Source of the DNA: Planctomycetota bacterium
Lineage (GTDB): Bacteria; Planctomycetota; Phycisphaerae; WQYP01
DNA: 64,000 bases
NCBI GenBank assembly: GCA_021790385.1
Contig: JAJYDW010000003.1
Coordinates: 25,869 to 89,868, forward strand
Direction of reading: 5' to 3'
The translations under genes were made by a program, and so were the position numbers. Each line of letters starts with the position of its first letter. Within the stretch, counting starts at the first letter, position 1. The notes beneath the pieces were generated by a model that was given only the letters and a program-made list of their open reading frames with translations, had not been told where the DNA came from and did no database searches. Below are positions 1 through 64,000 of this stretch, piece by piece.

Positions 1-390
1 AATACCCGCAAATTCCGTCAGGAGAGCTCCCACGCAACTAAGAATCAATGTACTCACAGAAAGCCACGCCCAGCCCCGGCCAAAGCGTGCCGAAATTAAC
101 TCACCGTGGCCTTTCCGCGTTACCAGACCCAGGCGAACGGTTAATTCCTGTACGACAAATAAAATCGGCACCAGCGAAATTTGCAGCCACAGCAGCGCAT
201 AACCGAATTGGGCTCCGCTTTGAGCCGCGGTGATTACACTGCCCGCGTCGGTATCCGCCAGCATCACCACCAGCCCCGGCCCAATCACAGCCAAAGCCAA
301 CTTCCAGGCCGCCATGGGCCGCCGTGATGCAGAATGATGTAACCTTTCCAGCGCCCCACGGGCTGGTGGTTGCTCCGATTTGTTCGCCAT
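1..390 (-). CDS. mntH: NRAMP-family divalent metal (Mn2+/Fe2+) transporter, N-terminal part. The gene runs off the left edge of the window.
   Basis: I translated the minus strand from the ATG at 390: MANKSEQPPARGALERLHHSASRRPMAAWKLALAVIGPGLVVMLADTDAGSVITAAQSGAQFGYALLWLQ... This carries the NRAMP N-terminal signature (GPG..A.D.G...T..Q.GA.FGY.LLW). The frame is open to the window edge, so it is absent from the ORF track. Confidence 0.8.
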   Translation of the reverse strand, partial: MANKSEQPPARGALERLHHSASRRPMAAWKLALAVIGPGLVVMLADTDAGSVITAAQSGAQFGYALLWLQISLVPILFVVQELTVRLGLVTRKGHGELISARFGRGWAWLSVSTLILSCVGALLTEFAGI

Positions 391-566
391 GAGGTACGCT
401 TTCCTGGTTCGCTAACGCCAAACGACAGTTTACATGGGATTGGACAATAAGGGTATTGAATCGCAGCCCAGCGTTGTGGGTAGCAGGTGAAACTCGTGAG
501 TTGCTGACTGGCTAGAGCCAGCTACAACGGCAGATGCCAAAGCCACGAAAAATTATATAATGATTC

Positions 567-1448
567 ATGATGAGCCAGCCTGATAAATCCATTTCAACGC
601 CCGCGTGTTCAACCGATTCGTCGAACACCGCCCAGGGCGTTTCGCCAGATCTTTCATTGCCAGCATTGCCAGATTCATCCGTTACCACTGGCGGGCAGGC
701 CAAAGATACCCCACTGCCGGTAGATAGCCACACCGCTGAACCTGCGCCTTCGGCAGGGGAAACTCAGAGCAAACCGGTGCCCGATCGGCGGGCTTTTTTT
801 TCTCGGCTCATGCGCAATGCCGTGGGTCCGCTGGCTGCGATTTTGGAACATCGCATGGGGCCGGTTACCGATGCGCTGCAAGGCCAATTGTCGATTTCCT
901 CCGACGAGGATGATCTGCCGTCAGAACCGCCCGATCCCTACAACACCAACCCGCATCCCAGGACCATTTTGCGCCCTCCGGGAGCACTACCGGCAGGCGA
1001 TTTTGAGTTCGCCTGTTCCCGCTGCGCCAAGTGCGTGGAGGTGTGCCCCGTTAAGGCTATACAACTAGACCCCGCGAGCATTGTGGCCGGCGGCTTTCCA
1101 TACATCGTAGCGGAAATCTCACCGTGCGTAGTCTGCGCAGATCTTGCCTGTATGAAAAACTGCCCTACAGGAGCCTTGGTTTTAGTGAATAAATCCGCCA
1201 TCCGCATCGGCTGCGCCGAAGTGGACCACCAGCAGTGCCTGCGCAATTCCGGCGAAGACTGCCGGCTCTGCCTGGAAGCGTGTCCCGCGGACATCAACGC
1301 CCTGGTGATTAGTTCATCCAGTGGCAAGGTGCTCGTGAAACTGGACCGCTGCATTGGCTGCGGCCTGTGCGAACACGCGTGCCCCACCGAACCCAGGGCT
1401 ATAGTGGTCAATCCACGCCCCCAACTGGAAGATTCCATTATTGCCTGA
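567..1448 (+). CDS. Multi-cluster 4Fe-4S ferredoxin-type protein (NapG/MauM-like) with an internal twin-arginine motif. The start is uncertain: ATG at 567 or in-frame GTG at 777.
   Basis: There are four Cys clusters: CSRCAKCVEVCP, CVVCADLACMKNCP, CRLCLEACP and CIGCGLCEHACP. An RRAFFSRL Tat-like motif lies about 73 aa into the ORF. Confidence 0.75.
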   Translation: MMSQPDKSISTPACSTDSSNTAQGVSPDLSLPALPDSSVTTGGQAKDTPLPVDSHTAEPAPSAGETQSKPVPDRRAFFSRLMRNAVGPLAAILEHRMGPVTDALQGQLSISSDEDDLPSEPPDPYNTNPHPRTILRPPGALPAGDFEFACSRCAKCVEVCPVKAIQLDPASIVAGGFPYIVAEISPCVVCADLACMKNCPTGALVLVNKSAIRIGCAEVDHQQCLRNSGEDCRLCLEACPADINALVISSSSGKVLVKLDRCIGCGLCEHACPTEPRAIVVNPRPQLEDSIIA

Positions 1449-1477
1449 CACCGTGCGCAAAAGAACACTTCCATTTG

Positions 1478-1483
1478 TATAAT
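1478..1483 (+). promoter_or_regulatory. Candidate sigma70 -10 box (perfect TATAAT) about 45 nt upstream of the J-protein gene
   Basis: The sequence ccatttgTATAATgcc sits in the 80-nt gap between the ferredoxin stop and the ATG at 1529. The -35 element is weak. Confidence 0.25.
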
Positions 1484-1528
1484 GCCTGAAAGACAAGAAA
1501 GTTGGTTGATTATTTCGGATTGAAAAAT

Positions 1529-2527
1529 ATGGCTGAAACTAAACGAGATTTCTACGAAGTGCTCGGCGTATCCAAAACCGCCGGTGCCGAAGACTTAAAA
1601 AAGGCCTACCGCAAGCTGGCCCGCAAATATCATCCGGATGTCAATCGCAACGATCCATCCGCCGAGCGCCGTTTCAAAGAAGTGCAGGAAGCCTATGATG
1701 TTCTCACGGACAGCAAGAAACGCCAGGCCTATGATCAGTTCGGCCACGCGGGCGTCAACAACAGTGCGGCGGCGGATGCCGCGGCCGCAGCCGCCGCTGC
1801 GGGTCGCAGACAGGGCGGTTTTCGTTATGCCACGCAGACACCTGGTGGCGCAACGGTCGACTTTGGCGAGGTGGACCTCAATGACATATTTGAAAGATTC
1901 ACCGGCCAAAGAAACCGCGGCAGCCGCAATCCCTTTGCTTCCGGAGGCGTTGCCGAGCCAACGGAAACATCGCATACGGCGGATATCACCCATGAAGTAA
2001 CGCTGAGTTTTGAACAAGCCATCAAGGGTACAACCCTGGATTTGCGCATCGATACCGTCAATCGTGCTCATTCCGAAACCATCGCGGTGAAAATTCCGCC
2101 TGGTGTACATGAAGGGGCTAAAGTTCGCGTACGTGGACGGGGGCAGCCCGCCTTGGGTGGCCGCAGCCGCGGCGATTTAATCATCAGCATTCATGTATCC
2201 CCGCACCCCTACTTTGTGCGCCTCGGCCAGGATATCATTCTGGATGTGCCCATTTCCGCCGGCGAGGCCGCTTCCGGAACTACCATTCGTGTGCCCACCA
2301 TCGATGGTCCGCTGGAAATGCGTGTGCCAGCAGGTATTGTGGGCGGGATGAAACTACGTCTCAAGGGACGAGGAGTTCCGGGACGAAGTGGTCCGGTCGG
2401 CGATCAGTTGTGCCGTATTATCATTCAATTGCCGGACGATCTGACCGACGCGGAAAAGCAGCACCTTAAACAAATGGATGAGAAGCACCAGTTTGACCCC
2501 AGGGCCAAAACCGCCTGGAAGTCATGA
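1529..2527 (+). CDS. DnaJ-family J-protein lacking the zinc finger (CbpA-like/class II)
   Basis: The J domain with HPD reads [33 protein letters not shown]. An Ala-rich linker follows, with no CxxCxGxG repeats, then C-terminal DnaJ_C-like beta domains. The ATG at 1529 is preferred over the TTG at 1502. Confidence 0.85.
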
Positions 2528-2539
2528 CCGCGGGATGAT

Positions 2540-2923
2540 ATGTCGTACCGTTCGCTTATCTGGAGCCTGATTTCCGTAGCCATTGTGGTGGCTATTGTGG
2601 CCCTGTGGATCCAGGCGATAAATCCCCTGCTCACGTCATCCGCCATGCCTGCAACAGCACCCGGCATCTGGACGTCATTGCCCCATGCACGACCAGCCAC
2701 ATCAGCCTCCGGACACCGGCAGGCGGTGTGGAACCTTGCCCAGGCCGGTTTGCTGCTGGCGTTTGTGGTGCTTTGCGTCTTGTTTACGGTATCCCTGATT
2801 TTGACTCTGCGATCGCTGCTGCTGGGATATCCACCGGAAAAATCCCGCAAAACCAAATATGTGGATGCCTGGAAGCTGGCGGGAAAACGTTTTGGCGATA
2901 AACCTTCCGAGGACGATAGGTGA
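2540..2923 (+). CDS. Hypothetical small membrane protein (two predicted TM helices)
   Basis: Hydrophobic segments are LIWSLISVAIVVAIVALWI and AGLLLAFVVLCVLFTVSLILTL. It lies 13 nt after the J-protein stop on the same strand. Confidence 0.5.
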   Translation: MSYRSLIWSLISVAIVVAIVALWIQAINPLLTSSAMPATAPGIWTSLPHARPATSASGHRQAVWNLAQAGLLLAFVVLCVLFTVSLILTLRSLLLGYPPEKSRKTKYVDAWKLAGKRFGDKPSEDDR

Positions 2924-2942
2924 GCGAATTTTCTGGCGTTGC

Positions 2943-3611
2943 TTATCGTCGGCCCATATGAACTTTTAAGAGTCGCTGCGCCGCAAAAACCCGACCCGTT
3001 AACGCATCCCGAAAACGTACCCGGAACGTGATGTTGGCATGGACCGGCGGATGTTTCCAAGGGCAATCAAAGGCAAAACAATTCAAGCCGAACAGGCCAT
3101 ACCATAGCTTCTTACTGCGGCGGGCGCTGAAAACCCATTGGCCAATTTTGTTTGCGCCGGTTTTTGCCGCCAGATCAAACGCACTGATGGTGAATTTGCC
3201 GGTAGCGGGCAGCGGGCGTCCGCCCGCCATCAAAGTTGCCACAAACACGCGGAATCCTCGCAAGCTTTTGCCACCATGAAATTTGGCCGTATTCGTCGCG
3301 CTTTGTATCTTGATCGCATGAACCGTGAAAAGTTCCGCCAGCCGGGCTGGAGGCAGGGTGGCCACTCGCGGAGTTTTGGCGGCAATCTGCGACTCCAGGG
3401 TTTTAATCTGGAATTGCGTTCCCTTGAGTTGGGATTTTAAGGCGGCATTTTGATTTTGCAGCGCAATATTTTCTTGAAATACACGGTAATCACCTGGCGT
3501 GCTGGCACATCCGGCCAACAAAACACAGGCCAACACCGCCAGCGCACTACCGCCAGTGGCAACGTAAGAATAAAATGAACCAGTCGATCGCATTCGGACC
3601 CCTTCCAGCAA
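2943..3611 (-). CDS. Hypothetical lipoprotein with a coiled-coil segment
   Basis: It has a signal peptide plus lipobox (VLLAGCAS) and a heptad-like stretch (NIALQNQNAALKSQLKGTQFQIKTLESQIA). It lies directly downstream of clpP. Confidence 0.55.
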   Translation of the reverse strand: MLEGVRMRSTGSFYSYVATGGSALAVLACVLLAGCASTPGDYRVFQENIALQNQNAALKSQLKGTQFQIKTLESQIAAKTPRVATLPPARLAELFTVHAIKIQSATNTAKFHGGKSLRGFRVFVATLMAGGRPLPATGKFTISAFDLAAKTGANKIGQWVFSARRSKKLWYGLFGLNCFAFDCPWKHPPVHANITFRVRFRDALTGRVFAAQRLLKVHMGRR

Positions 3612-3628
3612 CCAACCTCTGTTCTACA

Positions 3629-4369
3629 TCACTGATCCGCCACATCCGTTTCACCGCCCGGCGGTGCCATATCTCCACCGCGTCCCGGCGTCGGCCGCAG
3701 CATACGTTCAAGCTTGGTATCCACCACCCCGTACGCTACCGCCTCGTCCGCCTCCAGCCAAAGATTCCGGTCGCAATCTTTGTGTATCTTTTCTACGGCT
3801 TGCCCCGTGTGTTTGGCCATAATTTCAAACATGCGCTCACGCAGCCGCAGCAACTCGCGGGCTTCAATGGATAGATCCGTAGCCGTGCCCTGCATCACAC
3901 CCGAAAGCAATGGCTGGTGCAGCATGATGCGACTGTTGGGCAGGGCATAGCGTTTCCCCTTTTTACCCGCAGCCAGCAGCCATGCCCCCATGCTGGCTGC
4001 CAAACCCACACAGGTTGTCGCCACGTCGCACCGTAAAAATTGAATGGTGTCGTAAATCGCCAGGCCGGCCGTCACTGATCCACCCGGACTGTTGATATAC
4101 ATGTTGATGTCAGTTTTGGAATCCTCATTCGATAGAAATAAAAGCTGAGCAATAATAAGATTCGCCATGTCGTCATCCACCGGCCCCGCCAGAAAAATGA
4201 TTCTATCGCGCAGCAGCCGCGAAAAAATGTCGTAACTGCGTTCGCCCCGTCCGCTTTTTTCTACAACAATCGGCACTAAATTGGATTGTGCCCCTCCCGG
4301 CATCGCCCAACCATTCGTATACCCTTGAGATTCCGCAATAGTTCGGTCGTTTTTTTCAAGATGCGCCAT
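3629..4369 (-). CDS. clpP: ATP-dependent Clp protease proteolytic subunit
   Basis: The region [39 protein letters not shown]...[18 protein letters not shown]...[11 protein letters not shown]...MLHQP contains the Ser/His catalytic motifs. The ATG at 4369 has a GGAG Shine-Dalgarno sequence 6 nt upstream. The track start at 4387 is a GTG. Confidence 0.93.
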
Positions 4370-4664
4370 TTTGTACTCCACAAGCACTTACCAACTCCGG
4401 CGAGCCTACCGCAGACCCGTGATTCCAGCAAGGGCTGCTTTGGAAATAATCCAGATTCCGTCCGCCTTCCAACTGTATGCCCATATTTTACATTTAGATC
4501 AAATGCCTTGCCCAATCCCAAACGAACCTGCCGCCCTGCCCCTTGCTCTCATTGAAGTTACGGTTAGGATGACACAGCGACAAGCGTTAGCCCGGCGCAA
4601 AGATGAGTCCGATGCGACAGGCTGATGAAACTTCCGGGGCTTTTTTAGGATTGTGAGTTTTCTG

Positions 4665-5450
4665 ATGAGTTTTGATCCGATACGCATTGCAATTTCCGGA
4701 GCCGCTGGAAAAATGGGTAGCCGACTCATTGCGCTGGCCTTGGAGCAACCCGAACATTTCCGCGTGGTCGCGGCGTTGGAATCTGCCGCTTCGCCGCTGC
4801 TGGGAAAAGATTGTGCTGCCGGTGTTCGCGTATCCGCAGTGTTGACCAGCCTGGCGGATGTGTTGATCGACTTTTCCGCACCGGCCGCAACGCGTGCCCT
4901 GCTGGAGGTCTGCCGCCAAAAAAAAATAAACATGGTCATCGGCACCACCGGACTCACCACCGCGGACCATGCCCTTATTGATGCCGCCGCCGCGGATATC
5001 GCCATTTTGCAGGCGGCCAATACCAGCCTCGGCGTAAACGTGCTCCTGCGTATGGTGGCAGTTATGGCCCGGCAATTGGGAGAATCTTACGACATTGAAA
5101 TTGTCGAGGCCCACCATAACCAGAAAAAAGATGCCCCCTCCGGCACCGCTCTGGCGCTGGCCGAGTCTATCGCCAAGGCGACCAGCCGATCATTGGAGAA
5201 ACATTTGGTTCACGGCCGCCACGGCACCGACGTTCCACGTATACGCGGAACTATCGGCATGCATGCGCTGCGTATGGGAGATGTGGTGGGCGAACATACC
5301 GTGTACTTTGCCGCTCCGGGCGAACGGGTAGAGGTCAAACACATTGCCGCAACGCGGGACACTTTTGTGCGCGGGGCCTTGCAGGCCGCCAGGTTTATCG
5401 CCGGCCATAAGCCAGGCCGCTACTGCATGGCTGATGTACTGGGCATTTAA
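4665..5450 (+). CDS. dapB: 4-hydroxy-tetrahydrodipicolinate reductase
   Basis: The N-terminal Rossmann motif is IAISGAAGKMG, and EIVEAHHNQKKDAPSGTAL is the DapB signature. The ATG at 4665 is in frame with the GTG at 4653. Confidence 0.92.
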   Translation: MSFDPIRIAISGAAGKMGSRLIALALEQPEHFRVVAALESAASPLLGKDCAAGVRVSAVLTSLADVLIDFSAPAATRALLEVCRQKKINMVIGTTGLTTADHALIDAAAADIAILQAANTSLGVNVLLRMVAVMARQLGESYDIEIVEAHHNQKKDAPSGTALALAESIAKATSRSLEKHLVHGRHGTDVPRIRGTIGMHALRMGDVVGEHTVYFAAPGERVEVKHIAATRDTFVRGALQAARFIAGHKPGRYCMADVLGI

Positions 5451-5495
5451 CACGCGACAATACCCTATCGCAATGGGGATTTCTGGAGTTTCAAT

Positions 5496-6206
5496 ATGGC
5501 GGCACGCGCCGTGATTCTTTTAAGCGGCGGACTTGATTCTGCAACCGTTCTGGCCATGGCCGCAAAGGATGGCTTCGAATGTTTTGCCCTTAGCTTTCGC
5601 TATGGCCAACGGCATGAGATGGAATTGCGTTGCGCCAGGCGTATTGCTGCGGCGGCGAAGGTGCAGCAGCATATCGAAGTTCCAATTGATTTACGGACAT
5701 TGGGAGGCTCAGCGCTCACCAGCAATCTGCCGGTACCCAAAGACCGTTCTACGGATGAAATGGCCTCTGGCATTCCGATCACCTATGTGCCCGCACGAAA
5801 TACCATTTTCCTGGCCTTTGCCCTGGCGTGGGCCGAGGTGCTGGCGAGTCGAGATATCTTCATCGGGGTCAACGCTCTGGATTATTCCGGTTATCCCGAT
5901 TGCCGCCCTGAATTTATCGTCGCCTTTGCCACACTGGCCAACCTGGCCACCAGGGCCGGAGTGCAGGGCGAAGGCAGAATTCAAATTCACGCCCCGCTGA
6001 TGAACCTGCGAAAGTCAGAAATTATCCGGCTCGGTCTGGCCATGGGCATCAATTATGCAGATACCATTTCCTGTTATGATCCTGCACCAGATGGAAAAAG
6101 CTGCGGTCGCTGCGATGCGTGTACGTTGCGGCTCGCCGCTTTTGCCACTTGCCGGACTGCAGATCCCATTGCCTATGTTGATAATGCGGCAGCAACCCAT
6201 CGATGA
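5496..6206 (+). CDS. queC: 7-cyano-7-deazaguanine synthase
   Basis: It has the PP-loop [11 protein letters not shown] and a C-terminal zinc site, CYDP...CGRCDAC. Confidence 0.93.
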
Positions 6207-6904
6207 TAATTTCGGAAATATTTTTAAGTATCCAGGGTGAAGGCCAATGGCTGGGAATGCCATCCGTATTTATCCGTACCAGTGGCTGCAATTTGCGTTG
6301 CCGGTGGTGCGACACGCCCTACGCTTCGTGGAACCCGCAGGGCACGGAAATGTCGGTCCAGGCCATTCTCGATCAGGTCGCCCGCCACTCCGTAGAGCAT
6401 GTCGTAATTACCGGTGGTGAGCCGTTGATTCATGCCGAGGTGGTGGAACTGGCGGCACAGCTAAAACTTCAGCAAAAGTACATTACCCTCGAAACCGCCG
6501 GCACCCTCTGGCGCGATATCTCCGTCGATCTGGCCAGCATCAGCCCCAAACTATCCAACTCGACTCCGCATGACCGCCAGGGCGGCACCTTTGCCAAAGC
6601 GCACGAATCCACCCGCATCGATATCCCCACCATGACGCAGTTTGCCCGATCCACGGCCATAAAAAATCGCCAGTGGAAATTTGTTATCTGCCGCCCGGAA
6701 GATATCACCGAAATGGAAGTCTTGCTGGCCCAACTGCCTGAAATTACCCGTCAGCAGGATAATATATTTCTGATGCCGGAAGGGATTGATGCCGCCGAAC
6801 TCCAGAAAAAAGGAGTGTGGCTGGCGGAGCTTTGTAAAACCCGCGGCTACCGCTTTGGAGCACGTCTGCACATTAGTTTGTATGGCAATCAGCGTGGCGT
6901 ATAA
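6203..6904 (+). CDS. queE: 7-carboxy-7-deazaguanine synthase (radical SAM)
   Basis: The motif is [34 protein letters not shown]. An ATGA overlap with queC indicates translational coupling. Confidence 0.9.
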
Positions 6905-6936
6905 AGATAAACAGTTTTCGAAAGGATGACCTCATC

Positions 6937-7341
6937 ATGCCCAGCCCCAAAAAGAGTCTTCTGGAAACATTTGCCAACCCCCATCCCGGCCGGGACTACG
7001 AAATTGAGCACATCGCGCCGGAATTTACTTCGGTGTGTCCCAAGACCGGTCAGCCGGATTTCGGCACAATTCGCCTGATCTACGTGCCCGCTGCAGTCTG
7101 TGTGGAGCTTAAAAGCCTGAAGTTGTATTTGCAGAGCTTCCGCAATCGCGGCATATTTTACGAAGACGTTACCAACCGCATTCTCAATGATCTGGTTGCC
7201 GTGCTCCAACCGCAACGGTTAACCGTCATCAGCGAATGGACCCCACGCGGTGGCCTGCGCTCAATTATTCGCTGCCATTACCCCGAAGAGCGCATACTTG
7301 CCGGCCGAGCCACCACGACCTCGCGCCAAACCAGGCCGTAA
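6937..7341 (+). CDS. queF: NADPH-dependent 7-cyano-7-deazaguanine reductase (type I)
   Basis: The QueF motif [23 protein letters not shown] contains the catalytic Cys. Confidence 0.9.
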
Positions 7342-7349
7342 GCAGAGGC

Positions 7350-9161
7350 CTACCCCTTCATACCTGTAAGCGTTATGCCCTGAATAAAATAGCGCTGCGC
7401 CAGGAAAAATACCGCCACCACCGGCAAAGTCATCATCGTGGCCGCAGCCATCATCATGCCAAACTGTCCTCCATGCGCACTGGAAAATTCATACATACCC
7501 AGCGGCAGGGTGTAACGGCTCGGACTGGATAGATAAATCAGCGGCGTCATGAAATCATTCCACACGCCCATGAACGTGAAAATAGCAATGGCCGCCAGCG
7601 CCGGCTTCATCAGCGGCATGATAATCCGCCAATAAATGCCAAACCAGCCGCAGCCATCCATCAGCGCCGCCTCTTCCAACTCACGGGGAATGTTGCGCAT
7701 AAATTGCCGCAGTAGAAAAATAAAAAACGCGCTGCCGAAAACAGCCGGCACCCACAATGGCAGGAGCGTGTTGTACCAGCCCAGATGCCTGAAGATCAAA
7801 AACACGGGAATCATAGTAACGGTTCCCGGCAACATCATAGTGGCCAGAAGCAAGGCAAATATTTTGTCACGCAGCGGCCACGCCAGACGTGCAAATGCAT
7901 ATCCCGCCATGGAGCAACTAATCACCTGAAAAATAACGCACAATACCACCACTATTACACTGTTAATCAGATAATCCAGCCAGTGTCGATCCGCATACCA
8001 CGCCTGCCGGTAAGAATCGGTAAATTTATAGAATGCCGCCGCCAGCGGCGATATTTTTGTTACATGCAGCCGAACCTGTACCGTGCCAGGTAACGGCAGC
8101 GCGTTGACACTCACGGGGCCGCTGCGATACAGCGGAAAAATGCCCATATTGGTTTCATTGGCCGGATCGCGATCATGCAGATGAAATATCAGCGATTGCC
8201 AGCGTCGATTGCCTAAAAACATAAGATTTTTAGAAACGTAGCGCATCATTCCCACCACCACAGATACCCGCACATATTGCCAGGAACGATCTTCGTGCAT
8301 GGGAATCGTGATCCCCAGCAGATGCCGCACCGATTTCGGCAATTGAAAATCGGCCTGAATGGTAAACGCATGGCGCTGGGCAAAGTTGTACGCAATCAAA
8401 TTCGGATGGCCACGCACCAACCGCGCCGGCTGGCTCACACTCCATTCAATAGCCGCAGGCTTTACCGCATCATCATGGTAGCGGGTGTCGGTTATTGTAA
8501 TGCCCGACACTTCTATTCCACGGTACGCCCGCTCCCATGCCGCCCGCACCCGCCCCGCAGTCATCACCGCCACCGCCTTTTGGCAGATCGTAGATGCAGG
8601 CTGTTGCCAGAACTGCGGCGGCTCGAACTTTTGCAGCCGGTGGACCAGCATCGGAATCAGCACCTGACGTGCCCGGCTCGTACCAATCAAGGCCAACTGC
8701 GTCTGATGCAGCAGTGGACGCGCCGGCAACCACAAAGTCTGTTCCAAGGCCGGCTTTATGGCTCGCCAGCGAACCTTGCTCATATGCTGCGGCGGTTGTG
8801 AGCGGGCATAACGCTGCACCAGATACGGCGAACGCACCACATCTCGGGGCAACGCCGGCAGCCAATGCGGCGGCTGAACAAATATTTCCCGGTTGTATTT
8901 GAAACTGGTGCCCACCAGCCATAAAAATGGCAAAATAAATAAACACGCTCCGCTGATCAGTGCCCCTTGCAGCGTTAAACGCTGCAACACGCTTACGGGC
9001 GCAAGAAAAGCCACGGCACCAGCCACAACCATCAGCACGCCCAACGCCCATAACAACTCTCCAGCATTGGCCGGCAACGTGCGGTAAACAATAATGGTGG
9101 CCAGCGCCACCAGCAAGACTTCCTCCACCCACAGCCCGCCCGCACACAACAATCGTTTCAT
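7350..9161 (-). CDS. Carbohydrate-type ABC transporter permease (MalG/UgpE-like) with extra N-terminal TM helices and an extracytoplasmic insertion of about 300 aa
   Basis: The C-terminal half is canonical: NSVIVVVLCVIFQVISCSMAGYAFARL...EEAALMDGCGWFGIYWRIIMPLMKPAL (EAA loop). About 300 non-hydrophobic residues separate the MalG-like first helix (ILPFLWLVGTSFK) from the rest. Confidence 0.85.
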   Translation of the reverse strand: MKRLLCAGGLWVEEVLLVALATIIVYRTLPANAGELLWALGVLMVVAGAVAFLAPVSVLQRLTLQGALISGACLFILPFLWLVGTSFKYNREIFVQPPHWLPALPRDVVRSPYLVQRYARSQPPQHMSKVRWRAIKPALEQTLWLPARPLLHQTQLALIGTSRARQVLIPMLVHRLQKFEPPQFWQQPASTICQKAVAVMTAGRVRAAWERAYRGIEVSGITITDTRYHDDAVKPAAIEWSVSQPARLVRGHPNLIAYNFAQRHAFTIQADFQLPKSVRHLLGITIPMHEDRSWQYVRVSVVVGMMRYVSKNLMFLGNRRWQSLIFHLHDRDPANETNMGIFPLYRSGPVSVNALPLPGTVQVRLHVTKISPLAAAFYKFTDSYRQAWYADRHWLDYLINSVIVVVLCVIFQVISCSMAGYAFARLAWPLRDKIFALLLATMMLPGTVTMIPVFLIFRHLGWYNTLLPLWVPAVFGSAFFIFLLRQFMRNIPRELEEAALMDGCGWFGIYWRIIMPLMKPALAAIAIFTFMGVWNDFMTPLIYLSSPSRYTLPLGMYEFSSAHGGQFGMMMAAATMMTLPVVAVFFLAQRYFIQGITLTGMKG

Positions 9162-9197
9162 ACGTGCCCATCCTGCCGCCGCTGCCGCGGGCTTGAT

Positions 9198-11759
9198 TTA
9201 TACCACATCATAATTCACCCATTTCCGGCTTAGCCAGAATTGAATCGCCGTTAACCCCAATATCAGCAGCAGCAGAATCCACGCCAGGGCCGAAGCATAG
9301 CCCATCCGAAAGTATTTAAACGCCTGATTGAACAGATACAACGCATAAAAATCCGTTGAATGGTCCGGCCCACCTGAGGTCATAATGTACGACTGACTGA
9401 AAATCTGCATCGTGCCGATCACACCCATGATGAGGTTGAAAAATATGTAGGGCGTGAGCATCGGCAGCGTGATATTCCAAAATCGCCGCACCGGACCCGC
9501 ACCGTCCATCTTGGCTGCCTCATAGAGTTGCGTCGGTATGCCCTTCAACCCCGCCAGCCAGATAATCATTCCCGAACCGGCACCCCACAACCCCATCAAA
9601 ATAATCCCCGCCTTGGACCCCAGCAGCCAGGACGGACTGTTAAGCCACAGCGGCGGGTGCGCTACGCCGAAGTCTTTTAACAGCGAATTGAGTAAACCGT
9701 TCACCGGGTTTAATATCCACATCCACAAATAGGCCGCCGCCACCGCCGGCACCACCGCTGGCAAATAGAAAATCGTACGATACAGCCGAATGCCGCGAAC
9801 TTCCGTATTCAGCAGCAGCGCCAACCCCAGACCCACCGCCATACCCAACGGTACGCCAATGAGCATATACGCCGTATTGGCCAGTGAATACCAGAACAGC
9901 GAATGACCGAACAACACCCGCTGATAATTTTCCAGCCCCACCCAACGCGGAGCATGCAACAGATTGTACCGGCAAAAACTATACAGCAGCGAGGCCACCA
10001 TCGGTCCAATTGAAAAAATAAGAAACCCTGCGATGGCCGGACCCGCAAACATCCACCCCATGGCCGTCTGCGATCGACGCCACGCCGCCAGTCGGTTCTT
10101 CCGCCATTCCCGCCAGAAACCCGCCAACATCAACACCAAGGCCGCCACTCCAAGCAGCACCATGACCATACCCTCCGGCAGCCGGGCCGCTGGCAGCGGA
10201 TGCAGGATGCGGTCAAGTCGCCGCTGAACCCTTTTTGTCGCCAGCGTCAGAGCCACTTGGGCACTTAGCCCGGCGCGAAACACACTGCTCTGGGCCTGCA
10301 GCATCTGGTTCCACATATACTCGCCTACCGGCGTAACCGGCCGGTTGTGACTGATCTTCAGGAGCTGGTAACACATGTGCATGGCTGTGGCCACACGCGG
10401 CGGAATGTTCGGATTGTTCTGCACGTAACGCCGGTACATCTCGCGATTGATGGCCGGTTGGGCGGTAAAGCCAGGGAGATACGTGCGGCCACGCGCCGCA
10501 TAATACCGGCTGTTCACCCGATTATAGATCTCCGCTCCACGACGACTCACGAAAAAGCGTATGAATTCAAATGCTAATTTCTTGTGCGATGCGGTCTGCG
10601 GTATTACCAGGGCAAAGCCTCCGCTCCAGGTCGCAGACTTATGGCCACGCAGCGGCGGCGGAGGGGCTACACCAAAGCGTAAATGCCGCCGGTATCGGAC
10701 GACTTCATTGAGCACCCAGTTGCCATCAATTTTCATCGCCAGCTTGCCGCTCAGGAATGGGTCAAACTGCGCACCAGAACCGGCATTGACAAAGGCATTG
10801 ACCTGATTGATGCCCCCCTGCAATTGATACAATTGCGCCATGTACGCCAGAGCCTTAACCACCGGCGGAGAATCCATGGTGCAGCGTGTGCACGCACGGT
10901 TCATAAATCTTCCACCATCCAGAAAGGCATAGATATACAGCCAGCTATTGCCATAATTCGGAGCAAAACCCAACTGTGTCAGATCGCCGGCGGCGTTGCG
11001 CCGAGAAAGCTTCAGGGCATCCCGCTGAAGTTGACCCCATGTTTTGGGAGGCCTCACCCGCCCTTGCCGGTTTACTAAACCGGCCTGTCGGAGTTCATCC
11101 GAATTATAAAACAGCACCCGCACCTCAGTACCGGTCGGAATGCCATAAACTCCACCCTGATACGATGCTTCCCGCCAGCAGAATGGATAATAATCCGCAG
11201 AATTGATGCCTTCAGGTCCACCCTGCTTTTGCCGCATCATACTTTCTTTGATGAGATCATTGAGCCGGTAAAATGCCCCCAGCACCGCCCACTGCCCAAT
11301 GGTAAACCTATCCTGGTAGACGATATTCGGTGGCTCACCGCCCATAATGGCCGTGGCCAAACGCTGGGATCCATTCGTTCCACCGTCATAAAGCGAAGCC
11401 ACAATTTTCACCCCGGGATGATCGGCTTCAAATTGATGCACAATCGCTTCTACCCCACGATCGCGCGATATCGTCCAAAAATTCAGGCGTATCGGTCGCC
11501 GCGGGGTATTCCCGGCCGCCATCACCTTTGCCCCACCGCACAGAAAGTACACAACCCCCCAGGTCAAAACCACCAGCAACGCCAATCTTAAGGACCGCTG
11601 GCGGCTTACGCCCTGATAAATGGATTGGCTCAGAGCCACATCATCCCCTGCCACGCGCTGCCAAAAATACCGGATGCTTGGCCCTATCGGCTTACAACCG
11701 ATATTTTTTAGCCTGGTTTCCATAGAGTGCCGACAGACAACTTCGGCGGCAACATTCAA
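9198..11759 (-). CDS. Fusion protein: membrane-anchored family-1 solute-binding protein fused to a MalF/UgpA-like ABC permease
   Basis: The N-terminal anchor is LALLVVLTWGVVYFLCG. The binding-protein-like region is IRLNFWTISRDRGVEAIVHQFEADHPGVKIV...GGEPPNIVYQD. The C-terminal six-TM permease carries the EAA loop YEAAKMDGAGPVRRFWNITLPMLTP. Confidence 0.8.
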   Translation of the reverse strand: MNVAAEVVCRHSMETRLKNIGCKPIGPSIRYFWQRVAGDDVALSQSIYQGVSRQRSLRLALLVVLTWGVVYFLCGGAKVMAAGNTPRRPIRLNFWTISRDRGVEAIVHQFEADHPGVKIVASLYDGGTNGSQRLATAIMGGEPPNIVYQDRFTIGQWAVLGAFYRLNDLIKESMMRQKQGGPEGINSADYYPFCWREASYQGGVYGIPTGTEVRVLFYNSDELRQAGLVNRQGRVRPPKTWGQLQRDALKLSRRNAAGDLTQLGFAPNYGNSWLYIYAFLDGGRFMNRACTRCTMDSPPVVKALAYMAQLYQLQGGINQVNAFVNAGSGAQFDPFLSGKLAMKIDGNWVLNEVVRYRRHLRFGVAPPPPLRGHKSATWSGGFALVIPQTASHKKLAFEFIRFFVSRRGAEIYNRVNSRYYAARGRTYLPGFTAQPAINREMYRRYVQNNPNIPPRVATAMHMCYQLLKISHNRPVTPVGEYMWNQMLQAQSSVFRAGLSAQVALTLATKRVQRRLDRILHPLPAARLPEGMVMVLLGVAALVLMLAGFWREWRKNRLAAWRRSQTAMGWMFAGPAIAGFLIFSIGPMVASLLYSFCRYNLLHAPRWVGLENYQRVLFGHSLFWYSLANTAYMLIGVPLGMAVGLGLALLLNTEVRGIRLYRTIFYLPAVVPAVAAAYLWMWILNPVNGLLNSLLKDFGVAHPPLWLNSPSWLLGSKAGIILMGLWGAGSGMIIWLAGLKGIPTQLYEAAKMDGAGPVRRFWNITLPMLTPYIFFNLIMGVIGTMQIFSQSYIMTSGGPDHSTDFYALYLFNQAFKYFRMGYASALAWILLLLILGLTAIQFWLSRKWVNYDVV

Positions 11760-11955
11760 ATTTTATACCATGGGCTGCAATTTTTATAAACCAGCGCCGG
11801 CCTCAATTGGATGTTTCAGATTCTCCTGCTTCGCGGCACGCTTGCCTGCCGCTGCCGCTGCGGTTACGGTTTGGCAGTTGTTACAGGTGGACCAGCTTTC
11901 GCCAACTCCCACCACAAATGTACGGCGAAAATCCGCCCATCGCCGCGGCAAGGCG

Positions 11956-12543
11956 ATGAGCCTGTTTTTTACTGGAGTTCACATGGGAATTGCCACTCCC
12001 GCCTTTCCGGTGCTGCAGTTTGCCGGCCTCTTAGCCGCAAACACAGACCAGCTCGAAGCCGCTCGCCACGAATTGATGGACTGCTACGGGCCTATAGACG
12101 CAATGTCTGATCCCCTGCCGTTTACTTTTACTTCATATTATGACGATGAAATGGGCCAGGGGCTGTTACGGCAGTGGATTTGTTTCAGTACCCTATTTGC
12201 ACCGGAACAATTAAGCCGCTGCAAACACCAGACCAACAAGGCCGAGCTTGTGCTGGCCCGGCAATTCCCCCATGGGCCACGCCGCCCCATTAACATTGAT
12301 CCGGGGTATCTCAATCGCTTCAAAGTGATCCTGGCCTCCACCAAGGACCACAGCCATCGGGTATATTTAGGCGACGGTATTTACGGCGAGGTAACGCTTC
12401 ACTGGAGCAAAAGTGGATGGACGCCATGGCCGTGGACCTACGCGGATTATCAAACCTCCGTGGCTCTGAATTTTTTGACCCAGGCCCGGGACACTTATTT
12501 GAAGTTGCTCCAGCAACGATTGGGGCCGGGTGGCAGAGGCTGA
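11956..12543 (+). CDS. DUF4416-family protein
   Basis: The region PFTFTSYYDDEMGQGLLRQW...INIDPGYLNRFKVILASTKDHSHRVYLGDGIYGEVTLHW...WPWTYADY matches my recollection of the DUF4416 family. The track ORF from 11620 overlaps the divergent ABC gene. ATG 11956 or ATG 11983 are the likely starts. Confidence 0.6.
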   Translation: MSLFFTGVHMGIATPAFPVLQFAGLLAANTDQLEAARHELMDCYGPIDAMSDPLPFTFTSYYDDEMGQGLLRQWICFSTLFAPEQLSRCKHQTNKAELVLARQFPHGPRRPINIDPGYLNRFKVILASTKDHSHRVYLGDGIYGEVTLHWSKSGWTPWPWTYADYQTSVALNFLTQARDTYLKLLQQRLGPGGRG

Positions 12544-12614
12544 TAATCTCCGCAGTAAAGATTGCAAAGCCCGAACCAGGGCGAACTTGGTGGTATCTGG
12601 TGTAGGACGTTTTC

Positions 12615-13733
12615 ATGTTGATTTTTGGCCTGGTATTGTTTGTTGCGGCCTTGGGACTTTCCACCATGGGCACGGCCATCGCCGTTCGATTGGCACCGCG
12701 GCTGGGAATGATGGACCAGCCCGGTCAACGCAAAGTTCATCTCTCGGCCAAACCACGCAATGGTGGTATGGCCATTTTCTGCGGCATTGGCCTGCCATTA
12801 TTGGCTGCTATTATTTTCACTCCATTGCTGGAACAGCCATGGCTGACCCATGTACTGCCAAGGTCCGTAACCTTAGAAATTCCCGGATTGCTGGCCCATC
12901 GCGCACTGGCTCTGGTCTTGTTCTTCTGCACCGCCGCCATCCATCTGCTCGGATTACTGGATGATCGCCGGCCCTTGGCCGCTGTTCCCAAACTTGTAGG
13001 ACAAATTGTCATTGCTGCCGCCCTGGTCATCGGCGGCGAATTTGCCGCCCCGGGTGGCTTTCGCATTTTCACTCTGCTGGATCATCTGTTCCGGGGTGGA
13101 ATAATAATCTCCGGTATCGCCACCATCCTATGGATCGTCATACTGACCAACGCTTTTAATTTTATGGACAACATGGATGGTCTTTCTGCCGGGGTGGCGC
13201 TTATCTGCGGACTCATGTTTTTTCTGGCAGCCCTGCACGCCGGCCAATGGTTTATCTGCGGGCTTTTGCTGCTGTATCTGGGCGCAACCTTGGGCTTCTT
13301 ATTTTACAACTTTCCACCTGCGGCGATTTTCATGGGCGATGGCGGCAGCATGGTCTTGGGCTTTTTTCTCGCGGCGCTTACCATTCGCACCACCTACTAC
13401 CATAGCGGCTCAAAGTGGTGGGCCATCTTTATGCCGCTGATTGTTACCGCCGTGCCTCTGTATGATTTTTTCGTGATCATTGCCATACGGCTCTGGCGGC
13501 ATCGCAGTCCCATGCAGGGCGATGTGAATCATTTTTCCCACCGCCTGACGCGGCATGGTTTCACGCAGCGAGGTGCGGTACTGGTTATTTATGCCGTTAC
13601 ACTGGCCAGTGGCATTTCCGCGCCGCTGCTTGCCCTGACCAACAACGCTGGAGCCATCCTCATTGCCACGCAGTGCGCCGCCATTCTGGTTATTGTCGGA
13701 ATCCTGGAGCGAGTCGGAGACCATCTGGTATGA
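12615..13733 (+). CDS. Glycosyltransferase family 4 polyprenyl-phosphate sugar-1-phosphate transferase (WecA/MraY family)
   Basis: Motifs are GMMDQPGQRKVH and NAFNFMDNMDGLSAG, in a polytopic membrane profile. Confidence 0.85.
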   Translation: MLIFGLVLFVAALGLSTMGTAIAVRLAPRLGMMDQPGQRKVHLSAKPRNGGMAIFCGIGLPLLAAIIFTPLLEQPWLTHVLPRSVTLEIPGLLAHRALALVLFFCTAAIHLLGLLDDRRPLAAVPKLVGQIVIAAALVIGGEFAAPGGFRIFTLLDHLFRGGIIISGIATILWIVILTNAFNFMDNMDGLSAGVALICGLMFFLAALHAGQWFICGLLLLYLGATLGFLFYNFPPAAIFMGDGGSMVLGFFLAALTIRTTYYHSGSKWWAIFMPLIVTAVPLYDFFVIIAIRLWRHRSPMQGDVNHFSHRLTRHGFTQRGAVLVIYAVTLASGISAPLLALTNNAGAILIATQCAAILVIVGILERVGDHLV

Positions 13734-15937
13734 AACCCCGGATGCAAACTTTTCTGGCCTGGACGGCTCTCTCCGGCCTGCTGCTGGTACTCGCGGTGCG
13801 CATGACCCTGCTGGAAGTCACCATCCGCACCATACCGCATGTAACAATGGGGGGCGCCGGCCGAACTATTCTCCATTTTCCAGGTCCGACGGAAATTGTT
13901 GGGGCCGGCATTATCACCTTTGCTCTTACCGGCTTAGCTTTGATCGCTGCGGAAAAAATCCGCAAAGTCGCCTGGCTGCTGCTGGCTTTAATTCTGATGA
14001 TCTTGGCGCTGGCGGTAGCAGGTACGTTTCATGCTGCCAATCGTTTCGCCGCCCTGGTCGGTGTTTTTGATGCCGGCATGGGACTTCTGGCTGGCTGGGC
14101 CATGTTAATCCTCTGTACCACCGATCGACGGCGACAATGGGTCGTAGTGGTCATGGTCGGCTTTCTGACCATGCTGTGCGTGAAGGGGTTTTATCAACAT
14201 TATGTGGAAATCCCTGAAACCATTCACTACTTCTTCCACCACGAAGCGAAATATGCCCGCCAGATGGGCTGGAAAATTAACTCTCCGGAAATGAAACTGT
14301 ATATCGGCCGATTGAATTCCCGAGAAGTAACCGGTTTTTTTGACCTCAGCGATGCCTTTGCCGAAGCCATGTGCCCCCTGCTGATGCTGGTGGCGGCATT
14401 GGGTATTGCACTCTTCAACTCGCGTAACGCCGATCCCCCAGCTTTCCCGCCCCCACCAGATAACTTTCCCGCAGGCCGCTCCCCGCGCCGCGCTGTGCCA
14501 AATCCTGATGATGCCGACGGGGTTGATATTCCGTTGCCGCAATTTCTCGCCGTTTGTTCGACTGTTATTTTTCTGGCCGGCCTTGCCATCGTTGTTTTCA
14601 CTAAAAGTAAAGGTGGTCTGGCCAGCGCAGTTCTTTGCCTGCTGGCATTGTTGGCAGCATGGCGATGGCGACACTGGGTGGCGCTCTATCGCCGGCACGT
14701 GACCATCGCAATGGTGCTGCTGGCTGCAGCAGGAACAGCCGGGTTATTGATCTGGGGTTTTCATTTTCACAGCCTGCCCACCAAAAGCCTCAAATTTCGC
14801 TGGGAATATTGGACAGGTGCCGTGCCGATGATCTTTCATCATCCACTCCTGGGCGTGGGATTAAATAACTTCGGCTATTATTATACTCAGTATAAACTGC
14901 CCAGTGCGCCGGAAGACGTTAAAAATCCGCACAGCGTACTGGTCCGAGTTGCCGCGGAAATGGGCCTTCCAGCCATGGTGCTGTGGGCCGCGGTGATTGC
15001 CGTTTATTTCAGCCTGGTTCTGGAAACTCAGCCCACAACGCCCCGTGCATGTGTTTCGTCTCAGCCCCTGTCAGTCTGGGCCGTGGCGTTATTTGCTCTG
15101 GCCTGGTGGTGGATTCATTTTATGGTGCTTGGTACCACCCGGCATACAGTGGAATACGTTGCCCTGCTCGACACTCTGTATGGATTCGCCGCTGTCATCG
15201 GTATGGTGCTGGCTTCCTTCGCCTGGGCCTGCCTGAAACCCGAATTCCGCCGCTTTGTCGCCTTGGCCGGAGTACTGGGAGCCGCGGGCATGTTTCTCTA
15301 TGATCAAGTCAACATGGCCCAGGTTACAAGTTCTGTAGCCATGCTTTTTTGGATGGTGCTGGGGGCCTTAGCCGCCCCACTTTTACCCTCAAGCCCGGAC
15401 CAGGGCTCTGCGCCGCTCAAAGGTTCTACACGCTTCTGGCCAAGCGCAACCTTGGGAACGTTGGGTTTGCTCGGAGCCGTACTGGCCGCCATGCTCATCT
15501 GGGTACCTATAATCCGCCGCACTCAGCCTTGGGATCCCACACGCTTTGCAAACCAGTATTCCCAGAACCTGGCCGTCGGTAACCTGCCTGCCGCACTTCG
15601 CGATGCCCAGGCCGTATTGCAACGAGATACCCGATCACAAAACTGGCTAAGTCAGATCATCGCCATAAAAATGCGGCTCGGAAAAGACCCGGCCCCGCAA
15701 GTACAGAAAATGTTCGCACTCAACCGTGCCGACGCTCGCTTCCGCTTTCGCCTTGTCAGCACCGCCGCCTGCGGGCTAACACCCGCACAGCGCCTGGCCC
15801 AACTGCATTTGGCCCTGAAACTAAATGCCCAATTGCCGCCCACGGAACCCGCCAGATTCACGCCCCGGGAGCTTACCATAATCCACCGGTTGATCCACGC
15901 CCTGGCCGCCTCCAATAGTCACGCCGCCGGTCAATAA
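13730..15937 (+). CDS. O-antigen ligase/polymerase-like (Wzy_C-type) polytopic membrane protein with a C-terminal helical-repeat tail
   Basis: The core is HHPLLGVGLNNFGYYY...NPHSVLVRVAAEMGLPA, flanked by many TM helices. The ATG at 13730 overlaps the upstream stop as ATGA. Confidence 0.72.
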   Translation: MKPRMQTFLAWTALSGLLLVLAVRMTLLEVTIRTIPHVTMGGAGRTILHFPGPTEIVGAGIITFALTGLALIAAEKIRKVAWLLLALILMILALAVAGTFHAANRFAALVGVFDAGMGLLAGWAMLILCTTDRRRQWVVVVMVGFLTMLCVKGFYQHYVEIPETIHYFFHHEAKYARQMGWKINSPEMKLYIGRLNSREVTGFFDLSDAFAEAMCPLLMLVAALGIALFNSRNADPPAFPPPPDNFPAGRSPRRAVPNPDDADGVDIPLPQFLAVCSTVIFLAGLAIVVFTKSKGGLASAVLCLLALLAAWRWRHWVALYRRHVTIAMVLLAAAGTAGLLIWGFHFHSLPTKSLKFRWEYWTGAVPMIFHHPLLGVGLNNFGYYYTQYKLPSAPEDVKNPHSVLVRVAAEMGLPAMVLWAAVIAVYFSLVLETQPTTPRACVSSQPLSVWAVALFALAWWWIHFMVLGTTRHTVEYVALLDTLYGFAAVIGMVLASFAWACLKPEFRRFVALAGVLGAAGMFLYDQVNMAQVTSSVAMLFWMVLGALAAPLLPSSPDQGSAPLKGSTRFWPSATLGTLGLLGAVLAAMLIWVPIIRRTQPWDPTRFANQYSQNLAVGNLPAALRDAQAVLQRDTRSQNWLSQIIAIKMRLGKDPAPQVQKMFALNRADARFRFRLVSTAACGLTPAQRLAQLHLALKLNAQLPPTEPARFTPRELTIIHRLIHALAASNSHAAGQ

Positions 15938-16794
15938 TTCACCATCAGATAAAGCGGTGCCGCATTGGGGTTGTAATGCGAAGGCCCCTTGAGAATCGCT
16001 TGCACACTGGCTGGTGCCGTCACTGTTACTAGGTCGTTCACTTCACTGATATTCGCCTTACCGCCATGATTCAGCCATATTCTTGGCCGCACCGTATTCG
16101 TAATCAATTCCAGTATATTGGTGGAAATGGGATGATGCGGTCCCGGCTTGCGGGCGACCTTTTTCGCACCGGGTTTGCGAAAAGTCTCCAGGTTGGTGCC
16201 GGCGCGAATGATTCGCGGTAAGTTTTCAATCAAATCTTCCAGGTGATAGGTCCGCGTAATAAGTGTTTCATCATCCTGCTGTTGCGTCGTAACAAATAAA
16301 ACATTTTCCTGTGCGGTAATCACCATGTGCACATGCGGAGCAAACTGTTTGAGGACCGTCACCAGATCTTGTTTATACGATGCCGCACCCAGCTTCACAT
16401 CTTCTCTCTTTTGCAAATCGATATGCCGACGCTCCATCGCCGCCCAACTACCCACCAAATTAGTTCTCGTAACACGGGAAAGCTTATCCAGAACTTGCGC
16501 AAGGCTGACCCGCCTGAGGACCAGCGCCGGCACAACATGAGCCAGCAGCGCACCATCGTTGACCACAAAAACGCACCGTCCAATTTCGGCAGGCCGAAAG
16601 TTCAGATCCTTGGGAAAAATGCCTTTCGCTGGACGGGTGCTGACCAGAGTCGCAGCGACTGTCTGTACCAGCGTCGGGATGCTGCCCACGCAGGCCAACG
16701 CCACTGCCACGCCTGCCAACCCGCGCAGCGGCCACAAAAAAGCTAAAACACTCCGATCGCCGTTGGATAAACGCCAACGCCCTTTACCCTTCAT
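15931..16794 (-). CDS. Hypothetical exported protein, secretin-N/NolW-like repeat. Paralog of the next gene.
   Basis: It has an N-terminal hydrophobic anchor. ITRTYHLEDLIENLP and NDLVTVTAPASVQAILKG align by eye with VTRVYDIQDLIMTIP and GQLVVSAPVYVQQLIGG in 16815-17627. Confidence 0.55.
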   Translation of the reverse strand: MKGKGRWRLSNGDRSVLAFLWPLRGLAGVAVALACVGSIPTLVQTVAATLVSTRPAKGIFPKDLNFRPAEIGRCVFVVNDGALLAHVVPALVLRRVSLAQVLDKLSRVTRTNLVGSWAAMERRHIDLQKREDVKLGAASYKQDLVTVLKQFAPHVHMVITAQENVLFVTTQQQDDETLITRTYHLEDLIENLPRIIRAGTNLETFRKPGAKKVARKPGPHHPISTNILELITNTVRPRIWLNHGGKANISEVNDLVTVTAPASVQAILKGPSHYNPNAAPLYLMVNY

Positions 16795-16814
16795 GCCTGT
16801 GCCCGCCTTAAACT

Positions 16815-17627
16815 TTACCGGCCTCCGATCAACTGTTGCACATACACCGGTGCACTAACCACCAATTGCCCGCGAAAGTAGGTGATCGTGCATTGGCCCC
16901 CACCGGAAGTCCACAGGCTCGGATGAATCGTATGCTCGATGAGCCGCACGATCGCCTTGGCCCGGGTGGCCGGCGTTGAACTTGGCGTGCTTGCTGCGTT
17001 GCCATTACCTCCAAATAAATTACCCTGATTTGTCGCGGAGCCTGCACTGCCGCTGCTCACACTGGTGCTGGTGTTTTGTGTTGCGGACTGCAGATTAAAC
17101 TGCGGAAAATTGGTGAAATTGGGAATCGTCATGATCAAATCTTGAATGTCGTATACCCGCGTTACCCGCCGCTGGTTCGCTTCCGCCACCGTCGTAATGG
17201 TCAGCACGTTGTCATGCACATACGATATCAGCGGCGTTTGCGGCGAAACCTGAGCCAGCATCAAGTTGACCAGTTCTTCCGCCGAAACATATCTCAAATT
17301 CATATCTATGGGGCTTGTTTTCATGACACCGGCCGCTTCCAATGCCGCCCAGTTCACGAAAATATTTGCTCCGGTTGTATCTCGCAGATATTGAATGGCA
17401 TCCTGAAACGGAGCGTTATTCATCCGCGTATGCGGCAAAATGTAACGAATAGCATTTTTGGTATTAACGCTGTAACTCTGGGCTGCCGCTCTGGCCGCAC
17501 TCCCATTCAGCAGCGCCACACCAAGCAAGGCCAGCAAGGCCGTCACCGGAAGTCTCCAATGCACAGTCCACATGTATTGGTATAGGTTGCGGCGGATACC
17601 TGCGTTGGTGATGGGATCGTGTAACAT
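16815..17627 (-). CDS. Hypothetical exported protein, secretin-N/NolW-like repeat. Paralog of the previous gene.
   Basis: It has a signal-like segment (LPVTALLALLGVALLNGSAARAAA), the same domain order as 15931-16794, and a Ser/Thr/Gly/Asn-rich linker. Confidence 0.55.
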   Translation of the reverse strand: MLHDPITNAGIRRNLYQYMWTVHWRLPVTALLALLGVALLNGSAARAAAQSYSVNTKNAIRYILPHTRMNNAPFQDAIQYLRDTTGANIFVNWAALEAAGVMKTSPIDMNLRYVSAEELVNLMLAQVSPQTPLISYVHDNVLTITTVAEANQRRVTRVYDIQDLIMTIPNFTNFPQFNLQSATQNTSTSVSSGSAGSATNQGNLFGGNGNAASTPSSTPATRAKAIVRLIEHTIHPSLWTSGGGQCTITYFRGQLVVSAPVYVQQLIGGR

Positions 17628-17815
17628 GGCATGAACCTCCTTAAAAGGGTTACACCTTCACGAAACAAGTCCGTGAATCGTTCACTCATGTTATTATATC
17701 GGGCCGCTGGGGTAAAAAAAGCAAGGTGCCCTCTGGAATGCACAGACCGGCGGATACCCAGCACCAATAACCGGTCCCTCGACATACAGGCGTAAAATGC
17801 CATTGAGGATAAAAA

Positions 17816-18949
17816 ATGGCCCTGAACGATCCGGATTCTGATGAAAAATACATGCGGTTGGCCCTGGAGCTGGCCGCCCGCGGACGGGGCTTAGTTGAGC
17901 CAAATCCCATGGTGGGAGCCATTATTGTCCGGGACAAAACCATTGTGGGCCGCGGCTGGCACCGCCGCTTTGGCGGTCCCCACGCAGAAATCGAAGCTTT
18001 GCGTCAGGCTGGTGCCAAAGCCAGAGGTGCTACGCTCTATGTAACCCTTGAACCCTGCTGCCACACCGGCAAGACAGGCCCCTGCACGCAGGCTTTGATC
18101 AATGCGGGTATCAAACGCGTCGTAGCCGCTATGATGGACCCTTACCATCAGGTCCGCGGTCATGGCTTTGCAACACTGCGGCGGGCCAAAATCAGAGTGC
18201 GGGTCGGCATGGGCCGGCAGCAGGCCCGCCAACTCAACAGCCCTTTCATCAAGCGCCTCGCCACCGGCAGGCCTTACGTGATTGCCAAATGGGCCCAGAC
18301 GCTGGATGGATGCGTGGCTGATCGCACCAACCAGTCCCAATGGATCACTTCCGCCACCTCCCGTCGCCATGTCCATTTTTTACGAGCACACATGGACGCA
18401 ATTATCGTCGGCATCGGCACCGCATTAGCCGATAATCCACTGCTGACCGCCCGATTGCCTGGAAACAAAAAACCGCCACGTCTGGCTACCCGCGTCGTTC
18501 TCGATCGCCAGTGCCGGTTGCCTTTAACTTCGCAACTGGTGCACACCGCCGCTACCATCCCGGTCCTCCTGTTCCATGGCAATAATCTCGATCCCGCAGC
18601 CTTGGCCCGCCGCCACAAGCTTCTCCAGGCCGGCGTGGAAATGTTGGCCATCGACGCCGACTCCCATGGTCACCTTAACATACGCAGCGCCCTGCAACAG
18701 CTTGGTCAAAGGGGCATGACCAACGTGCTGGTGGAAGGTGGCCCACGCCTGATGGCTTCGCTGCTGGCAGAGCACCTGGCTGACGAAATCCACGTCTACG
18801 TCGCCCCCATTATTCTTGGCGATGCCCAGGCCCGCCATGCCGTGGAGGGGCAATTCATACGCCGCTTGGCGCAGGCCAGTCCAGGAAAAATCCTCGCCAT
18901 CCAGCAACTCGGACCTGATATCCACATCCTGTTGCGTCCACCTGCTTAA
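17816..18949 (+). CDS. ribD: Bifunctional riboflavin biosynthesis deaminase/reductase
   Basis: The deaminase zinc motifs are HAEIEAL and TLEPCCHTGKTGPC. The C-terminal RibD_C reductase domain includes YVIAKWAQTLDG. Confidence 0.93.
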   Translation: MALNDPDSDEKYMRLALELAARGRGLVEPNPMVGAIIVRDKTIVGRGWHRRFGGPHAEIEALRQAGAKARGATLYVTLEPCCHTGKTGPCTQALINAGIKRVVAAMMDPYHQVRGHGFATLRRAKIRVRVGMGRQQARQLNSPFIKRLATGRPYVIAKWAQTLDGCVADRTNQSQWITSATSRRHVHFLRAHMDAIIVGIGTALADNPLLTARLPGNKKPPRLATRVVLDRQCRLPLTSQLVHTAATIPVLLFHGNNLDPAALARRHKLLQAGVEMLAIDADSHGHLNIRSALQQLGQRGMTNVLVEGGPRLMASLLAEHLADEIHVYVAPIILGDAQARHAVEGQFIRRLAQASPGKILAIQQLGPDIHILLRPPA

Positions 18950-19017
18950 TTTCCACCCACCCATCATGTCAATGGAGGCTGCTGTTGAATGCAACTCGCC
19001 AGACTGATCTCTGAATT

Positions 19018-19734
19018 TCAATGCCCCATGAGGCTAAATCGAATAGCCAGCGCGTAAGCCAGGGCCGGTCTATAAAATGCCATTGCGTCTGGCCAATCGC
19101 GCAGACCGTAACCGCCATATCGCACGGTTAATATATCGCCGACACTGCGCCGCACCAGCATCTGCCGCAGGCGACCCGCAGATCCCGCAAACTGCCAGAT
19201 GATGATATGCCCCCACGCATCCCGCATCACTATCCTGGTCTGATGCCGCCCTACACGTATAGTCTTCCGTTCAGAAGGTAACCGCGCTGCCAGCGAAAAG
19301 TCATGCCCTATTGCTAAAGCCAACTTCTTCGAAAAACCGGGCCTTAATCGCAACAGATGCACGCCAGCCCAGTTCGCACGCACTTCAAATAGCGGATGTC
19401 CATGGATACCCGCCACAGATAGCCGAAAACTCCATGGTGTGCGAAAACGCCACAGCCCCAGTACTTCTACGTGCTGATGGGCCATCACCAGCGTACCGGT
19501 AAACAATCGCGAAGACGGCCGCGGCCACTGCGACAAGAAATCTTCAACCGCAGCCTCTCCCGGTGCCGGTCCGCGGGCCATCTTCATTTTCGGAGGCCTA
19601 ATGGCCACACATCCGCTCAGCAGCAACACCGCAGCAACCACCACAGAGATAAGACTGGGCCATAGGGGAGCAAACCAGACTACATCCGCATCTGGTGTTC
19701 GTGTCATGCGACCGCGTCCTGGCCTCATGCTCAT
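19018..19734 (-). CDS. Hypothetical lipoprotein
   Basis: It has the lipobox LLLSGCVA. The ATG at 19734 lies 1 nt after the epimerase stop. The track start at 19797 would overlap that gene by 62 nt. Confidence 0.5.
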   Translation of the reverse strand: MSMRPGRGRMTRTPDADVVWFAPLWPSLISVVVAAVLLLSGCVAIRPPKMKMARGPAPGEAAVEDFLSQWPRPSSRLFTGTLVMAHQHVEVLGLWRFRTPWSFRLSVAGIHGHPLFEVRANWAGVHLLRLRPGFSKKLALAIGHDFSLAARLPSERKTIRVGRHQTRIVMRDAWGHIIIWQFAGSAGRLRQMLVRRSVGDILTVRYGGYGLRDWPDAMAFYRPALAYALAIRFSLMGH

Positions 19735-19735
19735 C

Positions 19736-20626
19736 TTACAGCGCTCCGGAGGCATGATAATGCCCAATGCCCTCGGCCAAGCCAACCTCCGGCGCATACC
19801 CCAACGCAGTTCGAGCCAGCGAAATATCCGCCTCGGTGTGCTTCTGAAAAAAATCGTACGGATTTGGGAAATAATCCGGATGCAGTTGCGTCTTCAGAAC
19901 TTTGTTAAGCTCAGCAATCACAGAGTTAAAGCTTTCCGCCTTCCCGCTGCCCACGTTGCATACGTGGCAACCTTGCGCCTGCATTGCCAGCAGATTGGCC
20001 GCCAGCACATCGCCGATCCAGACAAAATCACGTCTTTGCCCGCCATCATGAAAAATTCGCGGACGCTGCCCCTTTTTCATCTGTTGTGCAAGTTGATAAA
20101 TCATCGAAGCAAATTTGCCCTTGTGCCCTTCTCCCGAACCGTACACATTAAAATAGCGCAGGCCGACAATCGGTAGTTTGGTTTCCTGATGCCATCGCCA
20201 GGCGAGATGTTCCATGGCCAGTTTGGAATAACCATACACATTCAACGGCGAAGGTTTCATGGATTCACGCATCGGGGCCGGCAAATTCCCATACACCGCC
20301 GCCGACGATGCCCATACCACCCGCGCCTTCCACGCAGCCGCCCATGAGAGTACCGTGCGAAAGCCTTCCACATTGTTGCGCATCATAGCCAACTGATCTG
20401 TCACGGTGGTATCAGTAATCGACGCTTGATGGCTGACGATGTCAAAGTGCCCGGCGGGCCTGTTATCACATCCGCCGGCTACCACGTCCCCGCGGAATTC
20501 CACCAGGTTGCGGAAACTACCGGACGAAAAATTATCCAGCACCACTATTTCATGACCTTTTTCCTGCAGCGTGTGGGCCAAATTGGACCCAATAAATCCC
20601 GCGCCACCAGTTACCAGGATTCTCAT
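19736..20626 (-). CDS. NAD-dependent sugar-nucleotide epimerase (SDR family), ADP-glycero-manno-heptose 6-epimerase-like
   Basis: The Rossmann motif is MRILVTGGAGFIGSNL, and the catalytic YxxxK lies in PLNVYGYSKLAMEHL. Confidence 0.8.
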   Translation of the reverse strand: MRILVTGGAGFIGSNLAHTLQEKGHEIVVLDNFSSGSFRNLVEFRGDVVAGGCDNRPAGHFDIVSHQASITDTTVTDQLAMMRNNVEGFRTVLSWAAAWKARVVWASSAAVYGNLPAPMRESMKPSPLNVYGYSKLAMEHLAWRWHQETKLPIVGLRYFNVYGSGEGHKGKFASMIYQLAQQMKKGQRPRIFHDGGQRRDFVWIGDVLAANLLAMQAQGCHVCNVGSGKAESFNSVIAELNKVLKTQLHPDYFPNPYDFFQKHTEADISLARTALGYAPEVGLAEGIGHYHASGAL

Positions 20627-20679
20627 GATATATCACCTTTATGATCAACGGGCACGCCCTTCCGGCAGCGTGGAAACCG

Positions 20680-21789
20680 CTATTCTCCTTCAGCAGCCGG
20701 CTGCTGCTGCGTCATGCAGTGTAACGTGCCCAGGCCCCAGGCCAAATCGCGGCAGTAAACAGGTATCACCGGCCGATCAGTAAAACACGCCTCTAATACC
20801 TTAAGTGCCGCACCATCCGCCGGATCATTAAATACCGGCACCAACACCCCGGCGTTGCAGACATAAAAATTGGCATAACTGGCCGGCAGGCGCTGCCCGT
20901 CAAAAATCACTGGCTTGGGCATGGGCAGTTCCGCCACATCCAAGGAGCGCCCGCGATGATCGCGCATTTTCCGCAGCCGCCGCATATTCTCCGCCAGCGG
21001 TGCATAATTGGGATCCCGCTTATCTGGCTCGACGCACGCGACGATAGTAGATGGACCGGTAAATCTGGCGGTGTCGTCGATATGCCCATGCGTATCATCC
21101 CCCGCTATACCCTGCCCCAACCACAACACTTTCCGCACTCCCAGAAAATCACAGAGCGTCTGTTCCACCCCCGCCTGATCCAGTCCGGGATTCCGCTGTT
21201 GCACCGACGAAAGCAAACATTCTTCGGTGGTTAAAACACAACCCGCTCCATTGACATCTATGCTTCCTCCTTCGAGCACAAAACGCCGCGGCTTTCCATC
21301 CGCCCCCTTCACCATCGGCTGATATAAAGACAGACCGGCCGACCGGGCGATAAACCGCGGTACCTGCTGGTCCAGAAGATAGTTTTTGTACTTTGCCCAC
21401 GCGTTAAACTGCCAGCCAACGGCTGCTACTTTAGCTGCGGCACCTCGGCCACGGCGTACCATGGTCGGCCCGGAATCACGCGTCCAGATGCGATCGGTCG
21501 GGCGAATATGAAGTCGGACATTGCCAAATTCTTCACCATGATTTCGCACCAGTATTTTCCTGGCCACAGCTCGCTCAGAGGCATCTTGTACCAGAATGTG
21601 CACCACTTCCCCGGCTGCAATCAAACGTACAATTTCTGCAAATATCCATGGAATAGGACCAAATTTCCCCGGCCAATCCGCCCGATGATGCGGCCAGGCC
21701 AGCCACGTGGCTGCATGCCAATCCCATTCCGCCGGCATGGAAAAACCCTGCCTGGAAGGAACGGAATTGTTCTGCTGCACTGTGCCCAT
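20680..21789 (-). CDS. aguA: Agmatine deiminase
   Basis: MPAEWDWHAATWLAWPH, the GDDTHGHIDD motif and the C-terminal GTLHCMTQQQP (catalytic Cys) are typical of agmatine deiminases. Confidence 0.9.
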   Translation of the reverse strand: MGTVQQNNSVPSRQGFSMPAEWDWHAATWLAWPHHRADWPGKFGPIPWIFAEIVRLIAAGEVVHILVQDASERAVARKILVRNHGEEFGNVRLHIRPTDRIWTRDSGPTMVRRGRGAAAKVAAVGWQFNAWAKYKNYLLDQQVPRFIARSAGLSLYQPMVKGADGKPRRFVLEGGSIDVNGAGCVLTTEECLLSSVQQRNPGLDQAGVEQTLCDFLGVRKVLWLGQGIAGDDTHGHIDDTARFTGPSTIVACVEPDKRDPNYAPLAENMRRLRKMRDHRGRSLDVAELPMPKPVIFDGQRLPASYANFYVCNAGVLVPVFNDPADGAALKVLEACFTDRPVIPVYCRDLAWGLGTLHCMTQQQPAAEGE

Positions 21790-21858
21790 AAAACCTTTCG
21801 ATAGCCACCGGGTACAGGCTCGCGGCCGGCCCGATCACCCACACCAGGCTCGTGGACG

Positions 21859-22743
21859 TTAGTCGCCAAAACGCTTGGTCAACGGGCCATAATATTCAAT
21901 ACGCCGATCCCGGAAAAATGGCCAGTTACGTCGCGTTATTTCCTGCTGGGCAGGATCAATTTCAGCAATTAATATTTCTTCTTCCTGCCGCCCCGCCTGT
22001 TCCAGCACTCGTCCGAACGGATCACAGATAAATGAACTGCCGAAAAATTCAATCCCGCCGCCCGTCGCCCCTTCATGTCCCACGCGGTTGACCGCCGCTA
22101 CATACACGCCATTGGCAATCGCATGTGATCGCTGCATCGTTTGCCAGGCGCTAACCTGGGCTTCACCAAATTCCGCCTTTTCCCGTGGATGCCAGCCGAT
22201 GGCCGTGGGGTAAAACAGTACGCTCACATCCTGCATGGCCGTCAGCCGAGCCGCCTCCGGATACCATTGATCCCAGCAGATCAAAACCCCCAACCGGCCA
22301 AATCGCGTATCAAAGGCCTTAAAGCCCAAGTCCCCCGGCGTGAAATAGTATTTCTCAAAATACAGCGGATCATCCGGAATATGCATCTTACGGTACACAC
22401 CCAGCAACGCTCCATCGGCATCCAATACCGCTGCGGTATTGTGATAAATTCCCGCCGCCCGTTTCTCAAACAGCGACACCACCAGCACCACACCCAGTTC
22501 TTTCGCCAGCCGCCCGAAAACTTCCGTGGACGACCCCGGAATCGTTTCCGCCAGGTCAAAAAGCTGCAAATCCTGAGTCTGACAGAAATACAAGCTGCGA
22601 AAGAGTTCCTGGGTACAGATCACCTGCGCACCGCGTTGGGCCGCCTGCCGAATGAGCGCTACAGCCTTGTCCATGTTGGTTGCTGTATGATCCACGCAAC
22701 TCATCTGCACCAGTCCCACCCTGAATTTTTCTGTGCGTGCCAT
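21859..22743 (-). CDS. aguB: N-carbamoylputrescine amidase (nitrilase superfamily)
   Basis: It has the CN-hydrolase fold: VGLVQMSC, TQELF and LICWDQWYPE (catalytic Cys). It is adjacent to aguA. Confidence 0.88.
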   Translation of the reverse strand: MARTEKFRVGLVQMSCVDHTATNMDKAVALIRQAAQRGAQVICTQELFRSLYFCQTQDLQLFDLAETIPGSSTEVFGRLAKELGVVLVVSLFEKRAAGIYHNTAAVLDADGALLGVYRKMHIPDDPLYFEKYYFTPGDLGFKAFDTRFGRLGVLICWDQWYPEAARLTAMQDVSVLFYPTAIGWHPREKAEFGEAQVSAWQTMQRSHAIANGVYVAAVNRVGHEGATGGGIEFFGSSFICDPFGRVLEQAGRQEEEILIAEIDPAQQEITRRNWPFFRDRRIEYYGPLTKRFGD

Positions 22744-22796
22744 CGTGTTTTCCTGTTGCTGACCAATTCGCCCTGCCGGGATTTTTAAGCCGCGGC

Positions 22797-22818
22797 TTTA
22801 CACCAGTGTAAAATTATA
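22797..22818 (-). promoter_or_regulatory. Candidate promoter -10 box (TATAAT on the minus strand, 22813-22818) immediately followed by a 7-bp-arm inverted repeat TTTACAC-N2-GTGTAAA (22797-22812), upstream of aguB-aguA
   Basis: The minus strand reads ggcacaaTATAATTTTACACtgGTGTAAAgcc, about 55 nt upstream of the aguB ATG. The palindrome covers the expected transcription start. Confidence 0.3.
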
Positions 22819-22876
22819 TTGTGCCTTTTATAAAATTGCGGATCCGCTGGCGTTAGCCTGTGGCGGCGTTTCACCG

Positions 22877-23887
22877 CTAAAATTGCCGCAGAAATCGCAG
22901 ATCATTTTCATAAAAAGCCCGAATATCCTCCACCCCATGCCGCCGCATGGCCACGCGCTCAATCCCCAACCCAAAGGCAAAGCCGGCATATTTTTCCGGA
23001 TCCACGTTTACCATCCGCAACACATTGGGGTCCACCATACCGCACCCGCCCAGTTCCATCCATTTCGTGGTACCATCGGCAAACTTAAAGCTGACATCAA
23101 ATTCCGCACTCGGTTCGGTAAACGGAAAAAAGCTCGGCCGGAAACGGGTTTTCACCTCCGCTCCGAAGAATCCGCGGGCAAACTGATCGATGCATGTTTT
23201 AAGATCCACCATCGTAACATGTTCATCCACGACCAATCCCTCCAACTGATGAAACATGTAGCTGTGCGTTGCATCCACCGTATCCGGACGATACACCCGG
23301 CCGGGTGCCACAATACGAATCGGCGGACGCTGCTTTTCCAGTACCCGTATCTGCACACTGCTGGTTTGCGAACGCATCATGTACAGAGGCGCACCCTCTG
23401 ATCCTTCCAGATAAAAATTATCCAGCGGATCACGGGCTGGATGCGTCAACGGCACATTCAGAGCCTCAAAATTATGAAATTCGTCTTCCAGTTCCGGTCC
23501 GCTGGCCACCGAAAATCCCATCATCGCAAACAAATCAATCAACCGATCTATGGTTTGCCCTATCAAATGCAGTGATCCTGGCCGGTAATGGTCAAACTTC
23601 AGCACCCCCGGCTCGGTAACATCCACCAGCGGACCTGTCGGCTCCGAGGTAGTACCTGTTCGAGCCTGACATCCTTCAAATTCTTTTGTTATCGCGGCCT
23701 TAACGGTGTTGAGTTGCTGCCCAAAGCTCCGCTTGCCTTCCGGTGGCATCGTGCGCAGTTGATCACTGGCCTCCTTGAGCAACCCCTTGGTGCCCAGATA
23801 CTTTACGCGAAAAGACTCCAACTGCTCTGGTGAAGTAATCGCAGAGAGTTCCGTGCGGGCAGAACTTAACAGTTGTTCCAAGTCCAT
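22877..23887 (-). CDS. pheS: Phenylalanine--tRNA ligase alpha subunit
   Basis: Class II aaRS motifs are present: RPGSLHLI, FRPSFFPFTEPSAEFDV and GFAFGLGIERVAMRRHGVEDIR. Confidence 0.95.
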   Translation of the reverse strand: MDLEQLLSSARTELSAITSPEQLESFRVKYLGTKGLLKEASDQLRTMPPEGKRSFGQQLNTVKAAITKEFEGCQARTGTTSEPTGPLVDVTEPGVLKFDHYRPGSLHLIGQTIDRLIDLFAMMGFSVASGPELEDEFHNFEALNVPLTHPARDPLDNFYLEGSEGAPLYMMRSQTSSVQIRVLEKQRPPIRIVAPGRVYRPDTVDATHSYMFHQLEGLVVDEHVTMVDLKTCIDQFARGFFGAEVKTRFRPSFFPFTEPSAEFDVSFKFADGTTKWMELGGCGMVDPNVLRMVNVDPEKYAGFAFGLGIERVAMRRHGVEDIRAFYENDLRFLRQF

Positions 23888-23982
23888 GGTTCGTCATCAG
23901 TTTGAAAATGGCGTGGCAATTTCTCCGGCAACCGACCGTGGATTGGGCATCCCACCGGCAGGATGACGCGGCTGCAGGACTA

Positions 23983-24351
23983 TTATGCCGCCACCAGTCC
24001 CAAAGCGTCGCGAGCCTTGGCCGCAATTTGGTCAAACGCCGCCGGGTCCGCAATGGCAAGTTCACTCAGGCTCTTGCGGTTAAGCGTAATATTGGCCTTG
24101 GCCAGGCCGTCAATTAACTGGCTGTAACGCAAGCCGCGCAGCTTAGCTGCGGCATTCAACCGCGTAATCCACAACGCGCGATAGTCCCGCTTCTTTTCCT
24201 TGCGACCGCTGAACCGGTTGGCACCCGCCCGCAGCAATGTCTCGTGGGCCGTCTTATAGAGTTTGCTCCGCCCGCCGACAAAACCTTTCGCGCGTTTAAG
24301 CAATCGTTTGTGCCGCTGTTTACGTGCCGCTCCAATTCTTACTCGTGGCAT
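23983..24351 (-). CDS. rplT: 50S ribosomal protein L20
   Basis: The sequence reads MPRVRIGAARKQRHKRLLKRAKGFVGGRSKLYKTAHETLLRA... Confidence 0.97.
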   Translation of the reverse strand: MPRVRIGAARKQRHKRLLKRAKGFVGGRSKLYKTAHETLLRAGANRFSGRKEKKRDYRALWITRLNAAAKLRGLRYSQLIDGLAKANITLNRKSLSELAIADPAAFDQIAAKARDALGLVAA

Positions 24352-24434
24352 ATTATACCTCTGTGCAAAATTACTGTCTTATATGTTGTTCTTTATCCTT
24401 AAAGCCGCATCACCACACTGGCTGCGGCCGGCCT

Positions 24435-24638
24435 TCAACGAGCCCCCGGCCCGAGCAGAGTTACCATCTTGGCGGCATACGGCCCTGTGATCGTGGTCGT
24501 GCCGCGCAAACGCCGTCGACGATTCCCCGATTTATGGCTCTGCAAATGACCCTTGTTATGCCGGTGAAATTTTATTTTCCCAGTAGCCGTCACCTTCACC
24601 CGTTTTTTGATACCCTTGTGAGTTTTCATTTTTGGCAA
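24435..24638 (-). CDS. rpmI: 50S ribosomal protein L35 (TTG start)
   Basis: The sequence reads MPKMKTHKGIKKRVKVTATGKIKFHRHNKGHL. The start codon is TTG, preceded by a GAGGTG Shine-Dalgarno sequence. Confidence 0.95.
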   Translation of the reverse strand: MPKMKTHKGIKKRVKVTATGKIKFHRHNKGHLQSHKSGNRRRRLRGTTTITGPYAAKMVTLLGPGAR

Positions 24639-25366
24639 TGCACACCTCTTTTTTTCAAATCAAACCAACCATCTCACTTTCCGTGGATTGCAACACTGAC
24701 CCGATGGGCCTTTGTGGCATCCTGCCGGAAATTGAGGCAGAGTAGTCTACGCGAGAATTACTTCTATTGCCAGCGTCCAAAAATCATCTGTTGTACCGAA
24801 GTAGAATTGTATCCTCTTATAGTCGGAATAGAAATGTCACTCTGGTAAGTCTGGTGAGGTATACCAGACGAAATGGAAAACTTAGTTGCTGTCGGCAAAC
24901 ACCCAGGGGTGGTTGGATGCCCCGCGTCGGCTTGAACGCGGATTGTTATCGGAATGGTTGATTAGCTACAAGGTTTGGCCACACCATTTCGAGAACCAAG
25001 GCGCGAGAAAAGCATTCTACATCCGCCGTGAATATCGCTACGGACTACCGGCAAATGACTTGGCAAATCTCCTCCTGCGCGTGGGTGCGGAAGCACGGCA
25101 GCTTGATCTTACCCATCACGATGCCCACAAATTCACTGTTTTAAGCTATTTTCCTCCGCCAAGAGTCGTTTTTTGAGTTTGGCACGCCAATTGCATTACC
25201 TATCTGTGGGCGATGAGATAGCCCAAAGTCGTTCTGCCGCAACAAGGTCCGGTCATCCGTGCGGGTGGTCAAGGACGGGCAGGCCAAAACAAAGCAACGG
25301 GAGCTTCCTATAAGGCTCAATTTTGGTTGTGTACAGGTGTTGGCCCATTTAATAAGGAGTCGAAAA

Positions 25367-25711
25367 ATGATACACCTCCGCCCCATTGACGCTTTCGGTT
25401 ATCGCGGGCAGGAGCCTCCTGCCAATCCCGGTGAGAAGGTCTTCCACATTCTTCATCCTCTGCACTGGCTAAGCTTCGTTGTGCTGATGACCCCCGCCAT
25501 CGGCATGACTCTTCTGGTGCTATTGCTGTTGGGAATTACGCCCGGTTCGGATAAACTCCCCATCGTAAATTCGCTTGTAAGGGTTTATCATGCAACCAGT
25601 TCCACCGCCTCCCGATCACCAGGCATTGTCAAACCTGCTGCAGAAGTTCGGCCAGCAGCATCTCATGAACTTTTACCACCGCCTGTCCTCGCCGGAAAAA
25701 TCGGAACTTGA
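25367..25711 (+). CDS. Possible small membrane protein that overlaps the next gene out of frame
   Basis: A strong Shine-Dalgarno sequence (AAGGAG) lies 7 nt before the ATG at 25367. There is one clear TM helix (WLSFVVLMTPAIGMTLLVLLLLGI). The frame stays open 122 nt into the UDP-sugar pyrophosphorylase gene. Confidence 0.3.
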   Translation: MIHLRPIDAFGYRGQEPPANPGEKVFHILHPLHWLSFVVLMTPAIGMTLLVLLLLGITPGSDKLPIVNSLVRVYHATSSTASRSPGIVKPAAEVRPAASHELLPPPVLAGKIGT

Positions 25712-27029
25712 CCGGCAGATAGCCTCCCTCGACTGGCCGCTGGTACACCAGTTGGTGCAGTCCGTTGTACTCAAACCTCAGACCTGGAAAATTCCAGCCG
25801 ACCTGTCCCCTCCCACTGTTTACCCGTACGTACCCAATGATGCATCTCAACAGGAAAAATACCGCAAGGCCTTTGCCCGCGGCGAAGACTTGCTGCGCCA
25901 AGGAAAAATTGCCGCCTTCGTTGTCGCTGGCGGCCAGGGCACTCGACTTGGCTGGGACGGCCCCAAGGGAACGTTCCCGGCCACACCCGTGCGTCAAAAG
26001 CCCCTTTTCCAATGCTTTGCCGAATTTCTTGTGGCCCTGGCTAAACGTTATGGCCGCGCGATTCCATTTTATATTATGACCAGCCCTATCAACCACGCTG
26101 CTACAGTCAGCTTCTGGGAGTGCCATCAATACTTCCATCTGAATCCGCAGCAGGTGATGTTCTTTCCGCAAGACATGCTGCCCGCCATCAGTTTTGACGG
26201 TAAAGCCTTGCTGGAAACACCGGCTAGCCTGGCCTTATCACCCAACGGGCATGGCGGATCACTCCTGGCACTACATAAAAGCGGGGCGCTCGCCGACATG
26301 CAACGTCGCGGCATCGAACAAATCAGTTATTTCCAGGTGGATAATCCCATTGTCCGCTGTATTGATCCACTCTTTATTGGTCTGCATGATTTGGACGAAG
26401 CCCAAATGTCCAGCAAAATGCTGCCCAAAGCCTTCGGCAAGGAGAAACTCGGTAATTTCTGCCTGGTAAACGGCAAACTCACTGTCATCGAATATTCCGA
26501 CCTGCCTGATTCGCTCGCAGAACAACGACTGCCCAACGGCGAACTTAGGTTTCGTGCCGGCAGTATTGCTCTTCATGCGATGCGCCGGGATTTTGTGGAA
26601 TCACTCAATGACCACGGCTTCGCTCTGCCCTATCATCGTGCGGAGAAAAAAGTGCCTTGTATTGATCCCATTTCCGGCCAACCCATAAAACCAGACAAGC
26701 CTAACGCGGTTAAAATGGAAACCTTCGTGTTCGATGCGCTACCCCTCACGACCCGTTCTATCATTTATGAAACCAGTCGCACAGACGAATTCGCCCCCAT
26801 CAAAGCTCCCACCGGAGTTGATTCCGTGGTCTCCTCCCGCGAAATAACCACTATCCGCAACGCCGAGTGGCTGCTAGCAGCCGGAGTCCAAATTCCCCGC
26901 CGACCGGATGGTACGCCCGATTGCAGCATCGAAATCGCCCCATCTTTTGCCTTGTATCCTCAGGATGTTCTGGCCAGAAAATCTGATATTCCACCCATTT
27001 CGGCAGGCGACAAAGTATATCTGCAATAG
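25590..27029 (+). CDS. UDP-N-acetylhexosamine/UDP-sugar pyrophosphorylase (UDPGP family, eukaryote-like UAP1 type)
   Basis: It has the N-terminal GQQHLMNFYHRLS, the nucleotide-binding loop VVAGGQGTRLGWDGPKGTFP, and PNGHGG. Confidence 0.88.
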   Translation: MQPVPPPPDHQALSNLLQKFGQQHLMNFYHRLSSPEKSELDRQIASLDWPLVHQLVQSVVLKPQTWKIPADLSPPTVYPYVPNDASQQEKYRKAFARGEDLLRQGKIAAFVVAGGQGTRLGWDGPKGTFPATPVRQKPLFQCFAEFLVALAKRYGRAIPFYIMTSPINHAATVSFWECHQYFHLNPQQVMFFPQDMLPAISFDGKALLETPASLALSPNGHGGSLLALHKSGALADMQRRGIEQISYFQVDNPIVRCIDPLFIGLHDLDEAQMSSKMLPKAFGKEKLGNFCLVNGKLTVIEYSDLPDSLAEQRLPNGELRFRAGSIALHAMRRDFVESLNDHGFALPYHRAEKKVPCIDPISGQPIKPDKPNAVKMETFVFDALPLTTRSIIYETSRTDEFAPIKAPTGVDSVVSSREITTIRNAEWLLAAGVQIPRRPDGTPDCSIEIAPSFALYPQDVLARKSDIPPISAGDKVYLQ

Positions 27030-27056
27030 GGCTTGGGGCGGCCCTTCCGGGTGCCG

Positions 27057-27076
27057 TCAAGCCGGTACCGGCTTGA
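27057..27076. repeat. Perfect 20-bp palindrome TCAAGCCGGTACCGGCTTGA (candidate operator or non-canonical terminator)
   Basis: I read it directly from the sequence. It lies 28 nt after the pyrophosphorylase stop and 105 nt before the corrinoid-protein ATG. No T-tract follows. Confidence 0.6.
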
Positions 27077-27180
27077 TGCCTGAAGCACCCGGCGGAGCTG
27101 GCACTTGCCAATCCAACCCCAAAACTATAGCATTACCAGTGCGTCGGCATGTTTCTCTCTTTATTTATGGAGAATATGTC

Positions 27181-27819
27181 ATGGTAGAGGCTGATCTCAA
27201 TTCACTCACGTTGGCCATCGGCAAGGGAAACCGCGCCGAAGCAGTGCGTCTGACCAAAGAGGCCATAAATGCCGCCACCCCGCCTGCCAAAGTGCTTGCG
27301 GCCATGGTGGCCGCCATGGACGATGTGGGCCGCAAGTTTCAATGTAATCAGGTCTTCGTTCCGGAAATGTTGATTGCAGCCCGGGCTATGCGCGAAAGCA
27401 TGGCTCTGCTGGAGCCGCTGCTGATAAAGGCTGGTATCAAGCCTGAATTTACCGCCGTTATCGGTACGGTGCAGGGAGACCTTCACGACATCGGAAAAAA
27501 CCTTGTGGCCATGATGTGGAAAGGGGCCAACTTCGGCGTTGTAGACTTGGGATCCAATGTACCTGCTGACAAATTTATTGCCGCCGTCCGCGAGCATAAC
27601 GCCAAAGTAGTCGGCCTCTCGGCCCTGCTTACCACCACCATGCCCGCCATGAAACAAACGGTTATGGCCTTGAAAGCCGCAAATTTACCGGGACTAAAGG
27701 TGGTAGTGGGCGGTGCCCCGATTACCGAATCCTTTGCCAGGGAAATAGGCGCGGATGGTTTTGCCGCCGATGCCGCCGGAGCGGTGGATACGGCACGGAG
27801 ACTGGTTGCCGCAGCCTGA
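27181..27819 (+). CDS. Corrinoid (cobalamin-binding) methyl-carrier protein, MtaC/MtbC/MtvC-like
   Basis: An N-terminal helical cap domain is followed by a Rossmann B12-binding domain. That domain has the DxHxxG motif (GTVQGDLHDIGKNLV), SxL (LSALLTTTM) and GG (VVVGGAP). The ATG at 27181 has a GGAG Shine-Dalgarno sequence 8 nt upstream. Confidence 0.9.
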   Translation: MVEADLNSLTLAIGKGNRAEAVRLTKEAINAATPPAKVLAAMVAAMDDVGRKFQCNQVFVPEMLIAARAMRESMALLEPLLIKAGIKPEFTAVIGTVQGDLHDIGKNLVAMMWKGANFGVVDLGSNVPADKFIAAVREHNAKVVGLSALLTTTMPAMKQTVMALKAANLPGLKVVVGGAPITESFAREIGADGFAADAAGAVDTARRLVAAA

Positions 27820-27879
27820 ACGGTTTCAACAGCCGTCTTTTCCGCAACGCAGAACACCATTCGACAAAGGCAGGTATCC

Positions 27880-29265
27880 ATGCAGAAAACCGTGGCTCAC
27901 ATTGAAGCATTTTTGAAAGGATTAGTGTTTGACTGCCAATCCTGCGGCCAATGTGTGCTTAGCCAAACCGGGTTGATCTGTCCCATGACTTGCCCAAAAG
28001 GCCTGCGCAATGGCCCCTGCGGCGGCACCTTGCATGGAGAATGTGAAGTATATCCAGATCGCCGTTGTGTGTGGGTACGTATCGGTCATCGCATCGCCGG
28101 CGCTTCCCTCGATACGCCTCCACTACTGCCGTCGCCCGACGCTCGTTTATTTAATACCTCATCTTATTTGAACATGCTCTCCGGATCAGACCGCGGCGGC
28201 CGCACACCTTTGCCATACCTGGATTTAGGCGATCGGCGTACCCGCCAGCCTGTGGCCACGCCATCACGGCTGGAACGACGGCTAAAATCCGGGGGCTTCG
28301 TTAAGACCTGTGAAATTCGCGCCCCGCGTACCGCCCGGTGGGATAACTTTGTGCGCCAAGCCCTGCTGGTGCGTGATCACTTTGACGCCGTCAACGCCAC
28401 CGCATACTTAAATGCCCGGCCATCGATCTCCTCACCGATGGCGGCGGTGAAACTCGGCCAGATGGGTATAGAGGCAATTTGCCAGTCTACCTGTCGAGAT
28501 CATACCCGAACCACCTTTATCGCGGAGCTGCTGGAAAACCAGATCAACGATGTCCATAACGTGATGTGCCTGACGGGCGATTCCTACAGCGGGGTGCCCA
28601 AGATTAAACAGGTGTTTGACATGGATGCCGCGCTGATGATTTATGAAGCCCGACATCTGCGTCATACCGGCATCATCCGTTTCACCGGCGAAACGATGCA
28701 ACCCACCCCGCAACCGTTCCTTGGTGCGGCCATTAATCCGTATACCGAGCCGATTGACGTGCCCATTCGCCGACTCAAGCAAAAAATTGCCGCCGGTGTC
28801 GATTTTATCCAGACGCAATTGGTATTTGACGTGCCGCGCTTCCGTCAATTTATGGATCTGTTTCGGCAGGAAAAAATGAATGAAGATGTATTTCTGATTG
28901 TCGGCGTACCGGTGGTAACATCCATGAAGGTTTTGGATATGCTGCCGAAAATACCCGGAGCACATCTTCCGCCGGAAATGATCCAGCATTTGAAGCAGGC
29001 CCCGGATATTGTTACCGCAGGGCTGGCCGCCGCCCGCAAAATTATCGAGGAAGTTTATGACATTCCAGGCGTTGCCGGCGTCCATCTGATGCTCTTCGGT
29101 CCGGATCACGCTGTGCTGCCGGGGTTGGTTGGTGATTTGCCGGTCAATCGATCAGATTGGAAGCCATCGCCGCTGGAACCGTTATTGCCGGTACCTGGCA
29201 CCAATACGGTTATCTCACCTGTTAAAACTCGTGGTATGAGGGCCGCATGTCCATTCCCAGTTTGA
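27880..29265 (+). CDS. metF: Fusion of a MetV-like Cys-rich domain (MTHFR_C type) to methylenetetrahydrofolate reductase (MetF)
   Basis: The N-terminus is CQSCGQCVLSQTGLICPMTCPKGLRNGPCGG...CEVYPDRRCVW. The MTHFR core follows: FVKTCEIRAPR...AICQSTCRDHTRTTFIAELLENQINDVHNVMCLTGD...FIQTQLVFD. Confidence 0.85.
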   Translation: MQKTVAHIEAFLKGLVFDCQSCGQCVLSQTGLICPMTCPKGLRNGPCGGTLHGECEVYPDRRCVWVRIGHRIAGASLDTPPLLPSPDARLFNTSSYLNMLSGSDRGGRTPLPYLDLGDRRTRQPVATPSRLERRLKSGGFVKTCEIRAPRTARWDNFVRQALLVRDHFDAVNATAYLNARPSISSPMAAVKLGQMGIEAICQSTCRDHTRTTFIAELLENQINDVHNVMCLTGDSYSGVPKIKQVFDMDAALMIYEARHLRHTGIIRFTGETMQPTPQPFLGAAINPYTEPIDVPIRRLKQKIAAGVDFIQTQLVFDVPRFRQFMDLFRQEKMNEDVFLIVGVPVVTSMKVLDMLPKIPGAHLPPEMIQHLKQAPDIVTAGLAAARKIIEEVYDIPGVAGVHLMLFGPDHAVLPGLVGDLPVNRSDWKPSPLEPLLPVPGTNTVISPVKTRGMRAACPFPV

Positions 29266-30137
29266 AAATCATCGGCGAGCGCATCAATCCCGGATTCGCC
29301 AAATCCAAAACCATGCTCGACGGTGGTGATATTGCCGGCCTGCAGGAACTGGCCCGATCCCAGACTGCCAAAGGCTGTGATTATCTCACAATTAATATCG
29401 GAGATCGGGCGGAGCGCGACAGCGGATTTTTGGTGGATGTCATCCAGGCCGTGCAAGCCGTCAGCCATCTGCCCCTGTCTTTTGATTATCCCAACCGGGC
29501 CGTACAGGAAATCTGCCTCAAGGCATGGCAGCCAGCCAAAGCCCAGGGCCGTAAACCCATTGTCAATTCCATTTCTGAATTGCGCTGGGATATGCTCGAT
29601 GTACTCAAGATAACCCCCGCCAAAGTGGTGCTCATGGCCTCTGAACGGATGGAAGACGGCCAACCCGTGCCCAATGAAACGCCCACCGAGATTGCCTCCA
29701 CCGTGCATCGGATGGTGCATAACATTCTCTCGAATGGCTATGGCTTGGGGCCTGAGGACTTATTTGTCGATGTATCGCTGACGCCGATCGCCATGGATAC
29801 CAATGGCCTGGTGCGGCGGGCTATAGAGGCCATCCGGCTCATCGGCGCTGATGCCGACCTTCACGGAATACATCTGGTTGTGGGGCTTTCCAATCTGGGT
29901 ATTATGCTGCCCAAAGTTGCTGTGGATGGCAGCCCGCTGCCGGTAAAAATAGAATCGGCCTTTCTCACCCTGACTATGCCGCACGGTCTGGACACTGTTT
30001 TAGGCACGCCGGGCCGCGATTACCGCATTCTGCCGCCCGATGATTTTGTTCTGCAAGGGTTCCAGCAAGCCATTGCGCTTGAGGGTTTTGATACCCTGGA
30101 GCGTATTCGTCGGCTTTATCAAAAGGACGAGGGATGA
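29247..30137 (+). CDS. Pterin-binding methyltransferase (methyl-corrinoid:tetrahydrofolate methyltransferase; MeTr/MtrH/CmuB-like)
   Basis: LKIIGERINPGFAKSKTMLDGGDIAGLQELARSQTAKGCDYLTINIG is typical of the pterin-binding (DHPS-like) TIM barrel of the MetH/AcsE type. It overlaps the upstream gene by 19 nt. Confidence 0.8.
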   Translation: MSIPSLKIIGERINPGFAKSKTMLDGGDIAGLQELARSQTAKGCDYLTINIGDRAERDSGFLVDVIQAVQAVSHLPLSFDYPNRAVQEICLKAWQPAKAQGRKPIVNSISELRWDMLDVLKITPAKVVLMASERMEDGQPVPNETPTEIASTVHRMVHNILSNGYGLGPEDLFVDVSLTPIAMDTNGLVRRAIEAIRLIGADADLHGIHLVVGLSNLGIMLPKVAVDGSPLPVKIESAFLTLTMPHGLDTVLGTPGRDYRILPPDDFVLQGFQQAIALEGFDTLERIRRLYQKDEG

Positions 30138-31384
30138 ATAACCTGTTGATCCAGGCGGAAAGCTATTTTGATGGGCGGCAGAACCACAGTGCAGGTCCGT
30201 ATCTGTTTACCCTCACCAATGGTATTATCCGAGACATTTGCGCCCTTCGACCCGGCGATGGTGTTCCAGCCATCCATGCCACCACGCCGCGTCTGCACAC
30301 AGCGTTTGTCATGCCAGGACTCGTCGAGGCTCATTGCCATTTGTTTCTGGACGGCGGCGAGTTGGATTTAACCGCACGCAAACAATATCTGACCGTAACC
30401 ACGGCCAGGATGCTGGATGTGGCACGATCCAATCTGGCCGCCAATACCGCCGCGGGTATCACGCTCATCCGTGATGCCGGTGATATTCACGGCGTAAATA
30501 CGTATTTGAAAGAAGAACTGGCCCACGCCCGCGGTGTCGTACCCGAGTTACGCAGTCCCGGCCGGGCCATTCGTAAGACCGGTCGCTATGGAAGTTTCAT
30601 GGCCCTGGAAGTCCGTGATGCGGAAAGTATCGAGCGAACCATTGAGAGCCTGGCCCCCACCGCCGACGATCTGAAAATTCTACTGACCGGCATCATTGAT
30701 TTCGAAAATGGCTGCGTCAAGGGACCCGTACAATTTGACCTCGCGGAAACACAGTTGATTGTCCGCACGGCTCGCCGCCTGGGCCTGAAAACGTACGCCC
30801 ATTGCAATGGGCCGGAAGCGCTTAACATTGCGGTGGATGCGGGAATCGATTCCATTGAGCATGGTTTTTTCATGGAACCGGATATCGTTAAGAAAATGGC
30901 CGACAAGGGTACCGCCTGGGTGCCCACCTTTGCACCGGTTTATTTTCAATTCGCGCGCCCCGATGTCACCAAATGGAACCCGGCCACCCTGGCCAAACTC
31001 CACGCCATTTTGCAGAATCATTTTCATACCGTCGCCGAGGCCTCCGCAAGGGGCGTACCCGTGGTCGCCGGATCCGATGCGGGAAGTTACGGCGTACCGC
31101 ATGGCACGGGCCTCATTGATGAGTTGCTGTTTCTACGGCAGGCCGGGCTGACGGTAGAGCAGGTGCTCAGCGCCGCCACGAGCGTCCCACGCCAACTTTG
31201 GAATGCGCCATCAGCGGATGTGGCGGTGGGCCAAGCCGCGAATTTTATTGCTCTGGCGGACTCGCCGTTGAATGATATAAACGCATTGCGCCAGGTCCGA
31301 CTGATCTGCCGCAATGGACAGGCAGTCAGGCCCGACGGTACCTCACCCACCCTCGCATCAACCGTCTTATCTATGGAAAAATGA
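30134..31384 (+). CDS. Metal-dependent amidohydrolase-superfamily protein
   Basis: It has the HxH motif (GLVEAHCHLF), later His residues (YAHCNG, IEHG) and the metal Asp in VVAGSDAG. An ATGA overlap links it to the upstream gene. Confidence 0.78.
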   Translation: MNNLLIQAESYFDGRQNHSAGPYLFTLTNGIIRDICALRPGDGVPAIHATTPRLHTAFVMPGLVEAHCHLFLDGGELDLTARKQYLTVTTARMLDVARSNLAANTAAGITLIRDAGDIHGVNTYLKEELAHARGVVPELRSPGRAIRKTGRYGSFMALEVRDAESIERTIESLAPTADDLKILLTGIIDFENGCVKGPVQFDLAETQLIVRTARRLGLKTYAHCNGPEALNIAVDAGIDSIEHGFFMEPDIVKKMADKGTAWVPTFAPVYFQFARPDVTKWNPATLAKLHAILQNHFHTVAEASARGVPVVAGSDAGSYGVPHGTGLIDELLFLRQAGLTVEQVLSAATSVPRQLWNAPSADVAVGQAANFIALADSPLNDINALRQVRLICRNGQAVRPDGTSPTLASTVLSMEK

Positions 31385-31385
31385 C

Positions 31386-32468
31386 ATGACCCAACTTACC
31401 AGCCAGGAACGTGTGAATCGGGCCTTGACGCGGCAGGATCACGACCGCGTGCCGCGACACGAATCCTTCTGGGGTGAAACAATCACCCGCTGGAAAGATG
31501 AAGGCCTTTCCGGCGATGCCCAGACTGTTTTAGATATGCTGGGCAGCGACTTTCACGGCTTGTGCTGGGTCTGGCCCAGTATTTTTCCAGGCCAGGACAC
31601 ACTCATTGAAGAAGACGCCCAAACCCGCGTGGTACGTGATGCTCAGGGCAAACGCGTGCGTTATTGGAAAGAAAAAAGCGGAACGCCCGAACATCTGGGC
31701 TTTGAGTGTTCCTCACGGGATGTGTGGGAACGCACCTTCAAACCGGCTTTGCTGGATACCGGCCTACAAATTGATCCGGATGCGGTTAAACGCAACTATC
31801 GGCAGGGTCGTTCGAAAAAGCTCTGGTGCCATCTGACTGGTGTAGAAAGTTTTGAGGAAACCCGGTCCCTCATGGGCGACGAAATTACACTCATGGCCAT
31901 GGTGGAAGACCCCGAATGGGTTCGCGATGTTTCCCGCACTTTTACCGACCAGACCCTGCGCAACTTTGATGCCGCCATGGCCACCGGCATTCAACCTGAC
32001 GGCCTGTGGATCTACGGCGACATGGCCTATAACCATGCGACCATGTGCTCACCAGAGATGTATAAGGAATTGATCTGGCCTGATCACAAGAGACTCGCCG
32101 ACTGGGCCCACGCGCACAATATGAAATTCATCTATCACACCGATGGCGATATCAACGGCGTGATGGATTTATACGTCAAAGCCGGGTTTGATTGTCTGCA
32201 ACCTCTTGAGGCCAAAGCCGGCGTGGATATTCGCAAGCTCTGCCCAAAATATGGCCGAGAGCTTGCATTCTTCGGCAACATCGATGTGATGAAAATGGCC
32301 ACCAACGACTTGGCCGCCATCGAAGAGGAAATAAAAAACAAATTCGCCGCCGGCATGGCTACCCAAGGGTACATTTACCATAGCGATCACAGTGTGCCGC
32401 CGCAGGTAAGCTGGAAAACCTATCAGGCCATCATGCAAATGGTTGAGAAATACGGACGCTATACCTAA
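31386..32468 (+). CDS. URO-D-family (MtaA/CmuA-like, COG0407-type) methyltransferase, paralog 1
   Basis: Features are the N-terminal DHDRVP and the core FIYHTDGDINGVMDLYVKAGFDCLQPLE. The length and TIM-barrel pattern fit the URO-D family. The ATG at 31386 lies 1 nt after the amidohydrolase stop. Confidence 0.78.
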   Translation: MTQLTSQERVNRALTRQDHDRVPRHESFWGETITRWKDEGLSGDAQTVLDMLGSDFHGLCWVWPSIFPGQDTLIEEDAQTRVVRDAQGKRVRYWKEKSGTPEHLGFECSSRDVWERTFKPALLDTGLQIDPDAVKRNYRQGRSKKLWCHLTGVESFEETRSLMGDEITLMAMVEDPEWVRDVSRTFTDQTLRNFDAAMATGIQPDGLWIYGDMAYNHATMCSPEMYKELIWPDHKRLADWAHAHNMKFIYHTDGDINGVMDLYVKAGFDCLQPLEAKAGVDIRKLCPKYGRELAFFGNIDVMKMATNDLAAIEEEIKNKFAAGMATQGYIYHSDHSVPPQVSWKTYQAIMQMVEKYGRYT

Positions 32469-32480
32469 AGGAGTATCAAG

Positions 32481-33599
32481 ATGACACCGCGACAGCGCTG
32501 GCTGGCGTTATTTAACAAACAACCCGCCGATCGTATACCGACCGACTACTGGGCCACGGGCGAATTCCACGCGAAAATACTGGCCAAGCTGGGCATCACC
32601 GGTACGGAAACGCAACACCCTGATCTAGATCCGGTATCCGCCTCACCCGAACAGCGAGCCGGGCGCGCCGACGAGATCCTCTGGCGGCGGCTCGATATTG
32701 ACCATCCGCGCGGGGTCGGACCACGCTGGAAGCTCAAAGCTCATCCGGATGATCCACAGGCCGATATGTGGGGCAATCGGCACCGCCGCATCGACTACGG
32801 AACCGGAGCGTATGATGAATTCGCCACCGGTCCGCTGGCTTCCATGACCACACCCGATCAAGTACGGGCGTTTCGCTGGCCGGACCCGGACGATTTTGAT
32901 TATTCATCCATTACCGAGGCATTGCATCATGACGATGGGTACCGCATTATTCAAGCCGGTGGATACGAGCCGTTTCTCATCTACGCCGGCATGCGCGGTA
33001 TGGAACAGGCTTATGAAGATCTGCTGCTCAATCCCGGCATGGTCGAAGCCGCCCTGGAAAAAATGTTCGCCTTCTTTTTTGAACACAATCGGCGCATTTT
33101 TCAGGCCGGCCGCGGTCATATTGACATGACCTACGTCGCGGAGGATTTAGCCGGCCAGACCGGACCGCTCTTTAGCCTGGAAATCTACCGTCGGTTCCTC
33201 CTTCCCTATCAGAAACGCATGGCCGACCTGGCCCGATCCTTCGGCATTCATATTTTTTACCACACCGACGGCGCTGCCCATGTATTCATTCCGGATCTCA
33301 TTCACACCGTCGGCATTGAGGTGCTCAACCCCATTCAATGGCGATGTCCGGGGATGGAACGGGAAACCCTGGCCCGCGACTTCGGCCATCTGGTGGCCTT
33401 TCATGGTGCCATAGACAACCAGCAGACACTCCCCTTCGGTACCCCCCAGCAGGTGGCCGAGGAGGTACGCCAAACAGCCGAGATATTCAAATCGTGCCGC
33501 TGGTTCTGCGCACCTTGTCACAACATCCAGGCGGTTACTCCCGTGGAAAATGTCATTGCCATGTATGAAACAGCCGCCAGTTTGAAATCACCGGGATAG
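32481..33599 (+). CDS. URO-D-family methyltransferase, paralog 2
   Basis: The N-terminal motif is PADRIP. The core IFYHTDGAAHVFIPDLIHTVGIEVLNPIQ is clearly homologous to paralog 1. Confidence 0.78.
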   Translation: MTPRQRWLALFNKQPADRIPTDYWATGEFHAKILAKLGITGTETQHPDLDPVSASPEQRAGRADEILWRRLDIDHPRGVGPRWKLKAHPDDPQADMWGNRHRRIDYGTGAYDEFATGPLASMTTPDQVRAFRWPDPDDFDYSSITEALHHDDGYRIIQAGGYEPFLIYAGMRGMEQAYEDLLLNPGMVEAALEKMFAFFFEHNRRIFQAGRGHIDMTYVAEDLAGQTGPLFSLEIYRRFLLPYQKRMADLARSFGIHIFYHTDGAAHVFIPDLIHTVGIEVLNPIQWRCPGMERETLARDFGHLVAFHGAIDNQQTLPFGTPQQVAEEVRQTAEIFKSCRWFCAPCHNIQAVTPVENVIAMYETAASLKSPG

Positions 33600-33656
33600 A
33601 TCACAGCTTGCGAGACTGGGTCGAACCGCGGCGGTAATATATAGGAGCAGATCACC

Positions 33657-34883
33657 ATGCCACCACATTCGCTGGCCACCGACCGCTTGGCACACCTGGA
33701 TTTCGCCGCACACAACACCGAGGTACAACAAGTCTGGCACGCATTTAATGAAGGCCTGCCCATTCGCACGCCCATCATCGTCGGCACCAACTCTCGCTAC
33801 TTTCTCTTGAATGGGCAGGCCAATCCATCGGGCATCAGCTTTCAGGAGTATTCCGAAAATCCCCGGGTCATGTTTGATAGCCAGTTGCAATTTCAACGCT
33901 GGTCACGACACAACATTCTTCAGGATGCCCAACTCGGCCTGCCCCAGAAATGGTCTCTGACACCGGATTTTCAAAATTATTACGAAGCCGGTTGGTTTGG
34001 CTGCCCCATTGTCTACCTCGACGGCCAGGTGCCGGATACCACTCCCGCATTTACAGATCATCCGGAGCAGATCATGGATCGCGGCCTGCCCGATCCATTT
34101 GGTGGGCTGATGGCCAGGGGATGGGATTATTTTCAGCATTTCAAAGAGCTTGCAGCCCGGCAGACCTACTGCGATATCCCGATTGAGATCTCCACACCGG
34201 GCTTTGGCTTGGGTACTGACGGCGTGATGACCGTGGCCTGCAACGTTTTCGGTCCCGAATTTGTGTGCACCGCCATGGTGGCCGAAACACAACGGCTGCA
34301 CCGGCTCTTCGAATTCATTACCGAAGCCACAATTCACCGCATGACCGCCTGGCGAAAACGGACTGGTATGCCGCTGACCGTCACAGATTTCGGCTTTGCC
34401 GATGACAGCATCGCCCTGATTTCCACCGATATGTACCGTCAGCACGTGCTGCCGCACCATCGCCGGCTTTGTAACGCCATGTGCCCCGCCGGGCGGCGAA
34501 GCATTCATCTATGCGGAGATGCCACCCGTCACTTTTTAACCATTCATGACGAATTAAATGTCTGGTCTTTTGATACCGGTTTCCCGGTCAACTTTGGCGA
34601 GTTGCGACGCCAATTGGGACCCAGGGTCCGTATACATGGAGGTCCGCACGTGGAATTGCTGCGCACCGGCCATCCTGCCACAATCCAGGCGGAGGTACAG
34701 CGCATTATGCAGTCCGGCATTCTGGCGGGAGGTTTATTTGTTCTGCGCGAAGGCAATAACCTGGCCCCCTTCACTCCGCTGGAAAATATAGAAGCGATGT
34801 ATCAGGCTGGAAAAGAATTTGGAAATCTCAAGGACTCTTTTTCCGCCATGACCACTGCGGCACCCCGATCGAAGAAACCATGA
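33657..34883 (+). CDS. URO-D-family-like methyltransferase, divergent paralog 3 (retains an H-x-C motif)
   Basis: RSIHLCGDATRHF resembles the HxCG zinc-ligand region of MtaA-type enzymes. Overall length and position in the operon also fit. Confidence 0.62.
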   Translation: MPPHSLATDRLAHLDFAAHNTEVQQVWHAFNEGLPIRTPIIVGTNSRYFLLNGQANPSGISFQEYSENPRVMFDSQLQFQRWSRHNILQDAQLGLPQKWSLTPDFQNYYEAGWFGCPIVYLDGQVPDTTPAFTDHPEQIMDRGLPDPFGGLMARGWDYFQHFKELAARQTYCDIPIEISTPGFGLGTDGVMTVACNVFGPEFVCTAMVAETQRLHRLFEFITEATIHRMTAWRKRTGMPLTVTDFGFADDSIALISTDMYRQHVLPHHRRLCNAMCPAGRRSIHLCGDATRHFLTIHDELNVWSFDTGFPVNFGELRRQLGPRVRIHGGPHVELLRTGHPATIQAEVQRIMQSGILAGGLFVLREGNNLAPFTPLENIEAMYQAGKEFGNLKDSFSAMTTAAPRSKKP

Positions 34884-36004
34884 TCCGTGAACTCCAATTG
34901 AAGCCCGATTTCGGATGCACCATCGACCGATTTGAAGCCTGGTGGAATGGCCAGGTGCTGGACCGCCCCCCAGTGACCCTCCGGGCCGCGGCTCCGGCCC
35001 GCACCGCCACGGCCCCGACACTCCCTCAACCTCCCCTGCTCTACGACCGCTGGATGGAGGTGCAATACGTCGTAGACACGGCCATAGAAGCCATTTCCCG
35101 TCGCGTTTATCCCGGCGATTCCTTGCCGATCTTCTGGGCCAATCTCGGCCCGGAAATTACCGCCACCCTGTTCGGATGCCCGCTGGAATTCGGCCCCGAC
35201 ACCAGTTGGTCTTCACCGGTGGTCCATCACCAAAACGAGTGGCAGAGAATTATCGACTCGCCGCCCGATTTTTCCAACATCTACTGGCAAACCATGGAAG
35301 CCATGATGCGCTATGCCCTGGATATTTGCGACCAACGATTTGTGGTCGGAATGACGGATTTGCATGGCAACTATGATATTTTAGCAGCGCTGCGCGACCC
35401 CCAGGCGTTGTGTGAAGATATTCTCGATGCCCCGGAACTGGTCCGGCAGGCAGGTCGCCACGTATCCAACGGATTTGCCATGGCGTTTAACCGACAATAC
35501 GCCATCGTCCGGCAGGCTGGTTTTGGCAGCACTTGCTGGACTCCGTCTTACCATCAAGGACCGGCCTATGTTCCGAGTTGTGATTTCTGGTGCATGGTTT
35601 CAAGTGAAGTCGCCTGCAATCTGATTTTGCCCGATATTCTGGTGGAAATGCAACCCCTGACTCGCAGTATCTTTCATCTCGATGGCCCGCAGGCTCTGCG
35701 CCACCTCGATCTGCTTCTGGAATTGCCGAACTTGCATGCCATACAATGGGTTTTCGGAGCCGGACATGGACCTGCCAGCGCCTGGATGGATGTTTACCGC
35801 CGCATCCGCAGCGCCGGTAAAGCGGTCCAGATTCTGGCGGAAAATCCCGCCGACGCCTTGGCTGTGCTCGCAGCTATTGGCCCGCGCGGCGTATGGCTGG
35901 ATGTCGGCGGACCCGAGTTTCCCTCCTTAGCCGCCGCCGATTCATTTTTACTCGAAGTCCAGCGACTGACCCGTACTCACCAGGTGAGGGGACCCACAAA
36001 ATAA
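34880..36004 (+). CDS. Hypothetical protein, probably a fourth very divergent URO-D-like barrel
   Basis: The N-terminal LDRPPV and the core IFHLDGPQALRHLDLLLELPNLHAIQWV sit where the YHTDG...LNPIQ block lies in paralogs 1 and 2. An ATGA overlap links it to paralog 3. The assignment is by eye only. Confidence 0.45.
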   Translation: MIRELQLKPDFGCTIDRFEAWWNGQVLDRPPVTLRAAAPARTATAPTLPQPPLLYDRWMEVQYVVDTAIEAISRRVYPGDSLPIFWANLGPEITATLFGCPLEFGPDTSWSSPVVHHQNEWQRIIDSPPDFSNIYWQTMEAMMRYALDICDQRFVVGMTDLHGNYDILAALRDPQALCEDILDAPELVRQAGRHVSNGFAMAFNRQYAIVRQAGFGSTCWTPSYHQGPAYVPSCDFWCMVSSEVACNLILPDILVEMQPLTRSIFHLDGPQALRHLDLLLELPNLHAIQWVFGAGHGPASAWMDVYRRIRSAGKAVQILAENPADALAVLAAIGPRGVWLDVGGPEFPSLAAADSFLLEVQRLTRTHQVRGPTK

Positions 36005-36264
36005 ATTCATATTTTACGGAACACTAACCGGCGATGTCTCCATTGCTGCGGCGAACATTAACGATGCGCTCGATCATGGATTTAGCCGCCGATGAACTAA
36101 CCCTACGCCTTTGACACCTTGGACCGCGAATCAAAGAAACCTATCACGACGGTCTCAAAGCGGCTGATATCGCAGAGGCAACTCTGACTGCGGATGGTCA
36201 TTTTCGCTCCTTTTGCTACAATCTCATCCAGCGGTCGGCAAAATCTACTCTGAAGGGAAAATGT

Positions 36265-38325
36265 ATGGATCAGGCTCGTAGCTATCGGCCCGAAGAAATT
36301 CGCAATATTGTCCTAGTGGGTCATACCGGGGCTGGGAAGACTACATTGGCAGAAGCCATTGCCCATCGTTGCGGTGTAATCTCGCGGATGGGAAGTGTGG
36401 AACAGGCCAATACCCTTTCAGACTTTGAGCCGGAAGCCCGACTGCACAAACACTCCACCAATTCCGTCCTCATGTACGCGACGCATCAGGGCCATCAGAT
36501 TAACTTAATCGACACTCCAGGTTATCCCGATTTTGTCGGTCAAGCCCTGGCGGCCATGCCGGCGGTAGAAACGGCGGTTATTGTCATTAATGCGCAAAGT
36601 GGCATTGAATTCAACAGTCGCCGGTTGTATCACGCCGCCGGCGAAATGGGGTTGGCCCGCATGATCGTCATTAATAAGATAGATCAGGCCGTGGATCTGC
36701 CGGCCTTGGTGGAACAGATCAAGGCCAGTTTCGGACCGGAGGTTCATTGCATCAATCTTCCGTGTAAAAATGCCACCGACGTTATCGACTGTTTTGACCA
36801 GACCGCCGGTCGTGCGGATTTCGGAAACGTTACCGACATTCATCGGGAAATGGTGGAATCCACGGTTGAAATTGATGATGCCCAGCTCGAACGCTATCTC
36901 GCCGGACAACCCATGGATCTGGCGGAACTGCGTAGTTGCTTCATCCGGGCGATGAATATCGGCCACGTGGTCCCGATTGTTTTCACTGCCGCCCGGCAGG
37001 AAGTGGGGATCGATGATTTGCTGCACATTCTCATTGAAGACGTACCATCACCCGTGACCGGCCGCGCCAAGCGGTTACGAAAGATTGCTGTCGGCGGCGC
37101 TGCGCCCGAAGAAATTATCGAGTGCCCCGCGGATCCGGCTGCTCCATTGCTTGCCCATGTCTTTAAGGTCACCACCGATCCGTATGTCGGGAAACTGGCC
37201 ATGCTGCGTGTGCTTAGCGGCAAGCTGGAATCGAATACGGCTTTTGTCTGTGGCACACAGAAAAAGACTCACAAGGCCGGCCACGTGCTAAAAGTGGAGG
37301 GTCGCGATCATCCGGAATCGGGTGTGGCTTACGCCGGAGATATGGTGGCTGTTTCAAAAATCGAAGACTTGCAGGTGGATCAGATTATCCATGCCGTGAC
37401 GCTTCATGACGAATTCAAGCCCCTGCCGCCGAAATATCCCACGCCCATGTTTTCCATGGCCATAGTACCCAAATCCCGTGGTGATGAGGCCAAGCTCTCT
37501 GCAGCCTTAACTAAACTGGTGGAGGAAGATCCAACGTTTCGGGTTTCCCACGATCCGCAGACTCATGAGATCATCGTACATGGACTCGGCGATATGCACG
37601 TGCGGGTGATGCTGGAAAAAATGAAAAATCGCTTCGGCATTGACGTGGGCACACAGCCTCCGCGTATTGCCTACCGGGAAACTATCAGCCTTAAGGCTGA
37701 GGGGCATTATCGCCACAAAAAGCAGACTGGCGGGGCCGGCCAGTTTGGCGAGGTTTACTTGCGGGTGGAACCGCTCGACCGCGGCAGCGGCCTGGAATTC
37801 GTTAACGAGGTTTTCGGCGGGGCTATTCCATCTCAGTACATCGCGTCTGTCGAAAAGGGTGTATATGACGCGATTGAGCACGGTCCGCTGGCTGGATATC
37901 CGGTACAGGATTTACGGGTTATTGTGCATGACGGTAAAAGTCATCCCGTGGATTCCAAGGACATCGCTTTTCGCATTGCCGGAAAATTTGCCGTACGCGA
38001 CGCCATTTTGAAGGCTAGACCGGCCCTTATCGAACCTATTGTTACTCTGGAAATCACCAGCCCCGAATGTTTTCTTGGGGTGATTACCAGCGATCTTAAT
38101 ACCCGCCGCGGCCGCATTACCCATACGGACTTGCCTGTACCATCCATCGCGATTGTCCGGGCCACTGCACCCCTGGCGGAGGTAACACAGTATGATAGTC
38201 AACTGCGGAGCCTTACTGCAGGGCAAGGTAGTTTTGTGATGGAGTTTTCCCACTATGACGCCGTTCCACCACAACTTCAGGCTAAACTCGCCGCTCAATA
38301 CAAACCGGCCGTGGAGACTGAATAA
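36265..38325 (+). CDS. Elongation factor G paralog (EF-G2-like translational GTPase)
   Basis: The G1 motif is VLVGHTGAGKTTLAEAI and G3 is DTPGYPDF. It has the full five-domain length, with HRHKKQTGGAGQFGEVYL in domain IV/V. It is not in an rpsL-rpsG-fusA-tuf context. Confidence 0.88.
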   Translation: MDQARSYRPEEIRNIVLVGHTGAGKTTLAEAIAHRCGVISRMGSVEQANTLSDFEPEARLHKHSTNSVLMYATHQGHQINLIDTPGYPDFVGQALAAMPAVETAVIVINAQSGIEFNSRRLYHAAGEMGLARMIVINKIDQAVDLPALVEQIKASFGPEVHCINLPCKNATDVIDCFDQTAGRADFGNVTDIHREMVESTVEIDDAQLERYLAGQPMDLAELRSCFIRAMNIGHVVPIVFTAARQEVGIDDLLHILIEDVPSPVTGRAKRLRKIAVGGAAPEEIIECPADPAAPLLAHVFKVTTDPYVGKLAMLRVLSGKLESNTAFVCGTQKKTHKAGHVLKVEGRDHPESGVAYAGDMVAVSKIEDLQVDQIIHAVTLHDEFKPLPPKYPTPMFSMAIVPKSRGDEAKLSAALTKLVEEDPTFRVSHDPQTHEIIVHGLGDMHVRVMLEKMKNRFGIDVGTQPPRIAYRETISLKAEGHYRHKKQTGGAGQFGEVYLRVEPLDRGSGLEFVNEVFGGAIPSQYIASVEKGVYDAIEHGPLAGYPVQDLRVIVHDGKSHPVDSKDIAFRIAGKFAVRDAILKARPALIEPIVTLEITSPECFLGVITSDLNTRRGRITHTDLPVPSIAIVRATAPLAEVTQYDSQLRSLTAGQGSFVMEFSHYDAVPPQLQAKLAAQYKPAVETE

Positions 38326-38568
38326 AGGGGGGTGATGGCTCAAAACAAACCAATTTGTCATGATAAACTATCTGGGTGGGCCACTTACGGGGTGCCCAGG
38401 GGCCTCCCGATATTGGCTCCATCGGCGGTCACGGAAAGTTTTCCCTTGACCCGGCAGGCAAAGCAGGCGATATTCTATAGTTGTAGAGGTTCACAGGCGG
38501 ACCGCTGCAGCCGTGGGTGTGGACCCCGGTGGCGACGCTTGAAACCTTCTTGACGGAGGCATAATGCC

Positions 38569-39981
38569 ATGGCAGTAGTTCGCACCGCTCGGTCCACGCC
38601 CCCTTGGGCACTGATTATCTTTGTAGTTCTTTGGGTGTTATCAACCACGGTTGCAGTCCTTTTGTATCTGCATGTGGGAAAAGCCCAGCGTACCGTCGTC
38701 ACGGATTCGCGCAAGCTTAATCAGGTGATTTTGCCTTCTGAAATGCAAAGCCCCATGATTCAAACCATGCTCGCCAACGCCAACGAAAGCCATTCCGTCG
38801 TTGGAATGTTGCTCTCTGGCATTAATTCGCTGGAAAGCCAGATGATCGGCCACGTTTCCAAACAGCCGATTCGGCAACTCACTTCGATTTCGGGACCGGC
38901 GGCAACCGCGCTGCATCAGGCTCATCTTTCGGGTAAATCGCTGGTCGTGGCGGTAACAGAATTGGCTGCCAAAGTGCAAAGCCAGCAGGCTCGGATCAAA
39001 CATCTGGAAAGCCGCATGAAGGGACAACGAACATCCTTTGCTACGGCGCAAACTACCTTCAACGATAATATTGAAACTATTTCTCAGAAGCTCAAGTCCA
39101 CCCACGACGAAATTGCCAAATTGAGAACCCAGTTGGCGGCGGCCAACGGGAATCTGGCTGCGCAGGCCGCGGTTTTCCAAAAGCAAATAACCGCTGGACA
39201 ACAAAAATCAGTCCGGGATCTGGAAACTCAAGTGGTAAAAAACCAGCAGTTGCAGCAGAATCTTGCCTCTCTCAATCTGGTCGTTTCAGATTTGCGCAAG
39301 CAGTTAGCGGGATTCAAGGCACCATCCGAAGGTGCGGGGGCCATACTTTCTCAGGCCCAGGGAAAAATCATCGGCGTTGGTCCTGGCGAAAATCAGGTTT
39401 ATATCAATTTGGGCCAGTTTCAAAAGGTGCCGATTGGTCTGACATTTGCCGTCTATAATCCCCAGTTGGGTGTTGGTTCTGGCATTTCAGGGGGCGGAAA
39501 AGGTTCCATTGTGGTCACGCATGTGGGCCGCTTCGCGTCGCTTTGCCGCATCAACCACGTCCACACCGGACAGTCCATTTTCACTGGCGACCTGATAGGC
39601 AATCCAGTTTTCCAGAAAAAGGGCCGAGAATTTCATTTCTATGTTTACGGTGATTTTGCAGTCAATGGCAACGATGTTGCCACCGCCCAAGGTCGTCTGG
39701 AAATCGTTCGCCTGATCAAAAAATGGGGTGGGGTAATCGACCATCACCTTACCAGCCAGACCGATTTTCTCGTGCTTGGCGCGGAACCCGCATCCCCATC
39801 GCTGAGTGGTGCCGCCGCGGCACTCCCACAAAATCAGGCCTTAATTGCCGCCCGGCAGGCGGAGCAAAGTACATACAATCGACTTTCGGCGGAGGCCCAA
39901 AGATTGTCGGTACCGATCCTGAATGCCAATCGGTTTCTTGCCATGATAGGTTATTACAATCCTCCGCTGCTGCACCGGTAA
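38569..39981 (+). CDS. Membrane-anchored long coiled-coil protein with a C-terminal BRCT-like module
   Basis: The N-terminal TM helix is WALIIFVVLWVLSTTVAVLLYL. About 230 aa of Q/A/L-rich heptad sequence follows. The C-terminus FHFYVYGDF...GRLEIVRLIKKWGGVIDHHLTSQTDFLVLGAEP fits the BRCT pattern by eye. Confidence 0.6.
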   Translation: MAVVRTARSTPPWALIIFVVLWVLSTTVAVLLYLHVGKAQRTVVTDSRKLNQVILPSEMQSPMIQTMLANANESHSVVGMLLSGINSLESQMIGHVSKQPIRQLTSISGPAATALHQAHLSGKSLVVAVTELAAKVQSQQARIKHLESRMKGQRTSFATAQTTFNDNIETISQKLKSTHDEIAKLRTQLAAANGNLAAQAAVFQKQITAGQQKSVRDLETQVVKNQQLQQNLASLNLVVSDLRKQLAGFKAPSEGAGAILSQAQGKIIGVGPGENQVYINLGQFQKVPIGLTFAVYNPQLGVGSGISGGGKGSIVVTHVGRFASLCRINHVHTGQSIFTGDLIGNPVFQKKGREFHFYVYGDFAVNGNDVATAQGRLEIVRLIKKWGGVIDHHLTSQTDFLVLGAEPASPSLSGAAAALPQNQALIAARQAEQSTYNRLSAEAQRLSVPILNANRFLAMIGYYNPPLLHR

Positions 39982-40007
39982 CCTGATGCCACGATGAAGA
40001 CCTGCAA

Positions 40008-40046
40008 GGGGCGACAAGTTGAAAGCTTGCCGCCCCTTTTTCTTTT
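40008..40046 (+). terminator. Rho-independent terminator after the coiled-coil gene
   Basis: GGGGCGACAAG-ttgaaag-CTTGCCGCCCC forms an 11-bp stem with one mismatch. It is followed by TTTTTCTTTT. Confidence 0.7.
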
Positions 40047-40204
40047 AGCAAGGTCGACCTGCACTCACTTCGGGCACGGCCGCACACTCAGGCAAAAGCC
40101 CATAAGCAGATCCACAGTCCATTGCCAGGCACGTTTTTACGCCTGGCGAACAAAAAAATGCACGCAACTCTGCCCGCTCACTTCCCGGGTCGTCGGCGCT
40201 GCGC

Positions 40205-41539
40205 TTATGGAAATCGCAGGTAGCCGACGCCGAATCTACCTTTGCGCACCACCACAATGCGTACCACTTTAGCTTTGGGCATATACGGCAGCAGTGCCGC
40301 CAGGTCGTTTAAGGTTCGCACGCGATATGGGCCGATCTGCACGACTACGTCACCCGGCTTTATTCCAGCTTTCGCCGCCACCGAGCCTGGATTGATTTGT
40401 GTAACCAACAGGCCGCTTTGGGCGACCAGATGATATTTTTTAGCCAGCGCCGGTGTTACCTGATCCAGCCCCATCCCCAATATCTTTTCCGAGGCGAGTA
40501 CCACCGCCGGCGGAGGCGCTGGCTTGATGCGATATTCGCGCACCATGCCATTGCGAAATTTTACGGTTACCTCCTTTTGTGCCAGCGTTACTTTCAGCAG
40601 GGCCGCATAAGCATCCATCAGCGTGGGCGTGCGGTAGCTGTCAATGCTTTCCACCGCAGGACCTGGCGTTCCCGCCACCACTATTTTTTGATGCACATGA
40701 TCCGGACCGGTCATGGTCCGGATGACTGCCAGGTGCACAGGTATATCAATTTTGTTCACTGTGGCCGGATTCATCAAACGCGGAATCAAGGTTGAAAGGC
40801 GGTCCACTCCGATGGCAAAGCCAATGTTTTGAGCATTCCCGCGAATAGCGGTATTGATTCCGATGACCTGACCATAGATGTTAAGTAAAGGACCACCGGA
40901 ATTGCCTGGATTAATTGCCGCGTCCGTCTGAATGAGATTGGTCAGCGGCTTGGGATTATTGGGTTCCATGATTTGCCGATGAATAGCCGAAACAATGCCT
41001 GAACTCACACTTTGCGAATAGCCAAATGGGTTGCCGATGGCAATGGTCGGTTCACCGATCATTAAATTGGACGACAACCCCAGGGGAATGGTGGGAAATG
41101 AGCCTTTGCCGTCAATTTTTAAAACGGCAAGATCCGCTCTTGGATCACTGCCGACGACATGTGCGGAAAGCCTTTTTCCGTTCGCCAGCGTAACATGAAT
41201 TTCCTGGGCCTGATCCACCACATGGTTGTTGGTAATCACGTAGCCATCATGTTGGATAATAAATCCGCTGCCGAGAAAATCAGCCGGCACCTGCACCACC
41301 GGCCCCACATTGAACTGCCGCCAGAAAAAATTGTTTGGAAATGGATTTACCCGCTGCCTTACCAGCCGTTTTGCCGTAATGCTGACCACCGCCGGGCCTC
41401 GCCGCTTAACCACTTGCACAATCAGCGTGTCGCGCAGATTAACCGTGTTGGGTCTTGGATTCCACGCCTGGTGCCCCGCGGCCCAGGAAAACATTGCCGT
41501 CAGCAGCAGCACAACTGACAGAACCATGACTTTTTTCAC
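40205..41539 (-). CDS. HtrA/DegP-family periplasmic serine protease with PDZ domain(s)
   Basis: It has a signal peptide, His in GSGFIIQHDGYVITNNHVV and Ser in TDAAINPGNSGGPLLN. The C-terminal PDZ includes AAKAGIKPGDVVVQIG. Confidence 0.9.
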   Translation of the reverse strand: MKKVMVLSVVLLLTAMFSWAAGHQAWNPRPNTVNLRDTLIVQVVKRRGPAVVSITAKRLVRQRVNPFPNNFFWRQFNVGPVVQVPADFLGSGFIIQHDGYVITNNHVVDQAQEIHVTLANGKRLSAHVVGSDPRADLAVLKIDGKGSFPTIPLGLSSNLMIGEPTIAIGNPFGYSQSVSSGIVSAIHRQIMEPNNPKPLTNLIQTDAAINPGNSGGPLLNIYGQVIGINTAIRGNAQNIGFAIGVDRLSTLIPRLMNPATVNKIDIPVHLAVIRTMTGPDHVHQKIVVAGTPGPAVESIDSYRTPTLMDAYAALLKVTLAQKEVTVKFRNGMVREYRIKPAPPPAVVLASEKILGMGLDQVTPALAKKYHLVAQSGLLVTQINPGSVAAKAGIKPGDVVVQIGPYRVRTLNDLAALLPYMPKAKVVRIVVVRKGRFGVGYLRFP

Positions 41540-41649
41540 GTTTGCACTCCAAATAACGGCCCACGCGGCACCGACAATAAATACCGCAAGAATCCGATAA
41601 AGGCCAGTGGCGGGGGTTAAACTGCGGCTTTGCCCGGCGTGCGATGCAC

Positions 41650-42756
41650 TTATTCCCGCATGGCTGTCGGCTCAATAAGCAGATCCACCCTCTCATAACT
41701 GCGCAAGATCACCATCCCCGTAGGCCGCGAGATTAAGTCCTCCGTGAGTACGCGATGAAGATCATCAATCGCGGCGATAGTTCGCCCGGCCATGGCGATG
41801 ATAACATCCGATGGTACCAAACCGGCCTGATCCGCCGGACTGGCTTCTTCCACTGTCGCCACCAAAACACCAGTTTCAACCGGCAGCTTATAAAAGCGTG
41901 CCAGCCGCCGCGGAATAGGCGCATTTCGCCCTGTCACGCCAATATAACTTCGTGCCACCCTGCCGTCACGTATCAGATGCGATGCCACATACCGGGCGGT
42001 GTCGGAGGAAATGGCAAAGCATAGTCCCTGTCCGGGCAAAAGAACGGCGGTATTTACACCGATTACCGCACCTCTCCCCGACACCAGGGGACCGCCGGAA
42101 TTACCGGGGTTCAGCGCAGCGTCGGTTTGAATCACATTTTCAATGAGCCGGCCGGACACTGCCCGAAAGGATCGCCCCAACGCGCTGACCACACCAGCGG
42201 TGACCGTGGCGTCAAAGCCCAGCGGACTGCCAATCGCAATGGCCAGTTGGCCCACTTTCAGCCGGGAAGAGTCGCCGAGTTCGGCTGTGGGCAGATTGTC
42301 GGCTTCCACACGAATCACCGCCAGATCGGTATGCGGATCATCACCGATCAAACGGGCTGATACATTCCGGCCATCCGCGGTCAAAACCCGCAGCGATTCG
42401 GCCCCATGCACCACATGGCTGTTGGTTAGAATAAAACCATCCGGCGTCAAGGCGAATCCTGACCCGCTGCCGCGCCCCGCGCGGCCATCGCCATTGATCT
42501 GTTCACCGTAGGTTACTTCAAGTTTCACCACGCTCGGCCCAACTGTCTCAACCGCTCGCGTTATCGCCTGAGAATAGGCATCCATCGGCTCGTCATCGCT
42601 TGTGGCGAATTTCCGATCTGCCGTTTCAACGGATTCACCGCCGTCCGGCTGCTCCGGCTCATGGCCTTGACTTACTGGTCTTATCACAAAATTCCTTTCC
42701 TGTGGCCTTTCCAGCCACAATCCGAAAAGCACGGCTGAGACCGGTACTTGGTCCAA
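41650..42756 (-). CDS. HtrA-family serine protease with one PDZ domain (paralog). The start is uncertain (TTG at 42756).
   Basis: Motifs are GSGFALTPDGFILTNSHVV, TDAALNPGNSGGPLVS and the PDZ segment PADQAGLVPSDVIIAMAG. Confidence 0.87.
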   Translation of the reverse strand: MDQVPVSAVLFGLWLERPQERNFVIRPVSQGHEPEQPDGGESVETADRKFATSDDEPMDAYSQAITRAVETVGPSVVKLEVTYGEQINGDGRAGRGSGSGFALTPDGFILTNSHVVHGAESLRVLTADGRNVSARLIGDDPHTDLAVIRVEADNLPTAELGDSSRLKVGQLAIAIGSPLGFDATVTAGVVSALGRSFRAVSGRLIENVIQTDAALNPGNSGGPLVSGRGAVIGVNTAVLLPGQGLCFAISSDTARYVASHLIRDGRVARSYIGVTGRNAPIPRRLARFYKLPVETGVLVATVEEASPADQAGLVPSDVIIAMAGRTIAAIDDLHRVLTEDLISRPTGMVILRSYERVDLLIEPTAMRE

Positions 42757-42893
42757 CCTGCATACTGCTTAAAGTATAGGTCACAACAGGCTGGCAGAGT
42801 CAAATTTGAGCGGCAATGATTCCAGTAGCCGTTAATAGCCCCTAAGCTCGAAACTTTCTCATGTTGGGTTATAGCGCAGAGTAAATCAGATCA

Positions 42894-43916
42894 TTAATAA
42901 CTATGCCCATCCATTCGCACCTTGCCGCGAAATAGCCAATACACGTAAGTGGTATAGGCCAGCACAATGGGCATGCCAATCAGTGCGATGATAAACATGA
43001 TCTTTAGCGTTAAAGGAGAGGACGAGGCATTATAAATGGTCAAGCTGTTGGCCGGATTATTGCGAGCATACACGATATTGGGAAACAAGCCGATGGCCAA
43101 AAGCGACAAAAGTGCCACGATGGAAAAACAACTGGATAGAAACGCTCGAAAATACCGCTTGTGAAATATTTCCCGCGGAATATTGGCAATCGCCAGCATG
43201 TTCAGAATGGCCACCACAAAAAAGACCGGATGATTGCGTATTTCACTGGTCAGATGACGGTCGTACAGCAGCGTGGCCATGGTAGTAGTGGCATAGCAGA
43301 TAATGAAGAAGATGATTGAATTATTCACCCAGCCGCGCAGACGATCGTGCAAATTCCCTTCTGTTTTCATAACCAGATAAATCGAGCCGTGCATCATAAA
43401 CAGTGCCACCGTTGTGATACCCACAAGCAACGCGTATGGGTTTAGCAGCGCCCAGAAGCCGCCAATATAGGTTCCGTGGGAATTTAATGCGACACCGTAG
43501 GCCAGATTACCGGCAAAAGCCCCCAGAAGCAGTGCCGCCAGAATACTGCCGATGAAAAAGTTGGTATCCCATAAATTACGCCACCAGTGCATTGGTTCCT
43601 TAGACCGAAATTCAATGGATACTCCGCGAAATATCAGAGCCAGTAACAGCAGCATGAACACCGGATAAAAGCCTGAAAACAGGCTCGCATATACATTCGG
43701 AAATGCTGCAAACATGCCCCCCCCACCGGTTACCAGCCACACTTCATTGCCGTCCCACACCGGACCGATAGAGTTCAGCAGCAACCGTCGCTCGGCATCA
43801 TCCTTCACCAGCAGATACAACATGCCAACGCCAAAATCGAAACCATCGAGGATGGCATAACCGGCGAATAAAATGCCCAGAAGCACAAACCAGACTACAT
43901 TCAATTCATGATGCAT
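42894..43916 (-). CDS. cydB: Cytochrome bd ubiquinol oxidase subunit II
   Basis: WFVLLGILFAGYAILDGFDFGVGML is the typical CydB N-terminus. It is polytopic and sits immediately downstream of cydA. Confidence 0.93.
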   Translation of the reverse strand: MHHELNVVWFVLLGILFAGYAILDGFDFGVGMLYLLVKDDAERRLLLNSIGPVWDGNEVWLVTGGGGMFAAFPNVYASLFSGFYPVFMLLLLALIFRGVSIEFRSKEPMHWWRNLWDTNFFIGSILAALLLGAFAGNLAYGVALNSHGTYIGGFWALLNPYALLVGITTVALFMMHGSIYLVMKTEGNLHDRLRGWVNNSIIFFIICYATTTMATLLYDRHLTSEIRNHPVFFVVAILNMLAIANIPREIFHKRYFRAFLSSCFSIVALLSLLAIGLFPNIVYARNNPANSLTIYNASSSPLTLKIMFIIALIGMPIVLAYTTYVYWLFRGKVRMDGHSY

Positions 43917-43958
43917 ATTACGAATACCTTAACTTTGTTGCCTGGCCCACCGGATGTT

Positions 43959-45338
43959 TTACGCATCCAACCTGCCGTGCCCCTCAACAACATGCGGAGG
44001 TATCGGCGGTTGCACGGCCGCTGCTTCTTCCGGCCCCTGCTGAATCTTGCGGTTCATTAAAAATATGAACAGTGCCCCCAATAACACGTACATAATCCCA
44101 AACATGATTATCGACGCAAGCACTTCTCCGGCGGCCAGATGCGGCGATACCGCCTGTGAAGTCTTCATAATGCCATATACGATCCATGGTTGCCGTCCCA
44201 CCTCTGCGGAAAACCAGCCCAATTCATTGGCCAGTTCCGGTCCAATCACGGAAATTACAAATATCCACAGCAGCCAGCGTTTTTGAAACAGCGTTCCACG
44301 CCACCAGTAAAAAACACCCAGCAGGCTGATCAGGATAAGAGCCATCCCAATGGCCACCATCGCATGATACGATTGAAATACCGGATTCACCGGCGGCCGC
44401 AGCGCTGGAGGAAAATGATCCAGGCCGATAACCGGTGCTTTGGTGTTGTAGTACATCAGCCAACTGAGCATGCCCGGTATCCTGGGGCCGTATACCGTCT
44501 GAGTTTTGCTGTCCACCCAGCCGAAAGGACTCATGCCTGCCGGAGCGTCCGCAGGAAAATGTCCTTCAAATGCGGCCAGTTTTGCCGGTTGATATTTTCC
44601 CACCATCTTGGCGTTAAAATCGCCCGATACCAGTTGCGCTACCGCTCCAATAACCGCCACAATCAAGGCAATTCTCACGCAGCGCCGGCCAAAATCTTCG
44701 TGGCGACGTTTTAGCACATAATATGCCCCTACGCTTAGAACCAGAAACGCCCCGGATAACAACGCCCCCAGCAGCACGTGCACCAGGCGATCTACCGTAG
44801 ACGGGTTTAACACCACCTGCCAGAAGTTTGTGATTTGTGCACGCAGCACCCCATTGTGTCGCACAATGTGAAATCCAGCCGGCGTCTGCATCCAGGAATT
44901 GGCAACGTTAATCCACAACGCGCTGAAAATGGAACCGAACGACACCATGACCGTGGAAAAAAAGTGCGTCTTTGGCCCCACCCGGTCCCAGCCAAACAGC
45001 AGCACTGCCAGAAAGCCTGATTCCAGAAAAAACGCGAAAATTCCTTCCGAAGCCAGCGGGGCCCCAAAAACATCTCCCACAAATCGCGAATAGTTGGCCC
45101 AGTTGGTGCCAAATTCAAATTCCATCACAATTCCCGTTGCCACCCCTAATCCGAACGTCAGGGCAAATATTCTTGTCCAGAATCGAGCCATGCTCTCATA
45201 AACCTTATTGCGGGTTTTAAGATACATCGCCTCCATGGTCACCATCATCACGCCCAATCCGATACTTAATGGTGGAAATAAGTAATGAAATGAAATAGTC
45301 AGACCAAACTGCACGCGGGAAAGCCACAGTGTATTCAT
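43959..45338 (-). CDS. cydA: Cytochrome bd ubiquinol oxidase subunit I
   Basis: Motifs are [23 protein letters not shown] and the C-terminal [20 protein letters not shown]. Confidence 0.95.
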
Positions 45339-45497
45339 GGATCAACCTCTTTTATGTCCGACAGCGTGTAGCAACAATTTCACTGCGCCGGCCGTGCATA
45401 TCCTCAAACAGGTGGCGTCCATCCGCATTCGCCCTTACAATCCTAATTATTGGATATGCGGATAGCAAGGTGTACTTTTTATAATTAAGGAATTCCT

Positions 45498-46013
45498 ATG
45501 CTTTTTGGCCAAACGAGTGAATATGCGCTCCGCGTGATTGTCTTCCTGGCTGCTCGCGGCAATCAACCGGCTACCAACTCTCAAATTGCCGAGGCTACAC
45601 TCGTACCCGCAGGTTATCTGGCTAAAATTGTCCAGATATTAAGCCGCGCCAATTTGGTAAAATCTCGCCGTGGCCTCCACGGTGGATCTGTGCTGAATCG
45701 GGATCCGCATGATCTTAGTCTTTACGATGTCATTCAGGTGATTGATCCCATTCGTCGCATTGAATCATGTCCTCTGGCTTTAGCCTGGCACGGACAGGAT
45801 ATTTGTCCGCTCCATCGTAGGCTTGATGATGCCATTGCCGGTGTTGAAACGGCGCTCAAAAATGCCACAGTCGCGGATCTTTTAGATAGCCGCGACAACT
45901 ACCGCAGCGCCCTGCTTTGCCAGCCAAACGGTTCCCATCACCCGCCTGCCCGGCGCAAGCTGTCCCGCCGAATGCAGCCCTCCAAACGTTTTGGGGCCAG
46001 GCACCGGCCTTGA
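45498..46013 (+). CDS. Rrf2-family transcriptional regulator (IscR/NsrR-like), divergent from cydAB
   Basis: The winged-helix N-terminus is SEYALRVIVFLAARGNQPATNSQIAEATLVPAGYLAKIVQIL. Cys residues at CPL...CPLH could ligate an Fe-S cluster. Confidence 0.83.
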   Translation: MLFGQTSEYALRVIVFLAARGNQPATNSQIAEATLVPAGYLAKIVQILSRANLVKSRRGLHGGSVLNRDPHDLSLYDVIQVIDPIRRIESCPLALAWHGQDICPLHRRLDDAIAGVETALKNATVADLLDSRDNYRSALLCQPNGSHHPPARRKLSRRMQPSKRFGARHRP

Positions 46014-46042
46014 CACCACTCATTCCCGGCCGGCTGCTGCTC

Positions 46043-46894
46043 TTAAGTTTCGCGTAACCTTTTACGGACCATCCGCACCGCCGCTGCAGAAATATCGCTG
46101 CCGGTATAGAATCGCCCCAGCCGCCTGGCTGCCGTCAGAGTCGTGCCCGATCCGCAAAAATAGTCTGCCACCACTCCTTCCGGTGGGCAAAAAGCTGAAA
46201 TCAAAAGCTCCAGCAACGCCAGCGGCTTTTGTGTCGGAAATCCTGTACGTTCTCCCGCCATCGGGTTCAGCGCCGGTATGGTAATCACATCATCAGGATT
46301 TTTGTGCGTATGCTGCCTCGATATCCGCGCCCCTTTTGACCATCTGGCTCGGTGCAGGGCTTTGGGACTGCGCGGCGCAGCCACAACAGCAGCGTTAAAA
46401 TAATAAGTATCGCCCCGTCCATACACTAAAATAGTATCGTGCTTACGCGAAAAGTGCCGCTTGGAAGCTCCGCCGGTCTGGTAATGGCAGATCAACTCGT
46501 TGATCAACCTGTCAATACCAAAAATCTGATCCAACATTACCTTCACATAATGTACGATATGCCAATCCAGATGCACCAGCAGTACCCCCTCCGGCCGAAG
46601 CACTCTATGCATCAACCGCACCCGCTGCTCTAGAAATTCCAAATAGGCAACATGCCCGCCCTTCCAGCGGTCGTCAAAGTGCAAAGCTCCGGGCCGCGTT
46701 GCTTCCTGCCGCCCCCGGCCATGGAACTTGCGCTTGGTATAATAAGGTGGATCAATATAAATAAAATCAACGCTGCTGGGTCTGGAGTTCTGCAGAACAA
46801 TCCGACAATCATTGCAGTACAAGCCGCGGCTGCGGTTGCCTGCGATGGGTTGGTAACCACCATCCTCTGACTCGGCAAGAAGCTTCAAGTCCAT
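46043..46894 (-). CDS. Site-specific DNA methyltransferase, beta-class N6/N4 type (motif IV before motif I)
   Basis: Motif IV is DFIYIDPPYY and motif I is VADYFCGSGTTLTAARRLGR. DPPY favours N6-adenine specificity. Confidence 0.88.
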   Translation of the reverse strand: MDLKLLAESEDGGYQPIAGNRSRGLYCNDCRIVLQNSRPSSVDFIYIDPPYYTKRKFHGRGRQEATRPGALHFDDRWKGGHVAYLEFLEQRVRLMHRVLRPEGVLLVHLDWHIVHYVKVMLDQIFGIDRLINELICHYQTGGASKRHFSRKHDTILVYGRGDTYYFNAAVVAAPRSPKALHRARWSKGARISRQHTHKNPDDVITIPALNPMAGERTGFPTQKPLALLELLISAFCPPEGVVADYFCGSGTTLTAARRLGRFYTGSDISAAAVRMVRKRLRET

Positions 46895-46991
46895 CTTTTC
46901 CAGTCATTCGACCATCGGCGAACTTGGCCTTGATCCGCGTTGCACAACCGCACTGGCGGGTATCATACCGGCCTTAAACTTGGGCTTAAGT

Positions 46992-47627
46992 CTATTTCAG
47001 TTCCACATTCCAATAGGCATGGTCCAGAAAATGCTTCCAGGAAGAATATTTGTCGGACCCCAACCGAATGTTGATAACCGGGTTGCGCTTCGGCTTTTGT
47101 GGCGTGCGGCTTAAGTGCATCGAGGCTTGCGCCGGCGTGCGCCCCCCTTTTTTCGCATTGCAATATACGCATGCACACACCAGATTTTCCCACGTGGTCT
47201 TGCCGCCCAGCGATCTGGGAATCACGTGATCCAATGATAGTTCATTGGTGGTAAATTTTTTGCCGCAGTATTGGCACAGCGAATTATCCCGTGCATAGAT
47301 GTTGCGCCGCGTAAGTTTAACATCCTGCTTGGGCAGCCGGTCATAGCCGAGCAGACGAATAATTCGGGGTACCGCAATTTCATACCGTACGGTGCGTACA
47401 AAATCATGAGACTCGCGTTCGTATTGAGCCTTGAGCACGGAAATTTCCAGCCAACCTTCAATGTTGTAGGCAAGGTAGCAGTTATTTTCCACCGAAATAA
47501 CTTCCGCCATCTCTTTGAGGAGCATGGCAAACGCCCGCCTTGCGCTGGTTACGCGAATGGGCATGTATAGCCGGTTCAACACCAGTACATTACAGGAAAG
47601 ACCCGAAGATGACAGCGATTCTGACAT
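46992..47627 (-). CDS. HNH endonuclease-family protein (McrA-like, with a conserved N-terminal domain)
   Basis: The HNH core is CQYCGKKFTTNELSLDHVIPRSLGGKTTWENLVCACVYCNAKKGGRTP. The N-terminus NVLVLNRLYMPIRVTSARRA resembles a widespread family of about 180 aa. Confidence 0.87.
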   Translation of the reverse strand: MSESLSSSGLSCNVLVLNRLYMPIRVTSARRAFAMLLKEMAEVISVENNCYLAYNIEGWLEISVLKAQYERESHDFVRTVRYEIAVPRIIRLLGYDRLPKQDVKLTRRNIYARDNSLCQYCGKKFTTNELSLDHVIPRSLGGKTTWENLVCACVYCNAKKGGRTPAQASMHLSRTPQKPKRNPVINIRLGSDKYSSWKHFLDHAYWNVELK

Positions 47628-47933
47628 CTAAACGCTCCGTGGCAGCCGTCGCCGCTGGCAACCCTGATGCTTAATCCTCAGGGTATCATCCGCGGTTGCC
47701 TGGCCATCCACACTTGCACCTGGGCAAGCAATAGGCTTGGCAACCACGAATCGACCGCCTGTGCTGCCTATTTTGTAATCCAAGACCGGAATTATCACAA
47801 GCCAGCCGGAAAGCCATAGCCGCCGCATGGTTGCATCTAACGCCCACTCCGGCTACAAACTGCCCATGCACAGGTGACGCAAGCATCTTTGGCGCTTGGC
47901 AACGGCACTTGCACTACGGCCTTAGGTAACCCT

Positions 47934-48006
<73 letters not shown>

Positions 48007-48023
48007 TTGGCCAATTGCCCGCA

Positions 48024-48500
48024 TTACCAGCGCATTTTGTTGCCGCAGCCGTCGTGGAACTGCCCTGTTACAATCATAAGCAAGTCCATAAGCCACCACA
48101 GCATTGTGATAAACATACCATAAAATGTAAACGTCAGCACCAACATGATCGCACCGCTGAGAAACCTGCCGGCGTAAAATCGGTGCACCCCAAGGTAGCC
48201 AAGTAGTACACACAGCAACAGCGTAAAGAGCGTACTTTTGGTTGCCGGTCCGGTCGGCGGTGCGGCCTGGCCTTCCCGAAAATGCCCTCCGTTGTGCACA
48301 CCCGTATGATAACCCGAATGTGATGTGTAAAAAATGCCCGTGCCCGGCATGCCAACGGTCTTTCTTACCCCGGTGCGTCCCACCGTAATATGCGCTCCGC
48401 GTACGCCGCACGAAAGTGAAGCACCTCCCTTGCTTAAGTTCATCGTCAACCCCGACGCAATCTTGATTCGCCGAAAGAATCGCACGTACGCCATTTTCAC
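48024..48500 (-). CDS. DUF4236 plus TM2-domain membrane protein
   Basis: The N-terminus FRRIKIASGLTMNLSKGGASLSCGVRGAHITVGRTGVRKTVGMPGTGIFY is DUF4236-like. The C-terminus LLGYLGVHRFYAGRFLSGAIMLVL is the TM2 motif. Confidence 0.7.
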   Translation of the reverse strand: MKMAYVRFFRRIKIASGLTMNLSKGGASLSCGVRGAHITVGRTGVRKTVGMPGTGIFYTSHSGYHTGVHNGGHFREGQAAPPTGPATKSTLFTLLLCVLLGYLGVHRFYAGRFLSGAIMLVLTFTFYGMFITMLWWLMDLLMIVTGQFHDGCGNKMRW

Positions 48501-48813
48501 GCCTCCGGTTTCCGCGGTTTGCTGGTCGATTGTTGCTTGGACCGCAATTTAACCCGCAAAAACGCCTTGTCAACAGTATGAATTCTCAAACCCCATACCG
48601 CAATATTGCTGTATGGCTACGATTTACGGTAATCCCGTCGGCTGCTTGGTAAGCTTCCCATATCCGGACACCGCCTTCAAAACGGTAACTTTGTTGGTGG
48701 GTCCGGTGGCGTTACAATGTCCCCGCCGGTTGGCAGTGGTGCCACTCTCGGCAGGCGTACTGGCCGCCGGGGAACAAATTTTCCCACAGCCTGTTTTGTC
48801 CTCCGGAGTATCA

Positions 48814-50895
48814 ATGCCCCATCCTAAAAGAAAAATCCTGGTCACCTCCGCATTGCCTTACGCCAATGGAGCTATCCACATCGGCCACCTGGTGGAATAC
48901 ATTCAGACCGATATCTGGGTGCGCTATCAACGGCTTTGCGGCCATGAGGTTGTCTATGTCTGCGGCGACGATGCCCACGGCACTCCCATTATGCTAAGGG
49001 CACGCAAAGAGGGGCTTTCGCCGGAAGATTTTATTGGTCGCATGAACAGCGAACATCAGAAAGATTTTGCCCGTTTTAACATCGCCTTTGACAGTTACTA
49101 CAGCACCCATTCTCCGGAAAACCAGGCCCTTTGTCTGCGTATCTACGAAATCCTTCGGGCGCAAGGGCATATCGTAACACGGGATGTGGAACAGTTTTTC
49201 GATCCCACAGAACACATTTTTCTGCCCGACCGTTTCATTCGCGGCACCTGCCCCAACTGCAAGGCGCCGGATCAATACGGTGATTCCTGCGAGCTCTGCG
49301 GCAAACATTACCAGCCTACGGATCTGATCAATCCACGCAGTGCCGTCAGCGGTGCCACACCTGTGCGCAAAACCAGCCGGCACTTTTTTCTGCGGCTGGA
49401 ACATTTTCGTCAGCAACTCCAGGCTTTACTCCAAACTCCGTTTGTGGATGAATCGGTGGCCAATAAATTGCGGGAATGGTTTGCCACCGAATTAAAAGAC
49501 TGGGATATTTCGCGCGATGCCCCTTTTTTTGGCTTTGCCATTCCCAACGAAAAGGACAAATATTTTTACAACTGGCTCGATGCCCCCGTCGGCTATCTGG
49601 CTTCGCTGGCTCATTACCTCAAGGCACCTGCGGAAGAAGCCATCGATTTCTGGCAAAATGAAAATGTCGAAATTCACCATTTTATCGGCAAGGATATCGT
49701 TTATTTCCACGCCCTGTTCTGGCCGGCCATGCTTCTGGGTGCGAAATTGCGCCCCCCCACCAAATTAGCCGTACATGGGCACCTTACCGTGAACGCGGAA
49801 AAAATGTCCAAAAGTCGCGGCACATTCATCAGTGCCGTCCAATACGCCCGCTATCTTGATCCGCAATGGCTGCGATACTATTTTGCCACACGCCTAAGTT
49901 CTGCACCATCTGACCTGGATTTGAGTTTTGATGATTTTACCGCACGTGTCAACAGCGAACTGGTGGGTAAACTGGCCAATCTCATCAGCCGGGCCGCTCC
50001 CATGCTCAACCGCCTGCTCAATGGAGAAACGGGCGTACCTGTGGAAGATGCCCTGCCGCTGTTGGAGCAAATCCGCCAGGCCAAGCCCGAAATTGCCCAG
50101 GCTTTTGAAGACCGTAACTTCGCCGCAGCCACACGCCATATCTGCTCTCTGGCTGATAAAGCCAATAAATTCGTCGAAGACAATGCCCCTTGGACGCTGG
50201 TAAAAACCGATACCCAGGCCGCCCGCGGCGTATTGACCGCCGCATTGGAAGCCGGGCGCATTTTAACCATTTACCTCAAAGCCATTGTTCCTCAATTTGC
50301 CCGCAGCGTGGAACAATGTCTCAACATTGAGCCGCTGGAATGGCGGCACATTGAAGACTCCATGCCTGCCCACAAAATTAACGCCTTTGCACATCTGGTG
50401 AGCCGCGTGGATGATAAAGCTGTGCAATCACTGATCCAGGAGAATATAATGCCCGACCCTTCCAGCACCACCCCATCATCCCCGATACCGCCGGCGACAG
50501 CAGCCGCGGCAGGCTCGTCCCCAGCCCCTTCATCGGCGGCTTCCGGCACGTTTGAGCCACTGGCCCCCGTCTGTACCATCGAACAATTCGCCGCGGTGGA
50601 CCTTCGCGTGGCCCGTGTGATTTCAGCCGAAGATCTGCCGGGCAGCGACAAGCTTCTGAAACTGCAGCTCGATGCCGGCGAGCTTGGACACCGCGTAGTT
50701 CTTGCCGGCATCAAAAAAGCCGTTGCTCCGGAACAGCTTCCCGGTCGCCTGGTGATATTTTGCGCCAATCTGGCCCCGCGCAAAATGAAACTTGGTACCA
50801 GCGAAGGTATGGTGCTGGCCAGCGGGCCGGGCGGCGCTGAAGTGTTTTTGCTTTCTGTGGATTCCAGAGCCACGCCCGGCCAGCGGGTGCATTAA
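48814..50895 (+). CDS. metG: Methionine--tRNA ligase with a C-terminal tRNA-binding (EMAP/Trbp111-like) domain
   Basis: Features are the HIGH motif (ALPYANGAIHIGHLVE), a zinc knuckle (CPNCKAPDQYGDSCELCG), KMSKS, and the C-terminus FAAVDLRVARVISAE...KLLKLQLDAG. The ATG at 48814 matches the homolog N-terminus. The track ORF from 48613 is an upstream extension. Confidence 0.95.
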   Translation: MPHPKRKILVTSALPYANGAIHIGHLVEYIQTDIWVRYQRLCGHEVVYVCGDDAHGTPIMLRARKEGLSPEDFIGRMNSEHQKDFARFNIAFDSYYSTHSPENQALCLRIYEILRAQGHIVTRDVEQFFDPTEHIFLPDRFIRGTCPNCKAPDQYGDSCELCGKHYQPTDLINPRSAVSGATPVRKTSRHFFLRLEHFRQQLQALLQTPFVDESVANKLREWFATELKDWDISRDAPFFGFAIPNEKDKYFYNWLDAPVGYLASLAHYLKAPAEEAIDFWQNENVEIHHFIGKDIVYFHALFWPAMLLGAKLRPPTKLAVHGHLTVNAEKMSKSRGTFISAVQYARYLDPQWLRYYFATRLSSAPSDLDLSFDDFTARVNSELVGKLANLISRAAPMLNRLLNGETGVPVEDALPLLEQIRQAKPEIAQAFEDRNFAAATRHICSLADKANKFVEDNAPWTLVKTDTQAARGVLTAALEAGRILTIYLKAIVPQFARSVEQCLNIEPLEWRHIEDSMPAHKINAFAHLVSRVDDKAVQSLIQENIMPDPSSTTPSSPIPPATAAAAGSSPAPSSAASGTFEPLAPVCTIEQFAAVDLRVARVISAEDLPGSDKLLKLQLDAGELGHRVVLAGIKKAVAPEQLPGRLVIFCANLAPRKMKLGTSEGMVLASGPGGAEVFLLSVDSRATPGQRVH

Positions 50896-50918
50896 ACCAC
50901 CAAACCGCTGTTCTGTTC

Positions 50919-51965
50919 ATGGTACCTGCCCAGGAGTATTCTGCCGTGCCGGTTAAATGCCTTGTCATGGGTCTGCAAAGCGTCGAAAAAAGCTGGCTTA
51001 AAGCCCTGGCTCAGGCCCAGAGCGACGGCATTATTGAAATTGTCGGGGCCCATCATGTAGATGTGGAACACGCCCGTGAACTCGGTCTGGCCCTGGATGT
51101 GCCATTTTTCGATGACGAACGCCGTATGTTGCTGGGAATTTCCCCGCAGATGCTGGTGCTGGATCGCCCCGCCAATACCCGTCTGGATTTTCTGGAAGCC
51201 AGCCTCAACCAGGGCATTGGAATTTTAAGCCTGGGGCCGCCCGTGGCCAATCTTGAAGAGGCCCGGAGACTCTCCAAACTCATCGAACCCACCACTCATC
51301 TGCTGCACGTAGTACCCTGCTTTTGTGATTCTTGGACGTTTGGCCAATGCATCCAATCGGAAGAATATTTTCGCTCTGTTTCCTTCCTGGAAGCCCGCTG
51401 GTACGCCCCCAATCACGCCGCAGCTCGCGCCGGGCATGTACCCGAGGATGCCTTCATAGTCCGATCTCTTTCCGTGCTGGCCTGGGATGTCCTGCGAACC
51501 ATCCTGGAAACCGCGGGCATGCCGGATTCCATTTACGCTACCATTGACGGCAGCACCGGAGCCAAAGACCACTTTCTCGACGCCAGCGGTGCCGCTGCCG
51601 TTACCATGCGGTTCGCCGGCGGAGGTGCGGCCAGCCTGGCCATTGCCGACCGCGCCAGGATCGCCGCACGTGATATTTTGCTTTACAGCCGCGCCGGCAG
51701 TGTGCGAATGCAGGATGACCAGTACCAATTTGCCGATGTCCACGCTGCCCCGGTGGATGCCGATACCATTCCCCGGCCATCCGCAGAGCAACTGGCCCGC
51801 CAGGCCATTGAAGATTTTGTCCGCCATTTTACCGCTGTTCCCTCATCCCACCGCGGCCGACGCCATCACCTGCTGGAAACCGCCGCCATGATGATGGCCA
51901 TGTTTGTTTCCAACCGCACCGGCCAGCCCGAATCTCCCCGGGCCATGATCAATATCCATCGCTGA
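50919..51965 (+). CDS. Hypothetical protein, possibly a Gfo/Idh/MocA-like oxidoreductase fold with a degenerate dinucleotide loop
   Basis: The N-terminal beta-alpha-beta pattern (VKCLVMGLQSVEKSWLKAL...IVGAHHVD...ARELG) lacks a clean GxGxxG. It lies 24 nt downstream of metG. Confidence 0.4.
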   Translation: MVPAQEYSAVPVKCLVMGLQSVEKSWLKALAQAQSDGIIEIVGAHHVDVEHARELGLALDVPFFDDERRMLLGISPQMLVLDRPANTRLDFLEASLNQGIGILSLGPPVANLEEARRLSKLIEPTTHLLHVVPCFCDSWTFGQCIQSEEYFRSVSFLEARWYAPNHAAARAGHVPEDAFIVRSLSVLAWDVLRTILETAGMPDSIYATIDGSTGAKDHFLDASGAAAVTMRFAGGGAASLAIADRARIAARDILLYSRAGSVRMQDDQYQFADVHAAPVDADTIPRPSAEQLARQAIEDFVRHFTAVPSSHRGRRHHLLETAAMMMAMFVSNRTGQPESPRAMINIHR

Positions 51966-52105
51966 GTTATCTCCCCCCACAAGACCGCGCATCAGCTTCC
52001 CCTGCCCTGCTACGCCCCCTTACCGCGTACCTAAAAGCGATGGCACCCCTTGTGGTGCGGGCTTCAAGCCTGCCCTGTCGCCCTTTGTGAACGGTTATCG
52101 GATCG

Positions 52106-53431
52106 TTACGTCGCGGTTGCCGGATGAATCACAGGCCTGGTCTCCCCCGCCTGCACCATGCGGGCCAACAGCCGACGCTGTAAATCTTGCCGCACACCGG
52201 CATGAGTCTTTGCTCCGACGAGGTTGTTAAGCTCCGCCGGGTCCGCCTCCAGGTCGTATAAATACTGTTCCATGTATTGGTCGGAGCAGGTGTCCTTCCA
52301 GCCTTTCTTATCCGGTGCCGTTACGCCGTATTTCCAGCGATGCGTGCGGATGGCCCGCCCCACCTGGCTTTCACTGATCTGCACAAATACCTCCTGCGGC
52401 CACGCCGGCGATCGGCCGCCCAACAGCGGCAAAATCGACCGCCCTTGCATCGCGGGCGGAATCGCAATGCCCGCGGCATCCAACAATGTCGGCGGAAGAT
52501 CAATCAGGCTTACCAATTGCCGCAGTTGACCACCACCTGTAAAAGGGCCTCCGTAAAACGCCGTCGGCACCCGGATTGCGCTTTCATGACAAGTTCGTTT
52601 ATACTCATCATTTCTGGTTTTGAAATGGTTCCCATGGTCCGACGTAAAAAGGATAACGGTGTTATCCATCAGGGCCAGGCTCTTGAGGGCATCACGAAGA
52701 CGCCCAAATGCTTCGTCGAGTCTTTTCACCATGCCCCAATATCCGCCTAAATGACGGGCCGCCGTGCCACCGAGTTCCTCCAAATCCGTCGGCATCCAGC
52801 GTCCCTGGTACCGCTCGCTGTAACCTTCGGGTGCCGGGTAATTATCGTATTCGTTCTGGTGGTGCGGTTCCAGAAACGACAAAAATAAGAAAAACGGGTC
52901 CTTCTGATTCGCCTCCACAAAGCGGATGGCGGCATCGGTCAGGCCATCTACGCGGTACCCCGGCAAACGCACCCGTTTCCCCTTGCCATCAAACATCTCG
53001 CAGCGGTACGAGTCGGATGAAAATTCCAGCAGATTCGCCGCCAGCCAATGCTGGTAGCCGCCCCGTTGCCCCACCGGTACAGGATCACGATCGGCCAGGT
53101 GCCACTTGCCTATGTAGCCCGTAGAATAACCAGCCTGCCGAAAATAATGGCCTAACATCTTCTGGTCCGGTTTGGGAATCATTCCATTGCGACAGCAACC
53201 CGTGGTCGTCGCATACAAACCGGTTTGCAGACAACTCCGCGCCGGGCCGCACACCGGCTGACAGGTAAAGGCGTTGAAGGCATGAGTGCCGCTGGCCGCC
53301 ATCGCGTCAAAATTGGGCGTCAACCCCAGCGGATTGCCATGCACCCCGGTGCTATCCCACCTCTGCTGATCGGTAAAAAATACAATCACATTCGGACGCT
53401 CTACTTTTTTCTTCATACAATTTTTCCTCAA
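52106..53431 (-). CDS. Sulfatase (formylglycine-dependent arylsulfatase family)
   Basis: Features are PNVIVFFTDQQRWD, the CxPxR maturation motif in QPVCGPARSCLQTG, and GKWHL. Confidence 0.9.
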   Translation of the reverse strand: MRKNCMKKKVERPNVIVFFTDQQRWDSTGVHGNPLGLTPNFDAMAASGTHAFNAFTCQPVCGPARSCLQTGLYATTTGCCRNGMIPKPDQKMLGHYFRQAGYSTGYIGKWHLADRDPVPVGQRGGYQHWLAANLLEFSSDSYRCEMFDGKGKRVRLPGYRVDGLTDAAIRFVEANQKDPFFLFLSFLEPHHQNEYDNYPAPEGYSERYQGRWMPTDLEELGGTAARHLGGYWGMVKRLDEAFGRLRDALKSLALMDNTVILFTSDHGNHFKTRNDEYKRTCHESAIRVPTAFYGGPFTGGGQLRQLVSLIDLPPTLLDAAGIAIPPAMQGRSILPLLGGRSPAWPQEVFVQISESQVGRAIRTHRWKYGVTAPDKKGWKDTCSDQYMEQYLYDLEADPAELNNLVGAKTHAGVRQDLQRRLLARMVQAGETRPVIHPATAT

Positions 53432-53501
53432 AATCGCCCACGCACCATGCCGGATACTGAAATATACAACAGCTTATGTCGCTCCCACCGACGCCACACG
53501 T

Positions 53502-55124
53502 TCACACCCCGCCTGTTCGCCTGGCAGTTATGCTACGCTGCACACCGCGCCGCCACAACAACCGCCAGCCGCCATCTGCTCCCCACTGGTAAAACGCCAG
53601 CGTTGCCACCGGCATCCATTCCACCAGAAACACCCATTCCGACATCCGCCATTGTCCTGTCGCATGGTAAATCATCCACACCTGGTAACTTAGCAGCACC
53701 GTCCACGAAAATACCCACGTACCCGAGTTCCATCCCAGCGGCAGCAATGCCAGCGGCCAAAGCACGTACCATGGATAAACCTGCGGCATCAGCATCAAAT
53801 ACAGCATCAACGTATGCCCCATCACCCGGGGGGCTGACCAGTGCCCACGCCATGCTGCGGTCAAAATGGCCGCCAGACCGCCCCACCACAACACCGCCAA
53901 AATCGGCCGTATCGGCCCCGTGTTTCCCTCAAAAGCCAGCCAGCGCAGCAGATGAAACACCAAGCCGTTGAATTCCCAGTTTTGGGCATATATCTGCATC
54001 GTACGGTAAAGGTCCGGCAGCCCGGTAATAAATGGCAGCAAACACACCAGCGTTACCAGAACATAAATCATTGCCGGCCGGCCCAGGCTCCGGAGTCCCG
54101 CTCGCCAATTTACCGGCGGATTGTCCTGCAAAAACCACAGCACAAATACCGGCACGGCAATCACTGCGTAAACCTTCACCATCAGCGAGAGTGCCATACA
54201 TGCCGCCGCCAGGTTCCAACTTTTTTTATAGCCCGCCCAGAACGCACCGATGAAAAAAAACACCCCCGGCGATTCCAGATGCCCATTGCCGGCAATTTCA
54301 ATAAGCACCAGCGGATTCCACGCATACAAAACCGCCCACCACAGGCTGCGTTTCATCTGTCCCAGAATTAGCAGCAGCAGAATCACCACGCCCACATCCG
54401 CTAATACGTGCATTCCCCGATACGGCCAGAATCGCGGGTTGCCTCCCAGCCGGAAAAATAACGCGTACCACTGCCGGGTGTTGCGCGGCGGTAGCCGGAC
54501 GGCACGCTCAAACCGCCCCGTCGCAATAAAATGCTTCTCTGCCCATGCCGCTGCCCCAAAGAGCATTTCCGATACCGGCCCGTAAATCGTCGGTACCTCG
54601 GCATTATTACTCATCCGATCCATTAAATCGTAAGGATAAGGGGCAACCTTGGCATAAGTTAGATTCCAGTTGGCCGGATGTGGTACGGCCACGTCGGTCG
54701 GCAGATAACGATACGGATTCATACCATGCAGCACCACGTGTCCATCACGCCGATACCGAAAATAATCATCCGATAGCGTCGGCACCCACCAGATCATCAT
54801 GGCCACACGCAGTCCCACCGCTACCAATAAAATAATGGCCACTGATAACCATGGCGGCAGTTTGATGGCCCCCGGCGGCGTGGTATGCAGCAGCCATGCC
54901 ATGGCCGATAAAAACAGCATCACCAACGCACTGCCTAGCCATAACTGCGGCATAATAGTTTTTTGGTCTACCTGAATTCCAATGCGCGTCAGCAGCGCCA
55001 GAGCGCAGAGTGTACCGGCCACAATGCCCACCCAAGCCAAGAACCGCAAGTGTCGGCCCGCGAATTTTGCAGGTTGAACTGGCTGTTTTGATTCCACCAT
55101 CAGCACCCCGTGGCCCGATGGCAA
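53502..55124 (-). CDS. Polytopic membrane protein, GT-C-type glycosyltransferase-like (DUF2029/mannosyltransferase-like)
   Basis: It has more than 10 predicted TM helices and an early loop with an acidic DD (LSDDYFRYRRDGH), as in polyprenyl-phosphate-sugar-dependent transferases. The family assignment is by eye. Confidence 0.5.
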   Translation of the reverse strand: MPSGHGVLMVESKQPVQPAKFAGRHLRFLAWVGIVAGTLCALALLTRIGIQVDQKTIMPQLWLGSALVMLFLSAMAWLLHTTPPGAIKLPPWLSVAIILLVAVGLRVAMMIWWVPTLSDDYFRYRRDGHVVLHGMNPYRYLPTDVAVPHPANWNLTYAKVAPYPYDLMDRMSNNAEVPTIYGPVSEMLFGAAAWAEKHFIATGRFERAVRLPPRNTRQWYALFFRLGGNPRFWPYRGMHVLADVGVVILLLLILGQMKRSLWWAVLYAWNPLVLIEIAGNGHLESPGVFFFIGAFWAGYKKSWNLAAACMALSLMVKVYAVIAVPVFVLWFLQDNPPVNWRAGLRSLGRPAMIYVLVTLVCLLPFITGLPDLYRTMQIYAQNWEFNGLVFHLLRWLAFEGNTGPIRPILAVLWWGGLAAILTAAWRGHWSAPRVMGHTLMLYLMLMPQVYPWYVLWPLALLPLGWNSGTWVFSWTVLLSYQVWMIYHATGQWRMSEWVFLVEWMPVATLAFYQWGADGGWRLLWRRGVQRSITARRTGGV

Positions 55125-55193
55125 TGCCCCGGCCCAAAGCCATGATAAAGCCCACCGGAGTTTGCGAAAATGGTGCGCCCATCTAAAACGCGG

Positions 55194-55724
55194 CTACGAC
55201 TGTGAGGACGCGGCTTTGGGGGTCAGGATCATGATCATGCGGTTGCCTTCCAGCCGCGGCTCGCGCTCGGTTTTACACATATTACCCAGATCGGTTCTAA
55301 ACCGATCCAGAATCTGCCGCCCCAGGTCCACGTGGGCCATCTCCCGGCCGCGAAACATCATGTTAAATTGCACCTTGTGCCCGTCTTCCAGAAACTTGCG
55401 GGCCTTGTTCATGGTGGTGTTCTGATCGTGAACGTCAATTTTCACACTGCGTATGCGCAATTCCTTGAGTTGAGTCACATGCGAACCGGCATGCGATTTT
55501 TGTTCCTTTTTGCGCTGCTTATACTTCCACTTGCCATAATCCATCACCCGACACACCGGTGGCTTCTCCATGGGAGAAACTTCCACCAGATCCATACCAG
55601 CTTCGCGGGCCGTGCGCATGGCCTCCACAATAGGTACGACGCCGATTTGCGTGTTATGCTGATCGATTAAACGGACCGGTGAAATACGAATCTGCTCGTT
55701 GCAACGCAACCCATGCTGACTAAT
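55194..55724 (-). CDS. infC: Translation initiation factor IF-3, probable ATT start
   Basis: NEQIRISPVRLIDQHNTQIGVVPIVEAMRTAREAGMDLVEVSP...PVCRVMDYGKWKYKQRKKEQ matches IF-3. There is no in-frame ATG near the N-terminus. The ATT at 55724 has a GGAG Shine-Dalgarno sequence 8 nt upstream. The alternative is the GTG at 55763. Confidence 0.9.
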   Translation of the reverse strand: MSQHGLRCNEQIRISPVRLIDQHNTQIGVVPIVEAMRTAREAGMDLVEVSPMEKPPVCRVMDYGKWKYKQRKKEQKSHAGSHVTQLKELRIRSVKIDVHDQNTTMNKARKFLEDGHKVQFNMMFRGREMAHVDLGRQILDRFRTDLGNMCKTEREPRLEGNRMIMILTPKAASSQS

Positions 55725-55803
55725 GGCATATGCTCCGAAAAAGACCTGTACCCCGCCAACCACTTATGACCACAGCCGACGATGGCGAGCCGTACAGTGT
55801 TTA

Positions 55804-55832
55804 TTGATACCCCAAAGCTCGCTTGCCGTCAA
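55804..55832 (-). promoter_or_regulatory. Candidate sigma70 promoter for infC (TTGACG-17 nt-TATCAA)
   Basis: The minus strand reads ttaatTTGACGgcaagcgagctttggggTATCAAtaaac, about 75 nt upstream of the ATT. Confidence 0.25.
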
Positions 55833-55996
55833 ATTAAATCTTTGCTGTCCTGCCCCAGTGTGGCGTAGGCATTCCTGCCGGCATCGATCGAGGTAAGGAA
55901 GACCGGTTGATTTCGGTCTCCCCTCCCGCCAAACCGGACGGGCGGCTCTCCCGCATCCAGCGTACCGGCCGATTGCCTTCTTACCGCTGCGGCCTC

Positions 55997-57085
55997 TTAA
56001 TGAAACAGAAAGTGGGCAATATCCCCGTCCTGGAAGATGTAGGTTTTTCCTTCGGACCTCATTTTACCCGCGGCCTTAATCGCCGCTTCCGTTTTATATT
56101 CCAATAAGTCCGCCACGCTGTATACTTCCGCGCGGATAAACCCTTTTTCAAAATCACTGTGAATCACACCCGCAGCCTGCGGCGCAGTGCAGCCGCGGTG
56201 GATGGTCCAGGCCCGAATTTCCTTGGGGCCGGCGGTGAAATAACTTTGCAGCCCCAGGAGCTTATAGGCCTCGTGGGCTACGGTGGCCAATGCCGGTTCG
56301 GCCATGCCCAGGTCCGCCAGCATGGCAGCGCGGTCCTGCTCGGATAGCTCCGCCAGTTCCGCCTCCAGCTTGGCACATACGCTTACCACCAGGCCCGATT
56401 CCCTTCTGGCTCGCTCCCGCACTTTTTCCACCAGTTCGCTTTTCCCGTGCAGGTCGGCCTCATCCACATTGGCGATGTACAAAACCTGTTTGGCGCTAAG
56501 CAGCCCCATGGTGTTAAGAATTTTAAGCTCTTCCGGTTTGGTGCCTGCAATGGCCCGCACCCCGACACCTTTTTGTAAATGCTCTAAAGCCATTTCCATC
56601 ACGGCCACCGCGGCCAGGGCATCTTTATCCCCAGACCGCGCGGTACGCCGCTGTTTATCCAGGCTGCGTTCCAGCGTTTCCAGATCCGCCAGAATCAGTT
56701 CCGTATCCACTGTATCCATATCGCGCAGCGGATCCGCCCCACCGTCTACATGAATGACATCCGGATCGTTAAAGCAGCGCACAACGTGCAAAATGGCATT
56801 CACTTCACGGATATGGGAAAGAAATTTATTGCCCAGCCCTTCGCCTTTGCTGGCCCCTCTTACAATGCCGGCGATATCCACCACACGCAGCAGCGCGGGA
56901 ATAACCTTTTCCGTTGGAATCCATTGCCGTATCTGGGCCAGGCGTGCATCCGGCACCGGAACCACACCGATATTGGGTTCAATGGTGGCAAAGGGATAAT
57001 TGGCCGCCAATGCCCCGGCATTGGTCAAAGCGTTAAACAACGTGGACTTGCCTGCATTGGGCAAACCGACAATTCCAACTTCCAT
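55997..57085 (-). CDS. ychF: Ribosome-binding ATPase YchF
   Basis: Features are [39 protein letters not shown], and the C-terminal TGS domain GDIAHFLFH. Confidence 0.95.
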
Positions 57086-57689
57086 GCACTTTCCTCTGGC
57101 TTAAGCCTGCTGGTAAATATCCGCCGCGCTGCGGCACAGGCAACCGCTTGGGCCCCGCAAACTATAGCCGCCGCTGCCGATTCCGCCAAACACACCTGTG
57201 GCGGTCAGCGTGGATCGGTAAAATTAGTAAGATCAACAATTTCATCACAATTTTGAAATGGGTATAAGAGCGCGGGCTGTGGCCCGCGAGTTGGGATGGT
57301 CTGGATATGGAAAACGCTTAGCACCGTAGCGCATGCACAGGCCGCTTGCCAACTGTATCGTCTGGAATATAACCGACGGCGTCCGCATTCGCTTACAATA
57401 CCGTACGCCCGATGAGTTTGCGGCACGCAGCGCGGGGGTCGGTTTCATCCACCTGCCCCCGAACCCCCACCTGGCTTTGCAACTCTGCTCCCTCCTGCCG
57501 TAGCGCAGTCCTGGCCAAGCCGCGTTCAGGTTCCCACGATGCACGCATACATAGATTTTTATACTACATAGTTATGTTAATGTGTGCGATACCTATACGT
57601 TCAAGTGGAGTTATAAATGGGGGGCAGGACAGACTTCCCGATCCCTATCGATATTGCCGCAGACTATTTTTTCAGGTGGCGGAGCCGGC

Positions 57690-60392
57690 TTAGCCGCCGG
57701 TTTTTCCGTAGCTGCGGGTCACATAGTCAATAAGCTGCACTACCAGAGCCGTCCAGCCGGTCTGGTGAGACGCACCGAGTCCCGAACCATCGTCGCCGTT
57801 AAAATATTCGTGAAATGGGATCATATCTTTCCACAGAGAGTTGTCCTGAAAAAGCTTCTGTCCGCCATGCACGGGCCGGCGTCCATTTTGATCGGCCATG
57901 AAAATAGCAATCATGCGACGAGAGATTTCTTCGGAAAGCTGCAGCAGATTCATGGATTTACCATTCTGGCCGGGGATGGGCACCGTAAGGCCAGAGCCAT
58001 AAAAGTGATGATATGTTCGCAAAGCGGTTACCAGCAGATAAGCGGTGGGAAACCAGATGGGTCCACGCCAGTTGGAATTTCCGCCAAAGAGACCGTTGGT
58101 GGATTCGGCGGGTTCGTAATGAATTTCCCACTGGCGGTTATCCAATCCCAGACTGAAGGGGTGTTCGTGATGAAACTTGGAAACGCTGCGCAGGCCGAAA
58201 GGTGAAAGAAATTCATTTTCATCCACTACGTAGCGCAAGGCCCGTTGCAGACGGTCCTTGTTGGCAATGCTCAGCAGGCAGCGGCTGGAATCGGCGGACC
58301 AGGTCCAGCCGATATTTTCTTCGCCGATGTATTTGCGAATCAGATCGGATTGCGAGCGGTCCTTGAATGCGGGGAGATTTTCGATCCAACTGCGATCGAT
58401 GATCTGCACGGCCAGAAGCGGGATCAGGCCGACGAGCGAACGCACACGCAGGGGAAATTTGGCGGAATGATTCTGGGCGATGGTGTCATAGTAAAAGCCA
58501 TCGGTTTCATCCCATAAGCACAGACCGTGATGGCCGGGAGAATTGATGGCGCTGGAAATGGCGGCAAAGTGGTCCAGAAATTTGACGACCAGATGGGAAT
58601 AATTGGGATCCTTCTGGGAAAGTTCCAGACCGATGGTCATCATGTTCAGGCAAAACAGGCCCATCCAGCCGGTGGCGTCGGCCTGCTCAAGATGTTCGCC
58701 ATTGGGGAGAGGGCGGCTGCGATCGAAGACGGAGATATTATCAAGGCCGAGAAATCCGCCTTCAAAGATATTGTTTCCGCGGCGGTCCTTGCGGTTGACC
58801 CACCAGACAAAATTGACGAGCAATTTGTGGTACATGCGTTCAAGAAAGCCGAAATCTCCGCGGCCACCGTTACGGCGTTTATCCAGGTTATAGATGCGCC
58901 AGACGGCCAGGGCCTGCACCGGCGGATTGACATCGCCAAAAGCCCATTCGTAAGCGGGCAATTGACCGGAAAGATTCTGGTAGCGTTCGGAGCAGATGAG
59001 TTCTAACTGGCTTTTGGCCATGGCCACATCCACATAACCCAGAGTCAGTGCGTGGAAGGCCCAGTCCCAGGCGGCAAACCATGGGTATTCCCATTTGTCG
59101 GGCATGACGATGATATCTTTGGATGCGAGATGCTTCCAATGAGAATTGCGGCCGCAGACGCGGTCCTTGGGTGCCGGTGCGCCGCTGTCTCCCTTGAGCC
59201 AGGTAGTAACATCGTAGTTATAAAATTGCTTGCTCCAAAGCAATCCGGCAAAGGCTCGCCTTTGAATCAGTCGCATCTGCTCATCACAAACCTGCGGAAG
59301 CATGGATGCATAAAATGCGTCGGCCTCGGCAATTCGGGCTGTGAAAACGGCATCAAAATTTTCGTAGGGTCTGGGCCGGGCCTGCTCGGAAAGAACCATC
59401 TGGATGGTATGGCTGGAACCCGCCCCCAGATGCAACTGATAATGGAGAGCTGCTTTGGTACCTAAGTTTTCCTGATGCACGGCTGTAGGGTTGCGGACAA
59501 TGAGATAATCATGGAAGGCATCTTTGACGGCGGGATGTGTATTGGGAGTATTGAACAGTTTCCGGCGATTGGTTTCGTTAAAGGTAAAAAGGGTTTCCGC
59601 CGACTCGCGCCCATACAGATAGACTTCACCCAGTTCGGCGTGCCGGGCGACCAACAGCGTTTCATCAGGCTGTCCGGAGTTCCGGGCCTGGATGGTCGGT
59701 TCGGCGGCGGCGGTTTTACCCCAGGCCCAGGTATTGCGAAACCAGAGGGTGGGCAACACATGCAGGGTGGCCATTTCCAAAGATCTGTTGGTGATGGTGC
59801 AGCGAAACAAAATGGTGCCCGGATCCGCCTTGGCATATTCGATCTGAATGTCAAAAAAGGCGTTATCCGCGAAAATACCAGTATCTACAAGTTCATATTC
59901 CGGCTGGTCCGGATCGCGCCGGCGGTTAATTTCCACCAGTTCGCGGTACGGGAATTCGGCCAGGGGATAGCGATAGACCATTTTCATGTAGGCATGCGAG
60001 GGAAGATTATCCAAATGAAACCAGTATTCTTTGACATCTTCGCCATGGTTGCCTTCCTGGTTGGTTAAACCGAAAAAGCGTTCCTTAAGAATTGGATCAC
60101 GGCCATTCCAAAAGGCGGGAGCGAAGCAAAGGATCTGCTGTTCGTCGGAAATGCCCCCAATACCGTCTTCGCTCCAGCGGTAGGCCCGGCTGCGGGCCAT
60201 ATCATGGGAAAAATAATTCCACGCGCTGCCATCAGGCGAATAATCTTCGCGAACCGTACCCCAGGCCCGATCCGAAAGATAAGGCCCCCATTTGGCCCAC
60301 AATTTAGCCGAATCTGCAGAAGCGAGTCGCTGATGTTCCACGGTGGCGGGCAGCGTCTGGTGGGCATGATTTTCTGGAGAAGATGGCTTCAT
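57690..60392 (-). CDS. GH63-like (MGH1-type, six-hairpin) glycoside hydrolase, about 900 aa
   Basis: The N-terminus WAKWGPYLSDRAWGTVREDYSPDGSAWNYFSHDMARSRAYRWSEDGIGGISD...ILKERFFGLTNQEGNHGEDVKEYWF matches my recollection of this large glucosidase family. It has an AAGGAG Shine-Dalgarno sequence. Confidence 0.72.
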   Translation of the reverse strand: MKPSSPENHAHQTLPATVEHQRLASADSAKLWAKWGPYLSDRAWGTVREDYSPDGSAWNYFSHDMARSRAYRWSEDGIGGISDEQQILCFAPAFWNGRDPILKERFFGLTNQEGNHGEDVKEYWFHLDNLPSHAYMKMVYRYPLAEFPYRELVEINRRRDPDQPEYELVDTGIFADNAFFDIQIEYAKADPGTILFRCTITNRSLEMATLHVLPTLWFRNTWAWGKTAAAEPTIQARNSGQPDETLLVARHAELGEVYLYGRESAETLFTFNETNRRKLFNTPNTHPAVKDAFHDYLIVRNPTAVHQENLGTKAALHYQLHLGAGSSHTIQMVLSEQARPRPYENFDAVFTARIAEADAFYASMLPQVCDEQMRLIQRRAFAGLLWSKQFYNYDVTTWLKGDSGAPAPKDRVCGRNSHWKHLASKDIIVMPDKWEYPWFAAWDWAFHALTLGYVDVAMAKSQLELICSERYQNLSGQLPAYEWAFGDVNPPVQALAVWRIYNLDKRRNGGRGDFGFLERMYHKLLVNFVWWVNRKDRRGNNIFEGGFLGLDNISVFDRSRPLPNGEHLEQADATGWMGLFCLNMMTIGLELSQKDPNYSHLVVKFLDHFAAISSAINSPGHHGLCLWDETDGFYYDTIAQNHSAKFPLRVRSLVGLIPLLAVQIIDRSWIENLPAFKDRSQSDLIRKYIGEENIGWTWSADSSRCLLSIANKDRLQRALRYVVDENEFLSPFGLRSVSKFHHEHPFSLGLDNRQWEIHYEPAESTNGLFGGNSNWRGPIWFPTAYLLVTALRTYHHFYGSGLTVPIPGQNGKSMNLLQLSEEISRRMIAIFMADQNGRRPVHGGQKLFQDNSLWKDMIPFHEYFNGDDGSGLGASHQTGWTALVVQLIDYVTRSYGKTGG

Positions 60393-60469
60393 GGTGGAAG
60401 ACTCCTTATCTAACGACGGGACACGCTAAACGGATATCCCTGCGGAGAGGGCCAGTCCAGCAACGGCAG

Positions 60470-60475
60470 ATTATA
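60470..60475 (-). promoter_or_regulatory. Candidate -10 box (perfect TATAAT, minus strand) about 75 nt upstream of the GH63-like gene
   Basis: The minus strand reads cgcgaaaaaagccgcTATAATctgccg. The -35 element is weak. Confidence 0.25.
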
Positions 60476-60696
60476 GCGGCTTTTTTCGCGTGAGACACCG
60501 CCCCATAAATAGTTTGGGCAATTCCGGCAGGTTGGCCGCGTGGCGCAGCGCAGCCTGGTCTAACGGCGTAGAAACCAGATAACACACATGTCGACAGGCG
60601 TGATATTTATACGTATTACTGGAGCGATTAATCGGATGGCCTGAGCCGATAAATGGCTGCCAGGACAACTCCAACCCCTTTTCCACACAGGAGGTT

Positions 60697-62352
60697 TTAT
60701 CCTTTATCCGTGGAAGCCAGGGCCTTTTTCACCAGTTCCCTGGCCTCCTGCATGATGCGGTCTAAATGCGTTTCGTCAATGAGACTTTCGGCATAAATCT
60801 TGTACTGCGGTTCGGTACCGGAAGGCCGGGCGGCAAACCAGCCGTTGGCCGTTACCACCTTGAGTCCGCCAATGGGAGCATGGTTACCGGGAGCGGCGGT
60901 CAAAACGGCCAGAATTGGTTCGCCGGCCAAGGTGGTATGCCGGACTACGGCGGGGCTGAGATTTTTAAGAATGTTTTTTTCTTGCGGCGTAGCGGGCTGA
61001 TCTTCACGCCGATAAATAGATCGGCCAAATTCCTTTTCAATCTGGGCATAATGCTGGCCAGGGTCCTGGCCGGTACGGGCGGTGATTTCACAGGCTAGCA
61101 GGCCCATCACCGGCCCGTCCTTGTCGGTGGTCCAAACCGTTCCATCGCGGCGCAGCAGCGTGGCACCGGCGGATTCTTCGCCGACAAAACCCAGCGTGCC
61201 GGCGGCAAGGCCTTCCACAAACCATTTAAATCCAACGGGCACTTCCCATACTTTACGACCGACACTCCCGCAAACCCGATCAATAATACTGCTGCTGACC
61301 AGGGTTTTACCGATCATGGCCGTAGCAGGCCAACCGGGGCGCTGGGTAAAGAGGTACCGTACCGCCACGGCGAGATTATGATTCGGTGGCAGCAGACCGA
61401 CCGAAGGTGCGACAATGCCATGGCGATCAGCATCGGTATCCGTACCGAAGGTGATTTGATATTGATTTTTTAGGGCCACCAGACCAGCCATGGCATAGGG
61501 GCTGGAACAATCCATGCGAATCTGCCCGTCATGGTCCACCCGCATAAAGCGAAAGGTAAAATCGACCCCGGGATTGACCACCGTCAGATCCAGCTTGTAA
61601 CGTTCGCGCACGATATCCCACAAATGGACGGCTGCCCCACCCAGCGGATCGGCGGCAATGCGCAGACCGGACGCACGTATGGCATCCATATCGATGACGG
61701 AGTTTAAATCTTCCACATAAGGCCGCAGCAGATTCTGGCGGTGCGTGGTGCCGAAGGCTGCGGCTTTCTGGTAAGTCAGGCGTTTCACTTCCCGGTTGCC
61801 ACCGCGCAGGATGGCGTTGGCCCGGTCCTGCACCCATTGGGTGATATCGACATCCGCGGGGCCACCGGTGGGCGGGTTGTATTTGAAGCCGCCATCGCGC
61901 GGAGGATTATGGGAAGGTGTAACAGCAATACCATCAGCGTAACCTGCCACACGGCCTCGGTTGTATACCAGTATAGCATGAGAGAGAACGGGCACCGGAG
62001 TGTAATCATCACCGTCGGCGATAACCGTTTCTACATGGTTAGCCGCCAGCACTTCCAGGGCGGTGTTGTGTGCGGCGGTATCTACGGCGTGGGTATCTTT
62101 GGCCAGAAACAGCGGCCCATCGATACCCCTGCTTTGTCGGTATTCGCAGATGGCCTGGGTTATGGCCAATACGTGGGCTTCGGTAAAAGAGCCATCCGCC
62201 GGCGTGCCGCGATGTCCGCTGGTACCAAAGGCAACCTGTTGGCGTGGATCTGAAAGATCGGGCTGTCGCTGCAGATACTCGTGGTTCAGACGCTGCGGAT
62301 CAATAAGGATATTGACCGGAGGCGGCTTGCCCGCCAGGGGCGAAATACTCAT
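60697..62352 (-). CDS. pgm: Phosphoglucomutase (alpha-D-glucose phosphate-specific)
   Basis: Features are ISPLAGKPPP, the active-site TPSHNPPRDGGFKYNPPTGGPA, and the metal loop FGTDTDADRHG. Confidence 0.93.
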   Translation of the reverse strand: MSISPLAGKPPPVNILIDPQRLNHEYLQRQPDLSDPRQQVAFGTSGHRGTPADGSFTEAHVLAITQAICEYRQSRGIDGPLFLAKDTHAVDTAAHNTALEVLAANHVETVIADGDDYTPVPVLSHAILVYNRGRVAGYADGIAVTPSHNPPRDGGFKYNPPTGGPADVDITQWVQDRANAILRGGNREVKRLTYQKAAAFGTTHRQNLLRPYVEDLNSVIDMDAIRASGLRIAADPLGGAAVHLWDIVRERYKLDLTVVNPGVDFTFRFMRVDHDGQIRMDCSSPYAMAGLVALKNQYQITFGTDTDADRHGIVAPSVGLLPPNHNLAVAVRYLFTQRPGWPATAMIGKTLVSSSIIDRVCGSVGRKVWEVPVGFKWFVEGLAAGTLGFVGEESAGATLLRRDGTVWTTDKDGPVMGLLACEITARTGQDPGQHYAQIEKEFGRSIYRREDQPATPQEKNILKNLSPAVVRHTTLAGEPILAVLTAAPGNHAPIGGLKVVTANGWFAARPSGTEPQYKIYAESLIDETHLDRIMQEARELVKKALASTDKG

Positions 62353-62402
62353 GCTTTTTAAACTCCAATGAAACAGACAAAGCCGGCCACGTGGTGCGTG
62401 GG

Positions 62403-63239
62403 TCAGTCCTTTGCGGCGGCGTGATATTCTTTCCGGATGTGTTGAATATCTACGGCAGGCTTGGGGAATTTCATTTTCATGGATTCCAGATGCTCCACAA
62501 CAATACGCGCTACCGCCAGATTACGGAACCATTTATGATTTGACGGAATGACGTACCATGGTGCATCGGCAGTGCTGCAACGCGAAAGTGCATCCTCGTA
62601 AGCCGCGGTGTACTTATTCCAGAAAGGTCTTTCTTGATAGTCCGCCTCGCTGATTTTCCATTGTTTGGCGGGATCGTCGAGCCGCTGATGGAAGCGTTTG
62701 AGTTGTTCTGCCTTGGAAATGTGCAGGAATAACTTGATGATATGAACACCCGAGTTCATCAATTCATGTTCGAAGGCGTTGATAGCATCATAGCGAAGGG
62801 ACCAGACTTTGGGGGGTACCAGGTTATGTACGCGAGCAATGAGGACATCTTCATAGTGGGAACGGTTAAAAATAACAACTTCACCCTGTCGTGGAGCGGC
62901 CCGATGCACGCGCCATAAAAAATCATGGCTTAATTCTTCCGCCGACGGCTGCTTAAACCCCACCACCCGGCACCCCTGCGGGTTCATTGCACCAAGCACG
63001 TGATTAATGGTGCCATCTTTGCCGCCGGCATCCATTCCCTGCAGGCAAATCAACAGTGACCGGCGGTGATCTGCATAGAGCAACTCCTGCAAATCCCAAA
63101 GCCGCTGGCGATAATGTTCAATTTCATCAGCCGCCTGTTTGTGGTTCTTGTGATTGCCGGTGAAAGCGGGATCCATGTGGGATAGCTTGACGTTGCTGCC
63201 GAGCTTTACTCTAAAACGCTTTTGATAATTCATCAGCAT
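62403..63239 (-). CDS. ppk2: Polyphosphate kinase 2 family protein
   Basis: The Walker A-like motif is LLICLQGMDAGGKDGTI, with SHYEDVLIARVH also present. The ATG at 63239 or 63233 gives the family-typical N-terminus (M)NYQKRFRV and removes the 47-nt overlap with the aldolase. Confidence 0.87.
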   Translation of the reverse strand: MLMNYQKRFRVKLGSNVKLSHMDPAFTGNHKNHKQAADEIEHYRQRLWDLQELLYADHRRSLLICLQGMDAGGKDGTINHVLGAMNPQGCRVVGFKQPSAEELSHDFLWRVHRAAPRQGEVVIFNRSHYEDVLIARVHNLVPPKVWSLRYDAINAFEHELMNSGVHIIKLFLHISKAEQLKRFHQRLDDPAKQWKISEADYQERPFWNKYTAAYEDALSRCSTADAPWYVIPSNHKWFRNLAVARIVVEHLESMKMKFPKPAVDIQHIRKEYHAAAKD

Positions 63240-63270
63240 ATTCCAATTGATTTTTGTCCGTGGTGCTTTT

Positions 63271-64000
63271 TTAACTCCGATAAGGCCCTTTTTCCATGGC
63301 AGCATTGTACACACCACGCCGGGCCGCGCTGTTGCATGCCGCTCGATGATGCAGTGCCTGCTGGGCCAGAGTTATATTGGCCGGCTGACCCTTCCATAAT
63401 TCCAGAGCGGGCTGCTGAATAGCCCGCGAGTAGGAAAAAGTCAACGCCCAGGGCATGCGTCCCTTGAAACGCACATTCATGGCGCTTAGACGCCGCGACG
63501 CCAATTCAGCCGATTGGCCGCCGGAGAGAAAGGCCACGCCCGGCAGGATGGCGGGAACATGCTGGAGCAGGCACCCCACGGTGGCATCCGCCACGCGGTC
63601 TACATTGTCCTGATGCGAGCACCCTTTGCCAGGCAATACCATATTGGGCTTGAGAATAACTCCGCGCAGGTCTACGCGCATTTGATAGATCTGGTCAAAC
63701 AGCGCATGCTGCGATTTTTCCGTGGCGGCCAGGCATTGCTCCAACGTATGACTGCCATCCATAAGCACCTCGGGTTCCACAATGGGCACCAGCCCCGCTT
63801 CCTGGCAGAGTGCCGCGTAGCGAGCCAGGGCGTGCATATTGCCGTCAATACAAGCCTGCGTGGGGATGCCCTCCCCTATGGTGATCACGGCCCGCCATTT
63901 GGCAAATTTCGCCCCCATGGCCGCATATTCGGCCAGGCGCGAACGCAAACCATCCAATCCCTCGGTAACCTTTTCGCCAGGAAAGCCGGCCATGTCTTTG
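63271..64000 (-). CDS. fba: Fructose-bisphosphate aldolase class I, C-terminal part. The gene probably continues beyond the right edge.
   Basis: Motifs are ILKPNMVLPG (Schiff-base Lys region), VAFLSGGQS and ALTFSYSRAIQ. Confidence 0.87.
   Translation of the reverse strand, partial: KDMAGFPGEKVTEGLDGLRSRLAEYAAMGAKFAKWRAVITIGEGIPTQACIDGNMHALARYAALCQEAGLVPIVEPEVLMDGSHTLEQCLAATEKSQHALFDQIYQMRVDLRGVILKPNMVLPGKGCSHQDNVDRVADATVGCLLQHVPAILPGVAFLSGGQSAELASRRLSAMNVRFKGRMPWALTFSYSRAIQQPALELWKGQPANITLAQQALHHRAACNSAARRGVYNAAMEKGPYRS

Follow-up and report, generated by a model that had tools for sequence, protein, structure and literature searches.

Anaerobic O-demethylases of phenyl methyl ethers, described from acetogens, Desulfitobacterium and Methermicoccus, combine a donor-side methyltransferase (MT-I; OdmB, VdmB, MtvB, MtoB or CdmB) with a corrinoid protein, a second methyltransferase (MT-II) and an activating enzyme. 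In the cmu cluster of the aerobes Methylobacterium and Hyphomicrobium, a UroD-type methyltransferase is found with a CmuB-like enzyme that binds pterin and with a metF of its own, and in the methanol:coenzyme M system of methanogens (MtaABC) the donor-side enzyme is MtaB. Systems of the O-demethylase type need not encode the activating enzyme alongside the other parts, and zinc is not a feature of every MT-I (PMC13222342). [quoted passage not shown] The MtgBCDE system, or split methionine synthase, of the marine Proteobacteria Ruegeria pomeroyi and Phaeobacter inhibens, described as aerobic, uses a single carrier for several methyltransferases of the same genome, each specific for a donor, together with a THF methyltransferase that works in both directions; it is reactivated by a RamA-like protein and DUF1638, and connects to the synthesis of methionine and to the oxidation of C1 units on THF (PMC12478193, PMC5764234).

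The operon at positions 27181-36004 of the window, that is, of the whole 64,000-nucleotide stretch of DNA analysed, most likely encodes a modular cobalamin-dependent methyl-transfer system of a Phycisphaerae-like planctomycete and, like MtgBCDE, a modular B12 system outside the strict anaerobes. It forms a tight block of eight genes, all on the (+) strand, with intergenic junctions of +60, -19, -4 (ATGA), +1, +12, +57 and -4 (ATGA) nt in order. The initial annotation had counted nine genes, MetV and MetF being in fact one ORF; the same-strand packing that it described agrees with the coordinates and with independent gene calls in sister MAGs, which give identical genes with identical 19-nt and 4-nt overlaps, and in which the intact eight-gene order is preserved at 83-98% protein identity. 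The motifs that it listed were all found in the translations, and its PVC-like host fits the closest loci, which are Planctomycetota/Phycisphaerae MAGs. The host, a heterotroph with a cytochrome bd oxidase, is no strict anaerobe, in contrast to those of the O-demethylases. The operon is surrounded by housekeeping genes, with thymidylate synthase and DHFR coming after it in the sister MAGs, and no regulator gene adjoins it. As had been noted, the window holds no RACo/RamA-type activase (tblastn; Pfam of the remaining ORFs), and DUF1638, S-methyl_trans (homocysteine methyltransferase), MtaB, FolD, Fhs and PurU are likewise absent from it. The missing activase, which had been listed as an unusual point, is not unusual: characterised systems often have the gene for the activating enzyme at another site (PMC13222342).

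The first gene (27181..27819) encodes a corrinoid (B12) carrier of 212 aa with a His-on DxHxxG motif (DLHDIG/SALL/GG), matching the corrinoid-binding domains B12-binding_2 (64 bits) and B12-binding (93 bits) of Pfam. In NCBIfam it is MtgC/pyl_corrinoid-like but below the cut-offs (MtgC, 170 bits against 370), and its best PDB matches are the Moorella cobalamin-binding protein 1y80 (E 6e-48) followed by the D. hafniense O-demethylase corrinoid protein 4jgi. It is followed by a MetV-MetF fusion (461 aa, 27880..29265), in which an N-terminal Cys-rich MetV domain (DUF5981/PF12225, residues 3-73) precedes a methylene-THF reductase barrel (MTHFR/PF02219, residues 131-405), and which matches MTHFRs in the PDB at E 1e-9 and weaker. 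The MetVF of acetogens likewise joins PF12225 with an MTHFR barrel; here, however, the two form one polypeptide with MetV N-terminal, the order being reversed in the Opitutae relatives (MTHFR then DUF5981), and no Rnf, Hdr or other MetVF partner genes lie near the fusion. The third gene encodes a pterin-binding methyl-corrinoid:THF methyltransferase, the MT-II (296 aa, 29247..30137; Pfam Pterin_bind), which scores 91 bits, below the cut-off, against NCBIfam PRK07535 and finds its best PDB match in the D. hafniense O-demethylase MT-II (4o0q/4o1e), then in MeTr and MetH. Together with the UroD-superfamily methyltransferase candidates described below, these genes bear out the corrinoid methyl-transfer parts list drawn up in the initial annotation, on the evidence of Pfam, PDB relatives and related loci.

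The O-demethylases and the window have in common a free-standing His-on corrinoid protein, barrels of the UroD superfamily and an MT-II that binds pterin, and O-demethylases or Moorella are the source of the nearest solved relatives of its carrier and MT-II. Unlike the O-demethylases, the operon adds the MetV-MetF fusion and an amidohydrolase, has no activase in the window, and contains barrel subfamilies that have no characterised member and are remote from any curated model; no characterised orthologue of the locus was found in the literature. Its gene content resembles that of the type 1 mlp clusters, from which it differs in having MT-II and MetVF, in lacking an activase and in residing in a Planctomycetota genome. 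In comparison with MtgBCDE, the candidate donor enzymes are UroD-superfamily barrels rather than members of the MttB superfamily (PF06253), and an MtgE-like S-methyl_trans, RACo and DUF1638 are missing.

An amidohydrolase-superfamily hydrolase (416 aa, 30134..31384; Pfam Amidohydro_1) has a start that overlaps the MT-II stop (ATGA). Its translation contains the metal-ligand-like strings HCH, DLKILL, AHCNG, IEHG and GSDAG, with ligands assigned by eye, and the PDB entries that it matches best are ochratoxin-type amidohydrolases (8ihq), Xaa-Pro dipeptidase 2qs8 and the Arg carboxypeptidase Cc2672. The HxH enzyme recognised earlier is thus confirmed (HCH, Amidohydro_1), but it deserves less weight in the pathway, as it occurs in only 5 of 80 related loci, 4 of them sister MAGs of the window. 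It adjoins the MT-II gene in both lineages that possess it. The amidohydrolase is lineage-specific and lies outside the core of the system.

The remaining four genes encode the barrels U1 to U4, with pairwise identities of 31% or less. By BLAST, U1 and U2 are 31% identical over 98 residues only, for which the earlier description 'two clear paralogs' is too strong; U3 is 20-23% identical to U1 and U2, and U4 gives no match to U1-U3. The description of four URO-D-type barrels holds by Pfam for three of the four (U1, U2 and U3) and for U4 by predicted structure only, without a sequence match. Against the NCBIfam mtaA_cmuA model, U1-U3 score 31-46 bits (U2, 46 bits) with a cut-off of 235. Relatives of U1, U3 and U4 that are ~60-78% identical occur in Verrucomicrobiota, other Planctomycetota, Armatimonadota and Chloroflexota, whereas the best counterparts of U2 are 40-56% identical and found in 9 of the 80 related loci. 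Given these close relatives in other phyla and the U2 counterparts, the barrels represent four distinct ancient UroD-superfamily subfamilies and did not arise by local tandem amplification.

U1 (360 aa, 31386..32468, its start corrected from 31314) carries YHTDG and, close to the C-terminus, HSDHS; Pfam URO-D matches its C-terminal half only and a sequence search of the PDB gave no match, while Foldseek relates its AlphaFold model (pLDDT 87) to UROD/MtaA at TM 0.6-0.66. It has 1325 relatives, with cross-phylum identities of 69-78%. U2 (372 aa, 32481..33599) also carries YHTDG and matches URO-D at 63.5 bits. Of the four barrels, U1 and U2 are the best candidates for donor-side (MT-I) enzymes; roles for U3 and U4 can be assigned with less certainty. 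U3 (408 aa, 33657..34883; URO-D, 77.7 bits) has an MtaA-like HxC (IHLCGD), and MtaA 4ay7 is its sole significant PDB match (E 2e-6), the C-terminal 200 residues being aligned with HxC in register. Residues H284, C286, C195, C204, E365, N367 and N368 are invariant across 25 U3-family members. Asn367 aligns with a later Cys of MtaA, which we take to be a zinc ligand, and U1, U2 and U4 have Asp in place of the motif Cys. Given its HxC, U3 could transfer methyl groups from the carrier to a thiol. It has 1584 relatives, the most widespread of which is solitary, beside an AraC regulator. U4 (374 aa, 34880..36004) carries FHLDG and its start overlaps the U3 stop (ATGA). No match was found for its sequence in Pfam, NCBIfam or the PDB; its AlphaFold model (pLDDT 91) best matches MtaA 4ay8 and UROD in Foldseek (E 3.5e-8, TM ~0.58), and it is a predicted UroD-fold barrel, recognisable through the modelled structure only. 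Its 713 relatives are ~60% identical across phyla, and relatives occur in 315 stretches of species-representative genomes. Although the models of U1 and U4 superpose on MtaA, the window differs from MtaABC in lacking MtaB and in scores far below the family cut-offs; to our knowledge, coenzyme M is not expected in bacteria of this kind.

A survey of gene neighbourhoods ties the barrels to corrinoid proteins, RACo/DUF1638, MtaB and the THF C1 branch. Across the 80 related loci, the carrier co-occurs in 23, RACo in 21, DUF1638 in 17, S-methyl_trans in 29, MT-II in 19, MetVF in 15 and MtaB in 2, and the arrays hold barrels, corrinoid protein, homocysteine S-methyltransferase domains, MtaB, MetF-MetV, formate-THF ligase, transporters and the B12-reactivation pair RACo/DUF1638. 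Arrays of Opitutae, Tepidisphaeraceae and Chloroflexota resemble MtgBCDE in having RACo + DUF1638 and/or S-methyl_trans. The carrier gene adjoins U1 in Opitutae, where U1 lies directly 3' of it, and U4 in Caldilineaceae and Litorilinea; MtaB homologues lie beside carrier and U1 in some arrays. A Tepidisphaeraceae array has the carrier and seven barrels, including U3, with RACo and DUF1638 divergent, while a Phycisphaeraceae array has counterparts of all four barrels, the carrier and MtaB. In Opitutae, the operon of the array also encodes MetF-MetV, MT-II, formate-THF ligase and an MFS transporter, with which a THF C1 branch joins the array.

Based on these findings, we propose, with a probability of roughly 0.55, that the system takes methyl groups from donors onto a single B12 carrier, transfers them to THF and oxidises them by MetVF. 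The single His-on corrinoid protein would alternate between Co(I) and CH3-Co(III), the UroD-fold barrels would bind to it and swap methyl groups between it and small molecules, MT-II would move methyl between carrier and THF, and the MetV-MetF fusion would interconvert CH3-THF and CH2-THF; reductive reactivation would have to be supplied by genes outside the window. We infer that each barrel is a corrinoid methyltransferase, as we do the direction of flow and the substrates. The MetVF and MT-II steps are reversible, so that direction is not fixed by gene content; the most likely net flow would run from methylated donor(s) to carrier, THF, CH2-THF and the C1 pool. In favour of harvesting we count the O-demethylase/Moorella components that are the nearest solved relatives of carrier and MT-II, and, for its direction, the Opitutae THF C1 branch and the donor-side enzyme MtaB. 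Methoxy-aromatics and halomethanes are substrates of MT-I enzymes of the UroD superfamily (PMC13222342), and in marine Proteobacteria that are aerobic according to the authors, several donor methyltransferases cooperate with a common carrier and a THF methyltransferase that runs in both directions (PMC12478193). Against it we count the mtaA_cmuA scores of U1-U3 far below cut-off, the solitary U3/U4 relatives and the activase, DUF1638, FolD, Fhs and PurU missing from the window; the cross-phylum identity of U1 is also unusually high for a catabolic MT-I.

An anabolic, split MetH-like system, in which MetV-MetF would make CH3-THF, MT-II would load the carrier and one or more barrels would methylate a thiol, is unlikely but deserves weight; U3 (MtaA/MetE-like HxC) would be the best candidate, and the thiol might be homocysteine, in which case methionine would result, or some other acceptor. 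Apart from the homocysteine domain, carrier, Pterin_bind and MTHFR make up the module set of methionine synthesis, and the window lacks S-methyl_trans yet has U3, its HxC aligned to the thiol methyltransferase MtaA. The housekeeping surroundings, the lack of an adjoining regulator and the high conservation of the barrels agree with this, as do the frequency of S-methyl_trans in related loci, often beside U4, and a YitJ-like S-methyl_trans+MTHFR fusion in the Opitutae arrays; moreover, there are known examples of split B12 methionine synthases that have RamA-like and DUF1638 proteins for reactivation (PMC5764234, PMC12478193). However, methionine synthesis needs no four different barrels, the Asn of U3 and the Asp of U1, U2 and U4 replace Cys residues of MtaA, and the co-occurring MtaB and transporters, with AraC beside solitary relatives, point to inducible uptake and catabolism. 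The barrels also persist in arrays with S-methyl_trans, and are therefore no simple substitutes for it.

Harder to credit is a mixed function, in which U4, and possibly other barrels, would be no corrinoid methyltransferase but would act on the same class of substrates through a different reaction, such as the processing of a demethylated product, working with a B12-dependent or oxygen-dependent (PhyH-type) partner. Beyond its lack of a match to UroD-family models, U4 aligns with the U3 family at an hhalign probability of only 1.8%, although its H-x-D then falls at the U3 H-x-C and the U4 model is a full UroD/MtaA barrel. No corrinoid-system marker or other barrel lies in the available flank of U4 in 33 of the 80 loci, some of them short contigs; AraC adjoins U4 in 6 of the 33 and a PhyH dioxygenase gene lies beside it in at least 3 (directly 5' in L036; homologues occur in L034 and L069). 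In L004, L085, L086 and L088, too, PhyH genes are found close to U3/U4 relatives, and in Armatimonadota loci a GH78 rhamnosidase gene lies directly 3' of U4. Yet the products of solitary genes could rely on a carrier from another part of the genome, and U4 has its translation coupled to that of U3 in the window, begins 3 nt past the carrier gene in Caldilineaceae and Litorilinea, and sits inside carrier/RACo arrays in ~20 Opitutae MAGs. Very unlikely is a cmu-like halomethane or MtsA-type methylthiol/DMS pathway, despite the cmu cluster's own metF and the weak mtaA_cmuA matches of U1-U3. CmuA, MecE/MecC, CdmB and MtsA are UroD-superfamily enzymes (PMC13222342), but these scores lie far below the cut-off, the CmuA-type methyltransferase-corrinoid fusion, folD and purU are absent, the MetF here is fused to MetV instead of standing alone, and neither the carrier taxa nor their AraC, ABC/MFS transporter and glycosidase neighbours suggest a gaseous substrate, leaving the earlier cmu analogy weak. 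That the barrels are true uroporphyrinogen decarboxylases, the label given to relatives in source databases, or unrelated TIM barrels clustering by coincidence is extremely improbable: UROD structures rank level with MtaA in Foldseek, but the hemE model TIGR01464 scores U1 at 19.5 bits against a cut-off of 303 and does not match the others, four copies share one operon with a B12 carrier, and the association with carrier, RACo, DUF1638 and MT-II is seen repeatedly in different phyla.

For methyl harvesting, O-methyl ethers from glycans or aromatics, or methanol-like C1 compounds, are suggested as candidate donors, a choice drawn only from the lifestyle of the carrier taxa and the AraC, transporter and glycosidase neighbours. 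Overall, the operon is a compact representative of an uncharacterised family of arrays that is widespread in polysaccharide-degrading bacteria.

Eight closely packed plus-strand ORFs, one fewer than the nine genes counted in the initial annotation, occupy positions 27181-36004 of the window. They encode, in order, a corrinoid protein (27181-27819, 212 aa), a MetV-MetF fusion (27880-29265, 461 aa), a pterin-binding methyltransferase, referred to here as MT-II (29247-30137, 296 aa), an amidohydrolase, AH (30134-31384, 416 aa), and four UroD-superfamily barrels numbered in gene order, U1 (31386-32468, 360 aa), U2 (32481-33599, 372 aa), U3 (33657-34883, 408 aa) and U4 (34880-36004, 374 aa), with successive junctions of +60, -19, -4, +1, +12, +57 and -4 nt. 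The start of U1 was placed at 31386 rather than at the first ATG (31314) because independent gene calls in sister MAGs give a protein of the same 360 aa, and because family members are ~347-395 aa long, most of them near 360. A promoter scan returned a weak consensus match at 27105-27133 and a terminator scan a weak match at 36190-36207 that is not above background, and an Rfam scan detected neither a cobalamin riboswitch nor any other RNA element near the operon. The operon is flanked by housekeeping genes, with UDP-sugar pyrophosphorylase upstream and EF-G downstream (36265-38325). The eight-gene order is limited to the closest Planctomycetota/Phycisphaerae MAGs, whose proteins are 83-98% identical. 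EF-G follows the operon in one of these related loci as well (L005), whereas thymidylate synthase and DHFR follow it in some sister MAGs (L001:12481-13871, L006), which points to a rearrangement breakpoint at its 3' end.

The corrinoid carrier originally proposed at 27181 was borne out by Pfam, which identified B12-binding_2 (PF02607) and B12-binding (PF02310) domains in this stand-alone protein. Its translation contains DLHDIG (the DxHxxG motif), SALL and GG, as expected of a stand-alone corrinoid protein, and its best PDB matches are a Moorella cobalamin-binding protein (1y80) followed by the corrinoid protein of a Desulfitobacterium O-demethylase (4jgi). MT-II contains a Pterin_bind domain (PF00809), in keeping with a pterin-binding methyl-corrinoid:THF methyltransferase; it scores 91 bits against NCBIfam PRK07535, under the 259-bit cut-off, and its best PDB match is the MT-II of the D. 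hafniense O-demethylase (4o0q), with MeTr and MetH next. The fusion protein carries DUF5981 (PF12225, MetV) followed by MTHFR (PF02219), at 85.8 and 82.6 bits, respectively. Several partners of such proteins were absent from the window: neither the reductive activase RACo nor its reactivation partner DUF1638 was found in the 64 kb by tblastn or by Pfam scans of the other ORFs, the homocysteine S-methyltransferase domain (S-methyl_trans) was detected neither by tblastn nor, as PF02574, in Pfam scans, and the ORFs scanned with Pfam included no MttB-family domain, folD or purU.

The Pfam URO-D family matches U1, U2 and U3, in each case within the C-terminal half, while U4 has no match in Pfam or NCBIfam. 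Against TIGR01463 (MtaA/CmuA), U1, U2 and U3 score 30.9, 46.3 and 40.3 bits and U4 is not matched; all barrels being far under the cut-off of 235.4, we rejected membership in this curated methanogen/cmu subfamily. Likewise, the TIGR01464 (HemE) scores, 19.5 bits for U1 and no match for U2-U4 against a cut-off of 302.95, led us to reject the barrels as true HemE decarboxylases. None of the four has the complete zinc site of H-x-C plus a later Cys: the motif is H-x-D in U1, U2 and U4 and HxC in U3. The only PDB sequence relative of U3 is MtaA, with IHLCGD aligned to LHICGN, and in the HMMER alignment Asn367 of U3 occupies the position of the later Cys of MtaA, which we take to be a zinc ligand. 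An hhalign comparison of the U4 and U3 families gave a probability of 1.8%, yet it aligned FHLDG with IHLCG. Profile searches found no significant PDB match for the U4 or U1 family. Structures predicted from the family alignments (pLDDT 91 for U4 and 87 for U1) have UROD and MtaA as their best PDB neighbours, with TM scores of 0.55-0.66 and identities of 10-16%. By this modelling U4 is a very divergent UroD-fold protein, and the initial assignment of the fourth barrel to the UroD type was right, though no HMM detects it. With UroD family or fold in all four proteins and an observed association with the carrier gene, the barrels are candidate substrate:corrinoid methyltransferases.

The array had also been read as four tandem paralogs, two of them clear ones, a view that the comparisons do not favour. 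U1 and U2 share 31% identity across 98 residues, U3 is 20-23% identical to either, and U4 has no BLAST match to the other three, so that no pair exceeds 31%. U1, U3 and U4 have much closer relatives elsewhere. Counted as clusters at 90% identity, U1 has 1325 relatives (69-78% identity; Verrucomicrobiota, Phycisphaeraceae, Chthoniobacteraceae), U3 has 1584 (~60% identity; Terrimicrobiaceae, Methylacidiphilales, Tepidisphaeraceae, Armatimonadota) and U4 has 713 (~60% identity; Armatimonadota, Caldilineaceae, Verrucomicrobiota, Lentisphaerae), and the best counterparts of U2, sought within the related loci only, are 40-56% identical. Invariant residues are H251-T-D253, E275 and H332-S-D334-H335 in the U1 family, C195, C204, H284-L-C286, E365, N367 and N368 in the U3 family, and D160-L-H162, H266-L-D268 and H275 in the U4 family. 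Such strong conservation suggests functional enzymes under strong constraint and argues against recent tandem duplication; judged from these alignments, U1-U4 represent four old subfamilies.

A scan of species-representative genomes yielded 315 stretches encoding U4 relatives, and the best 80, all from MAGs, were analysed over whatever flank was available, up to 10 kb. A corrinoid protein is encoded in 23 of the 80 loci, RACo in 21, DUF1638 in 17, an S-methyl_trans domain in 29, MT-II in 19, MetVF in 15 and MtaB in 2. Counterparts of the other operon proteins are found in 27/80 loci for U1 (at least 45% identity), 9/80 for U2 (at least 40%), 5/80 for U3 (at least 45%) and 5/80 for AH (at least 35%). 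In about twenty Opitutae MAGs, RACo and DUF1638 genes lie divergent from an array encoding carrier, U1, two barrels, U4, S-methyl_trans and a further barrel. A convergent operon in one such locus (L057:13105-20811, minus strand) encodes MetF-MetV, MT-II, formate-THF ligase (908 bits), an MFS transporter and a YitJ-like S-methyl_trans+MTHFR fusion, and MetF-MetV operons of this type occur in about 15 Opitutae loci; in these the MTHFR domain precedes DUF5981, the reverse of the order in the window. A Tepidisphaeraceae array combines a carrier with seven barrels, U3 included, and again has RACo and DUF1638 divergent from it. A Phycisphaeraceae array holds carrier, MtaB and S-methyl_trans together with counterparts of U1 (60% identity), U2 (56%), U4 (51%) and U3 (40%), and in Caldilineaceae and Litorilinea (Chloroflexota) U4 begins 3 nt past the end of the carrier gene. 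In Phaeobacter, a split B12 methionine synthase requires RamA-like and DUF1638 proteins, both of which were assigned to B12 reactivation (PMC5764234). The recurrent links with carrier, RACo and DUF1638 across phyla make corrinoid-dependent methyl transfer a well-supported function class for the operon, as far as gene content and sequence can indicate.

Among characterised systems, the operon would work in the manner of O-demethylases composed of MT-I, corrinoid protein and MT-II. Compared with a multi-component corrinoid system, it supplies carrier and MT-II but no activase within the 64 kb. The modular MtgBCDE split methionine synthase/glycine betaine demethylase, described for aerobic bacteria, is analogous in architecture only; we rejected membership in it, as the window has neither an MttB-family MtgB nor an S-methyl_trans MtgE, and the carrier lies under the cut-offs of the MtgC models (169.6 against 370 bits and 142 against 310 bits). 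The cmu chloromethane pathway was also set aside, since the carrier is a separate protein rather than a CmuA fusion and folD and purU were missing from the scanned ORFs. Type 1 mlp clusters combine Mlp2 and Mlp3 lineage proteins with a Ram/RACE activase and have no THF methyltransferase; the operon is set apart from them by gene content (MT-II present, activase absent) and by hosts, not by comparison of Mlp sequences. Neither a characterised orthologue nor an account of these arrays turned up in our search of the literature on corrinoids, UroD proteins, PVC phyla and the demethylation of methyl sugars.

AH matches Amidohydro_1 (PF01979, 72 bits), which supports membership in the amidohydrolase superfamily. 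Its PDB relatives include an ochratoxin-type amidohydrolase (8ihq), an Xaa-Pro dipeptidase (2qs8) and an Arg carboxypeptidase (3mtw), and its translation shows strings, matched by eye, that resemble HxH, Lys, His, His and Asp metal ligands. The protein is known from the clade of the window and from one Opitutaceae MAG, and its gene lies beside that of MT-II in both. In the latter (L075:3757-5838), the sole case outside the clade, the 40%-identical AH gene is convergent to the MT-II gene. AH is an accessory part of the system. Its coupling to MT-II in both lineages led us to consider it as a candidate folate-branch hydrolase that would replace PurU or Fhs.

What we observed are the parts and their folds, the operon-like packing of the genes, their purifying conservation and, across phyla, an association with B12-carrier systems; beyond this, a direction of flow can be proposed. 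The barrels would dock to the carrier and pass methyl groups to or from it, MT-II would link the carrier to THF, and MetV-MetF would link CH3-THF to CH2-THF. We prefer, at a probability of roughly 55%, a net harvest of methyl groups that would move from a donor via the carrier and THF into the C1 pool, because related arrays add MtaB, a donor-side enzyme, as well as transporters and formate-THF ligase beside MetF-MetV and MT-II, and because it is established for characterised systems that several donor-specific enzymes use a common carrier (PMC12478193, PMC13222342). The Ruegeria counterpart of MT-II is bidirectional (PMC12478193), and the main competing explanation runs the other way: CH2-THF would become CH3-THF, whose methyl group would reach a thiol acceptor by way of the carrier. 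An S-methyl_trans gene is missing from the window, but U3 has an MtaA-like HxC, and the neighbourhood of the operon is housekeeping and folate-related, all of which would suit this reversed flow; set against the donor-side additions of the related arrays, we regard it as unlikely. Candidate substrates are methanol and O-methyl ethers derived from sugars or aromatic compounds, since the carrier phyla are glycan-degrading and AraC, transporter and glycosidase genes are among the neighbours.

In 33 of the 80 loci, some of them on short contigs, no corrinoid-system marker or other barrel was detected in the available flank of U4, and an AraC-type regulator recurs in six such Planctomycetota or Verrucomicrobiota loci. 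In locus L036, a PhyH-family Fe/2-oxoglutarate dioxygenase gene (7704-8660) ends 3 nt before U4 (8663-9757), with an AraC regulator divergent from it and a flank in which no corrinoid gene was detected. Its homologue recurs in L034 and L069, and PhyH genes are also found near other U3 or U4 relatives (L004:146-961, L085:12400-13293, L086:14916-15758, L088:7795-8613). In Armatimonadota, a GH78 rhamnosidase gene lies directly 3' of a pair formed by a U4-like gene and U4. The most widespread U3 relative is solitary and adjoins an AraC regulator. Sugar-type ABC permeases, GH2, GH127 and melibiase were also seen as neighbours. When stop-to-stop ORFs of the 80 loci were clustered all against all, antisense ORFs dominated, the genomes being GC-rich, and neighbours were surveyed instead by bulk Pfam scans of ORF sets chosen greedily so as not to overlap. 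The neighbours of solitary U4 that recurred in these scans were limited to AraC, PhyH, glycosidases (GH78, GH2) and esterase/peptidase genes, of which the glycosidases and esterase/peptidase recur mainly in related Armatimonadota genomes; as a pointer to substrates this is weak. The solitary U4 and U3 genes may use a carrier encoded elsewhere, or the chemistry of U4, and perhaps of other barrels, may be independent of B12. One Opitutae MAG (CAIQKV01; L021 and L061) has two U4 types, a 57%-identity copy without a nearby corrinoid-system marker and a 48%-identity copy inside the large corrinoid array, so that the U4 family comprises two or more subtypes that differ in context.

The remaining ORFs of the window are largely housekeeping, with cytochrome bd oxidase and one sulfatase among them. 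Within 40205-45338 (minus strand), two tandem HtrA-like PDZ serine protease genes adjoin cydAB, the cytochrome bd oxidase genes, whose presence suggests that host respiration is at least microaerobic. An unusual fused ABC importer is encoded ~15 kb upstream of the operon (7350-11759, minus strand): an ORF of 853 aa joins an SBP_bac_1 sugar-type solute-binding domain to an ABC permease domain and adjoins a 603-aa permease. Adjacent agmatine deiminase and N-carbamoylputrescine amidase genes (20680-22743, minus strand) form a putrescine synthesis pair that appears unrelated to the operon. Genes for an N6/N4 DNA methylase and an HNH endonuclease adjoin a tRNA gene (46043-48006; tRNA at 47934-48006) and could represent a small restriction-modification or mobile insertion. 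The window also encodes, ~22 kb from the operon (57690-60392, minus strand), a large GH63/MGH1-like glycoside hydrolase; a similar gene lies ~6 kb from U4 in a Verrucomicrobiia locus (L087:17112-19877), which may be a coincidence.

Corrinoid-dependent methyl transfer beyond MetH is known chiefly from strict anaerobes, and to our knowledge Planctomycetota is not a phylum known for this metabolism. Only recently has it been described in marine Proteobacteria, which the authors term aerobic (PMC12478193). The mechanism class is familiar, and what is new are the host phylum and the enzymes: four uncharacterised UroD-superfamily subfamilies, one of them undetectable by HMM libraries, and a MetV-MetF fusion with a domain order opposite to that of its Opitutae relatives. 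More speculatively, and with a probability that we consider low, the window could be a compact case of a widespread, unrecognised B12 route in which UroD arrays strip methyl ethers without oxygenases and pass the methyl groups to THF and methionine synthesis, while U4, sometimes paired with a PhyH gene, marks a parallel oxygen-dependent version. Its hosts would be glycan degraders in Planctomycetota, Verrucomicrobiota, Armatimonadota, Caldilineaceae and Lentisphaerae, and its substrates would be carbohydrate-derived or other plant or algal compounds, for example O-methyl deoxy-sugars.

The operon and hundreds of related arrays tie four unusually conserved UroD-superfamily subfamilies to a B12 carrier, in hosts from polysaccharide-degrading phyla that are abundant in soil and fresh water. 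With its single carrier, single MT-II and single reductase, the compact eight-gene version lends itself to in-vitro reconstitution. Once found, the substrates would yield oxygen-independent demethylases for biocatalysis, would give carbon-cycle models an additional source or sink of methyl groups and would help to explain the B12 demand of the host phyla.
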